NCBI GenBank assembly: GCA_964629655.1 | Contig: CAZVQU010000001.1 | Coordinates: forward strand, 420,056 to 484,055 | From: an uncultured Planctomycetia bacterium | Lineage (GTDB): Bacteria > Omnitrophota > Gorgyraeia > Duberdicusellales > 4484-171 | DNA length: 64,000 bases | Direction of reading: 5' to 3' | Part shown: positions 1-64,000 of the stretch, piece after piece | Numbering within the stretch: position 1 is the stretch's first letter | Layout: each line of letters opens with the position of its first letter | Notes under the pieces: generated by a model | What the model was told of the DNA's origin: nothing | Database searches by the model: none | What the model saw: only the letters and a program-made list of their open reading frames with translations | Made by a program: the position numbers and the translations under genes

Positions 1-25
1 CCGGTCAATCCTAAAACTGGCATGG

Positions 26-1405
26 CTAATTCATCAACTCTTTGTATACTTCTATATACCTAGCAGCAGCTGCTTCCCAAGAAAAATTAAACTTGGTCAC
101 TTTTTCTAAGACAGCCTGCCACCTATTCTTATCCTTAAATACCTCTTGGGCTTTTGCTATAGCTTTTAGTAAGTCGGAACTATCATAGTTATTGAATGTG
201 AATCCTCCGCCGCCACTAGAAACATCAACAACCGTATCGACTAATCCACCAGTATGATTAGCTAAGGGTAAGGTGGCATACTTATAGCTAATCATCTGAG
301 AAAGACCACAAGGTTCAAACCTTGAAGGCAGTAAAAATACATCTATTCCAGCATATATCTTATGGGCTAAGGCCTCATCAAACTCTAAGACTAAGAAAAA
401 TGAATCTTTAAATTTAGCAGCCTTTTTCTTTAGTATTCTGTGATACCTGGGTTCACCTACGCCTAAAATAACTAATTGGCACTTTGAAGCAATTCCATCT
501 ATAGCCTCTAAGAGTATATCTATACCTTTTTGTTCAGCTAGTCTGCTAACCATACCCGTAAAAAGGACATCCCCATCCTCTTTTAAACCCAGCTCCCTTT
601 GAAGATTGGTTTTATTGATAACTTTATCAGCAAGGCAATCTGGAGAATACTTCTTATATATAAGATTATCTACCTTCGGATCCCAAATAGTATAATCAAT
701 AGCATTAAGAATTCCTATTAAATTCTTACCCTTCTTGCTTAAAATATCCTCTAGACCGCATCCAAATTCAGAAGTCTGTATCTGCTCAGCATAAGTAGGA
801 CTTACTGTAGTCACTATATCTGAAAAGACAATGCCTGCCTTAAGAAGATTTACCTTACCGTAAAATTCAAAGTACTCTTTATCAAAAAACTTATCAGAAA
901 TGCCTAATAGGGGAAATTTCTCCTTTCCTGATAATCCTTGATAGGCAAGATTATGAATAGTTAAAATGCACTTTGTATTTTTAAAAAAGGTATCGTCCTT
1001 ATAAAGGGTCTTAAGATAAACATTCACTAAGGCTGTCTGCCAATCATTACCATGGATGATATCCGGACAAAAATTTACTTTTTTCAAAACTCTAAGCACT
1101 TCTTTACTGTAGTAAGAAAACCTCTCCAGACTATCAGGGTAATCATGCCCATCCTCTCCCACGTAAATAGAATTACGTAAGAAATATTTATCATTCTTGA
1201 TAAAGAAAACCTCTATCGGACCTTGCTTAGTAATGCCAAAGCCGTCATGCATTTCTTGAGGTTTTATGCCCTTATGCATAGGCATGAATACTTTAACCTC
1301 AACTCCGGCCTTAACTAAACTATCAGGCAAAGCAGCGCTAACATCGCCAAGGCCACCGGTTTTAGCATATGGAAATACCTCTGAAGAGCAAAAAACTACT
1401 TTCAT
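26..1405 (-). CDS. glgA: Glycogen synthase (ADP-glucose type, GT5)
   Basis: N-terminal KTGGLGDV nucleotide-sugar motif (YAKTGGLGDVSAALP). Length of 459 aa is typical. The 4-nt ATGA overlap with upstream polA suggests translational coupling. Confidence 0.85.
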   Translation of the reverse strand: MKVVFCSSEVFPYAKTGGLGDVSAALPDSLVKAGVEVKVFMPMHKGIKPQEMHDGFGITKQGPIEVFFIKNDKYFLRNSIYVGEDGHDYPDSLERFSYYSKEVLRVLKKVNFCPDIIHGNDWQTALVNVYLKTLYKDDTFFKNTKCILTIHNLAYQGLSGKEKFPLLGISDKFFDKEYFEFYGKVNLLKAGIVFSDIVTTVSPTYAEQIQTSEFGCGLEDILSKKGKNLIGILNAIDYTIWDPKVDNLIYKKYSPDCLADKVINKTNLQRELGLKEDGDVLFTGMVSRLAEQKGIDILLEAIDGIASKCQLVILGVGEPRYHRILKKKAAKFKDSFFLVLEFDEALAHKIYAGIDVFLLPSRFEPCGLSQMISYKYATLPLANHTGGLVDTVVDVSSGGGGFTFNNYDSSDLLKAIAKAQEVFKDKNRWQAVLEKVTKFNFSWEAAAARYIEVYKELMN

Positions 1406-3909
1406 GCCACCTCCTCCATATCGCCCCAGTTCTTGCCAGCTTTCAGATTAACTTTGACCGGAACAGTTAACTTTATTGCTCCCTCCATATGCTTCTTTAC
1501 AATAATCTTGGCTCTATCTAGCTCATTGCTAACTACATCAAAAACAAGCTCATCGTGAATTTGCATTATCAGCTTTGTTTCCAAACCTTTTTCTACCAGC
1601 TCCTTGTCTATGTTTACCATGGCTACCTTAATGAGATCAGCGCATGAGCCTTGGATAGGAGCATTGGTTGCCTGGCGCCGGGAAAACTCCCGAAGCTGAA
1701 TATTAGCACTATTAATGTCGGGAAGTTTTCTTCTCCGACCTAAAATCGTAGTTACAAAGCCTTCCTTTTCTACCCGTCTACAGGTCTTACTTATATACCC
1801 TTTAACTTTAGGATATCGGTTAAAATAATCATCAATAAAGTTTTGGGCCTCACCCGGAGTAATCTTTAACTCCTTGGAAAGGCCAAAAGAACTCATCCCA
1901 TAAACAATACCAAAATTTACTCTTTTAGCTATATTGCGTTGAAGATCACTTATTTTTTCTGGTTTAATTCCAAAAAGAAGTCCAGCAGTAAAATTGTGAA
2001 TATCTAAATTCTGATCAAAAGCTTGAATTAAATTCTCATCTCCAGATAAATGAGCAAGTATTCTTAACTCAATCTGAGAGTAATCTCCGGAAAGGATATA
2101 GCCGCTGTCAGAAGAAGGAATAAATGCCTTTCTTAAAGCTTGTGAGAACTCACCCTTTACTGGAATACTCTGCAAATTAGGCGAAGAGCTGGAAAGCCTA
2201 CCGGTTTGAGTCCCAGTCTGATTAAATTGAGCATGTAGCATTCCTTCATTTCTATCAACTTCCTCTATCAAAGGAAGAATATATGTTGTTTTTAATTTAT
2301 TTAAATGCCGATACTCTAATATAAATCCGGCTATAGGATACTTGGAGGATAATTTATCTAAAACCTCCTCATTAGTAGAATATCCTGTCTTTGTCCTCTT
2401 TAAAGGCGTTATGCCTAAATCATCAAAGAGTATAGCCGCAAGCTGCTTAGGAGAATTCAGATTGAACCCCTTACCAGCAATCGCAAAAATTTTACCCCTA
2501 AGGTTATCACATTTCTTATCTACTTCTCTTTGCAAGTTTTTAAGGGTTTCTGTCTGGATCTTTACCCCGTGTTTTTGCATCTTGCTAAGTATTGGAATGA
2601 GCGGCATCTCTACCTCATAGAAAAGTCTATCTAGCCCCTCCTCTTTCAACTTAACTGATAATAATCTATAAAGCTGATAAGCAAAATAAGGAGTAGGCTC
2701 TGCCGGTATCTCGGGAAAATGTTCCCCAAGATAGTGAGAAACTAAAGTAGAAAGAGCATAGTCAGGCAGAGCTGATTCAAGCAAATAAGTAGCAATCTTT
2801 ACATCGAAGAAAAGGCCTTTTGCTTCAATACCTTCTAGATTAGTAAGCTGATTCTTAAAGCCATAAGATATCTTCTTTATCCTTTCATCCTCTAATATCT
2901 CTTTTAACATCGAAGTCAAAACCTTATAGACATGCTTTTTATCCTTATCAAAGACAAAAGAGCCCTCGGGTTGGATAAATAGGGACATATCCTCCTTAGC
3001 TAATTGTTCTAGCGCCTTCCTTGACACCCCCTCCTTTACTTCTAAATCTAAATTTAAAGCCGGAGCCGGAAAACTTTTTAAGAAAGCTTTAAACTCTAAC
3101 TCACAAAACATCTCATAAAGTCCTTTTGAATCCGGTTTTTCTATTTTTAAATCTCGACACTTCACTTCTAATCGGGGATAGGCTAATTGGACCAACTCTC
3201 TGCTTAACAAAACCATTTTTTTATTATCGATTAGTATCTTCCGAATCTTAGGAGAAATTTTATCTAGGTTTTTAAAAATATCCTCTACTGAGCCAAACTC
3301 TTTTATCAGTTTAACTGCACCTACCTTGCCTATTCCCTTAGCACCGGGAATATTATCAGTGCTATCTCCGGCTAATGAAAGATAGTCAACCATAAGTTCA
3401 GGGCCAAATCCATACTCTTCTAAAAAATCATCCTTGGTAACAAATTTATCCTTATTGCAATTGTAAACTTGCACCCTACCGGTCTCAATAAGCTGACAAA
3501 GGTCTTTATCTGAGCTAACTACAACAACTGATAGATCATCCTGCTTTGCTTTCTGGCAGAGCGAAGCAATTACATCGTCAGCTTCAAAACCTTTTTTCTC
3601 TACTATCTTTATTCCCAAAGATGTAACTAATTTTTTAATTAGAGGAATTTGTGATTTTAAGTCGTCCGGTAAAGGCGGCCTATTAATCTTATATTCTTTA
3701 AACTTTTCCTGACGAAAAGTCTTCCGCGAAACATCAAAACACATTCCGATATAATCAGGACCGAATTTAGAAATTATCTTGTTTAGTGTCCGGTAAAATC
3801 CATATACCGCGCCTACAGGAAGACCTCTGGAAGTAGAAAGCTTTACGGCAAAGAAAGAACGATAACAAAGGGCTGTACCATCAACCAGATATAATGTTTT
3901 TTTGGACAT
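1402..3909 (-). CDS. polA: DNA polymerase I
   Basis: N-terminal 5'-3' exonuclease/FEN fold (LYLVDGTALCYRSFFA). Pol A motif A (DYSQIELRILAHLS), motif B (RxxAKxVNFGIVYG) and motif C (IHDELVFD) are all present. The Exo I/II/III proofreading motifs are not evident at 835 aa, so the architecture is Taq-like. Confidence 0.9.
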   Translation of the reverse strand: MSKKTLYLVDGTALCYRSFFAVKLSTSRGLPVGAVYGFYRTLNKIISKFGPDYIGMCFDVSRKTFRQEKFKEYKINRPPLPDDLKSQIPLIKKLVTSLGIKIVEKKGFEADDVIASLCQKAKQDDLSVVVVSSDKDLCQLIETGRVQVYNCNKDKFVTKDDFLEEYGFGPELMVDYLSLAGDSTDNIPGAKGIGKVGAVKLIKEFGSVEDIFKNLDKISPKIRKILIDNKKMVLLSRELVQLAYPRLEVKCRDLKIEKPDSKGLYEMFCELEFKAFLKSFPAPALNLDLEVKEGVSRKALEQLAKEDMSLFIQPEGSFVFDKDKKHVYKVLTSMLKEILEDERIKKISYGFKNQLTNLEGIEAKGLFFDVKIATYLLESALPDYALSTLVSHYLGEHFPEIPAEPTPYFAYQLYRLLSVKLKEEGLDRLFYEVEMPLIPILSKMQKHGVKIQTETLKNLQREVDKKCDNLRGKIFAIAGKGFNLNSPKQLAAILFDDLGITPLKRTKTGYSTNEEVLDKLSSKYPIAGFILEYRHLNKLKTTYILPLIEEVDRNEGMLHAQFNQTGTQTGRLSSSSPNLQSIPVKGEFSQALRKAFIPSSDSGYILSGDYSQIELRILAHLSGDENLIQAFDQNLDIHNFTAGLLFGIKPEKISDLQRNIAKRVNFGIVYGMSSFGLSKELKITPGEAQNFIDDYFNRYPKVKGYISKTCRRVEKEGFVTTILGRRRKLPDINSANIQLREFSRRQATNAPIQGSCADLIKVAMVNIDKELVEKGLETKLIMQIHDELVFDVVSNELDRAKIIVKKHMEGAIKLTVPVKVNLKAGKNWGDMEEVA

Positions 3910-3951
3910 CAGGAGTTAGAAATTATAGATTAAATGGCTGGTAAAAGTACC

Positions 3952-4788
3952 TTATTTTTTTTGGGTAATACGAGAAATAACTTCCAAAGCATCCCCGAGT
4001 TTCTTTTCTGCAGATAAATAATCATCGCTTTCTATACAATCCAAAGCAGTCTTAACGTCGCCGAGAATCTTCCTTCTTAAATAGAGTCTTTTTGCTTGTT
4101 TATGAAGCTTTACGGTTTTGTTCAAAATTTCCTCGTCTTCAGGATTTAAAAAGAATATTGCTTCAAATTCTTTTACCGCGGTTTCGTAGTCCTTCTCAAT
4201 AAAGGCTTGATTACCAATATTAAAGCGAAGTTTTGCTTCTTTTATCGCCTCTAGTTTTTCCTGAGAGCTCTTATCAATAATCTCCCTAGACAATTTAGCT
4301 GCTTGCTTCTCTAGCATCTCTCTTTTCACTCTAGGATATATGCCCAATTTAAGAAGGTGCTGACGGGAAACCTCCCACCAATAATCTCCCTCCCGGCCTA
4401 ATTCATATCTCCTCTGCCAATAGTAACTGGCATCCTTTATATTGCCTTTTTTCTCAGCTATAAATGCTAAATTGGTATAGGCTGATAAAAAGCTGGGGTC
4501 GATTTCTAATGTCTTTTTATACATCTCTGCAGCCTGGATAATCTCACCCTGACTCTCGTAAATCACCCCGATATCATTATAGGCCTGGGCATAGTGGGGA
4601 TCTATCTGGACAGCTTTCTGGTACCAAATTAAAGCACCTTCAATATCCCCCAGAGATTGCGCCCTATAACCTTCTTCCCGGTAAGCTTTGGCGTCTTCTT
4701 TCAAAAGAGACTCCGCTTGGGAAGAAAGCAAAGGAAAGATGAACAGGAAGATTACAAGGAAGACCCTCATCGATTTTAACTCTATCAT
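3952..4788 (-). CDS. Secreted TPR-repeat protein
   Basis: N-terminal signal peptide (MRVFLVIFLFIFPLLSSQA). Repeated A/Y-rich 34-residue TPR-like units (AYNDIGVIY, AYTNLAFIA). Confidence 0.6.
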   Translation of the reverse strand: MIELKSMRVFLVIFLFIFPLLSSQAESLLKEDAKAYREEGYRAQSLGDIEGALIWYQKAVQIDPHYAQAYNDIGVIYESQGEIIQAAEMYKKTLEIDPSFLSAYTNLAFIAEKKGNIKDASYYWQRRYELGREGDYWWEVSRQHLLKLGIYPRVKREMLEKQAAKLSREIIDKSSQEKLEAIKEAKLRFNIGNQAFIEKDYETAVKEFEAIFFLNPEDEEILNKTVKLHKQAKRLYLRRKILGDVKTALDCIESDDYLSAEKKLGDALEVISRITQKK

Positions 4789-4818
4789 GAATAAGCAGTT
4801 ATGTCAAGAAAATTCCCT

Positions 4819-6555
4819 CTATTCTATTAGATAAATGTGCTCTATTTGAGAAAAAGCACCGCCGTAAATAGTAGGATAAAGGTTCCCGAACTTATTTCTT
4901 ACCGCATAAATCGAGTAAGGAACCACTGTGTAGATAAGCGGGAGCTGCTCAGCTACTATTTGCTGCCAACGTGAGAATAGAGCTTTTCTCTTCTCTTCAT
5001 CAAGAATTCTAGCAGTCTGATTAAAAATATCTTCAATTTCAACCTCATATTGGTCTAAAGGTTCTTTACTAAGGTTCCACATATGCAGATTGCCCTTGTA
5101 AGACCAGACATTTTTGCCAAAATAAGGTTCAATTCCTCCGGTAAGACCGATTAGAATCATTTCCCAATCAAGAGTAGCCGTTAGCTTACTCACCAGATTA
5201 TTAAAATCAAGAGGTAAAAAGTGTATCTTTACGCCAATTGCCTCTAAGTCTTTTTTGACCAATGTAGCAATTTGGACCCGCTGGGTATTCTCAGCCGGAG
5301 TAAAAAATGTAATCTCTAAAGCTCGGCCTCCCTTATCCTCTAAGATTCCATCTCTATCTCTATCGCTAAAGCCTATATCAAAAAGGATATTTTTTGCTCT
5401 TTTAGAATCATAAGAATACTTCTTAACCTTGTCGCTATAATAATATATATTTGCCGGACTCACCGGAGAATGTTGGGGTATGCCCAACCCATTCATTAAA
5501 ATATCAACAATTTTCTCTCGGTTTATAGCATAAGATAGCGCTTTACGGAAATCTTTATTCTTGAACCACTCTAGCTTATGAGGTTTAACAAAAGGTTTAT
5601 CAGTATGAGGATTAGTGCCTGAATTCTGATTAAGAACTACGAAATTGGACATTAGAGAAGGTCCTGAATTATAAATTGTAAAATTACCCTTGCTTTGATC
5701 CGGCCCTAAGATACCTAGATCTTGAGGCCTTATGGAATAGTGGTCAATCTCACCTTCTAAGAATCTCAACATCGCCGTATCAGGATTAGCAAGAATAACG
5801 AAGAGTATCTTGTCTAAATAAGGGACTTGATTCCGGCAAGAGTCTTTCTTCCAATAAAAAGGATTTCTCTCTAGTATCACTCTTTCTCCGGGAAGATATT
5901 TTGCTAATCTGAAAGGCCCGGTTCCAACAATATCGGCTAGTTTTGTATCTAGCCCCATACTAAAAGTAAACTTACCTTCTGCGACTAAAGAAGCATATTT
6001 ATGAACCGGCAGAATTTCATGAGAAAGAGCACGCAAGAAAGGTGCAAAGGTAAAGGGAAGTGTAAACTTTACTGTATAATCATCAACTCTCTCGACAATT
6101 ATCTTCTCTCCCTCTACAGTAAAAATATCTCTACTGCTAGTAGGAATATCAGGATTATAAATTAAATCATTAAAGGTAAAAACAATATCTTTGGCAGTAA
6201 ATCTCTCGCCGTCATTCCACTTAACGTCTCTGCGCAAATGGAAAATCCACTCCTTTCCGTCATCAGAAGTTTCCCAATTTAAAGCTAAATTTCCTAGCAC
6301 CTCTAAAGTTACCGGATGAGTACGGGTTAAGCCTTCAAAAATATATCCGGTAATTTGAGTAGTCGAAGTTTCTTGGGCAACTATCGGATTAAATGACTTA
6401 GGGTCAGTGATAGTTGAGAGAACTAACTCCCCGCCTCTTTGGCCACAGGCTATTTGATAATCCTCATAAGGCTTCTTAAAAGGCTCGGAAGCTAAAGCCT
6501 GCGGAACCAAGAGCAAAGTGCTTGTTGTTATGATTAAAAATAAATTATTCTTCAT
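4819..6555 (-). CDS. ABC transporter substrate-binding protein, family 5 (peptide/nickel type)
   Basis: Signal peptide. Length of ~578 aa and motifs typical of OppA/DppA-like SBPs (ILERNPFYWKKD, FTLPFTFAPF). No permease or ATPase genes are adjacent. Confidence 0.65.
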   Translation of the reverse strand: MKNNLFLIITTSTLLLVPQALASEPFKKPYEDYQIACGQRGGELVLSTITDPKSFNPIVAQETSTTQITGYIFEGLTRTHPVTLEVLGNLALNWETSDDGKEWIFHLRRDVKWNDGERFTAKDIVFTFNDLIYNPDIPTSSRDIFTVEGEKIIVERVDDYTVKFTLPFTFAPFLRALSHEILPVHKYASLVAEGKFTFSMGLDTKLADIVGTGPFRLAKYLPGERVILERNPFYWKKDSCRNQVPYLDKILFVILANPDTAMLRFLEGEIDHYSIRPQDLGILGPDQSKGNFTIYNSGPSLMSNFVVLNQNSGTNPHTDKPFVKPHKLEWFKNKDFRKALSYAINREKIVDILMNGLGIPQHSPVSPANIYYYSDKVKKYSYDSKRAKNILFDIGFSDRDRDGILEDKGGRALEITFFTPAENTQRVQIATLVKKDLEAIGVKIHFLPLDFNNLVSKLTATLDWEMILIGLTGGIEPYFGKNVWSYKGNLHMWNLSKEPLDQYEVEIEDIFNQTARILDEEKRKALFSRWQQIVAEQLPLIYTVVPYSIYAVRNKFGNLYPTIYGGAFSQIEHIYLIE

Positions 6556-6922
6556 CCGCTAAAGGTGAAGGCTCTTTGGGCGGTGTCGATTCTTCGAGAG
6601 TAGATAGTTCTTGAGTAGCATCTACAGCGAAGTCTTCGGTAATATTCTCGTTTTCAATTTCAGTAGTTAAACTTTCATATTTACCCATCAAAGATCTTCC
6701 TCTTGCTTTGGAAAGATAAGCTAAGGATATCGAAGTAAGGAAAAAACAAACAGCTAAAACTACGGTTACCTTTACAAAGAAAGCGCTAGTCTTGGTGCCA
6801 AAGATTGATTCTACTCCTCCTAAAGCCTCAACAAGGCCTCCACTTCTGCCTCTTTGGATAAGAATCATTCCAATCAAAGCCACCACAACAATAACATGGA
6901 CAATTAAAACTAGATCATACAT
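6545..6922 (-). CDS. secG: Preprotein translocase subunit SecG
   Basis: Two TM helices with a glycine-rich loop (LIQRGRSGGL). The position immediately downstream of tpiA is the conserved one. The C-terminal acidic tail is unusually long. Confidence 0.7.
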   Translation of the reverse strand: MYDLVLIVHVIVVVALIGMILIQRGRSGGLVEALGGVESIFGTKTSAFFVKVTVVLAVCFFLTSISLAYLSKARGRSLMGKYESLTTEIENENITEDFAVDATQELSTLEESTPPKEPSPLADEE

Positions 6923-6970
6923 AATCGTTTCTCTCCTTTAATGAGCACATCCCTAAAGGAATAGTGCGGA

Positions 6971-7729
6971 TTATCCTAAGGAATTTTTAACTATTTCTAC
7001 AAAAGAAGAACTATCTAAAGAAGCTCCTCCTACTAACGCTCCATCGATATCATCCTGCTGCATTAATTCTTTTATATTAGCCGGTTTAACGCTCCCCCCG
7101 TAGAGAATACGCAGATTATCGGCTACCTCTTCTGAGCAATTATCAACTAACCAACCTCGGATAAAACTATGAACTTCTTGAGCTTGCTGAGAGGTTGCAG
7201 TCTTTCCAGTGCCGATTGCCCATACTGGTTCATAAGCAATGATTAAATTTAAAAGCGCATCTTTTTCCAAACCTTCTAAGCCTCCAGCTAACTGGCTCTT
7301 TACAACATCAATAGTCTTGTCCGCTTCACGCTCTTCTAAGGTTTCACCTACGCAAAAAATAGAAATTAAATCTGTCCTTTGAGCTGCCTTTATTCTTTTA
7401 TTTACACTCTCATCACTCTCGTTAAAGTACTTTCTTCTCTCGGAGTGTCCGATAATTACATATTTACAACCGGCATCCTTTAGCATTTCCGGTGAGATTT
7501 CACCAGTAAAAGCACCTGAAGCTTCCCAGTAAACATTCTGAGCTCCTAGAAAGATATTAGAATCTATTAAAAGGTCTGAAACGTCAGAAAGTGCTGTATA
7601 TACCGGGCAAACGATAATCTCTGCCTCTTGAATATCAATAAGCTCTCTCTTTAAGCTATTAACTAGCTCGATTGCTTCCTTAATAGTCTTGTTCATCTTC
7701 CAATTACCAGCAATAACGGGTTTTCTCAT
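6971..7729 (-). CDS. tpiA: Triosephosphate isomerase
   Basis: Canonical N-terminus (VIAGNWKMN). Catalytic motifs IIGHSERR and AYEPVWAIGTG. Confidence 0.92.
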   Translation of the reverse strand: MRKPVIAGNWKMNKTIKEAIELVNSLKRELIDIQEAEIIVCPVYTALSDVSDLLIDSNIFLGAQNVYWEASGAFTGEISPEMLKDAGCKYVIIGHSERRKYFNESDESVNKRIKAAQRTDLISIFCVGETLEEREADKTIDVVKSQLAGGLEGLEKDALLNLIIAYEPVWAIGTGKTATSQQAQEVHSFIRGWLVDNCSEEVADNLRILYGGSVKPANIKELMQQDDIDGALVGGASLDSSSFVEIVKNSLG

Positions 7730-7777
7730 AATTTATTCCTTCCTCATCAATAAGGTTCCTAATAATAACTTATACTT

Positions 7778-8962
7778 CTATTTATCAGCTAGGGCTGCAA
7801 CCCCTGGCAATACCTTACCCTCTAAATACTCTAGAGATGCTCCGCCACCAGTAGAAATATGTGACATTTTACAAGAAAGAGAAAACTTTGCTACTGCAGC
7901 TGCGGTGTCTCCTCCGCCAATAACCGAGGTTGCCCCTGAGACAGCAATAGCTACAGCTAAAGCCTCTGAGCCCCCGGCAAATGCATCTTTTTCAAAAATT
8001 CCTACTGGTCCATTCCAGACAATGGTTTTGGCTTCTCTTATTTTATCACAGAAAAGCTTTATTGTCTTAGGGCCAATGTCAACAGCCATCCAACCGACAT
8101 CAACAGAAGCACCTTCAGTAGTTTTAACATTAGCAGCTTCCTTAATATTGTCAGTGATGACATGATCAACTGGCAAGAGGATCTCAACACCCTTTTTTCC
8201 TGCCTTTTTGAGTATTTTCTCTACCGTTTCAAATGATTCTTCCTCGACGCGAGAAGAACCAACGTCAACGCCTCCAACCTTCATGAAGGTATAAGCCATT
8301 GCCCCGCCTATTAAGAGGCAATCAGCTTTATCAATCATGTTCTCGATAACTGGAATCTTATCAGATACTTTTGCACCGCCAAGTATAAAAATAAAAGGTT
8401 TAGAGCTTGAAGTTAAAACCTTGCTGAAGTACTCTATCTCTTTTTGAACTAAAAACCCTGACACTGACTCAAGATGATGAGTTACTCCTTCAGTAGAAGC
8501 ATGCGAGCGATGACAAGTTCCAAAAGCATCATTAACAAACACATCTCCCAATGCCGCTAATTCCTTAGCAAACTCAGGATCATTTTTTATCTCGGCGGTA
8601 TGGAATCTTAAATTCTCAAGAACCACAACATCGCCTTCACTCATCTGGCTAACAGCAGCTTTAACTGCCTCGCCAACACAATCGTCAAGCAGCCTGACTG
8701 ACTTTTCCAATAACCTGCCTAGGTGCCTAGCTACTGGCCCTAAGCTAAATTCCTTCTTCCTCTCGCCCTTGGGTCTTCCCAGGTGGCTAATTAGAATAAG
8801 CTTTCCGCCGGCTTGGATAATATACTTTAAAGTCTGTAAAGCCTTCTGGATTCTATTGTCATCAGTAATGTTTAGATTCTCATCCAGGGGTACGTTAAAA
8901 TCAACTCTGGTAAGCACACGCTTACCCTTAAGGTCAATATCTTTTACTGATTTTTTATCCAC
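7778..8962 (-). CDS. pgk: Phosphoglycerate kinase
   Basis: RVDFNVP N-terminal motif. Nucleotide-binding loop GGGDTAAAV. Length 394 aa. Confidence 0.92.
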   Translation of the reverse strand: MDKKSVKDIDLKGKRVLTRVDFNVPLDENLNITDDNRIQKALQTLKYIIQAGGKLILISHLGRPKGERKKEFSLGPVARHLGRLLEKSVRLLDDCVGEAVKAAVSQMSEGDVVVLENLRFHTAEIKNDPEFAKELAALGDVFVNDAFGTCHRSHASTEGVTHHLESVSGFLVQKEIEYFSKVLTSSSKPFIFILGGAKVSDKIPVIENMIDKADCLLIGGAMAYTFMKVGGVDVGSSRVEEESFETVEKILKKAGKKGVEILLPVDHVITDNIKEAANVKTTEGASVDVGWMAVDIGPKTIKLFCDKIREAKTIVWNGPVGIFEKDAFAGGSEALAVAIAVSGATSVIGGGDTAAAVAKFSLSCKMSHISTGGGASLEYLEGKVLPGVAALADK

Positions 8963-8980
8963 CTTTTAACTCCGGGCTTC

Positions 8981-9982
8981 TTATTTAACCATATACTTAA
9001 TTAAATCTACGACTCGGCAAGAATAACCCCACTCGTTGTCATACCAAGATAAAATCTTAACCATATCGCCAAAACAAAATGTTTGTTTAGCATCTACTAT
9101 TGAAGATAGTGGATTCTTCTTAAAATCAATAGATACTAACGGCTCGTTGCTTACTCCCATTATTCCTTTCATCTTGCCATTAGCAGCCTCGGTTAAAACC
9201 TTATTTACCTCTTCAGTTGTAGTCTCTTTCCCTAGCTGGAATACAACGTCAACTATAGAAACAGTAGGGGTGGGGACTCTTATTGCTAAACCATCAAGTT
9301 TTCCTTTCAGCTCAGGGATAACTAATCCTACTGCCTTAGCTGCACCAGTTGTAGTTGGTATCATTGAAAGCGCAGCTGCTCTGGCTCTGCGTAAATCAGA
9401 ATGCGGATAATCTAACACCTTTTGGTCATTAGTGTAAGAATGAATCGTAGTCATAAGTCCTTTCTTAATATCAAAAGCATCTTTTAAAGCCTTTGCTACT
9501 GGTGCTATACAATTAGTAGTACACGAAGCGTTAGATACTATATTATCTTTGCCGGCATCGTACTTCTCTTCATTTACCCCTAAAACAAAGGTAGCAACAT
9601 CCCCTTTAGCTGGGGCTGATATTATAACTTTCTTTGCTCCAGCCTTGAGATGTAATCCGGCCTTCTGGGCATCACGGAAAAATCCGGTTGATTCTACTAC
9701 TACCTCTACTCCCAAATCTGCCCAGGGAAGATTAGCAGGATCTCTCTCTGATAAGACTTTAATCTTCTTTCCATCAATCACAAGAGAATCTCCCTCAGCT
9801 TTTACCTCATTGGAAAGAATACCAAAATTTGAGTCATATTTTAGAAGATAAGCTAAGGTAGCTGCATCAGTAAGGTCATTCACAGCTACAATATCAACAT
9901 TTGCTTCACCTCTTTCTAGCGCTGACCTCAACACTAATCTTCCAATTCTACCAAACCCATTAATACCTACTTTTATTCCCAT
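8981..9982 (-). CDS. gap: Glyceraldehyde-3-phosphate dehydrogenase
   Basis: NGFGRIGR Rossmann motif. Active-site ASCTTNC. Confidence 0.92.
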
Positions 9983-10009
9983 TTCTTCCTCCTTTTCTTG
10001 AAATAACCT

Positions 10010-11011
10010 CTAAATTTTTACCTCTCTTAAACATTCACTTGCTAATTCCGGCGGTGTAGAATTTATGTAAAATCCTGTTCCCCACTCAAACCCAGCAATT
10101 TTAGTTAACTTAGGCATAAGTTCAACATGCCAATGGCAAAGTTCATTAGTCTCACCGTTAAGTGGACTAGTGTGGATAATAAAATTGTAAGGCGGATTAT
10201 CTAGTAATACTTTCATCCGTAAAAGAATGTCTTTTAATATTCTTGCGAAGCTATTGATTTGGCCTTCACTGATATCGATAAATGAGTGCTGATGCTTCTT
10301 GGGAACTATGCACATCTCAAATGGTGAACGTGAAGCAAAAGGGCAAAAGGCATAAAAGTCATCATTCTCGCAAATCTGGCGTTTTTGCTCTTTCTTCTCC
10401 TGGTCTATCATGTCACAAAACACACAGCTTTTCTTATCCTCAAAATACCGCTGCATGCCTTCAAGTTCTCCACTAACCCGTCTAGGAACCACCGGTAAAG
10501 ATATAAGTTGAGTATGGCTATGTTCTAGGGAAGCTCCAGCAGCTAAACCGTAATTTTTAAATATCAATACATATTTGAAACGTTTATCTTCACCTAATAC
10601 AAGACTTCTTCTCTTGTAAGCAGTTATTACTCTTTTAATCTCATCAACACTTAAATCAGCCAGCTGCCTATCATGACTAGGGGTCTCTATAATGACCTCA
10701 TGCTGGCCTACCCCCCTCATAATATCAAAAATTCCTCTACTCTTCTTTCCTAAATCAGATACATTTTCTAAAGCTGGATACTTGTTAGGCACTGTTCTGA
10801 TTAACCATCCCGGAGTATCTCCGTCAGTAGCCGAAGGCCTATCAGCATCAACCTCAGGAGGCGTCAGCTTTTCATTACCTTCACAAAAAGGACAAGAGTC
10901 GTTTTCAGCAATAGCATCTTTCTCAGGCTTAAAATCACTGGGCCTTTTTCCCCGTTCAGTAGCAATAATAACCCAACGTCCGATTATAGGATCTTTTCTT
11001 AGTTCTGGCAT
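10010..11011 (-). CDS. galT: Galactose-1-phosphate uridylyltransferase family protein (HIT superfamily GalT-type)
   Basis: Zn-binding CxxC (SCPFCEGNE). His-x-His nucleotidyl-transfer motif (EHSHTQ). Length 333 aa. Confidence 0.65.
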   Translation of the reverse strand: MPELRKDPIIGRWVIIATERGKRPSDFKPEKDAIAENDSCPFCEGNEKLTPPEVDADRPSATDGDTPGWLIRTVPNKYPALENVSDLGKKSRGIFDIMRGVGQHEVIIETPSHDRQLADLSVDEIKRVITAYKRRSLVLGEDKRFKYVLIFKNYGLAAGASLEHSHTQLISLPVVPRRVSGELEGMQRYFEDKKSCVFCDMIDQEKKEQKRQICENDDFYAFCPFASRSPFEMCIVPKKHQHSFIDISEGQINSFARILKDILLRMKVLLDNPPYNFIIHTSPLNGETNELCHWHVELMPKLTKIAGFEWGTGFYINSTPPELASECLREVKI

Positions 11012-11088
11012 ATCTTCTAAATTGGCCTAGAATTCAGTGTTTTTCTGGGAAATTATTATAGCAATCGTAAGGCAAAATGCAAAGGATT

Positions 11089-12288
11089 TTATTGAAGGAT
11101 TAGTTTTAAAAATCTCTTCTTGCCAACCTTAAAAATTGCTCCTTGAGGAGAAATCTTTAAGCTCTGTTCTTTCAAAACAGTAATTACTTTAGCCTCTGAA
11201 TCTAGGAGAGAAATACCTCCTTGAGATAAGAGCCTGCGAGCTTCATTTTTAGAAGCCACCAGCTTCGCATTATGTAGAATCTCTATTATATCTACTGTAG
11301 ATTCTTCTACTTTCAATGTCGGTATCTCTTTAGGCAATTGGCCTTGAGAAAATACCTTTTCGAACTCTTTTCTTTCCTTTGCCCCTCTTCCTTTCGAATG
11401 GTAAAAAGAAACAATACTCTCAGCTAAATCTAGCTTAACCTCTTTAGGATGATTATTTTTTAACTCTTCGGGGTTAAAATCACTAAGAAGCCTGATGTAT
11501 TCCCACATAACCTCATCGGAAATACTCATTATTTTGCCAAACATAGATTTAGAACCCTCGGTTATGCCGATATAATTATTCAAAGACTTTGACATTTTAT
11601 TTTTCCCATCTAAACCTACTAAAATAGGCATAGTAACAATTGCCTGTGGAGATTGCCCGAGGATTTGCTGGAGATGCCGGCCAACAATTAAGTTAAACTT
11701 TTGGTCAGTTCCGCCAAACTCAATATCAGCTTCCATCTTATAAGAATCATACCCTTGTATTAAGGGGTAGATTATTTCTAAAACGGTAAGGGGTTTACCT
11801 TCTTTTATTCTCTTCGAGAAGTCGTCACGCTCTAGTATCCTGGCTATAGTATAAGAAGATAGTAGAGATAAAAACTTAGGCAGTCCTATTTTTTTATACC
11901 AAATGCTATTGTTGATTATCTTGGTCTTCTTTTTGTCTAAAATTTTAAATACTTGCTGGATATAGGTAGCGGCATTGGCTTTGATTTCTCTATCGGTTAA
12001 GACCGGGCGCAAGGTGCTTCTTTGAGAAGGATCCCCTATCTTAGCAGTAAAATCACCTATAATAAGGTAAACCTTATGGCCTAAATCCTGCAGTTTACGT
12101 AATTTTCTAAGAAGTACACTATGTCCTAGGTGGATATCTTTTGCGGTGGGATCAAAGCCAATCTTTAGCTTAAGAGGCTTATTCTTCTTAAAAGAGTTCT
12201 CTAGCTTAAGAGCTAACTCTTTCTCAACAATTAAGTCAACTGCATTCTCTTTTATGAGTTCAAGATGTTGGGATATCTTGCTCTTCAT
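11089..12288 (-). CDS. tyrS: Tyrosine--tRNA ligase
   Basis: Class I HIGH motif (DIHLGH) and KMSKS motif present. C-terminal S4-like domain. Confidence 0.9.
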   Translation of the reverse strand: MKSKISQHLELIKENAVDLIVEKELALKLENSFKKNKPLKLKIGFDPTAKDIHLGHSVLLRKLRKLQDLGHKVYLIIGDFTAKIGDPSQRSTLRPVLTDREIKANAATYIQQVFKILDKKKTKIINNSIWYKKIGLPKFLSLLSSYTIARILERDDFSKRIKEGKPLTVLEIIYPLIQGYDSYKMEADIEFGGTDQKFNLIVGRHLQQILGQSPQAIVTMPILVGLDGKNKMSKSLNNYIGITEGSKSMFGKIMSISDEVMWEYIRLLSDFNPEELKNNHPKEVKLDLAESIVSFYHSKGRGAKERKEFEKVFSQGQLPKEIPTLKVEESTVDIIEILHNAKLVASKNEARRLLSQGGISLLDSEAKVITVLKEQSLKISPQGAIFKVGKKRFLKLILQ

Positions 12289-13828
12289 CTATTTTTGCTG
12301 AAAGACCGATCTTTGCTGAACCTTGATCGATTTTTATTATCTTAACCTTAATCTTCTCGCCGGCCTTAAGCTTCTCCATGGCTTCTTTTTCTATCTCTCC
12401 AGAAAAAACTAAGCCCTCTAAAGCTTCATCTATGCCTACAAACACACCGAAGTTAGTAATCTTGATTACTTCTCCTTCTACGACTTTTCCTATCGGGAAT
12501 TTCTCGAGAATCTGAGGCCAAGGATCTTCCTTTAATTGTTTTATGCCTAGAATAACTTTTTTGTTACTTCGATCTAGGCCTAGAGCTTTCCACTCATAAC
12601 CATGCCCTCTTTTTAAAACTTCTTGGGCCCGAGTAAGCCTCTTGGTCCAAGAAATGTCTTCGTTATAAATTATTCCTTCCAAACCATTATCTAGCTCTAC
12701 ATAGGCACACCCATCACCGAAACCGCTGACTTTACCAGCGATTACGCTATCAATAGTGATTAGCTTCTCTACATCTTCCCAAGGATCTTTCTCTAATTGT
12801 TTTATGCTCAAGGAGATCTTTCTTTCGGCGGAATCAACGCTGATTATCCTTGCCTCTACAGTATCACCAATAGCAAAGGCATCCTGCAAATTGATGAATC
12901 TCTTTGTCCACGAGACTTCGCTTATATGGACTAAACCTTCGATTCCCTTTTCCAGCTCTACGAATATCCCATAATTTTGGATATTAGTGATTCTTCCCTT
13001 AATTAAGGACCCTACCGGGAACTTATCGTCTATTTCTTTCCAAGGATCAGGTGTAGTTTGCTTTAAACCAAGAGAGATTTTGCCCTTCTCCTTATCGAAC
13101 CTTAAAACCATTACTTGGATATCATCTCCGACAGCAACAATCTCTGAAGGATGGGTAATCTTTTTCCAGCTCATATCAGCTATATGAAGAAGCCCGTCTA
13201 CTCCACCTAGGTCAATGAAAGCACCGAAGTTAGTGATACTCTTTACGCGCCCTTTTATTATCTCACCGTCTTTAAGTTCTTCCCAAATCTTCTTGCGAGC
13301 AACTTCCCTCTCTGCCCTAACAGCATCTTTACGAGAAACAATGAAACTGCCCTTAACCTTATTCATCTTTATGATTTGGAACTTAAACACCTTGCTCATC
13401 ACATCTTCATCCTCAAAGGTTCTAAACGAAGACAGGCTCTGAGGAAGAAATCCGTCCACTCCAAAGATATTCACTATATACCCGCCTTTTACTTTGCGCG
13501 AAACCATACCCTCTACCAGGTCTCCCTCTTTGAAACTTTCAACCAGAGTTAACCATCCTTTTGCCTCTCTAGCTCTCTTAAAAGAAAGGACGATTTTTCC
13601 ATCCTCATCTTCAACGTTCTCGACATAGATATCGATCTCTTTTAAGCTTTCTATGTCGACTCCTTTGAACTCATCGCGAAGGATTACCCCCTCAGATTTG
13701 TAGCCGACATCGACTATAACCTCAGTAGGGTTTACGACAATAACCTTGCCAGTTATAATCTCCCCCTCTTTTAATTCCTTGATCGAATCATAGTAAGCAT
13801 TAGCCAATTCTGTAGATACCTTTTCCAT
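12260..13828 (-). CDS. rpsA: 30S ribosomal protein S1
   Basis: Multiple tandem S1 OB-fold repeats (GxV..I..FG.F..L). Length 522 aa. Confidence 0.85.
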   Translation of the reverse strand: MEKVSTELANAYYDSIKELKEGEIITGKVIVVNPTEVIVDVGYKSEGVILRDEFKGVDIESLKEIDIYVENVEDEDGKIVLSFKRAREAKGWLTLVESFKEGDLVEGMVSRKVKGGYIVNIFGVDGFLPQSLSSFRTFEDEDVMSKVFKFQIIKMNKVKGSFIVSRKDAVRAEREVARKKIWEELKDGEIIKGRVKSITNFGAFIDLGGVDGLLHIADMSWKKITHPSEIVAVGDDIQVMVLRFDKEKGKISLGLKQTTPDPWKEIDDKFPVGSLIKGRITNIQNYGIFVELEKGIEGLVHISEVSWTKRFINLQDAFAIGDTVEARIISVDSAERKISLSIKQLEKDPWEDVEKLITIDSVIAGKVSGFGDGCAYVELDNGLEGIIYNEDISWTKRLTRAQEVLKRGHGYEWKALGLDRSNKKVILGIKQLKEDPWPQILEKFPIGKVVEGEVIKITNFGVFVGIDEALEGLVFSGEIEKEAMEKLKAGEKIKVKIIKIDQGSAKIGLSAKIDEEQDIPTS

Positions 13829-13901
13829 TTTTCTTTAGTCCTCCTTAAAAAATTTTTACAATTATCTCCTAAATCACTACATTTGTCAATGGTAAACCTT
13901 T

Positions 13902-14471
13902 TTAAAGGTTTTTTATCTTATCCATGACTTTTCGGGTAATATCCTCATAGTTATCACCCTCCTCTATATTGTCAACTCTAGAAAAAATAACCTTTATTAC
14001 ACCTTTGTTAAAAAACCTCGCTCCCTTAGAAGACTCTTTTCCAACTCCGTAAATTCTTGCCACAACTATAGGGACTTTAGCCTTCCTGCAAAGAAAACCT
14101 ACCCCATTATTAGCTGCTTCCAGGCTAACTCCACGCGTACCCTGGGGAAAAATAGCTAAAGGTTTATTCTTAAGCACCTTGAGCGCTAAACGCACAGCCC
14201 TAATATCATTCTGCCCTCTCTTTAAAGGTGTTAGGCCTATACTCCTAAAGTATGAAGCAGACATCTTGCTGTTAAATAACTCCTGTTTAGCAAGAAAGCT
14301 TACCTTACGCGGAGAAGCAACAGCCAAAAGGGGTGGATCTAAGTTACTTAAGTGGTTTGCGGCTAAGATAAAAGGACCTTTCTTGGGAATAGATCCTTTT
14401 CCTTCTATCTTTAGGGTATAAAATAATTTTAAATAGCAATATACTAAAAAAGCAGATGCCCTATAAATCAT
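13902..14471 (-). CDS. plsC: 1-acyl-sn-glycerol-3-phosphate acyltransferase
   Basis: HX4D acyltransferase motif (ANHLSNLDPP) and FPQGTR motif. Confidence 0.7.
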   Translation of the reverse strand: MIYRASAFLVYCYLKLFYTLKIEGKGSIPKKGPFILAANHLSNLDPPLLAVASPRKVSFLAKQELFNSKMSASYFRSIGLTPLKRGQNDIRAVRLALKVLKNKPLAIFPQGTRGVSLEAANNGVGFLCRKAKVPIVVARIYGVGKESSKGARFFNKGVIKVIFSRVDNIEEGDNYEDITRKVMDKIKNL

Positions 14472-15855
14472 AAACTTTTCTCTTACCTAAAACAACGAGC
14501 CTTTCAGCTTCTTTTCTGCTCTTACTTTCGGCATAAACTCTTACAATTGGCTCTGTCCCGGATTTTCTAAACATAAGCCAGCAATCCTTAGCTATCAACT
14601 TTATTCCATCAAGCGTATTTATCCTTTCGATTTTTTTGCCATGAAGCGAAGTTGGTAATTTCATATCTGACAAACCCTTCCTAATACTTTTTACCGGAAT
14701 AGCTGTACGACTATAGTAATAACGTCCATATTTCTTGTAGAAATTAGCTAAGATAGTATTGAACTTTTTGCCTTCCTCAGCAACCATTTCCAAAAGAAGA
14801 AGAAATGCTGCTGAGCCATCTCTTTCAGGGATATAACCTTTAAAGCCAATCCCTCCGGCCTCTTCTCCGCCGATACAAATAAGATTATTTTTAAATAAAT
14901 TAGATATGTATTTAAAACCTACCGGGGTCTCATAGCAAGCCACTCCTAACGAAAGAGCCACCTTATCAATCACATTGCTACCAACAACTGTTTTAGCAAT
15001 TCCGCCCTTAGCCTTTCGGTTCTTAACCATATGGATAGCTAAAAGAGGTAAGATAACCTGAGCATTTATGTAATTACCGTTACCGTCAACCATAGCAATT
15101 CTGTCAGCATCGCCGTCTAGAACTATCCCCAAATCATACTTTCCTTTTTTCATCTTAGCTATAAGTTCTCCTAAACTACTAGCTATCGGTTCGGGACGAA
15201 TCCCGCCGAAAGAAGGATTAATTTCATTATGCAAGTAATCTATCCTGATGTTGCTTGGGCCTAATACTCTCTCAACAAAATCGTCGCCGGAACCATACAT
15301 TACATCAACCAAGACTTTCAGTTTTAGTTTTTTTATTCTTTTTATATTTATGAATTTTTTTAAGAAATCCATATAATCGACAGTTAAATCTTTTACGGCT
15401 AACAAATTCTTCTTTTTGGCCAAAGCTATATCGATATACTTAAGTTTACTCCTACCTAAAAGGCTTTCCACCTTATCGGTAAGAAACTTATCGGCGGAAC
15501 CGCCCTCAGGGGTCTTAATCTTTAAGCCGTTAAATCTTGCCGGGTTATGAGACGCTGTAATCATAACGCCTAAATCATACTTCTTGTTTCGACAATGGAG
15601 ACTTACGGCCGGAGTAGGCACATCTCTATTCGATAGGGTAACTTTTATTTTATTGGCTGCCAGGACACAACCTACAGTTTGGGCAAATTCTTTGGATAAG
15701 AATCGACGATCATACCCAATAACAACCTTTTTACTCTTAGTCTTTTTGTTCCCTTTTAAGTAATCAGAGATTGCTTGAGAAACAATCTTTATGTTTTCAA
15801 AAGTAAAATCTTCAGCTATAATTGCTCGCCATCCGTCCGTGCCAAACTTAATCAT
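14461..15855 (-). CDS. Phosphoglucomutase/phosphomannomutase family protein
   Basis: Active-site phosphoserine loop TASHNPARFNG. Mg-binding DGDADR. Four-domain length of 464 aa. Confidence 0.8.
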   Translation of the reverse strand: MIKFGTDGWRAIIAEDFTFENIKIVSQAISDYLKGNKKTKSKKVVIGYDRRFLSKEFAQTVGCVLAANKIKVTLSNRDVPTPAVSLHCRNKKYDLGVMITASHNPARFNGLKIKTPEGGSADKFLTDKVESLLGRSKLKYIDIALAKKKNLLAVKDLTVDYMDFLKKFINIKRIKKLKLKVLVDVMYGSGDDFVERVLGPSNIRIDYLHNEINPSFGGIRPEPIASSLGELIAKMKKGKYDLGIVLDGDADRIAMVDGNGNYINAQVILPLLAIHMVKNRKAKGGIAKTVVGSNVIDKVALSLGVACYETPVGFKYISNLFKNNLICIGGEEAGGIGFKGYIPERDGSAAFLLLLEMVAEEGKKFNTILANFYKKYGRYYYSRTAIPVKSIRKGLSDMKLPTSLHGKKIERINTLDGIKLIAKDCWLMFRKSGTEPIVRVYAESKSRKEAERLVVLGKRKVYDL

Positions 15856-15866
15856 TGGTCCTCCTT

Positions 15867-16430
15867 TTAGCTTTTATAAAAATTATGCTCTTGTATGTAA
15901 TTAGCTACTTCTTCCTTGACTAAACCTTTTATCGAAGACCCCTTTTTTACTAATTCCCGTATTTGAGATGAAGATAGCTCTATCTGCCGAATATCTACTA
16001 CTAAATAAGGGCTTCTCTTGTCTAAGGGATATTCCCTGCGATTAGCAACTACTACTTTGACCTCTTTCTTAATATCTTCATAATTCTTCCAAGAAGAAAA
16101 TTCATTTGCTAAGTCTGAACCAATAATAAGATAAAATTCATCCTCGGGATACCTCTTCTTTAATTCCCGAACAGTATCAATAGTAAAAGAAGTACCGCCT
16201 CTTTCTATCTCTAAGTCTAATATTCCAAAAGCCTCATTACCTGAAGTTGCCAATTTTACCATTCCCAACCTTGCCTGTCCATCAACACCGTTGTTTTTTT
16301 TATGCGGAGATGTGCTTGTAGGGACAAAAAAAACCTTATCTAACTTAAGAGCATCCAAAATATCTTGGGCTATGATAAGATGGCCAGTGTGAGGCGGATT
16401 GAATGTTCCTCCGAGTATCCCTATCTTCAT
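15867..16430 (-). CDS. nadD: Nicotinate-nucleotide adenylyltransferase
   Basis: GGTFNPPHTGH (H/T)xGH nucleotidyltransferase motif. Length 187 aa. Confidence 0.8.
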   Translation of the reverse strand: MKIGILGGTFNPPHTGHLIIAQDILDALKLDKVFFVPTSTSPHKKNNGVDGQARLGMVKLATSGNEAFGILDLEIERGGTSFTIDTVRELKKRYPEDEFYLIIGSDLANEFSSWKNYEDIKKEVKVVVANRREYPLDKRSPYLVVDIRQIELSSSQIRELVKKGSSIKGLVKEEVANYIQEHNFYKS

Positions 16431-16432
16431 CT

Positions 16433-17683
16433 CTACTTCCTTATCTGTCCTGTTCCTGTAACTACATACTTATATGTAGTTAATTCCTCTAACCCCATTG
16501 GCCCTCGGGCATGAAGTTTGTCAGTAGAAATTCCGATTTCTGCTCCCAAGCCAAATTGATAACCATCACTAAAACGGGTAGAAATATTACTAAAGCAACA
16601 GGCAGAATCCACCTCTTTTACAAACCTATTAGCATTCCTAAGATCTTTAGTAAGAATGCTATCGGTATGGTGCGAACCATAGAGATTAATATGCTCGATT
16701 GCTTCCTGAACCGACCTTACGATTCTTACTGAAACAATCAAATCAAGGTACTCTGTAGTCCAATCCTTATTATTTGCTTTCTTTATACCGGATAATAGTT
16801 TTACTGTTTTAGAATCCCCTCGCATCTCAACGCCGCATCTATCAAACTCTTTCTTAAGATAGGGTAAAAATTTACTTGCTGAAGATTGGTGGATGAGAAT
16901 AGTCTCAACAGCATTACAGACCGAAGGCCTTTGCGCCTTAGCATTTACACAAATTTTTAAAGCCTGCTTTAAATCAAACTTTTTATCTACATAGATATGG
17001 CATATCCCTTTGTAATGTTTTATTACTGGTATCCGGGAAGTATTGGCAACTTTTCTTATCAGAGCCTCGCCTCCTCTAGGAATAACCAAATCGATATGCT
17101 GATCAGCTCCTAAGAGTTCATTTACTACTTTATGGTCTGTTTTATCAACCACAAAAAATACCGGAAAGTTAATGCCACTCCTTCGCAAAGCTCTTCCCAA
17201 GACTTTACCTATGGCCTTATTAGAGTTTATAGCATTGCCTCCGCCTCTTAATATTCCAATATTAGAGGTTTTAAACAGCAGGCCGACACAATCACTAGTG
17301 ACATTAGGTCTTGCCTCGTAGACGATCAAAACAACGCCTATCGGAACTCTCACCTTCTTAACTACCATCCGATTAGGTCTTTTCCTTGTTAATATAGTCT
17401 CACCGACAGGATCGGCTAAGTGTGCTACTGCCTTTAGAGAAGTACTCATCTCTTCCAAGCGCTTATTGCTTAAAGTAAGCCGGTCAATAAAGTTCTTTTT
17501 TAAGTTCTTCTTAACGGCTTGGGCGATATCTTTCTTATTCTCCCGCAGGATAAATTTCTTCTCATCTTTTAAAGCTTTAGCCATATTTTTAAGAGCCTTA
17601 TTCTTCTGGCCAGTAGTTAACTTTGCTAGATTATAACTAGCGGCTCTGGCTTGTTTTACTAATTTTTTAACGTAGCTACTCAT
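16433..17683 (-). CDS. proA: Gamma-glutamyl phosphate reductase
   Basis: ALDH-like fold. Start moved to the internal ATG (MSSYVKK) at 17683, which removes the 47-nt overlap with proB in the longest ORF. The proB-proA order is conserved. Confidence 0.85.
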   Translation of the reverse strand: MSSYVKKLVKQARAASYNLAKLTTGQKNKALKNMAKALKDEKKFILRENKKDIAQAVKKNLKKNFIDRLTLSNKRLEEMSTSLKAVAHLADPVGETILTRKRPNRMVVKKVRVPIGVVLIVYEARPNVTSDCVGLLFKTSNIGILRGGGNAINSNKAIGKVLGRALRRSGINFPVFFVVDKTDHKVVNELLGADQHIDLVIPRGGEALIRKVANTSRIPVIKHYKGICHIYVDKKFDLKQALKICVNAKAQRPSVCNAVETILIHQSSASKFLPYLKKEFDRCGVEMRGDSKTVKLLSGIKKANNKDWTTEYLDLIVSVRIVRSVQEAIEHINLYGSHHTDSILTKDLRNANRFVKEVDSACCFSNISTRFSDGYQFGLGAEIGISTDKLHARGPMGLEELTTYKYVVTGTGQIRK

Positions 17684-17696
17684 ATTAATCTCTTGT

Positions 17697-18773
17697 TTAT
17701 TTCTTATGATAAGACCAGCCTTGGGCCACCTTAACAAAATCATCCCTATGAATTACTTCCTTGCTAAAACGCTTAGTCTTATTATTCTTAAAATCATCGG
17801 AGCTATAATTAACTAGGCCGCAACCTACGGCTTCTCCTTGGCTACCAACTATTACAACTGCATCACCTTTGTTGAATCCTGGCGTAACTTTTGTAATCCC
17901 AACGCCCAACAGGCTTTTACCTTTATTTAATAGAGCATCTTTAGCGCCGTCATCTATAGTAATTACACCTTTTATTTGTTTACTATCAATCCAGCGTTTA
18001 CGTGATCTTTCAATTTTCTGACTTGGCAAAAAGAGCGTACCAATGCCATCACCTTTTACTATACGTGAAATAACATCTTTTTTCATGCCATTGGCAATTA
18101 TTGTTCTTATTCCCGAAAGATTAGCTTTTGTTGCAGCCATCAATTTTGTATCCATGCCGCCCTTAGTATGGGTCTTGTCCTGTTTCTTAACCAAAGCCTT
18201 TATCCTGTCGTCTATCTGGGTAACTTCCTTAACCAGCCTCTCTCCATCAAGCAAACCTTCTATGTCGGAAAGGATTATCAACTGCCCGGCTCCAATTAAA
18301 TCAGCTACGAATGCTGAAAGACGATCATTGTCACCAATGCCAATCTCCTCATGAGACACAACATCGTTCTCGTTTATTATCGGCATAGCGCCAATAGCTA
18401 GAAGTTTTTCTATAGTCTTTCGAATATTCACAAACCGCCTACGATTATCAAAGTCATCCCAGGTAAGAAGAACTTGAGCACATATTCGTCTATGCTTTTT
18501 AAACTCAGCATTAAACATATCCATCAAGGTAATTTGGCCCAAAGAAGAAATCGCCATAAGCGCATGCACATCCTTAGGCTTCCTCTTTAACTTGAGCTGG
18601 TTTAGGCCGCAAGCAATCGCCCCTGAGCTTACCAAAATAACTTTATAGCCTTCTCGCTCAACCGAAAGGATATCCCCCACCAGTCGCGAGACTAACTTTG
18701 AATTTAGTTTACCCTTGGGAGCAATAACGCTACTTCCGATTTTTACTACAATTTTTTTCGCTTCTTTTGCCAT
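17697..18773 (-). CDS. proB: Glutamate 5-kinase with C-terminal PUA domain
   Basis: Amino-acid kinase fold (VVKIGSS, SDIEGL). C-terminal PUA-like region. Confidence 0.85.
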   Translation of the reverse strand: MAKEAKKIVVKIGSSVIAPKGKLNSKLVSRLVGDILSVEREGYKVILVSSGAIACGLNQLKLKRKPKDVHALMAISSLGQITLMDMFNAEFKKHRRICAQVLLTWDDFDNRRRFVNIRKTIEKLLAIGAMPIINENDVVSHEEIGIGDNDRLSAFVADLIGAGQLIILSDIEGLLDGERLVKEVTQIDDRIKALVKKQDKTHTKGGMDTKLMAATKANLSGIRTIIANGMKKDVISRIVKGDGIGTLFLPSQKIERSRKRWIDSKQIKGVITIDDGAKDALLNKGKSLLGVGITKVTPGFNKGDAVVIVGSQGEAVGCGLVNYSSDDFKNNKTKRFSKEVIHRDDFVKVAQGWSYHKK

Positions 18774-18788
18774 AATATCCGCCTCAGA

Positions 18789-19706
18789 TTACAGCTGGCC
18801 TAAACTTTTAGATATCTTTTTTTTAAGAACCTCAACTGTTTTGGGTTTATTTATTGACATAGCCAGAAACCCCTTCTTAGCCTTCTTTCTATCTATTGTA
18901 TCAATTTTAGTCAACAAGTAAAAAATTTTTTTCGTCTCTAGCAAAGATTCCTCGAATAGGGAAACCTCTTTCTTCAGCTCTTTATAGTCTTCCTCAGCTG
19001 ATAGCTTATCGCTTAACAACAAGAGTATTTTACTACGAAAAATGTGCCTTAAAAATTTATTTTCTGCCAAGTGTAAAGAATCTCTGCTCTTCTTGAAAGG
19101 TGGATTGTCCAAGACTACAAATCTCTCAAACTCATAGTCGCTATTGGCCCAAAAACAAGTGGTAGTAGTAAAAGCATATTCTGCCACCTTACGCTCCTGA
19201 CCGGTCAAGGCATTAAAAAGAGAGGTTTTCCCACTATTGGCAAATCCTAAAATGGCTACATCATTAGGAATACGATAATCTAAGGTTACTTCTTTCTCTT
19301 GGAATCCTTGGGCCGGTACAAGGTAATCACGCTTATAATTGCCCTTGCCGCCTCTTCCGCCCTTGCATATCAGGAATTCTGCGCCTTCGCCAACTAAATC
19401 AGCTATAACTTTATCATCTTCTAAGACTAGTGTCCCTGAAGGAACATTAACAATTAAATCTTCGGCGTCTCTGCCTTTCTGATTTTTCGCCCTTCCTTTA
19501 TCTCCATTAGAAGCAATAAACTTCTTACTGCCTTTAAACTTGCTCAAATCATAGAGATGAAGATTGACTCTTAAAATAACATCTCCACCTTTGCCTCCAT
19601 CTCCTCCGGAAGCAACCACTTTGCGTGAAGAGAGACTGGTCAAAGTTGAACTTCCTTGGCCACCTTTGCCTGAACGAAGATAGATTGTTACCTTATCGAT
19701 TATCAC
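18789..19706 (-). CDS. obg: GTPase Obg/CgtA
   Basis: Gly-rich Obg fold (GGDGGKGGDV, GGRGGKGN). G1 P-loop GFANSGKTSLFNALT. The YAFTTT switch region is present. Short (305 aa) with no extended C-terminal domain. Confidence 0.8.
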   Translation of the reverse strand: MIIDKVTIYLRSGKGGQGSSTLTSLSSRKVVASGGDGGKGGDVILRVNLHLYDLSKFKGSKKFIASNGDKGRAKNQKGRDAEDLIVNVPSGTLVLEDDKVIADLVGEGAEFLICKGGRGGKGNYKRDYLVPAQGFQEKEVTLDYRIPNDVAILGFANSGKTSLFNALTGQERKVAEYAFTTTTCFWANSDYEFERFVVLDNPPFKKSRDSLHLAENKFLRHIFRSKILLLLSDKLSAEEDYKELKKEVSLFEESLLETKKIFYLLTKIDTIDRKKAKKGFLAMSINKPKTVEVLKKKISKSLGQL

Positions 19707-20056
19707 TTTGATGAACTTTGAGAAACCTGCTTGCCAGCAGGTAGGGGCGATGTAACAATGCGGGTAATCTTAATAGCAGTGTAAATCTGACGATGTCCTC
19801 TTTTTATACGATATTTTTTTCTACGCTTGTACTTATAAACTATGACCTTCTTGCCTTTCTTCTCCTCGACTATTTGTGCTTCTACCCTTGCCTTATCAAC
19901 ATAAGGAGTCCCTATTTTCACTTTTTTGCCATCAACTAGAAGAAGAACCTTATCGAAAACGGCCTTATCCTTCTCGCCCTTTATCCTTTGGACTTCAAGG
20001 ATATCGCCCTTTTCTACCAAATATTGCTTTTTATTGATCTCAACTACTGCTAACAT
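19703..20056 (-). CDS. rplU: 50S ribosomal protein L21
   Basis: MLAVVEINKKQY...KRGHRQ matches the L21 family. Start set at the ATG at 20056, although longer TTG/ATG starts exist at 20083 and 20074. It overlaps obg by 4 nt. No rpmA (L27) gene lies between rplU and obg. Confidence 0.8.
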   Translation of the reverse strand: MLAVVEINKKQYLVEKGDILEVQRIKGEKDKAVFDKVLLLVDGKKVKIGTPYVDKARVEAQIVEEKKGKKVIVYKYKRRKKYRIKRGHRQIYTAIKITRIVTSPLPAGKQVSQSSSK

Positions 20057-20136
20057 AGGGTAAGATATTAACATATTGACCAAAATGCGTCAAGCCATAA
20101 AAAAGGGGGAAATTAAAATGGACACATGCCCATTTC

Positions 20137-23100
20137 TCACTCCTCGCTCGCGCAGCGCTCCAGGGAAATAATGTTAAACGTAAGACCGGCAGCATCTTTG
20201 AATTCCTGGACCATGCGCGCACCGAGGATCTGGGTTACGTTCCCAAAACCTCCTGAAATTTCTACGCTGGTCGTTAAATCAATTCCTCCTTTGGTGGCAC
20301 TCAGTGCTGACGATACAGACATCTGTTGATTACCCTCAACGTAATGATACACCGAATCATACTTCGGGGGTAAGTTAGAACGTGAAGGACGCTTTTGCGG
20401 TTCACGCGCAAACGCTAACTGAGGAAACTGAATATCCGGACGACGATTGACTATCTTTAACACTAGATCTGACCTGTCCGTCTGCTCGTCAAGGTATTTC
20501 ATGCGTCCGGGCACATAAAAATACTGCTTACCGGGGACGTTGAGCCGGTTAAAGAACTTTTCTTTACTCATACCTTCAATGGAAAAACCTTCAATCAGGC
20601 TAAAGAATGCGACACCATCTTTTTCCAGCACCCGCTTTACTTCACTAATTAAGACATGCTTATTCTTTAGATACACACCGACGGCGACCGGAACTAATAC
20701 TCCTAAGAATTCACCATCTTCGTAAGGCAGGCCGTTCTCAACATCCCAGAGCTTTAATCTACTGCGAAAATCATGCATAAACCGATCAAACAGCATTTCG
20801 CGGGCTTCAAAGCTTACCGCGTTGATTCTTTGCTTCATCAAGCCATAATTTGGTAAATACAACTCTTCTTTATTGATGAATTGTAATTCAATATTAGGAA
20901 AATTTTCCTGGATATCCTGAACAACAACCCCGGCGCCCACCCCGATAATCAGTAACTTCTTAGGACTTTCCTTTGTCGAGCGGCGATTAAGTTCATCAAG
21001 GAATTGTGAAACTTCCCCTTCAAAAATACGATCATCGACCCAAAGCCCGCGGGTAGTATTATTCATCCCGTAAGGATTCTTAATTGAAGATGAGGCTGCG
21101 CTACCGCCGGTGATACTCAAAGGTTGCTGGTAATCATCACTTTGCTTTATTTCTCCCCGCGGCCGCACATCCCGTAAAGAAATATTCTTAATGACCCTTA
21201 CATATTCCGGCCACCCTCCACCTTGCTCTGCATTCTCAGCGATGTATTTTATGGCTTTACTGTATACCGATGAAAATTGGCTCTGATCGATACTATATTT
21301 ACGCATTAGTAATGCTACCTGAAGGTTCACATCTGCGGAAACTCTGGCACCAATTTCATGATGTTCTGAGTAATGATCATAGGGCTCCAATATGTCATCG
21401 GTCAACCGAGCAGTGGGAACCAGCGACAAGGTACCGTATGTGCCCAACACCTGATTGCGGGCCGATTGAAACTCTTCACTGCTTGTATCCAGTTGCAATA
21501 GTTTCCTTTTGTGCACAGAGGTATCAAACGTTGCCTCCTGTTCGATAAATCCTCCCAGATAATAGAGTTCCGACGGCGTAAGAAAGGTAATAATCCCGGG
21601 AATACTTTCTCCGGAACTTGTTAATAATTGTCGCAGGCGCCGATAGCCAAGAACCCGCTCTAACCATGATAACGTTTGTTCAGTTGGAAAATTAGTATTT
21701 TTTAACACCTCCTTGGCAAGTTCTGTGCGATGATAGGCATAGGTAAGCACTTCCGAGAAATGATGAATAAAGCTAGCCCGGTTCGCCAGCGCAAAACCAA
21801 ATCGATCAGCAAATTCATGATTAACTTGTTTGTCTTTCTCATTGTCAATAACAAATCCTTTATATCCTTGACTATTCTCAAGGATAAGGAACTCATACAA
21901 ATGTGCGATCTCACTACTTAAACTGAATGCACCTCCCTGTATGCTCACTTCCGTAATCATCGCCAATGGTGATTGGAGGGAAATATTGTCACGGTTAAGC
22001 AAACCAGTAGAAAATGATCCACCACCCCAGGGATTACTCATATAAAAATACCATCGATGACGATGCATGAATCCCTTGGGCAATAACGCTAGCACCGAAT
22101 CATCCCATAACCGCAGATACTGCGCATAAGCCAAACCCCAGAGAAAATCTCCTAAATCATCTTGGTTTATTTCCTGCTGTCGTAATATGCCCTTGATTTT
22201 TTCTGCCTCCCGAACAGAACGTGCTCGATTTCCTCCAGGAACAAGCGATTCGTTTAATGCAAGCATTAAAAGATCCTGGACACCCATTGCCTGTATTTCT
22301 CGATCACTATAGTATCCATTCTGTCTTGCTTTGTGACGAATGATGGGAACTACAACTGTATCTATCCATGATTGATACCCGCCAACCATATCACCAGTTA
22401 CCAGACTGATTAAAGCATTTTCTGCCTCAACAGAGGATATTACTTCGTCTCTGGCCAGTCTTACCAGGAGAGAAAGACAACCATGAAAGAGCTTCGTCAT
22501 TTCGTCTTTTCGATCATAATCTTTCATAGTATTGATTTCTCTCATGCGATTAACGTAAGTCTCAACCGTTGCCACACTCGATACGGGCACAACTTCAAAC
22601 AGGACAAACATATTCCAATATTTTCTATACGTATCCACCTGCGCTGCCATCAGCCGCAATATGTCCTCTAAAACTTTAGCATCACCCCTCCACTTATGTG
22701 TCGTTCCCACAAACGCATAAAACAAGCGCTTCATCGAATCATCCTGGCAGGCGACAGGCAACGGAACCACTTTTAAAAGAATTGCTCTTCTTTGAGGAGA
22801 GAGGCGACTTAATTGATGAAAAACTTCGCTAACATAGTAATCAGATATGAGCTTTCTAAAAATAGTAGCAAGACTTACATCGCTTCCCAAAACAGTTTTC
22901 CATATATCAACTCCCCCCGGTACCGACGTTATTTTCCCTTGTGAGAATCCAATGTAATTTAAGGTGGGAATCAAATTGTAACTAATATTCGCTACATGCT
23001 TACTGTTCATCCAGGCATAGGCATCAATGTGATCGAGAACAAATAATTGTTTCTCTAGATTTATCTTGGACAGAGGGGTAATGATGTATTCTTTGAATTT

Positions 23101-25293
23101 CTTAAGTTCTTCTCGTGAATTTATCTCTCCTTCAATACTGATGGCAATCCTTTGCCGAACAACATCATCAAACTCACTAAGCAACGCTTCTTTTTCAACG
23201 GCAATGCGAGCCTGTTCATCCGGATAACGCACATAAATATCAACACCTGATAAATAATGTGACGGTTCGTTCGTTTCCCATGTCTTGTACAAAACATCCT
23301 GCGAGAAGGGAGCATCGGGCGTAACGTTAACTGCAAAAGGCTTGACCGCTAAAGATGTTTTCTCAGCATAGGCGTTAATTTTATCAAATACTGCAACCGG
23401 ATCGATCCCTACAAGATATTCGGTAGTATACGTTTCCTGAATGACCAATTTTACCTTATCGCCTAAGGCAGTTTTGAGCACTCTCCCTGCAGTATCAATA
23501 TTTGCCTTCTTATAATCGCTGAACCCTGCAGCGACGTGCCTACTACCGGCAAAGCCGATGATCTTTGCATGAGGATTCTTTTTTAATATTTCAAAGACAT
23601 GTAAGGCCATCCCTTCATCGACCGTCACTCGCTCTCCCTGAGCATTCGTTACATACCCATACTCATCTCCCATGCCAGGAACGGTTGTATGTGCGGTACG
23701 TGGATCAAAAGCAGTCACCTTGATACCGGCGCTGCGAGCAGCACTGAAAATATCTTCATAGGCCGCAAAAGCTGCTTCAGGAAATCCCACGGGTATGTCG
23801 GAATAAATAATTCCGTCAAGCATCCTTGGGTTACCGCTTTTCATGTAAAGATCGATGTACTCTTGATACTGCTCGTCTATCTCAAGAACGATATCGGTCA
23901 ATCCGCGGTCCCGCATGATACTCATTACATTAACCATGACATTCTTATGATCTACACTGGAATGTTCTTCACCAAGCATAACCACCTGCGCTCCTTGTTC
24001 AAAAAGATCAACGATAGTCTGGGTGATGTTTGTCCGGGCGTTTTGTTCAATGTACTGCATCACTGATGCTTCAGAGGCTAATATCGGCTCGGGCACTGTC
24101 AGCGTAAGTGTTTTAACCGGAGCGATGCTACATGCAGTAAGAAACATCGTTCCCAGTGTGAAGAATGTCCGACGCGTCATGCGTATTGGCGATGAACTCA
24201 CCGAGACATTGAGCCACTCTTCGGAATCAGAAAATCCCAGGCCACCGGAAAAGTACCTCCGTTTGATTTGCCTTCGTTCATAGGGATCGTAATCTTTTCG
24301 TATGTAATTATAAATGCCTTTCTTAAAGGACTCGACATACTGGTCATAAATCGTGTTCTTTATATCTTTGTCTTCTATGTCGATACCGGTTACCTTATTT
24401 TTATCGATGTAATATTGATAAATTGAATTTCTTAATTTCTGCTTAAACCAGGCCGCCAGAATGACCGAATGATATATCTGCCTGAGCCTGGCAAAATGTT
24501 GTTTATGGTTTACTTCCCCTGAGAGTTCGGGAAGGATAGTTTCTTTCATGATGCAGGAAGTCACTTTATTGATTTGCTCGGCCTGGGTAAGTGGCTTCTC
24601 TTGCTGTTCGCTGTGGCGGGAGAGTGCAAGATAATCTTCTTCGAGAAGAACTTTTAAACTGGCGTCGGTAATCATGGCTATGGTTCCGTCTTCGATAACC
24701 TTCGCCTGTCCGGGCACAATCCAGACCTTATTAAACGTATTGACTGGAACGTTTATAGTGGCAGCAAGCTTGTATATCTCTTTATAAGTCATCTCCCAAT
24801 AGTCCTTACCGGTAGCAGTATCCGGATGCATGAATGATGCGATGAGTTGCTTTAATAAGTAATCCTGAGCCAGCATGTCTTTCCCCAGATCAGTGACGCC
24901 TAAGCTATCAGGAATTATCCTGTCCTGTTCATAAGGAGAAAGATTCACCCATAAATCCTGTTCAGGGGTAGTAAGCGCTGCCAGGAAATATTTGATAAGA
25001 TCGGAGGCTTCTTCTTCACTTATTTCATCCTTATCCTGGGTATCAATAACGAACTGAAGTTTAAGTGGGTCCTTGGGATCAAGCTGTATGCCTTTGAGTA
25101 CAGGATAAGAATGGGTATATGAAGGAGCGAGCAACTGTTGAGCTGACGGTAGATCAAGTGCTACAGCATGGGCTTGTTCATCATTTACGCCTAATCGCTG
25201 GACATAGAAATACATGGAGCCTGCTGCAAGACAAACTGCAACATAGAGCCCTATTGCCCTAAAACCAATAGTACCTTTCTTATGGTGAGTCAT
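20137..25293 (-). CDS. Giant (1718 aa) multi-domain membrane/lipoprotein: N-terminal TM segment, internal Tat-type lipoprotein signal, ChaN/Tiki/TraB-like GxxH domain, long helical middle, C-terminal spermidine-synthase-like Rossmann methyltransferase fold
   Basis: Single uninterrupted ORF. TM helix at residues 14-31. TRRTFFTLGTMFLTAC at residue ~372 fits a Tat motif plus lipobox. Paired GxxH motifs (GEEH, GSRH) follow. C-terminal GxGxG (LLIIGVGAGVVVQD) precedes an acidic residue, as in PABS/class I methyltransferases. Confidence 0.6.
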   Translation of the reverse strand: MTHHKKGTIGFRAIGLYVAVCLAAGSMYFYVQRLGVNDEQAHAVALDLPSAQQLLAPSYTHSYPVLKGIQLDPKDPLKLQFVIDTQDKDEISEEEASDLIKYFLAALTTPEQDLWVNLSPYEQDRIIPDSLGVTDLGKDMLAQDYLLKQLIASFMHPDTATGKDYWEMTYKEIYKLAATINVPVNTFNKVWIVPGQAKVIEDGTIAMITDASLKVLLEEDYLALSRHSEQQEKPLTQAEQINKVTSCIMKETILPELSGEVNHKQHFARLRQIYHSVILAAWFKQKLRNSIYQYYIDKNKVTGIDIEDKDIKNTIYDQYVESFKKGIYNYIRKDYDPYERRQIKRRYFSGGLGFSDSEEWLNVSVSSSPIRMTRRTFFTLGTMFLTACSIAPVKTLTLTVPEPILASEASVMQYIEQNARTNITQTIVDLFEQGAQVVMLGEEHSSVDHKNVMVNVMSIMRDRGLTDIVLEIDEQYQEYIDLYMKSGNPRMLDGIIYSDIPVGFPEAAFAAYEDIFSAARSAGIKVTAFDPRTAHTTVPGMGDEYGYVTNAQGERVTVDEGMALHVFEILKKNPHAKIIGFAGSRHVAAGFSDYKKANIDTAGRVLKTALGDKVKLVIQETYTTEYLVGIDPVAVFDKINAYAEKTSLAVKPFAVNVTPDAPFSQDVLYKTWETNEPSHYLSGVDIYVRYPDEQARIAVEKEALLSEFDDVVRQRIAISIEGEINSREELKKFKEYIITPLSKINLEKQLFVLDHIDAYAWMNSKHVANISYNLIPTLNYIGFSQGKITSVPGGVDIWKTVLGSDVSLATIFRKLISDYYVSEVFHQLSRLSPQRRAILLKVVPLPVACQDDSMKRLFYAFVGTTHKWRGDAKVLEDILRLMAAQVDTYRKYWNMFVLFEVVPVSSVATVETYVNRMREINTMKDYDRKDEMTKLFHGCLSLLVRLARDEVISSVEAENALISLVTGDMVGGYQSWIDTVVVPIIRHKARQNGYYSDREIQAMGVQDLLMLALNESLVPGGNRARSVREAEKIKGILRQQEINQDDLGDFLWGLAYAQYLRLWDDSVLALLPKGFMHRHRWYFYMSNPWGGGSFSTGLLNRDNISLQSPLAMITEVSIQGGAFSLSSEIAHLYEFLILENSQGYKGFVIDNEKDKQVNHEFADRFGFALANRASFIHHFSEVLTYAYHRTELAKEVLKNTNFPTEQTLSWLERVLGYRRLRQLLTSSGESIPGIITFLTPSELYYLGGFIEQEATFDTSVHKRKLLQLDTSSEEFQSARNQVLGTYGTLSLVPTARLTDDILEPYDHYSEHHEIGARVSADVNLQVALLMRKYSIDQSQFSSVYSKAIKYIAENAEQGGGWPEYVRVIKNISLRDVRPRGEIKQSDDYQQPLSITGGSAASSSIKNPYGMNNTTRGLWVDDRIFEGEVSQFLDELNRRSTKESPKKLLIIGVGAGVVVQDIQENFPNIELQFINKEELYLPNYGLMKQRINAVSFEAREMLFDRFMHDFRSRLKLWDVENGLPYEDGEFLGVLVPVAVGVYLKNKHVLISEVKRVLEKDGVAFFSLIEGFSIEGMSKEKFFNRLNVPGKQYFYVPGRMKYLDEQTDRSDLVLKIVNRRPDIQFPQLAFAREPQKRPSRSNLPPKYDSVYHYVEGNQQMSVSSALSATKGGIDLTTSVEISGGFGNVTQILGARMVQEFKDAAGLTFNIISLERCASEE

Positions 25294-25466
25294 ACAACTT
25301 ACCTTATATATAAATGTACCATATACAAAGAGTGGTTTTTAGAGTAATGGAAGGATGAAATGAAAGCGTTTACGGAAAAGAATGGGCATGCTTCTATTTT
25401 TGGCTGAATCTGTGGTGAACAAAAAAAATAGAAGCGTTGTCCCTGTTTAATTTATCTAAATCCAGC

Positions 25467-25760
25467 TTAGAATCTAGGCCGGTTTCCCTGGTCAAACCCT
25501 TGCTTAGGCGGTTTGGCCTTATTTACCTTTAAGGCTCTTCCGTTTAAATCTTGACCATCTAAAGTTTCAACTGCTTTCTGAAGCTCTTCGTCAGTCTCAA
25601 AGGCTACAAATCCAAAGCCCTTAGATCTGCCGGTATACTTATCTTTTATTACCTTCACATCTTTTGCCTGAAAACCTTTACCTTCAATAAAGCTCTTTAG
25701 CACATCTTCATCCACGCCATACTCTAAATTGCCTACGTAAATTTTATTCTCTTCGCTCAT
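25467..25760 (-). CDS. RRM-domain RNA-binding protein
   Basis: RNP-2 (IYVGNL) and RNP-1 (KGFGFVAF) motifs. Length 97 aa. Confidence 0.75.
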   Translation of the reverse strand: MSEENKIYVGNLEYGVDEDVLKSFIEGKGFQAKDVKVIKDKYTGRSKGFGFVAFETDEELQKAVETLDGQDLNGRALKVNKAKPPKQGFDQGNRPRF

Positions 25761-25971
25761 CCTGCACTCACCTTTTTAGTTTCTGAAGCCTGTCCCAAAA
25801 ATAAATTCACAAACCCTTAACTCCTTCTCTCCCTGTATCATCCCTCCTATATAAATGGTTATTCGTCTCAAAAGAAAACAAGCACAACACCATACATACT
25901 CATTGTCTTCTGTTATTTTGTTCTATTATATCGTATTTTAACAATATATGACTTAAAAAATATCCTTTGAA

Positions 25972-26196
25972 CTATTTAACCTGCTCAACCTCTTTAACTT
26001 CTGGGACTACCTCTTTTAATCTTTGTTCTATCCCCATTTTGAGAGTATGAGTACTCATTGGACAGCAACCACAAGCGCCAGTTAAGCGAACCTTAACTAT
26101 ACCATCTTCAGTAACATCAACGAGTTCTACATTACCGCCGTCAGCTTGCAAAGCTGGTCTTATTCCCTCTAACGCTTTTTCAACTTTTTCTCTCAT
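25972..26196 (-). CDS. NifU/Nfu-like Fe-S cluster scaffold domain protein
   Basis: 74 aa with a CxxC pair (GACGCCPMS), typical of the NifU C-terminal domain. Confidence 0.65.
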
Positions 26197-26205
26197 ACTA
26201 ACCTC

Positions 26206-28671
26206 CTAATTTAACTTCTTAGCTACCCGGACAGCTTCGACGCCGTCGCTAGCATATCCAGCGCCTAGAGACCGAGCAAAACTCTTGGTTACTACAGCGC
26301 CGCCTACTATGAATCTACAATTTAACCCCTCTTCCTTAGCTTTGTCAACAACTTCCTTCATGCTAACCATTGTGGTGGTCATCAAAGAAGAAAGCCCTAC
26401 TATCGAAGACTTATGGCGTTTAATTTCTTTAATTATCCTTTGAGCTGAAACATCTTTACCTAAATCAACAACGTCAAAACCATGGTTTTTCAACATAAGA
26501 GCCACAATGTTCTTCCCAATATCATGGATATCCCCTCTTACCGTAGCGAGAAGAACAATAGTCTTCTTGCCTCTTGCTAAATCATCCTTTTTAAGATAGG
26601 GTTGGAGCACTTCGAAAGCTATCTTCATAGCTTCAGCACTGGCAATAAGCTGAGGCAAGAAAAATGTCTTTTTGTCAAAAAACTCTCCTACCTTATTAAT
26701 AGCCGGGATCATTGTCTTACGCACAAGCTCACTAGCCTCACAACCCGAAGACACAGCCTCCCTTATAAATCCTCTTATGTCTTCTCTATTGCCTTCGAGG
26801 ATAGCCGTATAAACTTTCAACTTAGGACTATCGGCTATTAGAGACTTTTTTGTGTTTGAAAAACCAGAAAACGAAAGTTTTTCCAAAAATTTAGTGGCAT
26901 TCTTATCTTTCCCCAACAAAAGATTCTCAGCCAACTTTGAATATTTAGCCTTTAGCTTTGAAGGATTAGCAATAGCTAGGCTTAAACCTTTTCTCCTAGC
27001 CAAGGCTAAAAAAACTGAATTAATTAAGGCCCTTTCAGGCATACCAAAGGAAATATTCGAAAGGCCAACAACACTATTGCACTTGAGATTATTAGAAACC
27101 CAAGCTATAGTTTTCAAAGTCTCTAGGGCTGCTTTAGGCTGTGAAGATACAGCTAAAGCCATCGCATCAACGATAATATCATTTTTGGAGAATCCGCTTT
27201 TTTTTGCCTGTTTAAGGATATCGGAAATAATTTTCCTTCTCTGGACAAAAGTCTTAGGCAGGCTTTTGCCCTTAAGAGGAAGAAGAATAAACATTGCTCC
27301 ATATTTAGTAGCTAATGAGAGTAGCTTTTTTAACTTATGCTTCTCACCGCTTATAGAATTAATTAAAGCTCTTCCCGGATAAACTCGCAAAGCTGCCTCT
27401 ATCGCCTCAACCTGAGAAGAATCAATAACCAAAGGAAGGCTAGAGTTAACTGCCAACATATTAATAACACTTTTTAGGGTTTTGATTTCATCTATACCAG
27501 CAGTTCCAACATTAACATCTAAAAGCGAGGCTCCAGCTTTCTCCTGCTCTCTTGCCAAGTGACGAATAAAAGAAGTTCTTCCTTCACGCAATTCTTTCTG
27601 TAAAACCTTCTTGCCGGTAGGATTGATTGCCTCACCGATAATAGTAAAAGATTTCTTGCCTTTAAGAATAACACTTTTTCTGGCAGAACTTAACACGCTA
27701 GGAATCTTCTTCAATGGTACTGTTGGCTTTAGGCCAGAAACTTTTCTTTTTAACCTCTTTATGTGTTCCGGTGTAGTGCCACAGCATCCTCCTAAAAAAC
27801 CTACCCCGGCTGAAACTAATTCCTTGGCGAAAAAAGCAAACTTCTCAGGACCCATATCAAAAGAAGTCTTACCCTTTACCAATTTCGGCATACCAGCGTT
27901 AGGCTTTGCAATAAGAGGAACTTTAGCATAAGGCTTTATTGCTTTGATTAATTTAAGCATCTGCTGAGGACCGGCGGAACAATTACAGCCAACAGCATCA
28001 GCACCTAAACTTTGTAAGATATTTAAAGCTGTCAGAGGATCGGTTCCATTGAGAGTCCGGCCATCTGACTCATAAGTCATTGTTACCATAGTAAACTTAT
28101 CAGTAAGCTCTTTAACCGCTATGAGAGCAGCTCTAGCCTCTTGAATATCCATCATGGTCTCGATACCAAAAATGTCTACCCCGGCTGCGAGCAAACCCCT
28201 TACCTGCTCTTTAAAAATATCAACTACCTCTTCAAACTTAAGCGGCCCGAAAGGCTCTATGAACTTGCCAGTAGGACCAATATCACCAGCCACTAAGGCT
28301 CTACCCTTAACAGCTCTTTTAGCAATTAAGGCAAGCTTTTTATTAACTTCGCTTACATTATAATTACCATAAGCTTTAAGCTTAATCCTATTGGCACCAA
28401 AAGTAGAGGCATAGACTATGTCTGCCCCGGCTTCTTGATAGTCGGTATGGACTGCCGAAACAACCTTAGGATTTTTAAGAGACCAGATTTCAGGTGATAC
28501 CCCTTGGGACATGCCTCTTTTCTGCAACTCGGTCCCGGTAGCTCCATCAAGAACTACAATCTTATTATTTAAGAGTTTGATTTTATTCTTCACTTTCTCC
28601 TTTTTACTGTTTAGATTCAACTCCGGCAACTGCGGTAACTGATTTTTCAGGAATAAGCATATACTCACCAC
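26206..28671 (-). CDS. metH: Methionine synthase core (Hcy-binding, pterin-binding and B12-binding modules; no reactivation domain)
   Basis: Hcy S-methyltransferase domain (VLDGATGTEL, GGCCGTTPEHI). Pterin-binding module. B12-binding DxHxxG motif (GDIHDIGKNIV). The length of 821 aa lacks the AdoMet reactivation module. The true start may be internal or non-ATG, given a 68-nt overlap with the upstream gene. Confidence 0.85.
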   Translation of the reverse strand: MVSICLFLKNQLPQLPELNLNSKKEKVKNKIKLLNNKIVVLDGATGTELQKRGMSQGVSPEIWSLKNPKVVSAVHTDYQEAGADIVYASTFGANRIKLKAYGNYNVSEVNKKLALIAKRAVKGRALVAGDIGPTGKFIEPFGPLKFEEVVDIFKEQVRGLLAAGVDIFGIETMMDIQEARAALIAVKELTDKFTMVTMTYESDGRTLNGTDPLTALNILQSLGADAVGCNCSAGPQQMLKLIKAIKPYAKVPLIAKPNAGMPKLVKGKTSFDMGPEKFAFFAKELVSAGVGFLGGCCGTTPEHIKRLKRKVSGLKPTVPLKKIPSVLSSARKSVILKGKKSFTIIGEAINPTGKKVLQKELREGRTSFIRHLAREQEKAGASLLDVNVGTAGIDEIKTLKSVINMLAVNSSLPLVIDSSQVEAIEAALRVYPGRALINSISGEKHKLKKLLSLATKYGAMFILLPLKGKSLPKTFVQRRKIISDILKQAKKSGFSKNDIIVDAMALAVSSQPKAALETLKTIAWVSNNLKCNSVVGLSNISFGMPERALINSVFLALARRKGLSLAIANPSKLKAKYSKLAENLLLGKDKNATKFLEKLSFSGFSNTKKSLIADSPKLKVYTAILEGNREDIRGFIREAVSSGCEASELVRKTMIPAINKVGEFFDKKTFFLPQLIASAEAMKIAFEVLQPYLKKDDLARGKKTIVLLATVRGDIHDIGKNIVALMLKNHGFDVVDLGKDVSAQRIIKEIKRHKSSIVGLSSLMTTTMVSMKEVVDKAKEEGLNCRFIVGGAVVTKSFARSLGAGYASDGVEAVRVAKKLN

Positions 28672-29227
28672 TTAAGCTAATTCCTAATTGCTCTAACTTT
28701 AAAATATCATAAATGATTTTCTGATTCTCCAATGAGAAATCACCATAACCAGCAGAAAAACGTCTCGAAGTTAACTGTTTGTTTTCTCTAGAAAGTTGCC
28801 GGTTAAAATAATTTATAATCCAGCTAAGTGCATTATCCGTCATCTCACTAGCCACAGCATCAAAAATTACAGCTGCAGTCACATCCTTGCCGGCAGAATC
28901 TCTTGAAATTATTTCAACTATTTTTGAACCAGAAGTGGCTGCCATTAAAAGAACTTCTTTTGAATCAACTAGAAATTTTGCTAAAGACTCACTCTCAAAA
29001 GTAATGCCCTCTGCTAGCACAATCTTAGAAGCTTCTATCTTATTTATAGGAAGTATTACTCCTGCACCCTTTAGCTCAGCAATCTCTAAAGCTTTTTCAA
29101 TGTAGCCTTCAACCTCATCTCTCTGTTTATCGTCAAGTTTAGTTACACCCTTAGCAAACCCAAGACGGCTATATATTCTATCTTTAGGAGGAGAAATGGC
29201 TATCTGGTCAAAATATTCTATCTGCAT
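28604..29227 (-). CDS. Stand-alone methionine synthase reactivation (AdoMet-binding) domain protein
   Basis: 207-aa protein resembling the C-terminal activation domain of MetH (RRFSAGYGDF, LIPEKSVTAV). Encoded immediately upstream of, and overlapping, the metH core. Confidence 0.6.
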   Translation of the reverse strand: MQIEYFDQIAISPPKDRIYSRLGFAKGVTKLDDKQRDEVEGYIEKALEIAELKGAGVILPINKIEASKIVLAEGITFESESLAKFLVDSKEVLLMAATSGSKIVEIISRDSAGKDVTAAVIFDAVASEMTDNALSWIINYFNRQLSRENKQLTSRRFSAGYGDFSLENQKIIYDILKLEQLGISLSGEYMLIPEKSVTAVAGVESKQ

Positions 29228-29267
29228 GTTTTCTAAGGCTATTCTCTTTTTCCAAAAAACTTACATA

Positions 29268-29342
29268 TTGGTTGCCCCGTCTGGACTCGAACCAGAAATA
29301 GCTGATCCAGAATCAGCCGTGCTACCGATTACACCACGGGGC
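29268..29342 (-). tRNA. tRNA-Gln (anticodon CUG)
   Basis: Minus-strand sequence TGCCCCGTGGTGTAATCGGTAGCACGGCTGATTCTGGATCAGCTATTTCTGGTTCGAGTCCAGACGGGGCAACCA. 7-bp acceptor stem UGCCCCG/CGGGGCA. Anticodon loop UUCUGGA. T-arm GGTTCGAGTCC. CCA is encoded. Confidence 0.85.
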
Positions 29343-29431
29343 AAGTTCCTATTATTGTAGTATTTCCAACGGGTTCTGGCAAGCATAATATAGTAATTTC
29401 CATTTGGAGACTGACAAGGCACAAACAGCCA

Positions 29432-29494
29432 AAAACCCTTATAAAATAAGGAAAAAAGGCCTATTTTCCCCTAAAATGAGAAAAACCCTTGAAA
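29432..29494. repeat. Imperfect 20-nt direct repeat (AAAACCCTTaTAAAATAAGG / AAAACCCTTgaAAAATAAGGG) upstream of the plus-strand fibre operon
   Basis: Two copies about 42 nt apart in the 300-bp AT-rich leader, between tRNA-Gln and the first gene of the operon. Confidence 0.35.
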
Positions 29495-29645
29495 AATAAG
29501 GGATAAATGCAATATTGACCTGTAAACATTTTCAAAATATCTTTATTATTACCTTGAAAAAATATAGAAAATATGTTACATTTTAAAGGATACTTGTGTT
29601 TGATGTTGGGAGGCGTCAAAGGCAGATTTTTGATTGGATTTTGGA

Positions 29646-31025
29646 ATGGAAAAAAAGGCACGTTTAGTAACACTTTTATTAATCTGCTTTCTGCTTCCCT
29701 TAAACATTTGGGCTGCAGCAAGCCTCTCAGTGGTTCCTCTCGAAGGAGGCAATAGCCTTCGCTTTGGAAGAATAACCTCCGACAGTACAATAAGCAAACA
29801 AGTCAGGATAAGAATTACTTCTGATTTAGGAGTAAAATACCAGGTCGAACAAAGACTGCTCGAGCCTTTGCGAAATGCTAGAGGCGAATCACTAAATGCT
29901 GATGTCTTTAATTTCTACACCTTAAGGGGCTCAAACCTAACTGGTAGCCTTTACCAAGACACACCTTACAGAGTAGATACTTTCAAAAGAATTCTTTATG
30001 TTTCAGCTGCTGCCGGTACCGGCGATTCTTTTTCAGTTATTTATTCAATTGACCCAAGTAAAATAAACATCTCGGGAAATTTCTTTGGTAGAATTTTATT
30101 TACTTTTACTCCTCTAGGCGCCGGTGGCACCCAAAGAGAAGTTATCCTTAATGTTTACTTTGAAACTGAGAAGAACTTTCAGGTAAGTCTAAGAACATCT
30201 TCTCAAAGCTCCCGAACCTTAAGACTTTCGTCAAGTAAGGATCAATTAGAGGGTTACTTACAAATTAGTGCCGAAGGTTCTTTAGGGCAAAAATACGAAG
30301 TAAAGCAAGTAGTCCAGGAGCCATTTAAAAATGAGAAGGGCGAAGTTATTCCCTTAGAGCTAGTTAAAGTATTCGCATCAAGCAGTAAAGGTCAAACCTA
30401 TGCCTCCTCTCCCACTCCTCTGGCTAGAAAGACTCTCCTGATATACGGTTCCGAGGCCCGAGGAGAAGGCGATGAAATCGTAGTTAACTTTTCTGTCAAC
30501 ACTGAAGACTTTGAAGAATTGCCGAGCGGTCATTTTAAAGCCCTAGTATTATATAATATCGAATCTCTGGGCTCTTTGATAAAAAGACTACCAGTAGATA
30601 TATCTTTAGAGATAAAGCCGATATTTGATATCGAAGTCGTCTCTGAATCTGTGGGGGGCTTATATTTTCGAAACTTAAAGCCCGACTCAGGATTAATAGA
30701 AAAAGAAATAATCATTAAAGTCCAAACTAATCTCAATCGGCCTTACAACGTTGTCCAAAATCTAAACACTCCGCTTGCTAATCAAAGCGGAAATACTATT
30801 CCTTTGCAATCCTTCCGCTTAAGAGAAGAAGAAAGTAAAGATAATCCAGGAAATATAATTTTTTCTCAATATACTCCTTTAAATTTAGGAGATACTAGAG
30901 TTTTTGCTTCTAATTCAACCGGTGATTCTTCAGAATTCAAAATCATTTATTCTTTGGAGGTTCCAAGGGACATGGTTGGCGGGGACTACTTTACAGGATT
31001 AAACTACTCTCTAGTAGAGAAATAA
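29646..31025 (+). CDS. Secreted protein with three tandem pilin-like (spore-coat-U/Csu-like) domains; candidate tip adhesin or fibre subunit
   Basis: Start set at the ATG at 29646 (MEKKARLVTLLLICFLLPLNIWAAAS signal peptide). The ORF-track start at 29634 is a TTG. Three ~140-aa repeats each carry a conserved core: LGVKYQVEQRLLEPLRNARGESL, LGQKYEVKQVVQEPFKNEKGEVIPL and LNRPYNVVQNLNTPLANQSGNTIPL. Confidence 0.6.
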   Translation: MEKKARLVTLLLICFLLPLNIWAAASLSVVPLEGGNSLRFGRITSDSTISKQVRIRITSDLGVKYQVEQRLLEPLRNARGESLNADVFNFYTLRGSNLTGSLYQDTPYRVDTFKRILYVSAAAGTGDSFSVIYSIDPSKINISGNFFGRILFTFTPLGAGGTQREVILNVYFETEKNFQVSLRTSSQSSRTLRLSSSKDQLEGYLQISAEGSLGQKYEVKQVVQEPFKNEKGEVIPLELVKVFASSSKGQTYASSPTPLARKTLLIYGSEARGEGDEIVVNFSVNTEDFEELPSGHFKALVLYNIESLGSLIKRLPVDISLEIKPIFDIEVVSESVGGLYFRNLKPDSGLIEKEIIIKVQTNLNRPYNVVQNLNTPLANQSGNTIPLQSFRLREEESKDNPGNIIFSQYTPLNLGDTRVFASNSTGDSSEFKIIYSLEVPRDMVGGDYFTGLNYSLVEK

Positions 31026-31058
31026 ATTATAAAACCAAAAAAAAGGAGGTGAATTGGT

Positions 31059-31685
31059 GTGAAAAAATTGATTGCAGCCTTAATGTTAATCTCACTTGTA
31101 AGTTCAGCGAGTATTTGTTCAGCAGGAACTACTGCTAGTGTAGGTGTTCAGGCTACTGTTCCACAACAGTTGGAGCTAAGTAGCTGGATTCGCTATGCTC
31201 CTCCGGGAGTTGATCCTTACGGAACAGGCTCAGGGGATGCCGCAAGCTTAGACTTTGGTACTCTTGCCTTTGATGATACCTATCATACATGGACAGCCTC
31301 GAAATACTTTACTGTATTTCTTCTGGCTAGCTCATCAGGAAGGCCCTATAGGATTGAACAGACAAATACAGGTTTTGTTCTTGGCAGCACTACTCTTGAT
31401 AACAACTTGATTTTGACTCCTGACTATCAGTCAGGTGACGAGATAGTATCAGGAACTGCTCAAGGAAGCATACCTTCAGGAGACAGTTTCGGTGCTAAGA
31501 CATTAGCTTTGGGAACCAACAAGATAATCTACAATGGCACCTCAGGGCTATCAAGAATAGCAAGAGCATACTATGGTCTAGCTACAGGGGATGCTGGTGA
31601 GCCCTCGGGGGCAGAACCAATCACTGGAGACCAAATCTCAGGAACATATGCGGGAACAATAACTTTTTCTGTTGTTCTCCAATAA
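31059..31685 (+). CDS. Secreted single-domain pilin-like subunit (spore coat protein U / CsuA/B-like)
   Basis: GTG start at 31059, preceded by an AAGGAGGTG RBS. Signal peptide. The RPYRIEQ core is shared with the repeats of the upstream protein. Gly/Ser/Thr-rich. The C-terminal alternating strand GTYAGTITFSVVLQ is characteristic of SCPU-domain donor-strand pilins. Confidence 0.55.
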   Translation: MKKLIAALMLISLVSSASICSAGTTASVGVQATVPQQLELSSWIRYAPPGVDPYGTGSGDAASLDFGTLAFDDTYHTWTASKYFTVFLLASSSGRPYRIEQTNTGFVLGSTTLDNNLILTPDYQSGDEIVSGTAQGSIPSGDSFGAKTLALGTNKIIYNGTSGLSRIARAYYGLATGDAGEPSGAEPITGDQISGTYAGTITFSVVLQ

Positions 31686-31842
31686 AGTTAAGTTGTAGAG
31701 ACATAGTACAAAACTTTTAAAGAAATCTACTACACAAAGATGGCCACCGGTAGATTATCCAGATTAACACAGATATTCTGTGTTAATCTCGGTTTTAAAA
31801 ATACTGTGGCCGTCTTTGTGTATAGTACAAAGAAGGAGATAA

Positions 31843-32640
31843 GTGCTTAAGAAAACTATTTTCCTATTTTTACTGTTTTTGTTGCCTTTCTCATCGTTTG
31901 CCTTAAGGATTGATAACCCTAAGATCAAACTCCAACTTTCTCCAAGCGACAATTACAGTGGAACTATTATTGTAGACAACCCCTCTAGTGATGAAGTCTC
32001 GGTAAAGACATACTTAGAAGACTTTACCTATGTCACTCCTTTTGATGGCGCTAAAGAGTTTTATGCTCAGGGCACAACAAAAGCATCCCTTTCGAAATGG
32101 ATAACCTTTTCTCCTCGAGAGTTCACATTGCAACCTTTTTCACGCCGAAGAGTTAATTTTTCAATAAGTCCTAAGTCTTCTTTCAATTCTGTTCGTTGTG
32201 GAGTTCTATTCTTTGAGACATCTATCGGAACTACCTATGAGAATGGCAAGGCGATAAATGTTGTGGGCAGAATCGGTTCTTTATTCTTTGTTGAACCAAA
32301 AAATAAGAGCAAGCGAGCAACTTTCACTAGTATTAAAGGCCTCTCTCATTCTTTAACCGGTGATTTTACTAACTCCGGTAATTCATTTATCCATGCTCAA
32401 GGCACATCCTATACCATAGATAACGAAGGCATGGTTAAAGATAGAAGTGTTTTAGAAGAAAGTTACCTTTTACCTAATGATAGTACCAAATTGCAAATGG
32501 CTTTATCTAGCGATTTAGCACCTGGCACTTACACGATGGTAATTACTTTTGATTTAGAGGAGGATGATTCTTTGGTTAAAGAAATTGATTTCTCTCTCTC
32601 AGGTTCAGGAAAAGTTACCGTCTTAGATGAGAGAAATTAA
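31843..32640 (+). CDS. Putative periplasmic PapD-like fibre chaperone
   Basis: Signal peptide (MLKKTIFLFLLFLLPFSSFA). N-terminal LRIDNPKIKL...GTIIVDNPSSDEVSV resembles the first β-strands and conserved Arg of Ig-fold pilus chaperones. The ~240-aa mature length fits two Ig-like lobes. Its stop overlaps the downstream start (TAATG). Confidence 0.45.
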   Translation: MLKKTIFLFLLFLLPFSSFALRIDNPKIKLQLSPSDNYSGTIIVDNPSSDEVSVKTYLEDFTYVTPFDGAKEFYAQGTTKASLSKWITFSPREFTLQPFSRRRVNFSISPKSSFNSVRCGVLFFETSIGTTYENGKAINVVGRIGSLFFVEPKNKSKRATFTSIKGLSHSLTGDFTNSGNSFIHAQGTSYTIDNEGMVKDRSVLEESYLLPNDSTKLQMALSSDLAPGTYTMVITFDLEEDDSLVKEIDFSLSGSGKVTVLDERN

Positions 32641-35516
32641 TGCCGAAAAAAATCAAAATTCTTTTATTGTTTGTAGTTTTTTTATTTTGCTTCTCCTCTA
32701 TTCTCTATCCCCAATCTCGCTCTTGTAGGTATTTATTAGAGCTGGGTAAGTGGGAATTAAGAGACGACAACTACGAAAAAGCCCTCCATTACTTTCAAAT
32801 TGCTCAATTAATAGATCCCGAATCAAAGGAAGCCCTGTCTTATATTAACTTAATAAAACGGGCGCTTGAAGGCAGAATTATCCGTGATGAGATCTATGAC
32901 GAAGAAGAGATTGCCAGCTCAACAGAATCTATTCTGGAAGGAAAAAGCAAAGATAAAGAAAAGCAACGAGAAGTAATAAGTGATACTCTGACTTCTTGGG
33001 AGAAAAAAATAGCTGGAGGGAAAAAAGATCAGGAAAAAATTACTGTCTTCCCCCCTCTATACCTTAAAACTATCCAAGAGATCGAGGAAGAAAAAGGAAT
33101 CAAAGAAATAAAAGATACGGAAAAAGTAAAAAGAAAAGTAGCTCCTCATAAGAAAAAAACAGCTAAAAAAGAAGAAATAATCTACCTTACCTCTGAAACT
33201 AGGGATGAATTCCCTCTAACCATAAAAATCGCCCCCGGTGAATCATTCAAAATTGACTCTGAAACCTTAAAAAGATTTCTGATAGTCTCTCCGGGAGTAA
33301 TTAAAGTAGATAAGCTTGCCATTAATGCCTTGGGCGTCACTGCTGCCAGCCTCGGCTCTTCATTCTTACATGTTTGGGATGACGTCGGCAGGTGGACCTT
33401 TAATATAAAAATTATCCCTCCACGAGTAGTAGTGAAAACCGAACAACTTTGGGAAAAGCCTGATGGCTTTAAATTCATGTATAGTGCTGACTACAGCCAA
33501 TATTACAGAGGTGATAAGTTTGCTGACATGGAAAGGCAAACACTCACCTATGATGAAGGAGCAGCTATCGTCGGACCAACCCCCTATGGGGAGTTAGATG
33601 CTTCTGTAAATTGGTCACGGCTTAATAAGCAAAAGGAAGTAACCGGCTATACTGTAGGCTTAAGCGAAGGGCGTTTCTTGAATTTTAAAGATTTTTATAT
33701 CCGTGGTTTTGATTTTAGAGAAACTTTCTCGTCTTTATCATTCCCAGGAGAAACCTTAAAGGGTGTAGTCTTTAGATCACCGGCTTTTCATGAAAAAATC
33801 GAATATACTCTGCTTTACGGGCGACAAAAGCAATACTCATCAGGAATCATCTCTCCAGGGGTTATCGAAGAAGAAGACTCTTATATTGAAGGCTTACGGC
33901 TGAGCTTGTTCCCGCATAATAAACATAAGTTTTTCTTTAACTATGCTCACGGATTTGGCGAAGACAGAGAAGATTATCTTAAAGACGAGGTTTTCTCTTT
34001 CCAAAGTGAGCACAATTTCGGAAATCTTGATATCATAACTGAAGTAGCTTCAGATAAAGACTCTATAGGAGCCAACTTCTCTTCAAAAATCCAGATGCCC
34101 AAACTTAACTTAAATCTTTCTTTTCGCGATATCGAGAAGGATTTTGTTACTATCTCAGGTAGACCGCCTAACACCGGAGAAATTGGAGCTATCGCTGGTC
34201 TCGATTGGAATCCAAACGATAAGGTCTCCCTAAACTCAAGCCTAGATGTCTATAGAGATAGAGAGTTTTTTAATCCTGAAAACGAAAATGACCCTAATTT
34301 TAATTGGAATAATTATTTGAATATACGCTTATCACCCACTTCGAACTTAGCTACAAGTCTGTATTATATTAATTCTCCAGGCCTTCTCTCACCCCAAAGA
34401 AGTTTAAATGCCACTACTACCTATAGCAAAAGGTTTAACTGTAACCTCTTTGGTGATAGATCAATTAATACATTCCTTGGCTACAATTACCAGAGGAGCA
34501 TTAATCCCCTTTCACCGACCTCTGACTACAGACGTGACGGCATACTTAGCGGCTTACGCCTTCAATTAGCCGGAGACCTATATTATTACCTTAACTATAA
34601 CTTCTCCTGGGTAGATGAACTCTATACTGGTGAGGAATCAAAACCTTCGGTTACTGAGACCGGATTAGACTTCTACCACACCTTTAATCCTAATTTATCT
34701 TCTAACTTACGCTTAAGTTACCGTGATGAAGAGAATGCATCTGCTCTACACTCCTTCCTCTCTGGAGAAGATAGCCTCGAAGGAAGCCTAAACCTTACTT
34801 ACAGCCCTAAAAAAGGTGCTGAATTCTTCCTTGATGGAAGAGTAAGAAATGTCTGGGCCGAGAATGCTGGCACAGAAGAGTTTATCGAAGCTGACATACG
34901 ACTAGGAGCACGCTTATCCTGGGACAACTTCTTCAGCTGGTCACCGGAGACAACAATACAAGGTTTTGTATTCAAAGACTCTAATGGTAACGGGGAAAAA
35001 GATGATGATGAAATTGGAATACCTGGAGTAGAAATAATTGCCGGCCCTAAAAAAGTTACCAGCACCAAAAGTGGAAAATTTACTACTACAGTAAAGGCAA
35101 AAAGGATAATTGCTAATATCAACTTTAATAGTGCACCTAAAGGCTATATTTTAACTACTCCGGCATCTTTTAATTTAGATACCTCTACTGGCGAAAAACA
35201 TAACATAAATTTTGGCATATCTCCTCAATCAGGAATATACGGAGTTGTTTTTTACGACTCTAACGGAAATAATAAGCTGGATAAAAAAGATACTACTATT
35301 TCGGGAGTAAAGATAATCCTCAATCAGAAGAAAAAAACAGTTACCAATAGCGAAGGTGTTTATTTCTTCGGTGGTATTCCTACCGGAACCCATAGCTTAA
35401 CCTTTGATGTTAATTCTATACCTTTAGAATATTTGCCTAAGGTCTCGATAAAAAAAGAGGTAGATGTTTCTGAAGGACTTACCTACACCTACCATATCCC
35501 CTTGCAAAAGAAATAA
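32640..35516 (+). CDS. Large outer-membrane assembly-platform-like protein: TPR + CpaC/secretin-type N-terminal domain + Tyr/Asn/Ser-rich β-barrel-like region + two C-terminal CnaB/SdrD-B-like β-sandwich domains (usher analogue?)
   Basis: Signal peptide. TPR helix pair. A K/E-rich linker. GESFKIDSETLKRFLIVSPGVIKVD...LGSSFLHVWDDVGRWTFNIKI matches the pilus-formation N-domain found at the N-terminus of CpaC-type secretins. About 450 aa of alternating-polarity β-strands end in Y/F/W-rich strands. Two C-terminal repeats (GFVFKDSNGNGEKDDDEIGIPGVEI, GVVFYDSNGNNKLDKKDTTISGVKI) follow. Confidence 0.55.
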   Translation: MPKKIKILLLFVVFLFCFSSILYPQSRSCRYLLELGKWELRDDNYEKALHYFQIAQLIDPESKEALSYINLIKRALEGRIIRDEIYDEEEIASSTESILEGKSKDKEKQREVISDTLTSWEKKIAGGKKDQEKITVFPPLYLKTIQEIEEEKGIKEIKDTEKVKRKVAPHKKKTAKKEEIIYLTSETRDEFPLTIKIAPGESFKIDSETLKRFLIVSPGVIKVDKLAINALGVTAASLGSSFLHVWDDVGRWTFNIKIIPPRVVVKTEQLWEKPDGFKFMYSADYSQYYRGDKFADMERQTLTYDEGAAIVGPTPYGELDASVNWSRLNKQKEVTGYTVGLSEGRFLNFKDFYIRGFDFRETFSSLSFPGETLKGVVFRSPAFHEKIEYTLLYGRQKQYSSGIISPGVIEEEDSYIEGLRLSLFPHNKHKFFFNYAHGFGEDREDYLKDEVFSFQSEHNFGNLDIITEVASDKDSIGANFSSKIQMPKLNLNLSFRDIEKDFVTISGRPPNTGEIGAIAGLDWNPNDKVSLNSSLDVYRDREFFNPENENDPNFNWNNYLNIRLSPTSNLATSLYYINSPGLLSPQRSLNATTTYSKRFNCNLFGDRSINTFLGYNYQRSINPLSPTSDYRRDGILSGLRLQLAGDLYYYLNYNFSWVDELYTGEESKPSVTETGLDFYHTFNPNLSSNLRLSYRDEENASALHSFLSGEDSLEGSLNLTYSPKKGAEFFLDGRVRNVWAENAGTEEFIEADIRLGARLSWDNFFSWSPETTIQGFVFKDSNGNGEKDDDEIGIPGVEIIAGPKKVTSTKSGKFTTTVKAKRIIANINFNSAPKGYILTTPASFNLDTSTGEKHNINFGISPQSGIYGVVFYDSNGNNKLDKKDTTISGVKIILNQKKKTVTNSEGVYFFGGIPTGTHSLTFDVNSIPLEYLPKVSIKKEVDVSEGLTYTYHIPLQKK

Positions 35517-35780
35517 TTACTTTATTAACGCAGTCTTTAAAAGGACTCTCTGGCCCTCTCGGGTTACCTCCTCTATAGCTATTACTCTTTCCTCTTCGAC
35601 TATGACCCCATACTCAACCTCTTCGCTGGCCTCATCAACCTCTGTCGGTATAACAAATTCTTCATTAATCTCAACCCTTTGAGGAATAGTAAAAGAAGCT
35701 CTAACGACGGTAGTATTGCCAGCTAACACAGAAATAGGGATAATGACTAACAGCACAGAGATTAAAACATACTTACTCAT
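35517..35780 (-). CDS. Small secreted acidic protein
   Basis: 87 aa with signal peptide (MSKYVLISVLLVIIPISVLA) and a Glu/Val-rich C-terminus. Convergent with and abutting the plus-strand operon. Confidence 0.4.
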   Translation of the reverse strand: MSKYVLISVLLVIIPISVLAGNTTVVRASFTIPQRVEINEEFVIPTEVDEASEEVEYGVIVEEERVIAIEEVTREGQRVLLKTALIK

Positions 35781-36012
35781 CTTGGCCTCCTTTCTTATCC
35801 TTCATCTCTAACTTCAAATCCTGGATTATTTGTTTTTTCAGCCAAAGATCCTTAGACACATGGACTATCTCTTTAATTACATGAGAACGGGCAACTTTCT
35901 TTCCGATTGCAAAATAGAGATCTTTTACTATCTTATCGAGAAAATCCAGCTCCTCCCTATTTATGAAGGAAACTACTTTGAAAAGGATTTGTTTTTTGCT
36001 ATGTTCTTTCAT
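35773..36012 (-). CDS. Small putative DNA-binding protein (ribbon-helix-helix-like)
   Basis: 79 aa. An N-terminal alternating hydrophobic strand (KQILFKVVSF) is followed by two predicted helices. Its stop overlaps the start of the downstream small secreted protein by 8 nt. Confidence 0.3.
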   Translation of the reverse strand: MKEHSKKQILFKVVSFINREELDFLDKIVKDLYFAIGKKVARSHVIKEIVHVSKDLWLKKQIIQDLKLEMKDKKGGQDE

Positions 36013-36071
36013 TTTTCTAAAATTAAAAAAGCCCTTTTAAGGCACACTCGATACCTAAAAAGGGCTACAAT

Positions 36072-36100
36072 AAAAAAACCCTAAGGCAACTATCTTAGGG
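36072..36100 (-). terminator. Rho-independent terminator (minus-strand orientation)
   Basis: Hairpin CCCTAAG-(8 nt loop)-CTTAGGG at 36079-36100. On the minus strand it is followed by a run of seven T (plus-strand A-run 36072-36078). Confidence 0.5.
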
Positions 36101-36436
36101 TTTACTAACTCCCCCCTTTGGGTAACCCCTCTATCCTGGCAGGACAGGTGGTTTTGCGTCTCCCAATTACTCGGGATTTGCCTTTGTCCGAAGAGACCTA
36201 ATTGTCAATCAGCTTACAATTAATTGATAACACATTTTTTGCAAAAAAACAAGTATATAAAAGGATAAAATTGCTTTTTTGCACTTTTACATTTAGACTA
36301 AAAAACCCAATACCTGATTGCCTTTTTTACTCTAGCTATGTTAGAAATGGGGGTTCTGGGAAAGATTTTACCTCAAAGCTGTGGGAAAAAATACCAGAAA
36401 GGTACTCATTCGGAAGTAGAGGGAGAGCAGAAAAAC

Positions 36437-36610
36437 CTACCAGCAATTCTCTCTAATCCACTCATCAGCCCGCTCAATTGCTTTCCAGGTATTATAGGCA
36501 TCATCAGCTAAACCCTTGCCAATGCCCCCTACTCCCATCTTTACTGTTTGACAACCGCTTACGACTACAAGAAAGACAAAAGAAAGTAAGCCTAAAATCA
36601 CCCTACGCAT
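36437..36610 (-). CDS. Small putative lipoprotein (57 aa)
   Basis: Read manually. MRRVILGLLSFVFLVVVSGCQTVKMG... has a lipobox (VVSGC). The ATG overlaps the last codons of gltX. It is below the 60-aa cut-off of the ORF track. Confidence 0.3.
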   Translation of the reverse strand: MRRVILGLLSFVFLVVVSGCQTVKMGVGGIGKGLADDAYNTWKAIERADEWIRENCW

Positions 36611-37916
36611 CAAAACCTCCTTGTTTCCAATAATTAATCAATCTACTTAACCTTTGACAAACTTTATCTTTCCCTAAAACTTCCATTGTCTCAAATAATC
36701 CCGGGCCAATTCTCTTTCCGGTTAAAGCAATGCGAGTAGGATGAACCAAATCTTTCATCTTCAACCCTAAATCTCCAATTGTAGCTCTAAACTCTTTTTC
36801 GATTGCCTCGGTATTAAACTCCTTAATCCCACTTAATCTTTTTATCAAAGCCTTAATCTCTTTTGAAAAATTTCTTTCTAGAATGCCTTTTGTATCTTCA
36901 CTATAGCTAAACTCATCATAAAAGCAAAATCGAGCCCAGTCAACTAAATCCGATAGTTTAAAAATCCTTCCTTGGAAAAGAGCAGCAACCTTCTCTAGAT
37001 AGCTTCTTTCTACCCCTTGGGGAAGAAAATCTTGAGTCTTTAAAAAACTTTCGACTAAATCAGTGAGCTCTTCTACTTTCATTGCCTTTATATACTCAGC
37101 GTTTACCCAATTGAGCTTATCGAGAGAGAATATTGCTCCGGTTTTATTAACATTCTTTACCTCAAAGATACTCTTCGCTTCGTCTAAAGAAAATATCTCT
37201 TTATTATCTCCCGGTGACCAACCTAAAAGCAAGAGATAATTAGCTATAGCCTTAGATAAATAACCCATTTCTTTGTACTCTCTGATTGAAGTTGCCCCAA
37301 ATCTCTTGGAAAGTCTTCCTCCTCCCGGAGATAAAATTAACGGAGCATGAGCAAATTGGGGCACTTTGAAACCTAACCCTTTATACATTAAAATTTGCTT
37401 AGGAGTATTAGATATATGATCCTCGCCTCTTATTACGCAACTTATCTTCATCAGGGCATCGTCAATGCAACAGCTAAAGTTATAAGTTGGAGAGTTATCG
37501 CTCTTTATGATTACTTCTTCGCTCTTAGGCAACTCAGTAAAGGTAATTTTTCCACGGATTAGATCATCTATTACTACACTCTGAAAATCATACTTAAAAA
37601 ATATTGCTCCCTCTTTATGATAAGCTTTGCCTTCTTTAACTAGCTTATTGGCATATTCAAGGTAAATATCAAAACGCTTAGACTGGTAGTGAATCTCATC
37701 CCAATCCATACCCAGCCATTTTATGCTTTCTAAGATCTCATCGAGGTATTCTTTCTTAGAACGCTCTAAATCAGTATCTTCGACTCGTAGAATAAATTCA
37801 CCACCGATATGCTTAGCATAAAGCCAATTAAATATACAGGTACGTGCTCCGCCAATATGTAAATACCCCGTAGGAGAAGGGGCAAATCTTACTCTTAAAC
37901 CATTTGAATTACTCAT
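36603..37916 (-). CDS. gltX: Glutamate--tRNA ligase
   Basis: RFAPSPTGYLHIGGARTCIFNWL HIGH-region signature. KMSKS-like LSKR. Start set at the internal ATG (MSNSNGLRVRF). Confidence 0.85.
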   Translation of the reverse strand: MSNSNGLRVRFAPSPTGYLHIGGARTCIFNWLYAKHIGGEFILRVEDTDLERSKKEYLDEILESIKWLGMDWDEIHYQSKRFDIYLEYANKLVKEGKAYHKEGAIFFKYDFQSVVIDDLIRGKITFTELPKSEEVIIKSDNSPTYNFSCCIDDALMKISCVIRGEDHISNTPKQILMYKGLGFKVPQFAHAPLILSPGGGRLSKRFGATSIREYKEMGYLSKAIANYLLLLGWSPGDNKEIFSLDEAKSIFEVKNVNKTGAIFSLDKLNWVNAEYIKAMKVEELTDLVESFLKTQDFLPQGVERSYLEKVAALFQGRIFKLSDLVDWARFCFYDEFSYSEDTKGILERNFSKEIKALIKRLSGIKEFNTEAIEKEFRATIGDLGLKMKDLVHPTRIALTGKRIGPGLFETMEVLGKDKVCQRLSRLINYWKQGGFDA

Positions 37917-39849
37917 CTTTGATCCTTTCTGAAAATTCATCAAAATCGATCTTAAGTTTACTTAATACTTCACGGGCGTCTTCTGTGTTATTAGTCTTTA
38001 TATATATTTTAGCCAACAGTTTTTTGACGGCAGAGAAATCTCGATTAAAAAGCAGACTACTCCGGCAATGCGAGAATGCTCTTTCATAATCTTTGTTTTT
38101 GTAATAAATCTTTCCTAAAAGATAATGGCTTTCATAGTGGTTGGGTAAAACTTCTAATACTTCCTCTAAATACATCTCACTATTATTATAAAATTTTAGC
38201 ATATATAAAACATAAGCCATATTGTAAAGTCCATCCATATTCGGAGATTTAAGCTTTAGGTTGTTAACCAAGTCCACCTTTTTCGGACTTTTTAGCCTAA
38301 AATTGACTAAATAAGGCTTTAGGCTCTTTTCAATTAATTCTTCTTTTACAAAAATAATACCGTCTTTACCGAAATATACGCACTTAAACCCCTCCTGGTA
38401 GATAAACTTTATCAAAGGAGGCGGGGTAGTTCTTATATAGCTGATGATAAAACCCTGTAATTTATATTTATCGAGGGCCTCTTTAAAAGCTTCTTTATTT
38501 CCTTCAAGGATTTTTCTGTAGAAAGTAAAAAATTCCGAACCGTAGACCTCACCCCGGCCATCAATAAAAACTTTTCTCTGGGGGTAGAAATTAAATATCA
38601 AATAAGATCCCGAATTAAAATCATTAAACATCCTCTCCGGCAAATTAACCTTATTCATGAACTCACCCATACCTTCTTGGTATACCCCTCTGCCCTGACC
38701 CAAGGCAATGCTTTCGATAGAAACTACATTATCCTTGCCTAAATAACTTCTTCCTAAACCATAAAGACGAGTAATTGCCTTAACTACACCTATGTTGATC
38801 CAGATAATAATAAAAAGTAGTATTAGCCTTACTAACAAAAAGCTTTTTTCTCTAATTATTTTACGAGTTAAAAAATCCTTAATATACTCGTATCTATCTA
38901 CAAACACAACAATTCCCACCGGAACTAAAAAGTATAAATTTCTTATAGAATTTATAGAAAATAACACAACAAATAACCAAAGCCCTATGTAGAAAGGCCT
39001 TAGCTTCTTGGGAAAAGCGAAACACAACCCGGTGAATATTAAGTATTTAAAAAATATAATTCTCTCCGAAAAAACCTTAAACGGACTAGTTAATTCCTGA
39101 ATGTAGCTGTAAAACACCTTCTGCTCACCTGAAAGAATATCTCCAATAACCTTAAAAGGGTAAATCAGAGTTTTGATCGGCTGGGGATTAATCAGACAGG
39201 CAAAAAGTGAAAATAAGAAGACAACTTTCACTGTATTATAAAAGCTTTTTTCAGTTTCTTGCATGTTAATTCTTTCCAATAATAGATAAATTAGCAAAAT
39301 CACCGGACCCAAAAAGAAGAATCCGTGGATATTTACCCAGAAAAGCTGGATGAAAGGAAGAAAAAAAAGAAATTTTTTCTTTTTAAAAATAAAAGGGATT
39401 AAAAATAAAATTAGAAAAAGAAAACTAAAATTATCTGGCCTTAAAGTGAATCTTGAAAAAGATATCTGAAGCCCGTAAAAAACAAGAAAGAAACTCACTA
39501 CCCAGTCAACCTTAAAAGCTATAAATACCAATAGTAAAAAGGCTAGACCAAAAACTGCGCCTTTTAAAAAGAAAAGCCCGTTGATTCCAAAATTATTATA
39601 GAAGAAATAAATAAAGACTTGATAAAACCACTCGTGGTTCACCCACTTTTGCCCCTCCTTAGTAAAGGAAAAAACATCCTCTTTGAGAACTTCTCCTTGG
39701 GTAACTATATGTTCTCCGCTTTTTACGTGAAAAAGATAATCCAAACCAGTGAGATTATAAGAACTATTTAAAAAAAGTAAAGCAAACAGTATAAACACGG
39801 CCGGTAATTTTAAGAATCCTATTATTTTGGTCACAATTCTTGATGCCAT
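37909..39849 (-). CDS. Polytopic membrane protein with C-terminal TPR repeats (possible GT-C/PMT-like glycosyltransferase or O-antigen-ligase-like)
   Basis: About 10-12 hydrophobic helices over the first ~400 aa. The C-terminal ~150 aa have TPR-like repeats (YNMAYVLYMLKFYNNSEMYLEEVLEV, LLGKIYYKNKDYERAFSHC). Confidence 0.5.
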   Translation of the reverse strand: MASRIVTKIIGFLKLPAVFILFALLFLNSSYNLTGLDYLFHVKSGEHIVTQGEVLKEDVFSFTKEGQKWVNHEWFYQVFIYFFYNNFGINGLFFLKGAVFGLAFLLLVFIAFKVDWVVSFFLVFYGLQISFSRFTLRPDNFSFLFLILFLIPFIFKKKKFLFFLPFIQLFWVNIHGFFFLGPVILLIYLLLERINMQETEKSFYNTVKVVFLFSLFACLINPQPIKTLIYPFKVIGDILSGEQKVFYSYIQELTSPFKVFSERIIFFKYLIFTGLCFAFPKKLRPFYIGLWLFVVLFSINSIRNLYFLVPVGIVVFVDRYEYIKDFLTRKIIREKSFLLVRLILLFIIIWINIGVVKAITRLYGLGRSYLGKDNVVSIESIALGQGRGVYQEGMGEFMNKVNLPERMFNDFNSGSYLIFNFYPQRKVFIDGRGEVYGSEFFTFYRKILEGNKEAFKEALDKYKLQGFIISYIRTTPPPLIKFIYQEGFKCVYFGKDGIIFVKEELIEKSLKPYLVNFRLKSPKKVDLVNNLKLKSPNMDGLYNMAYVLYMLKFYNNSEMYLEEVLEVLPNHYESHYLLGKIYYKNKDYERAFSHCRSSLLFNRDFSAVKKLLAKIYIKTNNTEDAREVLSKLKIDFDEFSERIKDE

Positions 39850-39874
39850 AGTAAATCAGCTCACTTTTATATAG

Positions 39875-40405
39875 TTATACAGATTCTTCCCCTTTATCTA
39901 AAGCCTTTAGGTTTTGGTTTACGGTATTTTTGTTCTTAAATGTTTCTTTCAAAGCATTAATTAAGGTTTGCTTTTTAAAGATGCCCGGGCTTAAAGAAAG
40001 AAGCGCCCCTAAAGCAACTACATTTGCTACCTTTATATTACCGCAATCAAGGGCTATTTTGTTCAAAGGTAAACTAGCTCCTTTAATATTATCGAATGAA
40101 AACTTACCGCTTATAAGATCGGAGTTAAGAATGATAATGCTCCCCTTTTTGAGCTTACTTTTAAACTTATCCAAAGATGGTTGATTAAAAATCAGGGCTA
40201 CGTCCGGACGGTTTTCGAAAGGGGAAGCTATCGGTGAATCAGAGATCTTTACACAACAATGCGCAGTGCCTCCACGCATCTCAGCACCATAAGAAGGAAA
40301 AAAAGTTGTATGCCTACCCTCTTTAAGGGCAGCTTTGGCTAAAAACTTACCTAAGCTCATTATGCCTTGACCGCCAAAACCGGAAATTAAAATCTCTACT
40401 TCCAT
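39875..40405 (-). CDS. porG: 2-oxoacid:ferredoxin oxidoreductase gamma subunit
   Basis: 176 aa. GFGGQG motif, typical of POR/VOR/KOR gamma subunits. Confidence 0.75.
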   Translation of the reverse strand: MEVEILISGFGGQGIMSLGKFLAKAALKEGRHTTFFPSYGAEMRGGTAHCCVKISDSPIASPFENRPDVALIFNQPSLDKFKSKLKKGSIIILNSDLISGKFSFDNIKGASLPLNKIALDCGNIKVANVVALGALLSLSPGIFKKQTLINALKETFKNKNTVNQNLKALDKGEESV

Positions 40406-41139
40406 TATTCTTTAATAACCCCTAAAGGAAATTCTTTTACCATCTCCTCATCAATCCATTTTACTGCTTCAATCGGAGTCATCTTCCAAATAGTAGGACA
40501 AGGACTTAAAACCTCTACTAGGGAAAAGCCCTTCTTTTCTATTTGGTTAATAAATGCTCTCTTGATATATTGATAAGTCTGCTTAACTCCTTGAGGTTTA
40601 CTTATTGAGCTACGAACAAGATAATTTACACCTTTTAAAGGCGCTAACAACTCACTTACCCTCAAAGGCCAACCTTCACCAAAAGCCGGATTCCTACCCC
40701 AAGGGGTAGTAGTTGTCTTCTGACCGAGGATAGTAGTTGGAGCCATTTGTCCTCCGGTCATCCCATAGCAGGCATTATTTACAAAAATACAGGTTAAGTT
40801 CTCTCCTCTATTTGCTGCATGCAAAGTCTCAGCAATACCAATAGAAGCTAGATCTCCATCACCTTGATAGGTAAATACTGTCAAGTTAGGATGAGACCTC
40901 TTTATCCCGGTAGCAACAGCTAAGGCCCGACCATGAGCAGCTTCGGAAACATCAAAATCCCAGTAATTATACGCTAGGACTGCACAGCCAACCGGAGCGA
41001 TACCTACGACCTTCTCTTTTAAACCCAACTCATCTATTGCTTGAGCCACTAAACGATGCAGGGTTCCATGGCCACAACCAGAGCAATAGTGAGTATTTAC
41101 ATCGCGTAAAGATTCTGGTGGTGAGAATTCATTGTTCAT
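40405..41139 (-). CDS. porB: 2-oxoacid:ferredoxin oxidoreductase beta subunit (TPP-binding)
   Basis: Cys-rich N-terminus (CSGCGHG) and TPP-binding GDG...N motif (YQGDGDLASIG). 1-nt overlap with the gamma subunit gene. Confidence 0.85.
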   Translation of the reverse strand: MNNEFSPPESLRDVNTHYCSGCGHGTLHRLVAQAIDELGLKEKVVGIAPVGCAVLAYNYWDFDVSEAAHGRALAVATGIKRSHPNLTVFTYQGDGDLASIGIAETLHAANRGENLTCIFVNNACYGMTGGQMAPTTILGQKTTTTPWGRNPAFGEGWPLRVSELLAPLKGVNYLVRSSISKPQGVKQTYQYIKRAFINQIEKKGFSLVEVLSPCPTIWKMTPIEAVKWIDEEMVKEFPLGVIKE

Positions 41140-42191
41140 AGGTTTTTCTTTATAGCTCTTGCAATCTCTTTTGCCTGGGGTATTCCTCCTCCGGCTTTAC
41201 CTAAAAAAGAAATTTCTTTATTAGGCAGGACCAACCTCACATCCTCAACCATCTGACCTAAAGACTGCTCTACAACCAATATCTTTTTTGCTCCCTTAGC
41301 TATTTCTCTCAAACCCTTCCCGGGATAAGGCCAAAGGCTTATCGGCCGAAATAATCCGGCCTTTATCTTTTGCTTCCTTAAAATATCTACTGCTTCAAAA
41401 GCAATCCTTGCTTGAGAACCATAAGAGATAATTAAATACTTAGCATCTTTGATCTTGTAGGTAGAGAATTTTTGTTCACTCTTTTTTATTTTCTCCCACT
41501 TTTCTCTCAACTTATCATTGTGCTTCTGGAGCACTTTGTCTCCTAGGAGCAGAGACATTACGGCATTAGCCGATCTTTTTTTAGCCCCGGTTAAAGCCCA
41601 GGGTTTTTTCGGTAACTTCTTCTTAAACACTCTCTCAAAAGATAACTCAACTGGTTCCATCATCTGCCCGATTATCGCATCAGCTAAGACTAAAACCGGA
41701 TTCCTATAGTAATCAGCTAAATCAAAAGCAAGGATAACTAGTTTTACTGCTTCCTCTACGCTCCAAGGCGCTAGGACCGGTGTAAAATAATCTCCATGCC
41801 CGCCGCCCCGGGTAGCCTGAAAATAATCACTCTGGCTGGAATCAATATTGCCCAGGCCAGGGCCTCCACGCATTACATTGATTATAACTGCCGGAAGTTG
41901 GCATCCAGCTAAATAAGAAATACCTTCCTGCTTCAAAGATATCCCTGGGCTCGAAGAAGATGTCATTGCCCTAACCCCTGAAACTGAGGCACCAAAAACC
42001 ATATTAATAGCCGCTATCTCGCTCTCAGCCTGGACAAAAGCCCTTTTCTCTTGCCTCATCCTCTTAGCCATATAAGCTGTTAGCTCATTTTGGGGAGTTA
42101 TTGGGTATCCAGCATAAAACTTACAGCCTGCTCTAACAGCAGCTTCTCCCATTGCCTCATTCCCACTCATTAATTTTATATTTCTTCTCAT
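41136..42191 (-). CDS. porA: 2-oxoacid:ferredoxin oxidoreductase alpha subunit
   Basis: MSGNEAMGEAAVRAGCKFYAGYPITPQNE N-terminal signature of the POR/KOR alpha subunit. Confidence 0.8.
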   Translation of the reverse strand: MRRNIKLMSGNEAMGEAAVRAGCKFYAGYPITPQNELTAYMAKRMRQEKRAFVQAESEIAAINMVFGASVSGVRAMTSSSSPGISLKQEGISYLAGCQLPAVIINVMRGGPGLGNIDSSQSDYFQATRGGGHGDYFTPVLAPWSVEEAVKLVILAFDLADYYRNPVLVLADAIIGQMMEPVELSFERVFKKKLPKKPWALTGAKKRSANAVMSLLLGDKVLQKHNDKLREKWEKIKKSEQKFSTYKIKDAKYLIISYGSQARIAFEAVDILRKQKIKAGLFRPISLWPYPGKGLREIAKGAKKILVVEQSLGQMVEDVRLVLPNKEISFLGKAGGGIPQAKEIARAIKKNL

Positions 42192-42397
42192 TCTTCTATT
42201 TCAACACAGTTATCCGGACAAATTAAAAAACAAAACCCACATCGGCTGCATTTAGCGCCTTTTTTAAAATTAGCAAACTTAACCCCTCTCTTGTTCAAGG
42301 TTGAAGAAAGATTTAAACTCTTTAGGGGACAGCAAAAAATACAAAGTTCGCACCCTTTACACTTATCTTTGACTATCTTTACTTTAGACATGAGCAT
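42188..42397 (-). CDS. porD: 2-oxoacid:ferredoxin oxidoreductase delta subunit (2x[4Fe-4S] ferredoxin)
   Basis: 69 aa with two CxxCxxCxxxCP motifs (CKGCELCIFCCP, CSRCGFCFLICP). Confidence 0.75.
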   Translation of the reverse strand: MLMSKVKIVKDKCKGCELCIFCCPLKSLNLSSTLNKRGVKFANFKKGAKCSRCGFCFLICPDNCVEIEE

Positions 42398-44252
42398 TGT
42401 CTTGTAATAACTTCTTTACCCTCTCAGCTAGGAAAGAAGCACCTAATCCATAGATATCAAAAAGTTTTTCCCTTTTCCCTGCTGGAATAAACTCATCAGG
42501 AAAACCAACCCTTACCACCCTCACCTTATCAAGAAGATTTTCATTCTCACAAAACTCTAAAACTGCCGATCCAAATCCGCAATCTAAGACCCCTTCTTCA
42601 ACGGTGACAATTAAATCAAATTTATTAACCAATTTCTTCAATAGATTTTCATCCAACGGCTTTATAAAGCGAGCGTTTACTAAAGATGCACTGAGGCCCT
42701 CTTCTTTTAATAAAGAAACACACTCACCGGCTGGTTTCACCATTGAACCTAAAGCAATTATACAAACGTCTTCGCCCTCACTTATAACTTGTGACTTACC
42801 TAACTTAATCGGCTCTCTATTACCCAAGGAGTAAGCATAGCCTTTAGGGTAACGGATGCTTACTGGTGAAGAAAGCCCTAATGAAAACTCTAACATATCT
42901 TCCAGCTCCTCCTTATCCTTGGGAGCCATACACACCATATTAGGTACTAACCTTAAATACCCTATATCAAATACACCGTGATGGGTCGGTCCGTCCTCTC
43001 CGACTACCCCCCCTCTATCTACTGCAAATACTACATTCAAATCTTGCAAGGCAACATCATGAAGTATCTGATCAAAGGCTCGCTGCAAGAATGTAGAATA
43101 GACAGCTACAACTGGTTTTAGTCCCTGCTTAGCCAGACCACTAGCAAAACCAACTGCATGGGGTTCGGCAATGCCTAAATCAAACAGCCTCTCGGGAAAC
43201 TCTTCCTGAAATAGATAAAGACCAGTTCCTTTAGGCATGGCTGCGGTTATAGCCATAATTCTCTTATCATCTTTAGCTAGATTCTTGAGCTTCTTAGCAA
43301 AAACTTCACTAAAATCATCACCGGCTCTAGGTTTAGGCTTACCATTAGCAACATTAAAAGAAGAAACTCCATGAAAATTCTCAGGATTCTCTTCAGAAAA
43401 CTTATATCCTTTACCCTTCTTAGTAACTATATGCAGAATCTTAGGTCCTTTCAGGGAAACAACATTATTCAAAGTCGGAATCAATACATCTAAATTATGT
43501 CCATCAATAGGACCAAAATAACGAAACCCTAACTCTTCAAAGAACAACCCTGGAACAACTAAGCCTTTAACCGTTTCTTCAAACTTCCTGGCTCTTTTAA
43601 CCAATCTCTTCATTAAAGAGAAGTGAGTTAAGAATTTCTCTAACTCATCTTTGATCCGATTATAAACAGGGGCTGATATAATTTTAGTAAGATGATTGCT
43701 CAAGGCACCGACTGAAGGAGAGATGCTCATCTCATTATGGTTAACAATTACCAGGATATCACTTTGTGAGTGGCCAGATGAATTTAAGGCTTCAAAACAC
43801 ATCCCTCCAGTTAAAGACCCGTCACCAACAACGGCAATAGTCTTAGAGCTATCTTCTTTTAACCGTTTTGCCTCTGCGATTCCCTGAGCCCAAGAGATAG
43901 CCGTAGAAGCATGTCCGGATATATAAACGTCATATACAGATTCCTTGTGGTTAGGAAAACCACTAATCCCTTCATACTCCCTTAAATTAAGAAAAGTATT
44001 TTTTCTGCCGGTAACAATTTTGTGAGCGTAGGTTTGATGGCCAACATCAAATACAAGAGAGTCCTTAGGCAAATCCAGACAAACCCCCAGAGCGACACAA
44101 AGCTCTACCGCCCCTAAGGATGACGCCAGATGGCCCCCTCTCCTCGACACCACCTTAACAATCAAATCTCTTATTTCTTGATTAAGGGTTTTTAGCTCTT
44201 CTGGGGTTAGTTTCTTTAAATCTTCTGGAGAGTTAACTCTTTCTAAAATCAT
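42384..44252 (-). CDS. dxs: 1-deoxy-D-xylulose-5-phosphate synthase
   Basis: GGHLASSLGAVEL N-terminal signature. TPP-binding GDG motif. Transketolase-like domains. Length 622 aa. Confidence 0.9.
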   Translation of the reverse strand: MILERVNSPEDLKKLTPEELKTLNQEIRDLIVKVVSRRGGHLASSLGAVELCVALGVCLDLPKDSLVFDVGHQTYAHKIVTGRKNTFLNLREYEGISGFPNHKESVYDVYISGHASTAISWAQGIAEAKRLKEDSSKTIAVVGDGSLTGGMCFEALNSSGHSQSDILVIVNHNEMSISPSVGALSNHLTKIISAPVYNRIKDELEKFLTHFSLMKRLVKRARKFEETVKGLVVPGLFFEELGFRYFGPIDGHNLDVLIPTLNNVVSLKGPKILHIVTKKGKGYKFSEENPENFHGVSSFNVANGKPKPRAGDDFSEVFAKKLKNLAKDDKRIMAITAAMPKGTGLYLFQEEFPERLFDLGIAEPHAVGFASGLAKQGLKPVVAVYSTFLQRAFDQILHDVALQDLNVVFAVDRGGVVGEDGPTHHGVFDIGYLRLVPNMVCMAPKDKEELEDMLEFSLGLSSPVSIRYPKGYAYSLGNREPIKLGKSQVISEGEDVCIIALGSMVKPAGECVSLLKEEGLSASLVNARFIKPLDENLLKKLVNKFDLIVTVEEGVLDCGFGSAVLEFCENENLLDKVRVVRVGFPDEFIPAGKREKLFDIYGLGASFLAERVKKLLQDNAHV

Positions 44253-44608
44253 TTTTGATCAGGGATAACAGTATTTACAAAACTCTCTACTATTTTTTTA
44301 TCTCTTTCGGCAATTTCATAAAACTCTATACCAGTATCCCAAATATTAGCTTCGCTATTCTCGGAATCAGATTTTTCTACTACCCAGACTATTCTGCCCT
44401 TGCAAATTATCTGGGCACCACCTAAAAAAACCTCTAATCCCACAAAAGAGGAAATATCCAAGCTTTCCTCAATTATGACCCTTACTCCTCCAGCTCCAAT
44501 ATTTTCGGTATTTGAAATAAGAGTATGTTCTGAAGGAGCGTGAACGATTATTTTACAGGGAAAATTAGCTCTTACGAAATTTCTTTTCTCTACACCATCC
44601 CAAGCCAT
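44249..44608 (-). CDS. PilZ-domain protein (c-di-GMP receptor type)
   Basis: RxxxR (RNFVRANF) and DxSxGG-like (ENIGAGGVRV) c-di-GMP-binding motifs. Length 119 aa. Confidence 0.6.
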   Translation of the reverse strand: MAWDGVEKRNFVRANFPCKIIVHAPSEHTLISNTENIGAGGVRVIIEESLDISSFVGLEVFLGGAQIICKGRIVWVVEKSDSENSEANIWDTGIEFYEIAERDKKIVESFVNTVIPDQK

Positions 44609-44620
44609 ATTAAACCTCGC

Positions 44621-45412
44621 TTATTTGCTTAAATCCTCTTTTTTATATTCAACCCTCTCTATAGATAAAGCTCTTCCGCTCTCCTCATCCACCTCGATTA
44701 ACACTGCCTGCATCCGAACATCACCCTGAGCCAAATTGAACCGTACAGGCATATTAGTAATAAATCTATCGATGATCTGATGTTTTTCTCTACCCAAAAC
44801 AGAATCACAGCTTCCAGTCATTCCCACATCAGTAATATAAGCAGTAAAATTATCTATTATTCTTTCATCAGCTGTCGGTATATGCGTATGTGTCCCTATA
44901 ACCGCACTTACTTTCCCGGAAAGAAAATGTCCAAGAGCTACCTTCTCGCTAGTTGCTTCTGCGTGCATATCAACAAAAACTATCTTAGCTTCTTTCTTTA
45001 CATCTTCCAGGATACTTTTTATTGCTTTGAAAGGGCAATCAACCGGTTGCATGAATACCCGACCCATAAGATTAATAACCCCTATTTTTACGCCTGAGGC
45101 TTGCTTTATTATATACCCTCTACCAGCAGAAGACTCTCCATAATTTAAAGGCCTTATTAAATCCCGAGTGTCCAGAACCTCTCTGGACTCTTTCTTTTTA
45201 AAAATATGGTCCCCACTGGTGACTACATCTATTCCAGCACTAAAAATATCTTCAGCTGTATCAGAAGTTATGCTTGAACCTCCGGCAGCATTCTCACCAT
45301 TAGCTATAATAAAATCTAGCCTTAAATCCTTTCTAACCGAAGGAAGGATCTCTTTGAGGTAATTTCTGGCAGGTTTACCAACAATGTCACCGATAAATAA
45401 TATCCTAATCAT
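44621..45412 (-). CDS. ymdB: YmdB-family metallophosphoesterase (TIGR00282; 2',3'-cAMP phosphodiesterase-like)
   Basis: MIRILFIGDIVGKPAR N-terminus. GENAAGG and GDH motifs. Its position immediately downstream of rny is conserved. Confidence 0.7.
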   Translation of the reverse strand: MIRILFIGDIVGKPARNYLKEILPSVRKDLRLDFIIANGENAAGGSSITSDTAEDIFSAGIDVVTSGDHIFKKKESREVLDTRDLIRPLNYGESSAGRGYIIKQASGVKIGVINLMGRVFMQPVDCPFKAIKSILEDVKKEAKIVFVDMHAEATSEKVALGHFLSGKVSAVIGTHTHIPTADERIIDNFTAYITDVGMTGSCDSVLGREKHQIIDRFITNMPVRFNLAQGDVRMQAVLIEVDEESGRALSIERVEYKKEDLSK

Positions 45413-45477
45413 AATTTATCTATTTTATACCCTATTTATTGGTTCTACAAATAAAATAAAGGTCCTCTAAAAACCCC

Positions 45478-47034
45478 TTATTTAGCGTAATCTACAGCCC
45501 TAGTTTCTCTAATCACAGTAATCTTTATGTTGCCAGGGTAATCTAGCTCCTGCTCTAATTTCTTCTTTATCTCATGAGCAAGAAGGCTAATTTCATCATC
45601 TTTTACCTTCCCGGGCTGAACGATAACTCTTACTTCTCTTCCGGCCTGGATAGCAAAACTCTTATCTACCCCATCAAAAGAATTAGCAGTTGTCTCAAGC
45701 TGTCTCAACCGCTTTACGTAAGTCTCTAGGGTTTCACGCCTAGCTCCCGGACGGGATGCTGAAATAGCATCAGCTACTAGCGCTAGCAAGGAAAGTAAGG
45801 ACTTAAATTCTGCCTCTTCGTGATGAGCTTCGGCAGCATTTATAACTATCTCGTTTTCCCCATACCGCTTTAATAAATCAGCTCCTATTTGAGCATGAGT
45901 CCCTTCTACCTGATGATCAATAGCTTTACCAATATCATGAAGCAACCCGGCTCTCTTAGCTATGCGGGCATCTAAATCTAGTTCTGCTGCCAAAGTACTC
46001 ATAATAATAGAGACTTCTTTTGAATGTTGAAGGGCATTTTGGCCAAAACTAGTACGGTACTTCAATTTACCTAATAACTTTATCAGCTCTGGATGCAGAT
46101 TATGTATTCCAACATCAAATGCTGCGGCCTTTCCTTCTTCTAGAAGCTTTTTATCAAACTCCTGCTTAGTCTTCTCTACTATCTCTTCTATCCTTGCCGG
46201 ATGAATTCTACCATCCTGAACTAATTTTTCTAATGACAGGCGAGCGACTTCTCTGCGAATAGGATCAAAGCCAGACACGCTTACTGCCTCCGGTGTATCG
46301 TCAATAATAAGATCAACGCCAGTCATCATCTCAAACATTCTTATATTACGGCCTTCCCTGCCAATAATTCTTCCCTTTATCTCATCATTAGGCAGAGAAA
46401 CTACGCTTACCGTAGTCTCGGTAGTGTGCTCGACCGCGCATCTTTGAATAGACTGAGAAATTATCTCTTTTGCTTTGGCTTCGGCCTCTTCTTTAACAGC
46501 CTCCTCCATATCCCTAACCATCTTAGCTTTATCCCCTCTTAACTCTTCTTCATACCGTTTGAGTAATAGCTCTCTTGCCTCCTGAGGGGTTAAAGAAGAA
46601 ATTCTTTTTAACTTCTCTTTTTCCTCTTCAATCAAGTTGCCCAAAGCTTTATTCTTATTCTCTACCTCTAAGGATATTTTTTTAACATCATCCTCGCTCC
46701 GACGCAACTCTCTCTCTTTGCTCTCAATAAAATCTAGCCTTTTTTCTAAATTCTCGTCTCTCTGCAGGAGGCGCTTCTCTAGCTGATTTAGATCTTCTTT
46801 TTTAGAAGAATTTTGCCTCTCAAAATCAACTCTTAACTTATAGAGCAACTCCTTTCCATCCAACTCTGCTTTTCTTCTAATCTCCTCAGTCTTAAATTTA
46901 GCTTCCTTTAGTATCTTTTCTGCATCTTCTTTAGATTTTTTCAATTTACTTTTTTCAACAACTTTACCTAACCACCAACCTAAAAGTAGCCCAACGACAA
47001 CGCCAGACAGTATGTAAATAATAGTAGTAATCAT
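45478..47034 (-). CDS. rny: Ribonuclease Y
   Basis: N-terminal TM anchor. Coiled-coil. KH domain ([12 protein letters not shown]). HD domain (LLHDIGKA). Length 518 aa. Confidence 0.85.
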
Positions 47035-47093
47035 ACGCCCTCCTTATAGACGGATATTAACGCTACTGGTACTTTGCAGCGATAATTTATCTC

Positions 47094-47675
47094 TTAAACA
47101 ATAACTTTTTCGCTAACGATTGTATCGACTTTCTGATCCCAGGAAAGATTTGTAGGAAGGTTTTCTAGAATTTGGAATTCAAAGGCAATGCCTACCTTTT
47201 TAGTAGGCGTAGTTATGTTTTGCAAGAAGCGGTCGTAGAAACCAGCACCTCTGCCCAGCCTGTTCTTTTCTTTGTCAAAAGCCAAACCAGGAACAACTAC
47301 CATATCTATCTCTTTAATGTCCACTTCTTTTGTTCTTTCCGTATCTGGTTGCATAACTCCCCTAGATCCGGGAATAAAATCCTGATCTAAATTTGTAATC
47401 TCAAAGATACGTAAATTTTTTGCCTCTAAATCCATTACTGGAAAACAGAATCGTTTGTTTCCTAAATCTCTCCTAACCTTACTCAAAATGTCTACTTCCC
47501 CGCGTAAGGGATAGTAGACCATAATCACTTTTGCTTTTTTATATAAAGGTAGCTCTGATAATTTATCCTCAACATTTTTGCTCCTCCTTTTAATCTCATT
47601 CTTAGTCAAAGACAAAAGACGTTCTAACAATTTCTGTCTTACTTCTTGTTTCTCTCTCTCTAACACCATTTCCAT
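47094..47675 (-). CDS. 5-formyltetrahydrofolate cyclo-ligase
   Basis: 193 aa. MTHFS-like motifs (YYPLRGEVD, VVPGLAFDKEKNRLGRGAGFYDRFL). Confidence 0.65.
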   Translation of the reverse strand: MEMVLEREKQEVRQKLLERLLSLTKNEIKRRSKNVEDKLSELPLYKKAKVIMVYYPLRGEVDILSKVRRDLGNKRFCFPVMDLEAKNLRIFEITNLDQDFIPGSRGVMQPDTERTKEVDIKEIDMVVVPGLAFDKEKNRLGRGAGFYDRFLQNITTPTKKVGIAFEFQILENLPTNLSWDQKVDTIVSEKVIV

Positions 47676-47715
47676 AATCTTTATTATGCTTTTTTTTAGA
47701 ACAAACCGACCTAAA

Positions 47716-47760
47716 ATACTCTTTAACTTGTGGTAGGATTATACCACCTAAATCTTTAAA
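47716..47760 (-). promoter_or_regulatory. Putative sigma-70 promoter with extended -10 (TGgTATAAT) upstream of the MTHFS gene
   Basis: Minus-strand GGTGGTATAAT (plus strand ATTATACCACC at ~47738-47748). Weak -35 TAGATT at 17-nt spacing. Confidence 0.3.
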
Positions 47761-47819
47761 AATCTATGGAAATTTTGTGGTCTAAAACCCTTGTTTTTCC
47801 TTGTTTCTTAGCTTAAAAC

Positions 47820-48632
47820 CTACTTTTGACAAAGAAACCCTACTGCTTGCTGAGAATACTTAACCTTCTTAAATCCTGCTTTCTTTAGCCTTTTTTCTAC
47901 TTGAGCCGGAAAATCAAAGCCCTGCTTCACCTTATACAAAGGAGTATAGTGAAACATTCTCCGACCCGGCTTTAACACCCTGATCAGTTGCTGATAAAAA
48001 TCTTGGGAAAACAGCTCACCGGCTAATTTAAAAGTAGGCGGATCGTGAATAATGCAATCAAAACAATCATTTTTAAACTCACCTATTCCCAAAGCTACAT
48101 CAGCCATGCGAATCTCAATATTTTCAGCGCTAAATAGCTCTTGGGATAAAGGGTTTATTTGGGCTAAATCACGAATATTCTCATCTTTCTCGAAAGTAAT
48201 TACTTTTTTTCCTTTTTTGGCTGCTAGAATAGCTGTATAGCCCGGCCCCATACAAGTATCTAAAACATCTCCATAGGGCTTTAGGAGATTTATCTTGTTT
48301 TTAGTATCTTTTTCAGGGGAACTTAGCCGATGCATCGGAACAGAGCTAATAGAAATCGTAGGCCAGTCAGAAGTAGGCACTAATTTATAGAATTTATTGG
48401 TATCTTCGGAGAAAAAAGCAATCTTCCTAACTCCTTGACTATCTAGTAGATAGCAAAAGTTATCCTTAAAACTCTCGTTTAAATCTAAGATTATTCGATC
48501 ACTAAAAATAGCCTTATCTTCTTCTCGTATAGCTTCAACTTCTTTTTGGCCAAAATTTACTATTAGAAGAAAAGGCTCATTTTTCCTTCTCTTTTTTATG
48601 TAATCAACCTCTTTTTTGGTAATAATCATCAA
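47820..48632 (-). CDS. SAM-dependent methyltransferase with DPPT motif IV (possible RNA m2G/m6A-type methyltransferase)
   Basis: Motif I (VLDTCMGPGYTAI). Motif IV (IIHDPPTF), resembling the (D/N)PP(Y/F) amino-methyltransferase motif. Confidence 0.45.
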   Translation of the reverse strand: MMIITKKEVDYIKKRRKNEPFLLIVNFGQKEVEAIREEDKAIFSDRIILDLNESFKDNFCYLLDSQGVRKIAFFSEDTNKFYKLVPTSDWPTISISSVPMHRLSSPEKDTKNKINLLKPYGDVLDTCMGPGYTAILAAKKGKKVITFEKDENIRDLAQINPLSQELFSAENIEIRMADVALGIGEFKNDCFDCIIHDPPTFKLAGELFSQDFYQQLIRVLKPGRRMFHYTPLYKVKQGFDFPAQVEKRLKKAGFKKVKYSQQAVGFLCQK

Positions 48633-48765
48633 GATAATTATAGAGAAAACATAGCTTTTTACAATAAAAAAAATAAATTTAAATTCCTTGACAACTAATC
48701 CTTCAGCTATAAAATATAAAAGTAGTTGAAAATATTAACTTTTTAAACAAAAGGAGGGTACTCGG

Positions 48766-49032
48766 ATGAACAAAACTGGATTAATAGAAGCAGTAGCTGT
48801 GAAGACAGCCACTAAGAAAGAGGCTCAGGATATAGTAGATACTATCTGGGATACAATCAAAGGTAGTCTCAAAAAGCAAGAAGATGTTGCTATTTCTGGT
48901 TTCGGTACTTTCAAGGTAAAACAGACAAAAGCAAGAATGGGAAGAAATCCCAAGACAGGCGAAACAATTCAAATTCCAGCTAAGAAGAAAGTAGCCTTTA
49001 GAGTATCAAAAGAACTAAAATCCCTTCTATAA
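48766..49032 (+). CDS. hupB: DNA-binding protein HU
   Basis: 88 aa. GFGTFKV...R.GRNPKTGE arm signature. RBS AAGGAGGG upstream. Confidence 0.85.
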   Translation: MNKTGLIEAVAVKTATKKEAQDIVDTIWDTIKGSLKKQEDVAISGFGTFKVKQTKARMGRNPKTGETIQIPAKKKVAFRVSKELKSLL

Positions 49033-49050
49033 TTAAGGGTTTTATAAAAA

Positions 49051-49085
49051 AGAGGGTATACTCGTTAAAGTATACCCTCTTTTTA
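49051..49085. terminator. Bidirectional rho-independent terminator between hupB (+) and the rsmB-like gene (-)
   Basis: 11-bp stem AGAGGGTATAC/GTATACCCTCT with an 8-nt loop. Flanked by T-runs on both strands (TTTTAT on the plus strand and, read on the minus strand, TTTTTATAAA). Confidence 0.55.
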
Positions 49086-49106
49086 TGTCTTCTTTATTCC
49101 TTCTAT

Positions 49107-50054
49107 CTACACTGAAATCTTCTTTATTTTAGCGATAAAAAAACCTTCCATAGTATCATCAGGAATAATTCTTCTAGCTAAGCGCAAAGACGGAGAGAAT
49201 TTTTTATCTTTCCATTGCAATAAACCCTCCCTTGCATTCTTTAAGGGAAGCTCTATTGGTAAAATCTCTAGCTTTTCTTTGAATTTATTAACAAACCAAT
49301 CAATAACACCTTCATTCTCCTCGGGAGAAAAGGTGCAAGTAGAATAAACCAAGGTTCCTCCTTCATTCAAAGCCAAAAATGCAGAGTGAAGAAGTTTCTT
49401 TTGCTTATGTACCATTTCTTTAACCTTTCTCTGCTTCCAGTATTTAAAGCTCTTGGGGTTAGTGGTAAGGAAACGCCCTTCTGATGAACAAGGTACATCA
49501 GCTAATATCTTATCAAAATATTCGGGAAATTTCTTCCTAACCCAGATGCTATCTAATAATATAACCTTGGTTGATTTAATGCCTTGGGTCGTAAGATTAG
49601 CTAACAGTTTATAGTAACGGGGACGGGCTTTTTCTATGGCTGTGACTTCTGCTTGGGGAGCAAGAGAAGAAATTTGAGTAGTTTTAGCTCCCGGTGCAGC
49701 ACACAAATCAAGGATTTTATTTTTATTTTCAGGCTCAAGATAAAGTACCGGCAACATACTCGATAGATTCTGGACATAAACTAAGCCTTCTGTGTAGATT
49801 TTAGTTTTCTGAAAATCCCTTAAAGGTGTATTCAGCAGAAACGCGCCTTGGGGAAAAGGCAACTCCTTATACTTCACCCTTTGATTCACTAAGAGTTTTC
49901 TCAAAGTTTGTAAATCAGTCTTTAAATAATTTATCCTAAAGGTAGTCTTCTTCTTAGCTAAAAAAGTACTGGCTACGCGGGTAAAGCTAGAAGGGTAAAT
50001 CTCCTTTAACTTAAGTAGAAACTCTTGTGGCAACTTATAAATTCCGTCTCTCAT
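49107..50054 (-). CDS. RsmB/NOP2/Sun-family RNA m5C methyltransferase
   Basis: SAM motif DLCAAPGAKTT. Catalytic Cys motifs DVPCSSEG and TCT. Length 315 aa, with no NusB domain. Confidence 0.7.
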   Translation of the reverse strand: MRDGIYKLPQEFLLKLKEIYPSSFTRVASTFLAKKKTTFRINYLKTDLQTLRKLLVNQRVKYKELPFPQGAFLLNTPLRDFQKTKIYTEGLVYVQNLSSMLPVLYLEPENKNKILDLCAAPGAKTTQISSLAPQAEVTAIEKARPRYYKLLANLTTQGIKSTKVILLDSIWVRKKFPEYFDKILADVPCSSEGRFLTTNPKSFKYWKQRKVKEMVHKQKKLLHSAFLALNEGGTLVYSTCTFSPEENEGVIDWFVNKFKEKLEILPIELPLKNAREGLLQWKDKKFSPSLRLARRIIPDDTMEGFFIAKIKKISV

Positions 50055-50097
50055 TCTTTATTTCCTCTAATTACCATACCATAATAAATAAATCCTG

Positions 50098-51126
50098 TCA
50101 CTTCTCTAAAAGATATTCGGCTCTTAATTGGCCACAGGCAGCGTTAATATCCTGGCCCCGCGATTTCCTGAGAGTAAAAAATACGCCTCTTCTCTTTAGC
50201 TCTTGGCTAAAGATATCTACTGTCTCTTTATCAGGAGCTTTTAATTCAGAAGATGCTCCATTATAAGGGATTAAATTGGCTTTAGCATTAATTCTATTAA
50301 GTAGCTTTGCTAACTTCTTAGCATCATCTATACCAGTATTTATCCCCTCTATTAGGACACATTCAAAGGTAACCGGATCTTTAGAATCTTTGCTAAATTC
50401 TCTAATTGCCGGGATCAGTTCCTCTATTGGGTATTTTTTGTTAATCGGCATTAGTTTATTACGGATCTCATTATCAGCTGAATGTAGGGATACTGAGAGC
50501 TTTACCCCTAATTTCAATTTAGCTAATTTCTTAATCTCTGGGCAAAGACCACAAGTCGATAGGGATATTTTTCGTTTTGAAAAATTAATGCCTGCTGAAT
50601 CCATTAATATATTTATACTCTTAATAGTATTTTCAAAGTTATCTAAGGGTTCTCCGATACCCATAAAAACTATATTAGTTATCTTGCCGGGAGCCTTTAA
50701 GCCAGAAACGCTTAAATACTGGTTTACAATCTCGCCGGCAGTTAAGTTCCTCTTAAAGCCCTTTTCTCCACTGGCGCAAAACAAACATTTAAATTTACAA
50801 CCGACTTGGGTTGAAACACAGAGGGTATTCCTTGCCTTCTCAGGAATTACTACTGCCTCAATGGCTAAGTCATCCCTTAACTTAAATAAAAACTTCTCAG
50901 TTCTATCCGGGGATTTTTCTTTCTTCACAAGGCTTAATCTAAGAATGGAGAAATTCTCCTTTAAAAACTCTCTGGTCTTCTTAGAAAGATTGCTCATCAA
51001 ATCAAAATCTTGGACTCTCTTTGCATAAACCCATTCAAAGACTTGCCGGGCAGTGTAGGCAGGATAACCTTTTATCTTTAGAAAATCTTGCAGTTCTCCA
51101 AGAGTATAATTTTTTAAATCTTGCAT
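50098..51126 (-). CDS. rlmN: 23S rRNA (adenine2503-C2)/tRNA methyltransferase, radical SAM
   Basis: CxxxCxxC (CKFKCLFCASG). MGIGEPLDN motif. C-terminal Cys. Length 342 aa. Confidence 0.85.
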   Translation of the reverse strand: MQDLKNYTLGELQDFLKIKGYPAYTARQVFEWVYAKRVQDFDLMSNLSKKTREFLKENFSILRLSLVKKEKSPDRTEKFLFKLRDDLAIEAVVIPEKARNTLCVSTQVGCKFKCLFCASGEKGFKRNLTAGEIVNQYLSVSGLKAPGKITNIVFMGIGEPLDNFENTIKSINILMDSAGINFSKRKISLSTCGLCPEIKKLAKLKLGVKLSVSLHSADNEIRNKLMPINKKYPIEELIPAIREFSKDSKDPVTFECVLIEGINTGIDDAKKLAKLLNRINAKANLIPYNGASSELKAPDKETVDIFSQELKRRGVFFTLRKSRGQDINAACGQLRAEYLLEK

Positions 51127-51162
51127 AAGTGTGCTATTACCTTTATTTATTGTTGAATTTGC

Positions 51163-52191
51163 TTAAGCTTTATGCGGTTGGATTATTACTTTAAGCGAAT
51201 CTTCCCCTTTAGCAACAAGGCTAAACCCTAACCCTGCCTCGGCAAGGCTTAATTTGTGCGTAATCATCTTACCCACAGGCACTGCGCCACTACGAATCAA
51301 CTCCATTGCCACAATGGCATCTTGGGGACTATTACCATAAGAAGGCATAATTTTTATACCATTACGCCAAAAATCATTGACCGGAACAGGAAGAATAACC
51401 CCTGGCTCTGTAGGGGCAAAACATAGTATAGTTCCTCCTCGATCAACAGATTGCAAGGCCTGCTGGAAAGCTGATAAGGCTGAAGTACAAATAATTACAA
51501 GATCAGCAAGCCTGCCTTGATTAATCTGGCTCAAACGGGCCGGAACATCTTCTTTAGCAGATATTACTGAATCAGCTCCGAACTCCTTTGCCATCTTTAA
51601 ACGATGTTGGTTTACATCGGTAACTATTATCCGCTGGGCCCCTGTGGCCCGGGCTAAGAGCAAATGAATTAACCCTGAGATACCACCTCCGAGAATTAAT
51701 ACATCTTGGCCGGACTTTAGATTAGCTTCCCTTTGGCCCCGGACTACGCAGGCTAAAGGTTCAATAAAGGTTGCTTCTTCAAATGATATCTCATCCGGCA
51801 GGAGAAAGGTTCCTCTATCAACATTAATTGCCGGTACCTGTATGTATTGTGCAAAACCGCCGGGGAAAAAGTTCGTGGTATGCAGGGTCTGGCAAGCAGT
51901 ATGATAACCATTCAAACAATATCGACAAGTATTACAGGGAACATGGTGGGAGACACAGACTCTATCCCCTTGTTTGAAGCGGGTAATGCCTTCTCCGACT
52001 CCAACTACCTCACCAGCAACCTCATGGCCTAAAACAAGAGGGGCTTTTTTAATGCGGTACCACTGCATCACATCACTGCCGCAAATACCGCTAGCCTGTA
52101 CCTTTACCAAAAGCTCTCCTGCACCGATAGTTGGTGTAGGCAATTCCTCTAGCCGGACATCATTATTATTGTAATACATTGCGACCTGCAT
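51163..52191 (-). CDS. Zn-dependent alcohol dehydrogenase (MDR family; sorbitol/threonine dehydrogenase-like)
   Basis: GHEVAGEVVGVG Zn motif. Structural-Zn Cys cluster (CNTCRYCLNGYHTAC). Rossmann GGGISG. Confidence 0.7.
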   Translation of the reverse strand: MQVAMYYNNNDVRLEELPTPTIGAGELLVKVQASGICGSDVMQWYRIKKAPLVLGHEVAGEVVGVGEGITRFKQGDRVCVSHHVPCNTCRYCLNGYHTACQTLHTTNFFPGGFAQYIQVPAINVDRGTFLLPDEISFEEATFIEPLACVVRGQREANLKSGQDVLILGGGISGLIHLLLARATGAQRIIVTDVNQHRLKMAKEFGADSVISAKEDVPARLSQINQGRLADLVIICTSALSAFQQALQSVDRGGTILCFAPTEPGVILPVPVNDFWRNGIKIMPSYGNSPQDAIVAMELIRSGAVPVGKMITHKLSLAEAGLGFSLVAKGEDSLKVIIQPHKA

Positions 52192-52203
52192 ATAATTTTT
52201 CTC

Positions 52204-53067
52204 CTAAACAGATTGTTTACTGGCTACAGCACCACTCTTAATGCTATTAAATAATTCCTGTGCTTGATCAACCGTAGCATTTTCGTGTATGATTGCCTGT
52301 AGGCCTCTTGCTACTGCTACAGGATTAGGACTCTGCCAGACATTCCTTCCTAAGTTAATGCCAATAGCTCCTTTTTGCATGCCATCATAAACAAACTCAA
52401 AGACCTCACGTTCGGTCTTACATTTAGGCCCGCCAGCCATAACTACTGGCACCGGACAACCATCTACAACCTTATCAAAATCTTCACACCAATATGTTTT
52501 TACTATTCGCGCACCTAATTCTGCTGCAATGCGACAGCATAGGCCAAGATATCTGGCATCTCGTTTCTCCAGCTCTTTGCCTACAGCAGTAACTGCCATA
52601 ACCGGAATTCCATACCTCTCACACTCATTTACGAGACGGGCAAGATTTAGCAGTGTTTGACGTTCATAGTCGCTGCCAATAAAAACTGAAATCCCTACGG
52701 CAGCAGCGTTAAGGCGAACAACCTCCTCTACCGATGTGGTAATCTCTTCATTAGCTAAATCCTTACCTACCATGCTAGTGCCTCCAGATACCCTAAGGAT
52801 AATCGGTTTACTACCAATAGGGTCTATTGCTGAACGTAAGACCCCTCTAGTTGCAAAAAGGGCATCGCAAAAGGGAAGGAGAGGCTTAATGGTCTCTCCT
52901 GGTTTCTCCAAACACCTAGTAGGCCCTTGAAAATAACCATGGTCAATAGGCAAGAAAAAACAATGGCCGTCAGATTTGATAACTTGATTTAAACGATTTT
53001 GCATTCCCCAATCCATCTTTACACCTCCTAATGAGCACATCCCAAAGGGATAGTGCGAATTATCCAT
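52204..53067 (-). CDS. DhnA-family class I aldolase (FBP aldolase Ia / LsrF / ADH-synthase family, DeoC-like TIM barrel)
   Basis: DhnA/LsrF-type N-terminus (GHCFFLPIDHGYFQGP). Length ~270-287 aa. 8-nt overlap with the upstream ALDH gene. Confidence 0.6.
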   Translation of the reverse strand: MDNSHYPFGMCSLGGVKMDWGMQNRLNQVIKSDGHCFFLPIDHGYFQGPTRCLEKPGETIKPLLPFCDALFATRGVLRSAIDPIGSKPIILRVSGGTSMVGKDLANEEITTSVEEVVRLNAAAVGISVFIGSDYERQTLLNLARLVNECERYGIPVMAVTAVGKELEKRDARYLGLCCRIAAELGARIVKTYWCEDFDKVVDGCPVPVVMAGGPKCKTEREVFEFVYDGMQKGAIGINLGRNVWQSPNPVAVARGLQAIIHENATVDQAQELFNSIKSGAVASKQSV

Positions 53068-54550
53068 ACCAATAATTTACTAATGGTTTTGAGTCCTTAG
53101 TAGTATCTACTATGACATTTTTAAGATTTGTATACTCTAACAAACCTTGATCACCTAGTTCTTTACCGAATCCACTTTGCTTAAATCCACCATAAGTGAG
53201 CTGATTAAAAAACATGCCGTAAGTATTGATCCAAATCGTACCGGCATTAACTTTATTAGCTATATTTTTAGCCTTCTCAATATCTTTTGACCAAATACAA
53301 CCAGCAAGAGCAAAATCACTTCGGTTTGCCAATTCAATCGCTTCTTCTACCTTTGAAAATTTACTTATACAGACTACCGGACCAAAAATTTCTTCTTGAA
53401 AGATTGGCTCATCAGGTGAAACTCCCCCGAACACCGTAGGCTCAAAAAAGAACCCTTTTTCTAATCCCTCTTGGGAAGGGATTTTACCGCCCAATAATAA
53501 CTTTACACCACTGGCTTTAGCTTTCTCTGCATACTCAATAACTTTTTCTCTTTGCCATTGTGAAGCCAAAGGCCCCATTTGAGTTTCAAAGTCTAAACCA
53601 TTGCCTAACTTAATAGCTTTTGCTTTTTTAACAAACCCTTCGACGAATTTATCGTAAATGCTATCTTGCACTAAGATTCTTGACATCGCCGTACACATTT
53701 GCCCTTGATTCAAAAATATAGAGCACAAGGAACCATTAACTGCTAATTCCAAATCAGCATCTTTTAAAATAATACTAGCAGATTTACCTCCTAGCTCCAT
53801 AATCAACTTTTTTACATTTTTAGATGAATACTCTAAGATCTTTTTACCCACAATATTTGAACCAGTAAATGAAATCATATCTACTCGCTTATCTGAACAT
53901 AGTGGCTCACCGGCTTCCTCGCCTGGACCAGGCATGACATTAACCACTCCTTTAGGTAAACCTGCTTCATTGATAATCTTTGCTAACTCCAAAGCTGTAA
54001 GCGGGGTTAAACTTGAAGGTTTCAAAATAACTGCGTTTCCAGCTGCTAAGCTCTGAGCCAACTTCCAGGAAGCAATTAACAGTGGGTAGTTCCAGGGGAC
54101 AATCAAACCGACTACTCCTCTTGCCTGAGGTAGAAGCCGGGCTTTTGCCGATGAAACTTGGGATTTTACCTCTATGGTCTCCTCTTTTAGAATCCTTTCA
54201 AGATTATTACCGAAATATTTAAAAGTTTCAGCTGCAGAAGGTATATCCATAAAAGTTGATTCCTTAAGCGGCTTACCCGTATTTAAAGTCTCCAGTTCGG
54301 CCAATTCACCGCACTTTTCCAAAATACCTTGAGATATCTTAAGCAGGAATTCTTTTCTTTGTGCTAAGGAAATATCTCGCCAAGGCCCTTTATCAAAGGC
54401 ATCACGTGCAGCTTTAATTGCTAGATTCACATCTTCCCGAGAAGCTAAACTAACCTCAGCTATAGTTTCACCGGTAGCAGGATTAATTATTTTATTTTTA
54501 AATTTAGAATCCTTAAATTCTCCGTTAATGAATAAATTATAGGTTTTCAT
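53060..54550 (-). CDS. NAD(P)-dependent aldehyde dehydrogenase
   Basis: ALDH catalytic motifs ELGGKSA and GQMCTA. Length 496 aa. Confidence 0.85.
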   Translation of the reverse strand: MKTYNLFINGEFKDSKFKNKIINPATGETIAEVSLASREDVNLAIKAARDAFDKGPWRDISLAQRKEFLLKISQGILEKCGELAELETLNTGKPLKESTFMDIPSAAETFKYFGNNLERILKEETIEVKSQVSSAKARLLPQARGVVGLIVPWNYPLLIASWKLAQSLAAGNAVILKPSSLTPLTALELAKIINEAGLPKGVVNVMPGPGEEAGEPLCSDKRVDMISFTGSNIVGKKILEYSSKNVKKLIMELGGKSASIILKDADLELAVNGSLCSIFLNQGQMCTAMSRILVQDSIYDKFVEGFVKKAKAIKLGNGLDFETQMGPLASQWQREKVIEYAEKAKASGVKLLLGGKIPSQEGLEKGFFFEPTVFGGVSPDEPIFQEEIFGPVVCISKFSKVEEAIELANRSDFALAGCIWSKDIEKAKNIANKVNAGTIWINTYGMFFNQLTYGGFKQSGFGKELGDQGLLEYTNLKNVIVDTTKDSKPLVNYWYG

Positions 54551-55554
54551 CTTATTTTAACCTGCTTAAATAACTCGAATAAGCGCTTAAACGGTACATA
54601 CCAGCGAGACAACTGCCCTAGCTGACCTTTTAACTTCATTTTTCCTTGAGTAACAGCCACAAAAGGATCTACCTTGCCCAGAAAAACTAATTCCCAAATG
54701 TCCTCTGAAGCTGAAATTACAAAAGGTGCATTAAGATCAAATTCTAATTTTTTTATCTTTCCTTTTTCAAAAATAAATCTATACGATTTGTTGTCCTCGT
54801 CCAAGCTTATGGCTAACTCCAGAGTTAGGTCTAGCTCTTGGCCCTTTTTACTAATAAGCTCATCCTTATTAACCAACTCTACGATTGCCTGCACATGCTC
54901 TTTAGAAAACATCTTATAGCTGTCAGTTTTTTGGGTTAAATCCTGCTTCAAAGCCTTGTCTAAATCATCTAAAACTTCTCTTTTGAATAATCTAGCAACA
55001 CTGGCAATTTTTACTGCCTCTTCTAAAGTTTCAATCAAATCAAAACCATCCTTGAAACTTTGGCCTATGCTAATTACGCCATGATTTTTAATTACCGCTA
55101 GGTTATTAGATTTTAAAGCTTCAATTACTAACTCTGGTTTAGTCATACTTGGAGTTTCCTGCACAACAGCTTTTACATTGCCTAAATAGACTTGGGACTC
55201 AAAGGTTAAATTTTTAAGGTCAGAACATACAGAAAAATAGCCGTTGGCTAAAGGTGGATGGCAATGGATTACTGCTTTGGCTTCAAAACTCTCATAAATT
55301 AATCTATGCATAGGGAATTCTGTACTCAAACGATTGTTTTTTAAATCTTTCTCATTATTAAGATTAATTTTAATAATGTCTTCGGGTTTTAATTGGCCTA
55401 GGGATGTCCCGGTAGCCGTGATAAGAATATTGTCTTTGTCTAACCGGGCGCTTAAATTCCCTGACTTAGCAACTGCCAAATGCAGGTTTTGTAATTTCTC
55501 ACCGATTGCAATTATTTTTCGCTTTAACTGTTTTTCTCGGCCTAATACCATCAT
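54547..55554 (-). CDS. Class II aldolase/adducin-family protein fused to a C-terminal SCP2-like domain
   Basis: The N-terminal ~200 aa have class II aldolase signatures (HCHPP His cluster, GNLSAR). The C-terminal ~110 aa end in an SCP2-type motif (GKMKLKGQLGQLSRW). Confidence 0.55.
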   Translation of the reverse strand: MMVLGREKQLKRKIIAIGEKLQNLHLAVAKSGNLSARLDKDNILITATGTSLGQLKPEDIIKINLNNEKDLKNNRLSTEFPMHRLIYESFEAKAVIHCHPPLANGYFSVCSDLKNLTFESQVYLGNVKAVVQETPSMTKPELVIEALKSNNLAVIKNHGVISIGQSFKDGFDLIETLEEAVKIASVARLFKREVLDDLDKALKQDLTQKTDSYKMFSKEHVQAIVELVNKDELISKKGQELDLTLELAISLDEDNKSYRFIFEKGKIKKLEFDLNAPFVISASEDIWELVFLGKVDPFVAVTQGKMKLKGQLGQLSRWYVPFKRLFELFKQVKIR

Positions 55555-56504
55555 CTTACCTCTAGATATATATGCTTAGTAATAAACTTATTAGGAGTTA
55601 TATCAAATGCCGGATAATAAGCCTTTGCACCTTTGGGGGCAAGAGCTACCCCTTGATAGGTTGTAAGTTCCTTGTCCGGTCTTATTTCAATTTTTATATC
55701 TTCCCCAGTCTTTGCACCAGATAACGGAGCACAAAGCACATAAAAAGGAATTTTAAAGTATCTAGCTATCAAGGCAATCTGGTAAGTTCCAACTTTATTA
55801 GCAATATCCCCATTCCCAGCTAAATTATCTGAACCAACTATGACTTTATCAATTTTTCTCTCACTCATTACCTGCGCAACCATATTATCAGTTATTACTG
55901 TAACGTCAAAGCCTGAACGCATAAGCTCCCAGGCAGTAAGCCTTGAACCTTGTAAATAAGGTCGGGTCTCAGTAGCGAAAAAACGTAACTTCTTACCCTT
56001 AGCTTGGGCAAAATCAGCTATTAGAGGCAGGAGGCCGCTAATATTACAATGGGTAAGAACCACATCGCCACCTTTGAGTAATTTAGAAGCTTGTTTTGCT
56101 TGTTTAATCCGGGAATTTTTTAACATCTCTAAAAAACCCAATATAGCCTTATCCAGAGGCATACCTGCTTTATGCCAGCCTAAAACCATATTAGTTAAAT
56201 ATTTAAACGAAAGAGTGGGTCGAGTCGAGTTTATTGCTTTAGCAACCTTAGACAATGTAGGAGAAAGATTCTTCTTACTTTTATTATTCTTAATAACCAG
56301 AAGAAATATATACATAACTAAGATGACCTGTCCAACAGCCCGGGTTTTCATCTGGCGTATCGCCGAACAAGCTTGTAAGTAGTTTTTAGCCTTTATATAT
56401 TTTTCTTTCTGAGGCAATGAAGTCTCATCGAGTATATGAATAGTGTTACCCTTTAATTTAATTGGCCAAAATAAAGGTGAGTATTTTATATTTTTCTTAA
56501 CCAT
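55551..56504 (-). CDS. eIF-2B alpha/beta/delta-family sugar-phosphate isomerase (MtnA / ribose-1,5-bisphosphate isomerase-like)
   Basis: THCNISG, ETRPYLQGSRLTAWEL, VIVGSDNLAGNGDIANKVGTYQIA and FYVLCAP match the MtnA/e2b2 family. Confidence 0.75.
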   Translation of the reverse strand: MVKKNIKYSPLFWPIKLKGNTIHILDETSLPQKEKYIKAKNYLQACSAIRQMKTRAVGQVILVMYIFLLVIKNNKSKKNLSPTLSKVAKAINSTRPTLSFKYLTNMVLGWHKAGMPLDKAILGFLEMLKNSRIKQAKQASKLLKGGDVVLTHCNISGLLPLIADFAQAKGKKLRFFATETRPYLQGSRLTAWELMRSGFDVTVITDNMVAQVMSERKIDKVIVGSDNLAGNGDIANKVGTYQIALIARYFKIPFYVLCAPLSGAKTGEDIKIEIRPDKELTTYQGVALAPKGAKAYYPAFDITPNKFITKHIYLEVR

Positions 56505-56516
56505 CTTTTACACATT

Positions 56517-57140
56517 CTAGTTTTTAAGTTTTGCAATAATACTACAATAATTCCCAAATCTTTTACTTGGAATCATTACGCATCTTAATCCCACCGTATA
56601 ATAAGTTTTAACCCGCAAAGGTTTAAAACCAGCCTGAGATAAAAAACCAAGCCAGACTTCTAAAGACCTGTAAAAATGGCCTAAATCACGGTTAATAATC
56701 GTTTTAGAGAAAGGCAATTCCAAATAAAAATATCCGTTAGGCTTCAGGGATTTATTCACAAAATTGAAAGCAGTAGTTGGACATTCTACATGCTCAAAGA
56801 TATCGAAGGCAGTTACGACATCAAACTTCCCATCAAAAGGTATCCCCTCATTTATATCGCAGCATTTTATACGTTCTGGTCTAGAAACTATATTTTTAGC
56901 ATTTCCTACGGCGTATTCCGAAATATCTAATCCATGCACCTCAAAGTCTCTTTCAATTATCTTTATAAAAAATCCTAAGGCACATCCTATATCTAGTATT
57001 TTTCCTGAAGAAACCATTTCTTTTAGAATCTTTATTCTTCTTTTCCAGAATATTTTTGACCGTAAACCTTCGTAACCAAAAATATAGTTTGAATCTTTGC
57101 CCATGTAATATTCCCTAACGTATTTATTTTTAACCTTCAT
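56517..57140 (-). CDS. Class I SAM-dependent methyltransferase
   Basis: Motif I ILDIGCALGFF. An acidic residue at the end of β2 (HGLDISE). Confidence 0.6.
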   Translation of the reverse strand: MKVKNKYVREYYMGKDSNYIFGYEGLRSKIFWKRRIKILKEMVSSGKILDIGCALGFFIKIIERDFEVHGLDISEYAVGNAKNIVSRPERIKCCDINEGIPFDGKFDVVTAFDIFEHVECPTTAFNFVNKSLKPNGYFYLELPFSKTIINRDLGHFYRSLEVWLGFLSQAGFKPLRVKTYYTVGLRCVMIPSKRFGNYCSIIAKLKN

Positions 57141-57172
57141 AACTTCTGTCTAATCACCATTACAATAAATTT

Positions 57173-58063
57173 TCATTGGCTAAATATGTTAAAGAAGTTT
57201 TTCTGGGTAATTTTTTCCTTAACCTTATCTTCTAAAGTATCTAAGATCTCTAAATTTTTTTGTAAGTTTCCAGATACCGGATAGTCTGAACCCCAAAGAA
57301 TATGGTCTTGGCCAAATAAATCTAAAGCCAACTTGACATTGCCAGAAGATGCCCCGGATGTATCTACATATACTTCTTTTAGAATCTGGGAAGGTAACCT
57401 GCCTAAATCCTTAACTATCTTTCTTTCCCGTAGCATCATATAGACCCGATCGAACCTATTGCTTAGAAAAGGGACAACTCCGCCTAAGGACGCCAGAATA
57501 AACTTGACCTTGAATTTATCAAGTACCCCTTGCATCATAAGAAGCCCTAGAAAGGTAGATATATCCAAGCTGTACTCTAAAACCGGCATAAGCAAAGGAT
57601 CTTTTATCCGACTATAGCCAATAGGATTAATTGTCTGTGAATGAACAAAAATTGGCAAGTCATGCTTCTGGGCTGCTTCAAATAAAGGAAAGAGCTTATC
57701 GACTATAAACTCACCATTATAACTTGAGGCTAGATTTATTGCTCTAAACCCTCTGCTCTTTAATTCGGCTAACTCTAGGGAAATATTGTTTAAGTTTTCT
57801 ACATCAACCAGGCAAGCTGCGATTATCTTAGAATTCTCTTTTAAAATCTTCTCTGATTCCCTATTGTAGATTTCACTAACCCTTTTAAAACCACCCAATT
57901 TAAAATGGGCATCCGTAGAAGGATAGACTAAAAGGGCCTTATCAATGTTGTTACTATCTAAGAACTCATAGAGCTTATCCTTATCGGCCCAAATACCCTT
58001 GTAAAAAGTAGTATGCTCTGAGAGTTCTTGGGGAATAAAATGGATATGGCTATCAGCTAACAT
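57173..58063 (-). CDS. Amidohydrolase-2 family metal-dependent hydrolase (TIM barrel)
   Basis: N-terminal DSHIH metal-binding motif. Length ~296 aa. Asp near the C-terminus (WGSDYP). Confidence 0.5.
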   Translation of the reverse strand: MLADSHIHFIPQELSEHTTFYKGIWADKDKLYEFLDSNNIDKALLVYPSTDAHFKLGGFKRVSEIYNRESEKILKENSKIIAACLVDVENLNNISLELAELKSRGFRAINLASSYNGEFIVDKLFPLFEAAQKHDLPIFVHSQTINPIGYSRIKDPLLMPVLEYSLDISTFLGLLMMQGVLDKFKVKFILASLGGVVPFLSNRFDRVYMMLRERKIVKDLGRLPSQILKEVYVDTSGASSGNVKLALDLFGQDHILWGSDYPVSGNLQKNLEILDTLEDKVKEKITQKNFFNIFSQ

Positions 58064-58066
58064 AAC

Positions 58067-59527
58067 CTATACGTGCTTTTCTCCCTTAACAGCGCCCTCT
58101 TCCCACTTAGTTACGCCCTTCATTACATCTTGGAAGCATAGCTTAGCTAAGGGGTCAAAATTACTAGTCATAATCCTCTGGATTCGACCCGGCTTTGAGA
58201 AGAATTCTCTCATGCACCAGGCGCCTAATCTTCCGTAATCATCCAATTTGAGGTGTTCGGTGGCCATTACCGGATGTAGGAAATCCCACTTAAGAAAATC
58301 TATTTTTTTAGGATCAATCTCACCCTTCTTTATCCTCTGTCTCCAAATTGGAGAGTTCGGTGCCGGAGTAACATAACCTACCCACAAGATATCCGGATCA
58401 ACCTGATCAGTAAATTCAAATCTCTGCTTTATGATAGCTTCGGTGTCACCATCAAAGCCCATCATAATATCAGCAACAATAGCAATATTGTTCTTTCGCA
58501 AAATCTCAATGGTCTTCTTTATCTGTTCAATAGTTATTCCCTTAGCAATTTTCTTTAATTCTGAAGCAGTAGTAACCTCAATGCCGAATACGCCGGTAAA
58601 CAAACCGGACTCTCTCATCAAAGGCAAAATCTCTTCACAATTAACCCAATCAATAGCCCTGCCTAAAGAAACCCATTTAATTGGGTTTTCTTTTTCTAGC
58701 TTTAACCGACAGAACTTCTCTACTCTTTCTGGGTCAACATTAAAATTATCATCCTGGATTACTACTACTTTTACCCCATACTCTTTATGAAGTACTTCTA
58801 GCTCTTCAATTACTCTCTCTGGAGACTTTGCCCGCCATTTTAAGAAATCTTCCGGATGGCGCGGATCATACTGATCCCACTCATAACAAAAAGTACAAGC
58901 TGAAGGGCATCCTCGCGAAGTTACCATCTCAACAAATGGCTTCCAATGAGTATGACCAACATACTTATCCATAGGGAATAAATCATATGCCGGAAGTGGT
59001 AACTTATCTAAATCTGTATTCAAAAGTCTATGTGGCCCCATAACTGCCTTACCCTCTACTCTTGAACTTACTCCGGCAATATCCTTTATCTCTTCTGACT
59101 TCCCTATCTTATTAATTAAATCACAAAAGGCCTCTTCTTCGCCCATAACTACATAGTCAATAGCTGGGTTACTATCCAAAGTAAATACTGGCATTGAAGA
59201 ATACCATAAGCCTCCGGCAATTATCTTGGTATCGGGGAGAACTTCCTTTATTGACTTTGCTGACTGGTTAAAGTAATGAAGAATAGCAAATCCTCCATAG
59301 GAATGAAGCATGTCTCCGAGGACAACTATATCCGGATTCTTTTCTTTCACTTTTTTAATCATTTCCTCGTTTTCTATTTCTAAGGCTTTACAATCTAAAA
59401 CCTCTAAATCCTTATACCCTTTTTCTCTAGCATAAGCAGCCCATTGAGCATAAAGCTGGTTAGGCCCTAAGTGTTTACCGTGTGTTGCCCAAGCGCCCGA
59501 CTTCGGTGTTAAAAATAAAATTTGCAT
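58067..59527 (-). CDS. Class B radical SAM enzyme with N-terminal cobalamin-binding domain
   Basis: B12-binding Rossmann-like N-terminal domain (IVVLGDMLHSYGG). CxxxCxxC (RGCPSACTFC) at ~residue 210. Length 486 aa. Confidence 0.8.
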   Translation of the reverse strand: MQILFLTPKSGAWATHGKHLGPNQLYAQWAAYAREKGYKDLEVLDCKALEIENEEMIKKVKEKNPDIVVLGDMLHSYGGFAILHYFNQSAKSIKEVLPDTKIIAGGLWYSSMPVFTLDSNPAIDYVVMGEEEAFCDLINKIGKSEEIKDIAGVSSRVEGKAVMGPHRLLNTDLDKLPLPAYDLFPMDKYVGHTHWKPFVEMVTSRGCPSACTFCYEWDQYDPRHPEDFLKWRAKSPERVIEELEVLHKEYGVKVVVIQDDNFNVDPERVEKFCRLKLEKENPIKWVSLGRAIDWVNCEEILPLMRESGLFTGVFGIEVTTASELKKIAKGITIEQIKKTIEILRKNNIAIVADIMMGFDGDTEAIIKQRFEFTDQVDPDILWVGYVTPAPNSPIWRQRIKKGEIDPKKIDFLKWDFLHPVMATEHLKLDDYGRLGAWCMREFFSKPGRIQRIMTSNFDPLAKLCFQDVMKGVTKWEEGAVKGEKHV

Positions 59528-59562
59528 CTGACCTTCCTCCTTTTTTTACTTAAAATGTTAAA

Positions 59563-60330
59563 CTATTTTCCCGGGTGATTTTGTTTAAACGGTATCACTG
59601 GCTTCTTCCAAGGCGTTTGCTGGTTTATCACTGCTAACTCTAAAGGGCAGGTGTTGCCGCTTTGAGTAAGAGCAAACAAAACTGTATCAGCTATTGCCTC
59701 CGGCTCCATTAATCTTCCCTCTTCTTGCGATATATCTTTTAGCTTACCGGTTAAGGGGGTTCTGGTTACTCCCGGAAATATTGAAGTAACTTTAATCCCA
59801 AAATCGCGCATCTCCCAGAAAAGCCCCTTAGCAAAAGCTCTCAGGGCGACTTTTAAAGAAGTATAAACTATGAAGTTGCGCGGTGGAGGATCAACCATAA
59901 CTGAACCACTGGTAATATTTACAATATGTCCGCCGCCAGCATCTTTCATCTGATTAACAACTAAGCGCGAAAGCATAACGTAGCTATAATAATTTGTGTA
60001 CATGATTTTTTCTACATCCTCTACTGGCTGCTGCCAAAAAGGATGTTGGCTTGAGACTCCGGCCCCATTAACAACAACATCAATTCTCCCAAATTTCTCT
60101 AAGGTCTTACTGACTAAATTCTCTAAATTACTCTGCTTGGTAACATCACACTTTATGCATAATACTTTATCTTTTTCAGGAAGTGCTTTCTTGATATCTT
60201 CTAGGATCTCCTCTCTTCTTGCGGCAAGAACAAGGCTAGCGCCTTGAGCGGCTAACTTGTTAACTACACTTTTGCCAATCCCACCGCTTGCTCCAGTTAC
60301 AATGCAAACTTTCTCCCTTAACTTACCCAT
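59563..60330 (-). CDS. Short-chain dehydrogenase/reductase (SDR)
   Basis: TGASGGIGKSV cofactor motif. NGAG. YxxxK (YTSLK). Confidence 0.8.
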   Translation of the reverse strand: MGKLREKVCIVTGASGGIGKSVVNKLAAQGASLVLAARREEILEDIKKALPEKDKVLCIKCDVTKQSNLENLVSKTLEKFGRIDVVVNGAGVSSQHPFWQQPVEDVEKIMYTNYYSYVMLSRLVVNQMKDAGGGHIVNITSGSVMVDPPPRNFIVYTSLKVALRAFAKGLFWEMRDFGIKVTSIFPGVTRTPLTGKLKDISQEEGRLMEPEAIADTVLFALTQSGNTCPLELAVINQQTPWKKPVIPFKQNHPGK

Positions 60331-60339
60331 ACTTCCTCC

Positions 60340-61833
60340 CTACTTTTTAATATCCTTATTTTTAGATATACTTTTAATTCTATCTTGAGATATAATAGTC
60401 GTCCCCCAGGATTTTCCTGCGTGTATTTCCAAAACTATTTTTTCATCTGTCTCTTGTAATATAATTCCTTCAATCATCCGCCCGTTTTTCAGGTAGATCT
60501 TATCAAAAAGGGCTATTTTTCTAAAAGATAAATCAGTTGTTTTTTCTAAACGAGTAATATCTTTATCAATAAACCCTGAGTAATCAGACAATGACCTTGC
60601 TTCTTCTAAAGCCATTAAAGCCTCTATTTTATTCCCCAAGTTTTCTTCAATTCTGGAAAGAGTTAGGTGCGCCGGCCTCCAAGAAGGGTGGTGCTTTATA
60701 ATATCCTCTACGATCTTCTTTGCCTTACTATTATCACCAACCGCGCTATAAGAATAAGCTATGCTATTAAGAATATTGATATCATCAGGAATGATTTCAA
60801 GTTTCTTGCGGCAATTTTCTATTTCTATGTAATATTCTTTCATTGCCTCTTCTTTCTTACCCTGTTGAGTGTAAATATCTCCTAAATCATTATGAATGTA
60901 GAGGTATCCAGGTAAATATTCAAGTATTTTTTTATACTCTACTAAAGCCTTATCAAGTAGTCCCTCGTCGCGATAAAGACTTGCCAAGCTGTAATTAAAA
61001 TTAAGATTATCCGGTAAAATCTCTAATGCATTTTTTAGATGAACAATTGCTTCGCTATAATCCTCGATATTCATAAGGGCAAGACCTAAACTATTATGGA
61101 GATAACTATTCTCGGAATCGATGAGTAAACCGGATTTATATTCGGAAATAGCTTTTTCATAATTGCCTTTTTTATAATAAAGATCGCCTAAAAGAATTCT
61201 GGCTAAAAGAAAATCGGATTTTATCTGTAAAACTTCTTTTAATAATTCTTCAGCCTGAACATAATTGTTATCAGCGATATAAAAACGGCTTAAAAAATAA
61301 TATGGTTGGATATAATTTGGGCCAATTTTTAAAGCTTTATTTAGCAGAAGATAAGCTTCCGCTTTATCGCCAGCCGAATAAGCTTCAATGCCTTCGTTTA
61401 CGCAAAATAGTATATATCCAGAGTAGACCTCTTCGTGAAGGCCTTTTATCGCTGCCTCAGCTGGAAATTCGGCTTCAGCTCTTTTAAGAAGGCTAAGCGC
61501 CTCTTTATACATCTGTCTATTCAAATATATCCGGCCAAGGGCAGAATAAACATTCGCATTTTTGGGTTGAGTTTGAATTGAATTTTTATATTCTTTGATT
61601 GCAGCATCTTCATCCTCTAATTTCATATAAACGTTAGCCAAATTAGAATAGAGAACAGAAGAAGATTCAACCTTTAGGGCTTTCTGAAAATACGATATTG
61701 CTTCTTCATACAAATCCTGCTTGAAGCAACCAACGCCTTTATTATTAAGAAAAGCGGCTAAGTGAGGCTTGCTAGTATACGCTAAAACTAGCAACAGGAT
61801 AAAAACGAGCGACCACTCAATTATTCTCTTCAT
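60340..61833 (-). CDS. Secreted TPR-repeat protein
   Basis: Signal peptide or TM anchor. At least 8 TPR-like repeats (AISYFQKAL, AIKEYKNSIQ, and others). Confidence 0.6.
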   Translation of the reverse strand: MKRIIEWSLVFILLLVLAYTSKPHLAAFLNNKGVGCFKQDLYEEAISYFQKALKVESSSVLYSNLANVYMKLEDEDAAIKEYKNSIQTQPKNANVYSALGRIYLNRQMYKEALSLLKRAEAEFPAEAAIKGLHEEVYSGYILFCVNEGIEAYSAGDKAEAYLLLNKALKIGPNYIQPYYFLSRFYIADNNYVQAEELLKEVLQIKSDFLLARILLGDLYYKKGNYEKAISEYKSGLLIDSENSYLHNSLGLALMNIEDYSEAIVHLKNALEILPDNLNFNYSLASLYRDEGLLDKALVEYKKILEYLPGYLYIHNDLGDIYTQQGKKEEAMKEYYIEIENCRKKLEIIPDDINILNSIAYSYSAVGDNSKAKKIVEDIIKHHPSWRPAHLTLSRIEENLGNKIEALMALEEARSLSDYSGFIDKDITRLEKTTDLSFRKIALFDKIYLKNGRMIEGIILQETDEKIVLEIHAGKSWGTTIISQDRIKSISKNKDIKK

Positions 61834-61864
61834 AGTAAATTGTTTATGCTACTGACTTTTAGTT

Positions 61865-62989
61865 TCAGTTAACTATTTTTCTTAAGTTGGAACCGAGAAA
61901 AAATATGCTTATACCGACTACAATGAATAAAGCCTTAAACCCTGCTATCGATACTAGCAATCCTCCTAAAAAAGCACCCAGGCCTCCAAAGCTAAAACGT
62001 AAAGCGCTATTTAAACTTGAAGCATCACGTAAAATCCTATCAGGGAATAAGGTAAGATGGGATGCTAATCCAACATGAGTAAGAGCCATGCCTGCACCCC
62101 ACAAGGTTATCATTAAAAAAATTAGCTTATAATTTCCTATAAAGACAAGAGAAAAAGCAAATGCACTCATTAGGACAAAACCAATGCTGCTTATCTTGAT
62201 ATTTCCGAAACGAGTACTTAAAAAGCCTCCGGAAAATTCGAATACTATCGCAGCTAGAGTGGAAACGGTAAAAACTGAACTTATAACTATTTGGGATAGC
62301 GAAAAACTCTCACTCAAATAAATACCTAAACGTTGCTGTAAGCCGTGGTAAAGGAGGCTTCCTAACATAACTACGATAAAAAAATTAACTGCTTTTTTAT
62401 CTTTTAAGGTATCAAGATAACTTATCTTGAATTTATCCACCCTGAAATCAAAGTCTTCTAGTCGAGTGAGTACTAAAATAAATACCAGCAAGCTTGCAAT
62501 TGATGGTATTAGATAAAGCCGTAAGGGAAAGTCGGAAAAGAATCCGCTTAAGAACACACTGATTAAGTTTGAAATATAAGAAAAAGCAAAAAACACCCCG
62601 ATAGATTTTGCTTTATCCTTAATAGGGATAACCTTGCCGATAGTTATAAGAACCAAAGGCACAAAACTACAACCAAAACAACCCATAAGAAATCTAGACA
62701 TAAAGGCCTGCTCTATGCTCTTTGATAAACTAAACCAAAGAGAAGATAAAAAGAATCCTAAAGTTGTAATCAGAAGAATCTTTCTCACCCTGACTATCCT
62801 GGTAAAAGGACCCCAAATAAGGGCGAATACTCCATAAGGAAGCATATAAAGCCAAGTGAGTGGCAAAGCATGATCCTTAGCTATCCCAAAGTAAACAGCT
62901 ATCGATGGTATTAGAGCTGCCGTAGCCGCAACACCAAAGGATATCACAAAAAACATCAGGCAAAAGATGTAAAAACTTATCTTGGACAT
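61865..62989 (-). CDS. MFS transporter
   Basis: About 12 TM helices. Length 374 aa. Confidence 0.65.
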   Translation of the reverse strand: MSKISFYIFCLMFFVISFGVAATAALIPSIAVYFGIAKDHALPLTWLYMLPYGVFALIWGPFTRIVRVRKILLITTLGFFLSSLWFSLSKSIEQAFMSRFLMGCFGCSFVPLVLITIGKVIPIKDKAKSIGVFFAFSYISNLISVFLSGFFSDFPLRLYLIPSIASLLVFILVLTRLEDFDFRVDKFKISYLDTLKDKKAVNFFIVVMLGSLLYHGLQQRLGIYLSESFSLSQIVISSVFTVSTLAAIVFEFSGGFLSTRFGNIKISSIGFVLMSAFAFSLVFIGNYKLIFLMITLWGAGMALTHVGLASHLTLFPDRILRDASSLNSALRFSFGGLGAFLGGLLVSIAGFKALFIVVGISIFFLGSNLRKIVN

Positions 62990-63417
62990 TATTCTTTTTC
63001 TATAATTTCCTTAAATCTCTTTAAATTATCTTGAGAATGCTTATTTATTAACTCCTCAACCTGAGAATCAGTATATTTGGCCTTAACGTCCATGGTAAAA
63101 TCCTGAATCCAAGTCATCTCAATCCCACCATCTACATCTCTATAGAGCCAGATAATCTTCATATACTGGAAAGGAAACATCGGCTCTACCTTACAAGCAT
63201 AAGCGAACTTATCATCCTTAAAAAGCAAACGATAAGACTTCCAGCTATTTCCATTCTTATGGGTGAGTTGAAAAGTAATCTTATTGTCTTTAGTTTCTAA
63301 AACATCTGACGCTGTATATTCGTCAAACAACTCTTTCCAACGGGAAATATCATTACTAATATCAAATACCAACTCATATGGTGCATTGATTATGATTGAA
63401 TTTGCTGTATGTGCCAT
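62989..63417 (-). CDS. SRPBCC-fold protein (polyketide cyclase/dehydrase-like, Polyketide_cyc2)
   Basis: 142 aa, with a ...W...YK pattern. Its stop is coupled to the downstream MFS start (1-nt overlap). Confidence 0.45.
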   Translation of the reverse strand: MAHTANSIIINAPYELVFDISNDISRWKELFDEYTASDVLETKDNKITFQLTHKNGNSWKSYRLLFKDDKFAYACKVEPMFPFQYMKIIWLYRDVDGGIEMTWIQDFTMDVKAKYTDSQVEELINKHSQDNLKRFKEIIEKE

Positions 63418-63441
63418 AAGCCTCCTTTTTTTAAAAAATAA

Positions 63442-63927
63442 TTACAAAACCGCAACTACTCTTGCCCAAGCAGCGCCGGTATTTATTATTCTTACCGGAA
63501 AACAAATAACTTTAAATCCAAAATTCGGCAATTTATCTAAATTAGCTAACCGCTCAATATGAGCAAACTCTCTTTTTCTACCGTGAAAATGCGCTGGCCA
63601 AAGATGCCTAGGATCTTTATTTTTCATAAAATCCTTGATCATAAACTTATAAGGTCTGTCAATGCCCATAGTATCTACTCCAAATATCTTTATTCCTTTA
63701 TCAAGAAGATAATCTATGGCTGATGAGTTTATACCTGGGTAATCACTAAAATATTTAGGTGTCCCGTGTAAATGGTCGGAACCAGTATGTATAAGAACAA
63801 TATCCAGAGGCTTTAAAGTATAACCTATCTTCTCTACAGCAATTTTTAAGTCTTCGGCCCCAATAATCTCCTCTGACCTTTTACCGGTAAGGTCTAGCTT
63901 TACACCATCGCAGTTACACCACTCCAA
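63442..63927 (-). CDS. Cyclase-family protein (kynurenine formamidase-like); N-terminus probably extends beyond the ORF-track start
   Basis: Motifs typical of the central and C-terminal part of cyclase-family proteins are present (IVLIHTGSDH, KIFGVDTMGID). The N-terminal HxGTHxDxPxH motif is not present, so the true start probably lies upstream toward the window edge. Confidence 0.5.
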   Translation of the reverse strand: MEWCNCDGVKLDLTGKRSEEIIGAEDLKIAVEKIGYTLKPLDIVLIHTGSDHLHGTPKYFSDYPGINSSAIDYLLDKGIKIFGVDTMGIDRPYKFMIKDFMKNKDPRHLWPAHFHGRKREFAHIERLANLDKLPNFGFKVICFPVRIINTGAAWARVVAVL

Positions 63928-64000
63928 AGGTATCTCATCAGCTGTTTTTGAAGGCCTACCCTCAGACTTACTCCCGTAATGGAAGGAATAATCAAGGTGA

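Follow-up and report, generated by a model that had tools for sequence, protein, structure and literature searches.

A giant gene inserted upstream of rplU carries the conserved ends of a large Omnitrophota protein family with exchangeable cargo

Introduction

Omnitrophota are widespread, uncultured and ultra-small bacteria that are thought to depend or prey on other cells, and their long proteins are largely unexplained. The 64-kb window analysed here, by which we mean the whole stretch of DNA under study, holds a gene of 1718 codons next to a ribosomal-protein gene, which raises the question of how the gene came to lie there and what its product might be for. Its relatives number in the thousands and form a family in which one head and one tail enclose almost any cargo.

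An intact giant gene directly upstream of rplU

The giant ORF (20137..25293, minus strand; stop codon 20137-20139) starts with ATG and encodes 1718 aa without interruption. Four independently assembled contigs encode the identical 1718-aa protein and have the same neighbouring genes. It is the longest ORF of the window, the runner-up encoding 958 aa (2.9 kb), and it lies directly upstream of rplU, the ORF of which spans 19703-20083 with a probable ATG at 20056. Both the sequence-only reading's description of an uninterrupted 5.2-kb frame among genes of at most 2.9 kb and its placement directly upstream of rplU are thereby borne out.

The conserved ends define a protein family

Residues 1-355 of the giant protein match the N-termini of more than 3,371 proteins, with 41-56% identity to the 119 listed matches. 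All matches are limited to query residues 1-355 and to the N-terminus of the matching protein, and query coverage is about zero beyond residue 400. Among the 120 matches listed, all 21 that carry an organism name are Omnitrophota. The conserved N-module, or head, comprises residues ~45-351 (24241..25161, minus strand), ends in RRYFSGG, is common to the family and matches the family HMM with E = 9e-159 in the giant protein. The C-terminal tag, or tail, comprises residues ~1655-1718 (20140..20331, minus strand; local HMM E = 3e-7) with GGIDL at 1669 and GLTFNIISLE at 1703, following a family pattern GGIDL...GFTFxII of ~65 residues. Defining the tag as GG-I-D ... G-[FL]-x-F-x-I-I within the last ~110 aa, we found it in the giant protein and at the C-terminus of 110 of the 120 best family matches, five of the other ten being labelled partial, while a search with the C-tag profile returned only 16 short contig-edge fragments. 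The Gly-Gly pair is invariant both in the tag (GGID) and at the end of the N-module (YFSGG).

The cargo between these ends is unrelated among members: P0008 carries TIM, PPDK and enolase domains, P0105 carries GAPDH, P0068 carries M48 and ABC1 domains, and PGK, receiver, HATPase, DnaJ and kinase domains occur elsewhere in the family. The giant protein has the same build, with a ~300-aa N-module following the hydrophobic segment, a C-tag and unrelated cargo in between, and the giant gene is, judged by these sequence comparisons, one copy of a very large family that is Omnitrophota wherever matches carry an organism name. The family appears to be undescribed: no description of the N-module or C-tag was found in the literature searched, nor, by term, in the Omnitrophota papers searched, and neither head nor tail has a match in Pfam or NCBIfam; the N-module also has no match among solved structures. 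The sequence-only reading could not match the domain combination to a characterised protein, and indeed the Pfam and NCBIfam searches revealed no single known family covering the whole protein; the combination as such, however, is the normal outcome of cargo shuffling in this family.

No conserved partner gene was found in ten family neighbourhoods. A peptidase M48 gene is located near the family gene in three of the ten and the gene for P0060 is flanked by gspE and gspF within a type II secretion operon; these are too few cases for either M48 or type II secretion to be taken as the family partner.

Targeting and topology

The N-terminal hydrophobic segment at residues 9-31 (25201..25269, minus strand), preceded by HHKK, reads as a Sec-type signal or signal anchor, in line with the transmembrane anchor noted from the sequence earlier. 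Across the family, going by a heuristic of charge and hydrophobicity alone, 71 of 76 members carry more positive charge ahead of this segment than behind it (net +3.0 versus +0.3), a distribution that predicts an N-in orientation with the rest of the protein outside. Many family N-termini contain AxA sites and look like cleavable signal peptides, and a second hydrophobic segment able to bring the chain back in is present in only about 12-28 of 112 members. These features suggest a carrier layout consisting of a Sec-type signal or anchor, an N-module of ~300 aa (YFSGG), exchangeable cargo and a C-tag of ~65 aa (GGID). The N-terminal signal would insert the protein into the cytoplasmic membrane or carry it across. 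A conserved envelope machinery would then recognise both ends and retain, sort or secrete the protein, so that these ultra-small host-associated bacteria would display the cargo on their envelope or release it from there. Head and tail around exchangeable enzyme domains thus probably serve to send the cargo to the cell envelope. We favour the giant gene being a horizontally moved member of such a Sec-targeted, two-ended carrier family with cargo exported to the envelope, and we give this reading an even chance of being correct.

What speaks against export is that most of the family cargo needs ATP, NAD or SAM (glycolytic enzymes, receivers, kinases, DnaJ, methyltransferase) and would therefore idle outside a cytoplasm, and that the type II secretion link is the single case of P0060. 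The same cargo would suit a membrane-tethered cytoplasmic scaffold, in which the helix anchors only and head and tail cluster enzymes on the cytoplasmic face as metabolic or signalling arrays. The domains are mostly of a cytoplasm type (TIM, PPDK, enolase, GAPDH, PGK, receiver, HATPase, DnaJ, ABC1 kinase), the methyltransferase-like domain of the giant protein needs SAM, and a 2026 preprint (10.64898/2026.06.07.730766) interprets many of the long proteins of Omnitrophota as anchored in the inner membrane, with their domains in the cytoplasm. Such a scaffold is difficult to reconcile with the positive flank preceding the hydrophobic segment, with the cleavable-looking signal peptides, with the rarity of a second hydrophobic segment and with some of the cargo being extracytoplasmic in type, i.e. 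Tat/lipoprotein precursors and ChaN-like domains, and we regard it as rather unlikely.

An internal segment of the giant protein, MTRRTFFTLGTMFLTAC (residues 372-388; 24130..24180, minus strand), begins with a Met codon and combines in residues 373-388 (T-R-R-T-F-F ... L-T-A-C) a twin-arginine motif, a hydrophobic stretch and a lipobox Cys. The Tat-lipoprotein signal reported in the sequence-only reading is therefore present; it is not at the polypeptide N-terminus, beginning at residue 372 after the N-module, and the internal ATG has no Shine-Dalgarno-like sequence upstream. RR-x-F-L-K or lipobox segments also follow the N-module in P0002, P0005, P0018, P0061, P0047 and P0037, and in P0121 such a segment precedes a ChaN-like domain deep inside the protein. 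MTRRTFFTLGTMFLTAC resembles a signal peptide that came with a captured precursor gene, and capture of a whole gene is suggested because Tat/lipobox-like segments directly follow the N-module in several members and the Met codon is kept here. The ChaN/Tiki-like cargo of the giant gene would thus still bear the Tat/lipoprotein-type signal that it had as a gene of its own.

The position of these segments allows a further reading, in which the Gly-Gly pairs of YFSGG and GGID are cleavage sites of a processed precursor, so that leader and trailer are removed and the freed cargo is then perhaps exported by its own Tat/lipoprotein signal. The invariance of Gly-Gly at both module borders, the intact canonical Tat motifs located just after the first Gly-Gly in several members and the C39 (double-glycine) peptidase domains reported for Omnitrophota giant proteins in the available text of 10.1101/2023.11.21.568195 are in accordance with it. 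We nevertheless consider processing unlikely: none of the ten neighbourhoods contains a family-linked protease, and a leader of 300 aa, conserved at 41-56% identity, far exceeds known double-glycine leaders in size. Processing moreover fits either topology and would refine the other explanations more than compete with them.

Taking the favoured carrier reading further, head and tail might mark a phylum-specific sorting or delivery route by which enzymes of the cytoplasm type, entire glycolytic arrays among them, as well as captured precursors reach the envelope or a host or prey cell, with single-gene cassettes moving between Omnitrophota genomes and inserting between housekeeping operons; we put this forward tentatively, as a possibility that we would at present rather doubt than defend. 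If the ends are sorting signals, they provide a simple sequence handle with which the proteins that the phylum exports or displays can be listed, and allow one to ask why glycolytic and signalling enzymes are exported or displayed.

Cargo modules of the giant protein

Module A (residues ~430-700; 23194..24006, minus strand) is assigned to the ChaN/Tiki/erythromycin-esterase superfamily (PF04187, PF05139). Residues 434-532 match PF04187 (Cofac_haem_bdg) with 38.2 bits against a gathering cut-off of 27.7 (E = 2e-9), and module A homologues match PF04187 and PF05139. The active site of Tiki/EreA-type enzymes contains two GxxH motifs, and module A has both, GEEH at 441-444 and GSRH at 583-586, so that the GxxH hydrolase-like domain recognised in the sequence-only reading is confirmed as a ChaN/Tiki-like domain of the metallohydrolase type with putative activity. 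Unlike the known superfamily members, module A is internal in a 1718-aa protein and located after a Tat/lipobox-like segment. The Omnitrophota protein P0121 contains an internal segment with 49% identity to module A.

Module B (residues 705-1377; 21163..23181, minus strand) is helical, and its C-terminal half has a thermolysin-like fold. What had been described as about 800 aa of helical sequence is thus a helical module of about 670 aa, which is not featureless but in part thermolysin-like. It contains the motifs SEIAH (1127), NHEFADRFG (1158) and LTPSELYYLG (1238), resulting in a non-canonical SExxH...ExxD site of which the SExxH part is kept in most aligned homologues. In contrast to thermolysin-like gluzincins of the M4/M36 type, its zinc motif is SExxH and not HExxH; the gluzincin pattern of HExxH together with a downstream Glu ligand is absent from module B. 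Neither the three cargo modules nor a profile of module B gave a significant hit in sequence searches of the PDB, and the thermolysin-like part of module B has no match by sequence in PDB or Pfam.

Module C (residues ~1400-1629; 20407..21096, minus strand) is a class I SAM-methyltransferase-like region with IIGVGAG at 1449. Its own match to Methyltransf_11 is weak (15.4 bits versus a cut-off of 21.2, E = 0.03). Nine of ten homologues scanned score above the cut-off, and the homologues are class I methyltransferases of a generic kind. Of the proposed PABS-like methyltransferase fold, the class I methyltransferase-like character is retained; an assignment to PABS or spermidine synthase finds no Pfam or NCBIfam match.

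Each of the three cargo modules is also found on its own in further Omnitrophota proteins. For modules A and B, the nearest relatives with an organism name are all from Omnitrophota, and the homologues of module C bear no such names. The long proteins P0126, P0129, P0142 and P0168 share cargo modules and are without the N-module.

Comparison with known systems

Similar in layout are the type IX cargo proteins of Bacteroidota, which likewise combine a Sec signal, variable domains and a C-terminal sorting element of ~70-100 aa and occur as many paralogues per genome; the family differs by its additional 300-aa N-module, by the other phylum, by the lack of linked secretion machinery and by a tag without NCBIfam or Pfam match. 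The tag matched none of the NCBIfam or Pfam models, those for type IX CTD, RTX/type I, LPXTG and PEP-CTERM-type tags included, and neither GGxGxD nor LPxTG was found. LapA-type type I adhesins also have two conserved ends around a variable middle, the N-terminal module keeping the adhesin on the envelope and the signal residing in the C-terminal ~60 aa. In contrast to these, the giant protein has no RTX nonapeptides, any being present in only two of 120 family members, and the family shows an N-terminal Sec-like segment, no adjacent ABC/MFP/TolC genes and no homology to the adhesins. Polymorphic toxins and MARTX proteins resemble the family in having conserved trafficking parts, swappable payloads and numerous paralogues, and in often being horizontally transferred and anomalous in composition. 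The family payloads, however, are of metabolic, regulatory or hydrolase type, no adjacent immunity gene was seen, and polymorphic toxins place the variable toxin at the C-terminus, where the family has its conserved tag.

The giant proteins of Omnitrophota, with 10-147 thousand aa, are described via their internal domains in the available text of two papers (10.1101/2023.11.21.568195, West-Roberts et al. 2023; 10.64898/2026.06.07.730766). According to the same text, they come from the same phylum and draw on the same cargo pool (methyltransferase, HATPase, PPDK_N, HEAT, phosphoglucomutase), and they have an N-terminal signal peptide or transmembrane segment and occasional type II secretion or pilus neighbours.

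Insertion between the RRM-protein gene and rplU

The giant gene has been inserted at this site, and its codon usage is foreign. Its GC content of 0.434 ranks 4 among 52 ORFs (mean of the 51 others 0.383) and its GC3 of 0.420 ranks first (0.334 in the others), with z = 7.7 in a bootstrap that drew 1718 codons at random from the remaining genes of the window; the 5157-nt stretch with the highest GC content in the whole window begins at 20101 and corresponds to the giant ORF. Per 1000 codons, CGG (10.5 versus 4.0), CGC (11.1 versus 3.0), GCC (19.2 versus 13.4) and CTG (15.1 versus 6.8) are all raised compared to the other ORFs. The choice among synonymous codons is shifted for Leu, for Ala (GCT 22% versus 49%) and for Arg, with AGA/AGG making up 29% of the Arg codons versus 63% and AGA alone 15% versus 42%. 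Runs of five or more A/T occur at 2.5 per kb versus 8.2 per kb elsewhere. The sequence-only reading's suspicion of deviating composition, fewer A/T homopolymer runs and more CGG, CGC, GCC and CTG codons therefore holds in every point, its statistics being clearly distinguishable from the rest of the window. GC3 is raised in all five segments of the gene (0.39-0.51), showing that the gene is foreign as one unit. In nine other family members compared with their own genomic context, GC3 deviates in either direction (z -2.3 to +0.9), the family genes in L087, L090 and L092 deviating the opposite way (z about -2.2), which rules out the high GC3 being a trait intrinsic to the family.

Three related genomes, L008, L009 and L010 (metH identity to the window's metH 77%, 71% and 72%, respectively), show the gene order metH-RRM-rplU-obg-proB, followed by proA where the contig reaches, the RRM gene and rplU being separated by ~100-140 nt without any gene. 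Across all four genomes, both the flanks and the promoter of rplU are alignable. A promoter-like site of rplU (20065..20093, minus strand) consists of TTGACG, a 17-nt spacing and TAATAT with a TG extension, located in a block, GCTTGACGCAyTTTGryCAATATGTTArTAT, that is kept in the window and the three relatives. The gene-free junction of the relatives together with this conserved promoter identifies the giant gene as an insertion, the inserted segment extending over approximately 20125..25390 relative to the three genomes (no strand assigned; boundaries ± about 50 nt). The three relatives with a preserved RRM-rplU junction have no orthologue at the locus, and this absence, the foreign codon usage and a shift that is no family trait together support the earlier proposal of horizontal acquisition. 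The direction of the event rests on these three more distant genomes because the closest relatives (metH 80-84%) have contigs that end or another island following metH.

That the junction is not scorable in the nearest relatives leaves room for an ancestral gene deleted in relatives, its composition being due to selection on a long, weakly expressed gene, and A/T runs are indeed scarcer in family genes than in their surroundings at nine of ten loci. We consider this very unlikely, since the gene is absent from three genomes at different distances with cleanly alignable intergenic regions, synonymous codon choice is strongly different, GC3 is not consistently biased in other family genes and the payload has no relative above about 50% identity besides itself among 5.8 billion proteins. 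A one-off mosaic from outside the lineage, the strong form of the sequence-only reading, would account for the deviant composition and for the lack of a full-length homologue besides the protein itself, but it is extremely improbable given that head and tail belong to Omnitrophota proteins, as do the nearest relatives of modules A and B where named, and that the architecture is standard for the family.

With the favoured reading of a moved family member, a single horizontally acquired gene would have landed between the terminator region of the RRM gene and the rplU promoter. Its donor most likely belongs to Omnitrophota, as the nearest named relatives of the modules do. A payload-only word-index search returned no match besides the giant protein, a scan of species-representative genomes with the full protein no relative, and no donor, target duplication or significant terminal repeat was found at the locus. 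The insert contains the giant gene only, without a transposase or integrase gene, and shows none of the features of a transposon or integrative element (integrase, terminal repeats, target duplication, tRNA target), the nearest tRNA, the sole one in a tRNA scan of the locus, being 4 kb away from the insert; an Rfam scan of the locus gave no match. A 10-bp inverted repeat was rejected as a mobile-element end, as it was matched in 13 of 300 shuffles and is missing at nine other family loci. In L090, a different family gene occupies another junction of the same conserved cluster, which together with the two-way composition shifts indicates that family genes were inserted repeatedly and independently.

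The locus is a clean, datable case of such a gene entering a ribosomal-protein neighbourhood with the rplU promoter undisturbed. The sequence-only reading had left open whether rplU is co-transcribed with the giant gene; since a promoter of its own precedes rplU and is kept in all four genomes, co-transcription is not required. On the other side of the giant gene, the first ~60-90 nt of the intergenic region towards the RRM-protein gene (25294..25466, minus strand) are alignable to the region following the RRM gene in the relatives, and the remainder is insert-specific and contains an extended -10-like site, TGGTACATT, and an AAGG ribosome-binding site.

Insertion and foreign composition of the giant gene

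The giant gene occupies 20137..25293 on the minus strand, an ORF of 1718 codons with an ATG start whose coordinates, strand and length are exactly as first noted; it is the longest ORF of the window (runner-up 958 aa), and four contigs from independent assemblies each carry the identical protein with the same neighbours. The order on the minus strand is a metH activation-domain-like ORF, a metH-like gene, a small NifU-like gene, the gene for an RRM-type RNA-binding protein (RRM gene), the giant gene, rplU, obg, proB and proA. The deviating composition suspected by the sequence-only reading was borne out: GC is 0.434 compared to 0.383 for the 51 other ORFs, GC3 is 0.420 compared to 0.334, the top value of all 52 ORFs and 7.7 sd from random 1718-codon samples drawn from the other genes, and the window's highest-GC 5157-nt stretch begins at 20101, i.e. 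it is the giant gene ORF. Codon choice is shifted relative to the other genes for Arg (AGA 15% vs 42%; CGC 21% vs 7%), Ala (GCT 22% vs 49%) and Leu (CTG 16% vs 7%), and A/T runs of at least five nucleotides are found at 2.5 per kb compared to 8.2 per kb elsewhere. Each of the gene's five segments has raised GC3, which makes the gene foreign as a whole. High GC3 is not a trait of the protein family described below, since nine other family genes, analysed as a control, deviate from their own flanks in both directions (z -2.3 to +0.9).

Related loci were gathered by a scan with the neighbouring metH-like protein. Three loci from other genomes, L008, L009 and L010 (metH identity to the window 77%, 71% and 72%), show the order metH, RRM gene, rplU, obg, proB, followed by proA in L009 and L010, with the RRM gene and rplU only about 100-140 nt apart. 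Aligning the intergenic DNA revealed the sequence immediately 3' of the RRM gene being common to the window and its relatives, and a promoter-like block directly 5' of rplU, GCTTGACGCAyTTTGryCAATATGTTArTAT, being kept in all four genomes; in the window the block lies at 20065-20093 and is found also by a consensus scan. Between these two shared blocks sits the giant gene, accompanied by some 100-130 nt of upstream DNA of its own, the insertion point being in or beside the ancestral terminator hairpin and the insert boundaries being uncertain by about 50 nt. The RRM-rplU junction without the giant gene in L008-L010, together with the foreign codon usage, supports the horizontal acquisition proposed earlier, and we are highly confident that the giant gene is both an insertion and a member of the family. 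Gene content as well as tRNA and Rfam scans revealed no integrase, transposase, adjacent tRNA or Rfam element at the locus. A 10-bp inverted repeat, CATGCCCATT / AATGGGCATG, at 25381-25390 (97 nt before the ATG) and 20125-20134 (2 nt after the stop codon), was considered as marking the insert ends and is not relied on, because shuffled sequences do equally well in 13 of 300 cases and nothing corresponding exists at the nine other family loci compared.

The relatives nearest by metH (80-84%) are uninformative on the junction: either the contig ends, or metH has an AbiEi/AbiEii-like pair or some other gene behind it. These differing genes in the closest relatives mark the stretch downstream of metH as a variable spot in the lineage. 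Assigned by eye from translations, L005 carries an AbiEi/AbiEii-like pair after metH-NifU (4552-5996) and L007 an AbiEi-like ORF (12743-13378) followed by the contig end (metH 81% identical in both); neither has an RRM gene or rplU in the stretch after metH. The records of L004, L005, L007 and L010 (metH 71-84% identical) are labelled 'uncultured Planctomycetia', sister contigs being labelled Omnitrophota; the former labels are probably automated mislabels. The rplU ORF (19703-20083) overlaps obg (18789-19706) by 4 nt in the window, leaving no rpmA (L27), which in many bacteria is located between these two genes; L008-L010 and L090, a further locus compared, show this arrangement too.

A protein family with conserved ends and variable cargo

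A whole-protein search with the giant protein gave more than 3,371 significant matches among 8,000 scored candidates. By BLAST, the 119 relatives listed in that search match only query residues ~1-355, with 41-56% identity and always via their own N-terminus, and family matches cover nothing of the query past residue ~400; among the matches listed, all 21 with a named organism are Omnitrophota. The proteins are 950-2,900 aa long, and the Pfam domains behind the common head (N-module) differ widely. P0008 (2889 aa) combines N-module, TIM (647-910), pyruvate phosphate dikinase (962-1928), enolase (2384-2779) and C-terminal tag (C-tag) in one polypeptide, and we confirmed GAPDH as cargo of P0105 and peptidase M48 plus ABC1 kinase as cargo of P0068. 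In other members the cargo is GAPDH, PGK, FBP aldolase/phosphatase or phosphoglucomutase.

The C-tag, GGID[LF] ... G[FL]x[FP]xII, constitutes the second common element. An HMM places it no more than 110 residues from the C-terminus in 110 of 120 proteins, and of the ten exceptions five are labelled partial; in the giant protein it lies at 1669-1712 (E = 3e-7). Gly-Gly is invariant both at the N-module end (YFSGG) and at the C-tag start. Rather than a unique mosaic, as initially thought, the giant protein is a normal representative of a remarkable and so far undescribed family. Literature searches retrieved no description of these ends, and term searches within Omnitrophota papers, including preprints on giant proteins, revealed no mention of them.

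Cargo of the giant protein

An exhaustive HMMER search with residues 430-1629 returned 68 proteins and splits the payload into three modules, each found separately in other proteins, their named nearest relatives being Omnitrophota. Module A (aa ~430-700) passes Pfam PF04187 (ChaN/Tiki superfamily; 38.2 bits vs 27.7) and has both GxxH motifs; module B is helical with a thermolysin-like part. Module C (aa ~1400-1629) carries IIGVGAG and matches Methyltransf_11 only weakly (E = 0.03), a model passed by nine of the ten module C homologues scanned; nothing supports its earlier assignment to PABS (spermidine synthase).

Just before module A, aa 372-388 (MTRRTFFTLGTMFLTAC) form a complete twin-arginine and lipobox signal starting with a Met codon, for which no ribosome-binding site was found. 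In at least six other members the N-module is immediately followed by a comparable RRxFLK or lipobox segment, and P0121 has a Tat/lipobox-like segment of this kind ahead of its ChaN-like domain deep inside the protein. In our reading, these segments are putative signal peptides from genes that used to stand alone and were taken up in full when they became fused behind an N-module.

Topology and possible export

The family N-terminus begins with positive charges and continues with a hydrophobic segment, which AxA-type sites close in many members; in 71 of 76 members the preceding flank has a higher positive charge than the following one (net +3.0 vs +0.3). Judged by this charge and hydrophobicity pattern it looks like a Sec signal peptide or signal anchor. 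A second hydrophobic segment in the 130 residues that come behind the N-module is present in only 12-28 of 112 members. One subfamily, to which the giant protein belongs, shows a conserved [KR][KR]G-[TS]-I-S-F-[KR] immediately ahead of the hydrophobic segment (window 25255-25290, aa 2-13; N-termini of P0002-P0036), loosely reminiscent of prepilin-type (class III) signals; most of these proteins lack the usual Glu at +5, and Pfam N_methyl gives no match.

We envisage a model according to which the N-terminal signal would direct the protein into or across the cytoplasmic membrane, conserved envelope machinery would recognise the strongly conserved head and tail for retention, sorting or secretion, and the middle region would serve as interchangeable cargo; we give this export and sorting mechanism roughly even chances at best. 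It is hardest to reconcile with the dependence of most of the family's cargo on cytoplasmic cofactors, which keeps alive the alternative of the proteins being tethered at the cytoplasmic side of the membrane. A further hypothesis, which fits the intact Tat signals, is that the proteins may be cleaved at both invariant Gly-Gly borders.

The architecture resembles by analogy type IX secretion cargo (C-terminal sorting domain), LapA-type adhesins (N-terminal retention module and C-terminal signal) and polymorphic toxin/MARTX proteins (conserved trafficking parts, swappable payloads). The membership tests run for these systems were all negative for the giant protein, the curated models giving no match and RTX repeats and LPXTG being absent. 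Published giant Omnitrophota proteins have phylum and cargo vocabulary in common with it, but those long proteins in which cargo modules of the giant gene recur are devoid of the N-module.

Family genes in other genomes

The window contains one family copy. Ten neighbourhoods show single family genes with their own upstream region amid housekeeping genes and no recurrent partner gene. At four of ten loci TGGTATATT-like extended -10 sequences occur 20-110 nt upstream (window 25305-25320 and upstream regions of L084, L089 and L091), consistent with each family gene having its own putative promoter.

Taken together, the genomic contexts indicate that family genes were gained repeatedly and independently within Omnitrophota. 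P0060 (1714 aa) lies between gspE and gspF in a complete type II secretion/pseudopilin operon ending with the secretin (L087, 7608-25145), P0046 and P0048 are adjacent paralogues, and peptidase M48 genes are near three family copies. L090 shares with the window the order rplU, obg, proB, proA, cytidylyltransferase, phosphoglucomutase, acyltransferase, S1 and TyrRS, has no family gene before rplU, and carries a different one, P0043 (1447 aa), between acyltransferase and S1 (10001-14344), a junction of only 73 nt in the window (13829-13901); GC3 of P0043 is 0.44 vs 0.58 for its neighbours, an outlier in the direction opposite to the giant gene. Three of 2.9 million viral contigs have an N-module gene; in the IMG/VR contig L093 (20-13582) it encodes 1219 aa and begins some 1.8 kb past a 701-aa ORF, itself preceded by a phage tail block (tape measure, minor tail, J-like central tail fibre). 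With so few viral contigs carrying the family, a phage route is possible but rare.

In L085, a stand-alone 276-aa ORF (23126-23956) matches only the N-module core (HMM positions 46-311) and lacks the signal, the cargo and the tag. Behind it come two large genes with no Pfam domain, and the ORF may represent a family gene that was split or has decayed.

Follow-up and report, generated by a model that had tools for sequence, protein, structure and literature searches.

The window, by which we mean the whole stretch of 64,000 nucleotides that was analysed, encodes on its minus strand a protein of 1718 residues that is laid out as an N-terminal module, a variable cargo and a C-terminal tag (Table 1). 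No other copy of the module or of the tag was found within the 64 kb. The source names of the sequence matches indicate Omnitrophota. Protein P0001, which also occurs on independent Logan contigs, equals the product of the open reading frame (ORF) exactly; the identical 1718-aa ORF was translated from three Logan places (runs SRR8146440, SRR24302413 and SRR24302412) and was read on four contigs, and an NCBI source lists the same protein as well.

Table 1. Features of the ORF and their positions in the window
Feature	Position	Strand	Remark
1718-aa ORF	20137..25293	minus	Candidatus Omnitrophota genome; stop codon included in coordinates
Sec-type signal or signal-anchor, aa 9-34	25192..25269	minus	KD 1.77; AF2 helix aa 9-34
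Conserved Omnitrophota N-module, aa 46-351	24241..25158	minus	>3,300 matches confined to this region
Module-cargo linker, aa 352-371, LGFSDSEEWLNVSVSSSPIR	24181..24240	minus	Ends in S-rich aSSP[IV] motif
Internal Tat-like motif, short h-region and lipobox, M372-TRRTFFTLGTMFLTA-C388	24130..24180	minus	Aligns with N-terminal signals of stand-alone homologues
Cargo domain A, aa ~408-700, predicted ChaN/Tiki/erythromycin-esterase fold	23194..24072	minus	PF04187 and Foldseek
Cargo domain B, aa ~705-1377, large helical region	21163..23181	minus	Without family assignment
Cargo domain C, aa ~1388-1650, Rossmann methyltransferase-like (LLIIGVGAG)	20344..21132	minus	Weak Methyltransf_11 match
C-terminal tag, aa 1655-1718, SVSSALS...KGGIDL...GLTFNIISLE	20140..20331	minus	Shared with family members

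Module, tag and cargo

Residues 1-351 comprise a Sec-type signal or signal-anchor and a conserved module of ~320 aa. The n-region of the signal is positively charged (MTHHKKGTIGFR) and its hydrophobic core spans aa 13-31, with a maximum of 1.77 in a 19-residue Kyte-Doolittle (KD) window, which bears out the transmembrane helix that a preliminary description had placed at the start of this segment. Between aa 40 and 370 there is no further KD peak of 1.2 or above, leaving one hydrophobic segment upstream of the cargo. The module contains the motifs LxLPxP, LKGIxIxPxNPLxFxFIIDT, WVNLSPYE, LAQDYxLKQ and NTFNKVWIVP and ends in RRYFSGG, and the query thereby shows what defines a large protein family, namely an N-terminal Sec-type signal followed by a ~320-aa module with WVNLSPYE, LAQDYxLKQ and YFSGG.

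This module stands at the start of more than 3,300 large proteins of Candidatus Omnitrophota, which carry unrelated cargos behind it and usually end in the GGIDL tag. All 119 non-self matches listed align with aa ~1-355 of the query alone, at their own N-termini; over this region identity to 118 proteins is 41-56% (with a single outlier at 36%), and the module alignment has 42 invariant columns. Hundreds of unrelated cargos are preceded by the module, and those found there include enolase, TIM, PGK, GAPDH, PEP-utilising, HEAT, UbiB, response regulator and methyltransferase domains. Among 152 family N-termini, the n-region is net positive in 147, a hydrophobic core is present in 149 and an [AS]xA[QEA] site in 54. 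In GTDB species genomes the family was found at 595 loci or more, and a genome often has several copies; most loci are labelled Omnitrophota, and many auto-named MAGs are labelled uncultured Planctomycetales. The module had no match in Pfam, NCBIfam or the PDB sequences, and its AF2 model (pLDDT 75.5, pTM 0.69) had no Foldseek match in PDB or BFVD. The family is very large and is described neither in Pfam or NCBIfam nor in the available passages of two papers on Omnitrophota (10.1101/2023.11.21.568195; 10.64898/2026.06.07.730766), passages in which the N-module, the GGIDL C-tag, the aSSP[IV] motif and internal signal peptides are all undescribed.

At the other end of the protein, 98 of 120 family members have GG[IV][DN]x in their final 110 aa and G[LF][TS]FxI after it, and in the query this tag lies at aa 1669-1709. 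Both the SGG at the end of the module and the GG at the start of the tag are invariant or nearly so. A terminator-like hairpin at 24250-24235 (minus strand) coincides with the SGG codons and was rejected, the four sites in the region not differing significantly from shuffled sequence (2.1 +/- 1.7).

Cargo domain A scored above the PF04187 cut-off of 27.7 bits, both within the whole protein (38.2 bits) and as aa 372-694 (42.4 bits). Its AF2 model (pLDDT 79.5, pTM 0.79) matched, in a Foldseek search of the PDB, 3b55 (E 5.6e-7), HopBA1 5t09, RRSP 5w6l, ChaN 2g5g and EreC 6xcq, all with probability 1.0, and toxin effector domains (RRSP of MARTX, HopBA1 and PMT) are among its structural neighbours. 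The Tiki superfamily is defined by two GxxH motifs and a conserved Glu. Domain A contains GEEH (441-444), E471 (in LEIDE) and GSRH (583-586), and an alignment of 22 sequences shows no variation at G, H, E and Q and almost none at the second G/H; judged by motifs and model, it is a predicted hydrolase of the ChaN/Tiki/erythromycin-esterase fold. Domain B is common to P0052, P0124 and several proteins of 2-6 kaa. For domain C the Methyltransf_11 match is weak (E 0.25), homologues are P0122, P0125 and P0129, and an S-rich linker, GGSAASSSI (aa 1396-1404), precedes the methyltransferase-like region.

When the cargo by itself (aa 372-1660) was used in a word-indexed search, the query was the only match, and stand-alone ChaN/Tiki homologues of ~300 aa were found by an exhaustive phmmer search with aa 372-1571. 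Their N-terminal signals align with the internal segment: P0184 (LSRRDFIKKGAMFLAATT) and P0193 (QSRRTFLKRLGLATAG) have Tat signals, P0186 has a lipoprotein signal (...SIAGC), and the spacing from the signal to GE(E/R)H is alike in these proteins and in the query. Of 23 listed members of the P0193 family, 16 have kept an N-terminal SRRxF[LF]K, and among stand-alone or other homologues lipobox signals occur in P0186 and P0123.

The signal-like segment at the module-cargo junction

Translation confirmed the in-frame Tat- and lipobox-like segment that the preliminary description had reported at ~24180, residue 372. The Met (nt 24180-24178) is followed by TRRTFFTLGTMFLTAC, and Cys388 is encoded by nt 24132-24130. 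A composite pattern, [ST]RRx[FL]phi plus a short uncharged stretch plus a lipobox, has a single match in the protein (aa 373-388) and appears in none of 50,000 residue shuffles, and the bare Tat hexamer by itself arose in 541 of 20,000; the segment is not a chance product.

The same description had called the segment a textbook Tat signal, and this held in part. Twin arginines are present, and so are a moderately hydrophobic h-region (FFTLGTMFLTA) and, at its end, a lipobox (L-T-A-C, aa 385-388) that satisfies [LVI][ASTVI][GAS]C; however, the motif reads T-R-R-T-F-F-T, without the L and K of the consensus S/T-R-R-x-F-L-K, and the segment matched neither TIGR01409 nor PF10518 even at E <= 10. 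Among the controls, the stand-alone P0193 reached 20.9 bits on TIGR01409 (cut-off 16.7), the internal segments of P0002 and P0061 16.5 and 15.7 bits, and P0018 19.4 bits on PF10518 (cut-off 22.7). A Tat signal is expected at the N-terminus and a lipobox Cys, conserved, within the first ~40 residues; here the segment begins at residue 372 of 1718, and the Cys is residue 388 and is missing in P0052. The hydrophobic stretch is short (~12-17 residues), its KD maximum is 1.33 as against 1.77 for the N-terminal helix, and it is followed by a single Lys (K394) and then by acidic residues. AF2 predicts an isolated helix (aa 374-390, pLDDT ~60), unpacked against domain A, behind a linker of pLDDT <50.

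P0052 is ~30% identical to the query and collinear with it, with the same continuous architecture. At the position of the internal segment it has RLLNLRNMFIILGFISALMMASVMSKAQS, which is hydrophobic and contains neither RR nor Cys, the aligned stretch reading LNLRNMFIIL. The preliminary description had named a continuous homologue without conserved arginines as evidence against its reading, and P0052, being one, is evidence against selection for a Tat function at present, though not against a fusion origin; since it is the only collinear orthologue, this conservation argument has n = 1. As the segment fails both profiles, as RR and Cys are absent in P0052, and as neither a Shine-Dalgarno (SD) sequence nor a promoter precedes M372, it looks degenerate as a Tat signal. 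A tblastn search with E. coli TatC, TatA and LspA gave no match in 0.97 Mb of DNA, a result that is uninformative with 64 kb of the genome covered, and a literature search found nothing on Tat in Omnitrophota.

Signal-like segments lie at the same place in 35 of 183 family members, and ~15-20% of the family carry a second signal that has the polarity of a signal peptide. In 27 of the 29 informative cases positive charge is greater on the N-flank than on the C-flank (p 1.6e-6), and many segments retain cleavage-type c-regions (AxA-Q or lipobox). The strict Tat motif is ~10-fold enriched at the junction (7 per 18,880 aa versus 5 per 140,776 aa). Some internal signals start with Met (P0061 MSRRRFL, P0037 MTARYLR, L076 MMTKKK, L041 MSMGKK), and most internal Tat motifs lack it (P0002, P0005, P0018, P0062, P0082); a Met adjoins ~5-6 of ~25 internal signals, by our estimate roughly what Met frequency predicts, and an argument from fossil start codons was dropped. 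The aSSP[IV] motif, ~17-fold enriched (143 observed, 8.6 expected), lies in linkers and at domain boundaries, often 0-15 aa ahead of internal signals, and occurs in just 54 of 190 proteins. Its Ser codons vary freely (AGT, AGC, TCN), which points to selection at the protein level, and a DNA-level recombination site under the motif was rejected. Wherever a second signal is present it conflicts topologically with the N-terminal Sec signal, as two N-in/C-out signals then surround a soluble module.

Origin and fate of the internal segment

We favour, with moderate confidence, the explanation that the segment was inherited as the export signal of an exported ChaN/Tiki/erythromycin-esterase protein that once stood alone, and that it now lies at a fusion junction. 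The preliminary description had offered the fusion of two ancestral genes as one possibility, and the alignment of the stand-alone homologues' N-terminal signals with the internal segment supports it, as does the promiscuity of the upstream module; of the two parts that it proposed to look for as separate genes, the ChaN/Tiki-like part was found as such, and the module was seen fused to cargos. Between the Sec signal with its ~320-aa module and the ~60-aa GGIDL C-tag, cargo is freely exchangeable, and homology indicates that the ChaN/Tiki cargo was captured together with its own N-terminus. The 35 of 183 members with a signal-like segment and the Tat enrichment at the junction fit such whole-gene capture. 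In the fused context the segment would most likely no longer act as an N-terminal Tat-lipoprotein signal; targeting of the polypeptide would be set by the N-terminal signal, and what persists between module and cargo would be a short helix of weak hydrophobicity, which either passes through with the chain or associates weakly with the membrane. At the junction, selection appears to act on the presence of a hydrophobic, signal-like helix and not on the RR or the lipobox Cys.

The promiscuous module, the stand-alone homologues with aligned signals and the degeneracy of the segment in its fused context speak for an inherited signal. Against it, a vestigial signal should decay and yet a signal-like helix is kept in P0052, the family-wide polarity and the cleavage-type c-regions look like a maintained function, and the topological conflict remains.

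That maintained look is what lends weight to a real though minor possibility, in which a cut separates the module from the cargo, so that the Tat/lipobox segment comes to lie near a new N-terminus and the cargo is exported and lipid-anchored. The invariant SGG and the aSSP[IV] motif are examples of cut sites, themselves suggested with the same reserve: SGG at the module end, like GG at the tag start, hardly varies, aSSP[IV] is enriched at boundaries and selected in the protein, and a cut after G351 would leave an n-region of 22 aa before RR, like those of P0184 and P0193. Post-translational cleavage has also been proposed for giant Omnitrophota proteins (10.1101/2023.11.21.568195). We found no protease domain or cleavage event, however, and the module is without detectable fold relatives; its N-terminal Sec signal should begin translocation ahead of any cytoplasmic processing, P0052 does not conserve RR and Cys, and most proteins lack aSSP[IV].

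It is unlikely that the segment serves as a stop-transfer sequence, a second transmembrane anchor with the module in the periplasm and the cargo, including the SAM-methyltransferase-like domain, in the cytoplasm. The charges are opposite to those that the positive-inside rule predicts for an N-out/C-in helix, the query segment is short and weakly hydrophobic, and c-regions of the cleavage type would have no use in the cytoplasm. A cofactor-dependent, methyltransferase-like cargo would be sensible in the cytoplasm, but the ~80% of members without a segment still have ATP- or SAM-dependent cargo. What remains in favour is that P0052 and ~15-20% of the family have a hydrophobic segment here, and that a signal peptide plus transmembrane topology is reported for 39% of long Omnitrophota proteins (10.64898/2026.06.07.730766).

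We regard as quite unlikely a phylum-wide two-step targeting of which internal signals are the second stage: Sec signal, N-module and GGIDL tag would act as a carrier that brings diverse cargo out of the cytoplasm, possibly to the cell surface or into a prey or host cell, cleavage in the linker (at SGG or aSSP[IV]) would free the cargo, and in ~15-20% of the family the cargo's own Tat, Sec or lipoprotein signal would be used at a second membrane. If true, the system would correspond, in bacteria, to bipartite plastid presequences or to MARTX-type effector release.

Very unlikely is a nested gene translated from M372, an alternative internal start that the preliminary description had raised and that would yield a separate Tat-exported lipoprotein of 1347 aa. 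An in-frame ATG does stand exactly where a Tat lipoprotein with a short n-region would be expected to start, and other internal signals start with Met; but most internal Tat motifs lack Met, and no promoter-like site was found on the minus strand at 24180-25293. Within the 25 nt upstream of M372 (CTCGGTGAGTTCATCGCCAATACGC) nothing SD-like lies at a usable distance, and this stretch lacks the A-richness of real starts in the window, where many genes use AGGAGG; across 11 related loci, neither an SD nor a start codon consistently precedes the internal signals. The mid-ORF segment is probably not a hidden gene. A frameshift that masks a stop, also raised earlier, or a chimera, either of them joining two genes, is effectively refuted by the identical product from three Logan runs and the NCBI source, by the collinear P0052 and by the module-cargo fusion in more than 3,300 proteins, the sole hint of it being a GC skew of the module part (24000-25300) unlike that of the rest of the ORF.

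With the inherited signal as the preferred reading, the mid-ORF signal peptide of this gene would be a fusion scar of identifiable origin and not an error, and the anomaly would be settled. The analysis also exposes an abundant Omnitrophota architecture outside Pfam and NCBIfam, a conserved N-module, free cargo and a conserved C-tag, which may explain how large multi-enzyme proteins are built and localised in ultra-small, probably predatory bacteria, and the recurrent tandem signal peptides offer a testable handle on the final location and processing of these proteins.

Comparison with known systems

Stand-alone ChaN/Tiki/Ere proteins (PF04187; C. jejuni ChaN 2g5g, EreC 6xcq, BcR135 3b55) share with domain A the predicted fold, the GxxH motifs and the Glu. 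The query differs in that the domain begins at ~408 of 1718, behind a 351-aa module, that two more cargo domains and a C-terminal tag are added, and that its signal is Tat-degenerate.

MARTX toxins and TpsA/CdiA, the latter with an N-terminal TPS domain, have conserved ends and a variable middle, a Sec signal and the conserved ends bracketing exchangeable cargo. The family resembles them, as a functional analogy, in its conserved N- and C-terminal regions around exchangeable cargo, but the N-module has no sequence or fold similarity to the TPS beta-helix or to MARTX repeats, neither a partner transporter nor a processing protease was found, and delivery into another cell is pure conjecture. 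Thylakoid-lumen bipartite presequences consist of a transit peptide and then a Tat- or Sec-type signal, often a twin-arginine one, adjacent to each other, serving two successive membranes with processing between. By analogy the query may likewise be seen as having serial targeting signals, the second Tat-like, but its signals are set apart by a 320-aa conserved domain.

Dual Sec-Tat proteins, such as the actinobacterial Rieske Sco2149 and Sco3746 (PMC3471235, PMC5449189), like the query have an internal RR and a helix of low hydrophobicity after a Sec-dependent segment; a high-GC homologue, P0121, shows this arrangement as TM, SRRQF, weak helix and ChaN-like domain. In dual Sec-Tat proteins the upstream transmembrane domains are even in number (2 or 4), which leaves RR in the cytoplasm (PMC5449189), and positive charges and a cofactor domain follow the Tat-dependent helix (PMC3471235, PMC5449189). 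The query helix is likewise of low hydrophobicity (1.33), but only one Lys and then acidic residues follow it; there is one upstream hydrophobic segment (aa 13-31) instead of an even number, and a 320-aa soluble module lies between.

The very large proteins called Archaeovorins belong to the same phylum as the query and, in the passages available (10.1101/2023.11.21.568195; 10.64898/2026.06.07.730766), share with the family a cargo repertoire of HEAT repeats, PPDK, glycolytic enzymes, methyltransferases and HATPase. They likewise have a signal peptide and occasional transmembrane segments, with cytoplasm-type enzymes predicted outside. It has been suggested that they are processed proteolytically (10.1101/2023.11.21.568195), and signal-peptide calls were suppressed on sequence chunks other than the first (10.64898/2026.06.07.730766). 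Archaeovorins exceed 10-30 kaa, compared with 1.7 kaa for the query.

Conserved ends and exchangeable cargo

With the whole giant ORF protein as query, more than 3,300 matches were significant. Among the best 119 non-self matches, 118 align solely with approximately residues 1-355 of the query (the exception being P0052), and in every one of these 118 the conserved N-module sits at the protein's own N-terminus. The best matches are 949-2919 aa long and carry unrelated cargos behind the module: enolase, TIM, PGK, GAPDH, PEP-utilising enzymes, HEAT repeats, UbiB kinases, response regulators, methyltransferases, DnaJ, PP2C and others. Source names of the module proteins in this search are Candidatus Omnitrophota, and at least 595 module loci, mostly labelled Omnitrophota and frequently several per assembly, turned up when GTDB species genomes were scanned. 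Canonical stand-alone TIM, PGK and GAPDH genes are consecutive in the window (6971-9982, minus strand), and scaffold-family paralogues from other genomes of Omnitrophota hold additional fused copies of these enzymes.

The N-module alignment has 42 invariant columns and the motifs LKGIxIxPxNPLxFDFIIDT, WVNLSPYE, LAQDYxLKQ, NTFNKVWIVP and RRYFSGG. It was modelled as an alpha/beta domain with moderate confidence (pLDDT 75.5, pTM 0.69), and no relatives were found in Pfam, NCBIfam, PDB sequences, PDB folds or BFVD folds. Its conserved polar residues (N117, S119, E122, D144, K148, Q149, K189, D220, R271 and K284) might mark an active or binding site. As a C-tag of about 60 aa (GGIDL ... G[LF][TS]FxI; aa 1669-1709 in the query) is present in 98/120 family members, two conserved ends flank the variable cargo. 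The N-termini of 152 members have a net-positive n-region (147/152) and a hydrophobic core (149/152), and in 54 an [AS]xA[QEA] site (e.g. ...PSFAQ, ...AYAQ) lies immediately before a conserved LxLPxPG; by these features they are classical Sec signals. We see the chief value of the finding in this abundant, undescribed N-module/C-tag architecture of Omnitrophota. The passages retrieved from two papers on large Omnitrophota proteins (10.1101/2023.11.21.568195 and 10.64898/2026.06.07.730766) contain neither element.

Features of the giant ORF and examples of internal signals in its family
Feature	Window position (nt)	Strand	Remarks
Giant ORF	20137-25293	minus	1718 aa
N-module	24241-25158	minus	conserved family, ~320 aa; also loci L004-L083
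Met372	24180-24178	minus	by translation; followed by TRRTFFTLGTMFLTAC
Cys388	24132-24130	minus	by translation
C-tag	20140-20331	minus	aSS[SP]x ... GGIDL ... [SSP(I/V)] ... G[LF][TS]FxI
aSSP[IV] sites	24181-24198, 21082-21102, 20299-20319	minus	also at many loci
Tat-like internal signals			P0002, P0005, P0018, P0061, P0062, P0082, L048
Lipobox internal signals			P0037, P0047, L031, L056
Signal peptidase I-like internal signals			P0052, P0059, P0049, P0094, P0117, L022, L042

Origin of the segment at residue 372

Translation confirmed a Tat/lipobox-like segment in the middle of the ORF. The composite pattern of Tat motif, h-region and lipobox occurs once in the 1718-aa protein and in 0/50,000 shuffles; the Tat hexamer by itself appears in 2.7% of shuffles. 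The preliminary description had called the segment a textbook Tat-lipoprotein N-terminus, which was too generous: the consensus L and K are absent from its motif, and the profiles TIGR01409 and PF10518 gave no match to it even at E <= 10. The stand-alone homologue P0193 does pass TIGR01409 in the same comparison. The stretch is less hydrophobic than the N-terminal helix (KD 1.33 vs 1.77), a strongly hydrophobic run at aa 13-31 with a positive n-region, and in the AF2 model it forms an isolated helix (aa 374-390, pLDDT ~60) that is not packed against the cargo domain behind it.

Behind it, aa ~408-700 exceed the Pfam gathering score for PF04187 (ChaN/Tiki). The AF2 model of aa 352-720 has a pLDDT of 79.5, and structure matches of this first cargo domain at probability 1.0 include the erythromycin-esterase-like 3b55 (E 5.6e-7), EreC 6xcq, ChaN 2g5g and the toxin effector domains HopBA1 and RRSP; two GxxH motifs and one Glu are conserved. 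Next come a large region of helices and a Rossmann region resembling methyltransferases, each with homologues in other large proteins.

The earlier proposal of a fusion of two ancestral genes gained support, because stand-alone ChaN-like proteins of ~300 aa, retrieved by an exhaustive search with aa 372-1571, carry N-terminal signals that align with the internal segment (Tat in P0184 and P0193, lipoprotein in P0186, Sec in P0183). The spacing from signal to GE(E/R)H motif is similar in these homologues and in the query, and SRRxF[LF]K is kept N-terminally in 16/23 P0193-family proteins among the matches listed. The fusion partner is no ordinary gene, being a promiscuous, phylum-specific module. 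That the segment is an export signal inherited at the fusion junction is highly probable. Plus-strand GC skew lies just above zero across the module part (window 24000-25300; +0.03 to +0.08) and is negative across the cargo part (20100-24000) and neighbouring genes (-0.05 to -0.23), a shift that is a compositional break at the junction.

Present role of the internal signals

The sole collinear orthologue, P0052 (~30% identity), has at the same position a hydrophobic Sec-type segment, RLLNLRNMFIILGFISALMMASVMSKAQS, with neither RR nor Cys. Because of this, and because the profile matches failed, sequence comparison argues that selection here acts on the hydrophobic helix and not on the features specific to Tat or lipobox signals. 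In P0052 the annotated start lies too far downstream (L085 nt ~1440-1780); the frame stays open further upstream and encodes a cleavable-looking Sec signal (...LVLTFGALSISPPDVSA, with QN after the putative cut) along with the module's first ~100 aa. This extension overlaps a 105-aa minus-strand gene call, probably spurious. The best-supported reading, roughly an even call when taken whole, is that the inherited signal would have degenerated as a Tat/lipoprotein signal and been retained as a hydrophobic junction helix.

Roughly 15-20% of members (35/183 by a hydrophobicity criterion) have a signal-like segment where module and cargo meet, a place at which the strict Tat motif shows ~10-fold enrichment. 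About 20% would be the fraction expected, from the general frequency of signal peptides, if whole genes were captured at random with their N-termini. The internal segments show signal-peptide polarity, the N-flank being more positive than the C-flank in 27/29 informative cases (p 1.6e-6), and two N-in/C-out signals around a soluble 320-aa domain cannot both insert canonically in one uncleaved chain. Tandem signals of the same polarity, an N-terminal Sec signal and a second after the module, are thus topologically inconsistent; they are found family-wide, including on L085, and pose a concrete puzzle that experiment could resolve. P0124, a homologue of the helical cargo without the module, has within aa 1-110 a Sec signal and, 45 aa on, SRRKFLLK with an h-region.

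The persistence of such segments in diverged orthologues and their cleavage-type c-regions hint at function, and reuse of the segment as a real signal after processing of the chain is an unlikely, though the least unlikely, alternative. With 143 occurrences against 8.6 expected, the S-rich motif aSSP[IV] shows ~17-fold enrichment. It lies in linkers and at domain boundaries in 54/190 family proteins and, as its codons vary, is selected at the peptide level; it could be a processing or modification site. That the segment serves as a stop-transfer anchor is somewhat less probable again. An alternative internal start at M372, also offered in the preliminary description, is unsupported, since no SD-like or promoter-like sequence was found ahead of it (AGGAGG is present at many window genes) and 11 other internal signals have no consistent SD or start codon; a nested gene beginning there is quite improbable. 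A sequencing or assembly artefact can practically be dismissed: of four contigs with the ORF read, three places (from runs SRR8146440, SRR24302413 and SRR24302412) each encode the identical 1718-aa protein, also listed from an NCBI source, with gene neighbours matching the window (metH upstream; L21, Obg and ProB downstream).

Between the giant ORF and metH (window 25300-26200, minus strand), the equivalent interval of Logan contig L001 has a NifU-like gene (74 aa) and a second small gene for an RRM_1 RNA-binding protein (97 aa), both too short for the size cut-off applied to ORFs of the window. Sparsely annotated plus-strand ORFs run from 29634 to 35516; Pfam gives no match for those of 463, 208 and 265 aa, and a C-terminal SdrD_B/CarboxypepD_reg-like domain is the sole one in the 958-aa ORF.

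The closest ChaN-like domain (47% identity) belongs to P0121, a high-GC polytopic membrane protein. Within aa ~1120-1480 of P0121, that domain is directly preceded by a TM helix, SRRQF and a weak helix in this order, an arrangement that resembles dual Sec-Tat proteins.

Follow-up and report, generated by a model that had tools for sequence, protein, structure and literature searches.

Chaperone-usher pili are textbook structures and are generally regarded as limited to a few phyla and as dependent on an usher of the FimD/PapC type. Their members closest to the locus described here are the E. coli common pilus (EcpA-E), the class 5/CFA-I (CfaA) chaperones and the archaic Csu pili. In Gram-positive bacteria, WxL gene clusters encode WxLIP, which consists of DUF916, DUF3324 and a transmembrane helix, together with short and long WxL proteins (PMC10599100; PDB 9i1y, 9i25). 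c-di-GMP riboswitches, in turn, are the riboswitch class most frequent in antisense or convergent positions (PMC9943018). The Omnitrophota are uncultured nanobacteria with suspected host-attached or predatory lifestyles, for which one study discusses type IV pili as well as giant adhesins without mention of a fibre of the kind considered below (PMC10066038).

Here, we describe a locus within a 64-kb stretch of DNA (64,000 nucleotides, referred to as the window), which probably encodes an undescribed, c-di-GMP-controlled variant of chaperone-usher-like fibre assembly. A preliminary description had interpreted it as an archaic chaperone-usher-type fibre system, an interpretation that is partly supported by the results presented below.

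Gene layout and conservation of the cassette

The locus comprises the following features:

29269-29343, minus strand: tRNA-Gln(CTG)
29634/29646-31025, plus strand: g1 (ORF call), secreted protein of 459 aa, or of 463 aa from an upstream TTG
31059-31685, plus strand: g2 (ORF call), secreted 208-aa single-module subunit
31727-31825, plus strand: RNA hairpin in the g2-g3 gap (dG -55 kcal/mol, z -8.5)
31843-32640, plus strand: g3 (ORF call), periplasmic two-domain protein of 265 aa, PapD-like/WxLIP-like
32640-35516, plus strand: g4 (ORF call), 958-aa predicted outer-membrane protein
35517-35780, minus strand: g5, secreted 87-aa mini-protein, convergent to g4
35773-36012, minus strand: g6, cytoplasmic 79-aa protein, translationally coupled to g5
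36076-36103 and 36031-36065, minus strand: pair of tandem hairpins, terminator-like and with U-runs, separating the aptamer from g6
36117-36191, minus strand: aptamer of a c-di-GMP-I class riboswitch (best model: GGC variant RF03167)

The ORF calls place the four plus-strand genes exactly where the preliminary description had put them, with gaps of 33 nt and 157 nt, a TAATG stop/start overlap at 32638-32642 and the ribosome binding site AAGGAGGTG preceding the GTG start of g2. Orthologs of g1 align from the ATG at 29646. As had been claimed, g1-g4 form the sole substantial plus-strand block: throughout the 64-kb window, every other plus-strand ORF of 180 aa or more overlaps a longer ORF on the minus strand. 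Both proposed boundaries hold as well, as the tRNA-Gln gene lies on the minus strand ahead of g1, and g5 is a real gene with an AGGAGG ribosome binding site and a stop codon abutting that of g4. The ORF translations of all four genes start with a hydrophobic, signal-peptide-like N-terminus, as described before. The riboswitch, its two terminator-like hairpins and g6 (minus strand, 35773-36191) had been overlooked, and so had the very stable hairpin inside the 157-nt gap.

A survey of the gene neighbourhood in relatives revealed about 20 loci of Omnitrophota metagenome-assembled genomes in which the order g1-g2-g3-g4 is maintained and g5 is convergent, whose flanks are unrelated and whose proteins share 25-89% identity. 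Four more distant loci contain variant cassettes, in which one to four small subunit genes are accompanied by one gene resembling g3 and one resembling g4. The cassette is thus real and conserved across the uncultured phylum Omnitrophota, and the conservation of its gene order is far beyond chance.

The secreted subunits g1 and g2

g1 consists of three homologous modules of ~140 aa (hhalign, 98-99.5% between modules), and g2 is a single module linked to module 3 of g1 (hhalign 68%, E 4.8e-5). The three-domain and single-domain architectures proposed earlier therefore stand. No sequence match to known pilins was found: Pfam and NCBIfam scans of g1 and g2 returned nothing usable, single proteins and profiles of g2 and of the subunit module gave only chance-level matches among PDB sequences, and the subunit profiles did not match E. 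coli FimA or EcpA in hhalign comparisons.

Modules 1 and 2 of g1 contain ~14 additional residues of an alternating hydrophobic strand past an invariant Gly motif, and this extra C-terminal strand is absent from module 3, from g2 and from all single-module subunits of related cassettes. The chain ends 13-15 residues after the invariant Gly in module 3 and likewise in the L025 subunits that consist of a single module, and g2 ends 9 residues past the equivalent Gly, shortly after a conserved GTYxGTITF strand. Furthermore, g2 possesses an N-terminal extension of alternating hydrophobic residues (TTASVGVQATVPQ). N-terminal extensions are also present in subunits 1 and 2 of L025 and in the 188-aa subunit of L031, and absent from g1, subunit 3 of L025 and the 162-aa subunit of L031. 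With an extra last strand only in the internal g1 modules and N-terminal extensions only in some subunits, the sequence logic fits subunits that lack the G strand, as in chaperone-usher pili, where the Ig-like subunit fold is completed first by the G1 strand of the chaperone and later by the N-terminal extension of the subunit that follows. We infer that the modules of g1 and g2 may adopt incomplete Ig folds, which would be completed by donor-strand exchange, and the extension of g2 would be consistent with such donor-strand logic. It is proposed that g1 may be the tip or first subunit, whose modules 1 and 2 would be completed in cis by their extra strand, and that g2 may be the major polymerising subunit. 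g2 evolves faster than the other genes of the cassette and has been duplicated in some loci, and several paralogous subunits of ~170 aa are encoded per cassette in L025 and L030.

Hairpins with z-scores of -4 or lower are found at the position of the g2-g3 hairpin in seven of ten other loci and one with a z-score of -2.5 in an eighth, and their sequences are unrelated between loci. We propose that the hairpin acts as an mRNA stabiliser or attenuator, which sets an excess of subunits over chaperone and pore.

The candidate chaperone g3 and the candidate pore g4

The fold of g3 is PapD-like with two domains, both of which align with chaperones over 170-188 residues; its best Foldseek match in the PDB is WxLIP. 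The PapD-like character proposed earlier is thus upheld for the two-domain fold and not for the sequence family, as neither g3 nor any of 67 family members matches PapD_N or PapD_C (PF00345/PF02753) in Pfam at E <= 0.01. hhalign comparison with E. coli FimC gave no match, and remote profile homology was found to EcpB and likewise to EcpE. The g3 family also shows weak matches to the DUF916 profile, with WxLIP_PGBD and WxLIP_HBD as sub-threshold hits only, and all Pfam matches of g3 lie under the gathering score. The protein ends at residue 265 without a C-terminal hydrophobic or transmembrane helix. It contains a long conserved beta-hairpin (residues 118-152, GVLFFE...GRIGSLFF) and the invariant residues K71, R143 and R201, of which R143 aligns with the Arg of the EcpB sequence ARIGTILVV. 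In PapD, R8 and K112 are the conserved basic pair of the chaperone cleft, which anchors the C-terminus of the subunit. The g3-related family comprises 8,298 clusters at 50% identity (E <= 0.001). We propose that g3 is a chaperone for the subunits.

g4 starts with a signal peptide, followed by TPR-like helices (residues 25-76), a disordered linker (79-177), a T2SS-T3SS_pil_N-like domain (179-258), a ~26-strand beta-barrel without plug insertion (278-762) and two SdrD_B/CnaB-like sandwiches (771-957). In the AF2 model, the barrel is closed and antiparallel with an even number of strands. The preliminary description was right about the building blocks (TPR, CpaC-type N-domain, CnaB-like sandwiches) and about an usher-like layout of periplasmic N-domain, barrel and two C-terminal sandwiches; the barrel, however, has ~26 strands rather than ~24. 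The T2SS-T3SS_pil_N domain was detected in 26 of 29 members of the g4 family (best E 4e-8) and TPR in 17 of them; TPR is absent from the L025 variant. In g4, neither a 24-strand Usher barrel with internal plug (PF00577) nor a PapC_N N-terminal domain or PapC_C C-terminal domains were detected, and hhalign comparisons with E. coli FimD and EcpC gave no match. A role as polysaccharide porin or TonB receptor was rejected because partner genes and a plug are lacking. It is proposed that g4 may be an outer-membrane assembly and secretion pore.

The c-di-GMP riboswitches and the convergent genes g5 and g6

The aptamer of the window matches RF03167 over its full length (model positions 1-80) with 60.3 bits compared to a gathering score of 59. 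It belongs to Rfam clan CL00126, as judged by the full-length match above the gathering score, the location upstream of a gene and the presence of an expression platform, which is formed by the tandem terminator-like hairpins (36031-36103) downstream of the aptamer. Its sequence assigns it to the GGC variant of the c-di-GMP-I class, for which c-di-GMP is the predicted ligand. The riboswitch drives the convergent genes g6 and g5, running head-on into g4, and this unit of riboswitch and small gene recurs in 16 related loci, in which the aptamer occupies the same place (L001, 2, 4, 6, 9-15, 21, 22, 24, 25 and 31) and scores 35.7-71.9 bits with RF01051 or RF03167. In L022 and L031, a second riboswitch with an ON-type platform lies ahead of the subunit genes; since its terminator overlaps the aptamer, an ON switch is predicted. 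On the g5 side, the terminator is separate and sequence-conserved, and pairing of its 5' arm with the core of the aptamer is possible, so that an OFF switch is predicted. This OFF polarity is unproven and depends on a possible 6-bp antiterminator (AGGGGUU:AACCCU); the minimum free energy folds retain the terminator whether or not the 3' half of the aptamer is free. In line with a link to c-di-GMP, a PAS-GGDEF gene adjoins the L025 cassette.

g5 is the constant gene behind the riboswitch: across loci, it encodes a secreted mini-protein of 80-115 aa, with 0-260 nt between the stop codons of g5 and g4. In the protein, two conserved strands, TVVRASFTIPQRVEI at the N-terminus and REGxxVLLKTxLxK at the C-terminus, flank a linker that is acidic and variable. 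The N-terminal strand resembles the N-terminus of mature g2, and g2 proteins rank first after g5 itself with the full-length g5 HMM (E 1e-5). Once the signal peptide is removed, however, the best g2 match (E 0.077) is not significant, so that g5 as a g2-type donor strand is only a suggestion. It is tempting to speculate that g5 is a regulator, terminator or anchor of assembly. g6 is present in eight loci and shows a beta strand followed by NREELDFLD and G-K-K-x-x-R-S, a motif pattern which suggests a ribbon-helix-helix-like regulator. Nothing usable was found for g5 or g6 in the Pfam and NCBIfam scans, and the g6 profile gave only chance-level matches among PDB sequences.

Proposed mechanism and alternative readings

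The locus would encode a machine that assembles a surface fibre on a diderm Omnitrophota bacterium. Judging from their signal peptides, g1 and g2 would be exported to the periplasm by Sec as beta-rich modules that lack the last strand, with modules 1 and 2 of g1 carrying this strand in cis. g3 would hold these incomplete modules through a strand donated from its long conserved hairpin and deliver them to g4, which would form a ~26-strand barrel in the outer membrane, as modelled by AF2. By analogy only, as no homology was detected, the pilN-like N-domain and the two C-terminal sandwiches of g4 could stand in for the N- and C-terminal domains of an usher. As g1 lacks an N-terminal extension, it would enter first, at the tip of the fibre, and copies of g2 would come next, the N-terminal extension of each filling the preceding groove. 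The hairpin after g2 would raise the level of subunit mRNA over that of chaperone and pore. High c-di-GMP levels would favour fibres and low levels the expression of g5 and g6, which may restrain assembly as a chain-capping mini-subunit, as a repressor, by antisense transcription or by a combination of these.

The locus could also be a diderm counterpart of the Gram-positive WxL/WxLIP complex, in which g3 remains bound to g1 and g2, clamping both through strand insertion. The complex would then be a non-polymeric adhesin that the g4 barrel displays or anchors. WxLIP, the best Foldseek match of g3, indeed makes a stable surface complex and is not a transient chaperone. We nevertheless consider this reading unlikely: g3 lacks the C-terminal transmembrane helix and has only Pfam matches below the gathering score, g1 and g2 possess neither a WxL domain match nor a dual W-x-L motif, the dedicated ~26-strand barrel and the paralogous ~170-aa subunits of L025 and L030 resemble a fimbrial operon, and N-terminal extensions on some subunits and not on others fit polymerisation.

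It is quite improbable that g4 serves the export or uptake of a non-protein substrate across the outer membrane, be it as an exopolysaccharide porin of the TPR-plus-barrel type (PgaA, BcsC, PelB) or as a nutrient channel, with g1-g3 as periplasmic or surface binding accessories. These porins are likewise c-di-GMP dependent; however, the conserved cassette contains no glycosyltransferase or synthase gene and its flanks differ in every locus, TPR is missing from the L025 variant and found in only 17 of the 29 g4 family members, g4 has no plug or TonB-box domain, and a PapD-like protein with several paralogous small secreted subunits is foreign to such systems. That four unrelated secreted proteins with separate functions share an operon, g3 being one more pair of Ig-like domains, is hardly credible given the synteny, as co-occurrence and order are strict at 25-89% identity and in the distant variants. 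Furthermore, the genes are translationally coupled, g3 shows profile homology to EcpB, and its chaperone alignments span both domains instead of a single Ig domain.

The fibre-assembly reading can tentatively be taken further. The locus might represent a new, widespread class of donor-strand fibres, in which an EcpB/WxLIP-related chaperone is combined with a plug-less, ~26-strand non-usher barrel. Such a class would be an evolutionary bridge from Gram-negative chaperone-usher pili to Gram-positive WxL complexes, and a pair of c-di-GMP riboswitches with opposite effects would switch its assembly, the target of one being g5, a 60-residue 'strand-only' mini-subunit that would cap or anchor the fibre. 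If true, capping or anchoring by g5 would be a control of pilus length or termination of a kind not described before, and the fibre mechanism would be connected to the poorly understood Gram-positive WxL/WxLIP systems. If the chaperone principle was kept while pore and subunits were swapped, the mechanism would be older and more modular than thought. A phylum-wide, c-di-GMP-switched fibre would be an obvious candidate for the attachment organelle of Omnitrophota. The cassette also offers a defined function for c-di-GMP riboswitches that are conserved as a set, among them the GGC variant and a convergent arrangement that may act in antisense, and five protein families now annotated as hypothetical would gain names.

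Comparison with known systems

The locus resembles chaperone-usher pili in that a periplasmic protein with a two-domain PapD fold and remote sequence homology to EcpB and EcpE adjoins several small secreted subunit genes, g4 combines a large outer-membrane barrel with an N-domain in the periplasm and a pair of C-terminal beta-sandwiches, the N-terminal extension is missing from one, tip-like subunit and present in the others, and g2, the gene of the presumed major subunit, is followed by a stem-loop. It differs in the barrel, which is built of ~26 strands, lacks a plug and shows no Usher/PapC homology, in the CpaC/pilN-type N-domain with TPR and the SdrD-B/CnaB-type C-domains, and in subunits that belong to no known pilin family (neither Fimbrial nor SCPU), with a proposed tip made of three tandem subunit-like modules. 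The host phylum and the control by c-di-GMP riboswitches and a convergent mini-gene are further differences.

In common with WxL clusters, the cassette encodes a long and a short surface protein together with a partner of two Ig domains and a small extra protein, and the Ig protein is predicted to place a hairpin strand in its partner. In contrast, g3 lacks a membrane anchor, its partner proteins show no sequence relationship (no match to the WxL domain PF13731 in g1, g2 or 30 g2 relatives at E <= 1), and an outer membrane with a dedicated barrel is involved. With the Tad/Flp secretin CpaC/RcpA, g4 shares the family of the small periplasmic T2SS-T3SS_pil_N domain; the rest of g4, however, is a monomeric porin-like barrel without secretin domain, and the cassette contains no Tad genes. 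As in the control of adhesins and pili by c-di-GMP-I (GEMM-I) riboswitches, the aptamer passes Rfam thresholds and lies upstream of genes for secreted or surface proteins, with expression platforms of the terminator type. Here, however, the constant target is a secreted mini-protein converging on the pore gene, and in some cassettes a second riboswitch is present, the polarity of the two being apparently opposite.

Organization of the cassette

The cassette consists of the genes g1 to g4 and, as claimed in the preliminary description, there is no other credible coding region on the plus strand of the window. The four ORFs lie where they had been placed, and the gaps of 33 nt and 157 nt, a AAGGAGGTG ribosome binding site 5′ of g2, the TAATG stop/start overlap and the bounding tRNA gene were all found.

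29269-29343, minus strand: tRNA-Gln(CTG)
29646-31025, plus strand: g1, proposed tip subunit
31059-31685, plus strand: g2, proposed polymerising subunit
31843-32640, plus strand: g3, proposed chaperone
32640-35516, plus strand: g4, proposed outer-membrane pore

As the start of g1, the ATG at 29646 was chosen, since the alignment with orthologs begins at residue 5 of the longer ORF that starts with TTG. The 157-nt gap between g2 and g3 contains an exceptionally stable hairpin of around 100 nt (31727-31825, plus strand; -55 kcal/mol, z -8.5). Most other loci tested also have a stable hairpin at this point, with unrelated sequences, an arrangement that fits a differential expression of the subunit genes and the genes for chaperone and pore. 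Upstream, the minus-strand block contains an ORF of 1,718 aa (20137-25293); Omnitrophota are known for large or giant ORFs that resemble adhesin genes.

Distribution and conservation

Homologs of g2, g3 and g4 derive nearly exclusively from metagenome-assembled genomes (MAGs) of Candidatus Omnitrophota. The few records labelled otherwise are 'uncultured Planctomycetia' and one 'Methanosarcinales'; among the cassette loci, MAG titles reading 'Methanosarcinales archaeon' or 'uncultured Planctomycetia/Planctomycetales' occur among L021, L006, L007, L012, L017 and L018. These labels probably reflect mis-binning or provisional naming and not the true host range. The order g1-g2-g3-g4 is constant in every locus of sufficient length, while the flanking genes vary, so that the neighborhood conservation to be checked in relatives was indeed found. 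The fastest-evolving gene is g2 (25-78% identity), which is duplicated in some loci. Some loci contain an additional protein of around 500 aa with a g2-like C-terminus; such genes, whose C-terminal region matches g2, are located upstream of g1 on the plus strand in L011 (224-1738), L013 (1771-3276) and L014 (4313-5824) and may encode further multi-module subunits or adhesins. In L019, a group II intron domain match (165-236, plus strand; Rfam, 42.5 bits) lies just upstream of g1.

A search with the g3 family profile among 1.84 billion representatives retrieved 8,298 clusters at E ≤0.001. Four distant family members were looked up (L025, L027, L030 and L031), and all four loci encode the same type of cassette. 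It comprises between one and four genes for small subunits (156-188 aa), a g4-like gene and a g3-like gene whose product has at least one additional Ig repeat. In L030, the g4-like gene is followed by a gene for a 265-aa OMP_b-brl protein (10711-11508, plus strand), which replaces the convergent g5 gene and its riboswitch described below.

A proposed PapD-like chaperone and a proposed pore without usher homology

The AlphaFold2 model of g3, based on an alignment of 67 sequences, is an all-beta, two-domain structure (mean pLDDT 93.8) with a long hairpin at residues 118-152. Its top Foldseek match is WxLIP (E 2.6e-12), the two-Ig-domain partner protein of Gram-positive WxL clusters, and the complex of WxLIP with a long WxL protein (9i25) was also matched. 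WxLIP is followed by the chaperones CfaA, FimC, EcpB, Caf1M, SafB and CsuC, all with probability 1.00, which supports a PapD-like fold, previously proposed for the N-terminus of g3. In a comparison of the family profile with PDB sequences, EcpB was the sole match (E 0.015). Using hhalign, g3 matched Escherichia coli EcpB at 91% (E 1.1e-6, 158 columns spanning both domains) and EcpE at 54%; no match was obtained with FimC. Pfam matches of g3 are exclusively of the Ig type and all below threshold, the most common one being WxLIP_PGBD/DUF916 (18 of 67 members). The protein has a signal peptide and lacks a C-terminal membrane helix. Taken together, these results place g3 in the PapD-like superfamily, as a soluble periplasmic protein with remote homology to ECP-type chaperones and an equally close structural similarity to WxLIP.

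The AlphaFold2 model of g4 (pLDDT 79.8, pTM 0.56) comprises the following parts:

residues 25-76: TPR-like helices
residues 79-177: disordered linker
residues 179-258: small beta domain, T2SS-T3SS_pil_N in 26 of 29 relatives
residues 278-762: 26 long strands, most with pLDDT 85-97, without an inserted domain
residues 771-957: two sandwiches, SdrD_B in 29 of 29 relatives

The layout previously deduced for g4 thus holds for the TPR-like helices, the pil_N-type N-domain and the two C-terminal sandwiches; the modelled barrel has about 26 strands, against around 24 in the preliminary description. g4 is best read as a pore that is analogous to, but not homologous with, an usher.

Subunit architecture

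The g1 protein consists of three homologous modules (hhalign 98-99.5%), the third of which also matches g2 (68%, E 4.8e-5), and no subunit matched any known pilin family. Modules of several g1 orthologs were aligned with the single-module subunits of L025, which revealed a conserved strand, 'sG-x-Y/F-x-g-x-i-x-Y/F-x-l'. In g1 modules 1 and 2, it is followed by a Gly-rich turn and a further alternating-hydrophobic strand (PLGAGGTQREVILNVYF and SLGSLIKRLPVDISLEI in the window), whereas only a few residues follow the conserved strand in module 3, in g2 and in all single-module subunits. An alternating-hydrophobic N-terminal segment of 12 to 15 residues is present in g2, in two of three L025 subunits and in one of two L031 subunits (TTASVGVQATVPQ, SGDVTLNVEVTA, TPINAAVTVKS and EEVDVAVTISS); it is absent from g1 and from one subunit in each of these two variant cassettes. 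An extra last strand restricted to internal modules, combined with selective N-terminal extensions, is what donor-strand complementation would predict, and the sequences suggest that the subunits follow this principle. The internal g1 modules would be completed in cis and the terminal modules left open; the extension-less subunit would begin the fiber, and extension-bearing subunits would polymerize. The C-terminal segment of g2, initially taken for a donor strand, is more plausibly the final strand that is retained next to an open groove.

Proposed control by c-di-GMP riboswitches

Two small minus-strand genes, g5 and g6, which converge on g4, are driven by a riboswitch of the c-di-GMP-I class. 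The riboswitch, its hairpins and g6 do not appear in the preliminary description.

35517-35780, minus strand: g5, 87 aa, AGGAGG ribosome binding site, head-on to g4 with abutting stop codons
35773-36012, minus strand: g6, 79 aa, upstream of g5 with stop/start overlap
36031-36103, minus strand: two tandem terminator-like hairpins between aptamer and g6
36117-36191, minus strand: full-length c-di-GMP-I class aptamer (RF03167, the GGC variant model, 60.3 bits)

A 58-aa minus-strand ORF with a lipoprotein-like signal (…VVVSGC…; 36437-36613) lies between the riboswitch and gltX and partially overlaps the gltX start region. The aptamer was found 5′ of a g5 homolog in 16 related loci (L001, L002, L004, L006, L009-L015, L021, L022, L024, L025 and L031), with RF01051 or RF03167 as the best model. 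As g6 occurs in only about eight loci, g5 is the constant target of the riboswitch. Common to the g5 proteins are a signal peptide, an N-terminal strand with a Pro after it (e.g. TVVRASFTIPQRVEI), a linker that is acidic and variable and, at the C-terminus, the conserved strand REGxxVLLKTxLxK. Their N-terminal strand is similar to the one in mature g2; without the signal peptide, the similarity is non-significant (E 0.077). g6, whose translation is coupled to that of g5, lacks a signal peptide. Its invariant residues (L10, F16, R19, E21, L22, D23, L25, D26, D31, F34, G37 and R42) form a pattern that resembles a ribbon-helix-helix regulator, an assignment for which database searches returned no match.

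In L022 (5665-5773, plus strand) and L031 (5563-5646, plus strand), a second c-di-GMP-I riboswitch is located directly 5′ of the first subunit gene. The 5′ arm of its terminator lies within the aptamer (CCGGGUUACC...GGUAAUCCGG-U7 in L022 and GCCGGGUUGCC...GGCAAUCCGGC-U4 in L031), so that ligand binding should block termination, which predicts an ON switch. The g5-side terminator is separate from the aptamer and of conserved sequence (AAACCCUAAG...CUUAGGGUUU); base pairing of its 5′ arm with the AGGGGUU core of the aptamer is possible and would result in an OFF switch, a weaker prediction than that of the ON switch. The L022 and L031 cassettes are thus predicted to be controlled by two riboswitches, apparently with opposite polarity. 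Among riboswitches, those for c-di-GMP are the class reported most often in convergent or antisense positions (PMC9943018). A further c-di-GMP link is a PAS-GGDEF (diguanylate cyclase-type) gene, which immediately adjoins the cassette in L025 (12521-14455, plus strand).

Comparison with known systems

The cassette probably encodes a chaperone-usher-like fiber assembly system, in which g3 would act as chaperone, g4 as non-homologous pore, g1 as tip, g2 as polymerizing subunit and g5 and g6 as c-di-GMP-dependent modulators. The main alternative is a non-polymeric, WxL-like surface complex, which we regard as rather unlikely. That the cassette encodes a channel for polysaccharides or solutes is very improbable.

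No description of such a system was found in the literature searched, in agreement with the initial impression. In the main Omnitrophota genomics paper (PMC10066038), there is no mention of chaperone-usher systems, PapD, fimbriae or c-di-GMP. Searches linking Omnitrophota with chaperone-usher systems, DUF916 with PapD, WxL with donor strands, or chaperone-usher systems with c-di-GMP riboswitches returned nothing relevant, and the DUF916 literature, among the matches listed, concerns Gram-positive bacteria or is unrelated to pilus assembly. The cassette is real and conserved and represents a hitherto undescribed version of a known type of machine, whose regulatory module is unexpected. Unlike the chaperone-usher family proper, it lacks an usher, PapD Pfam domains and subunits of any known pilin family, and, unlike WxL clusters, it has neither a WxL domain nor a membrane anchor. 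Although it thus falls outside both groups, the best reading is that the system works most like a chaperone-usher system.
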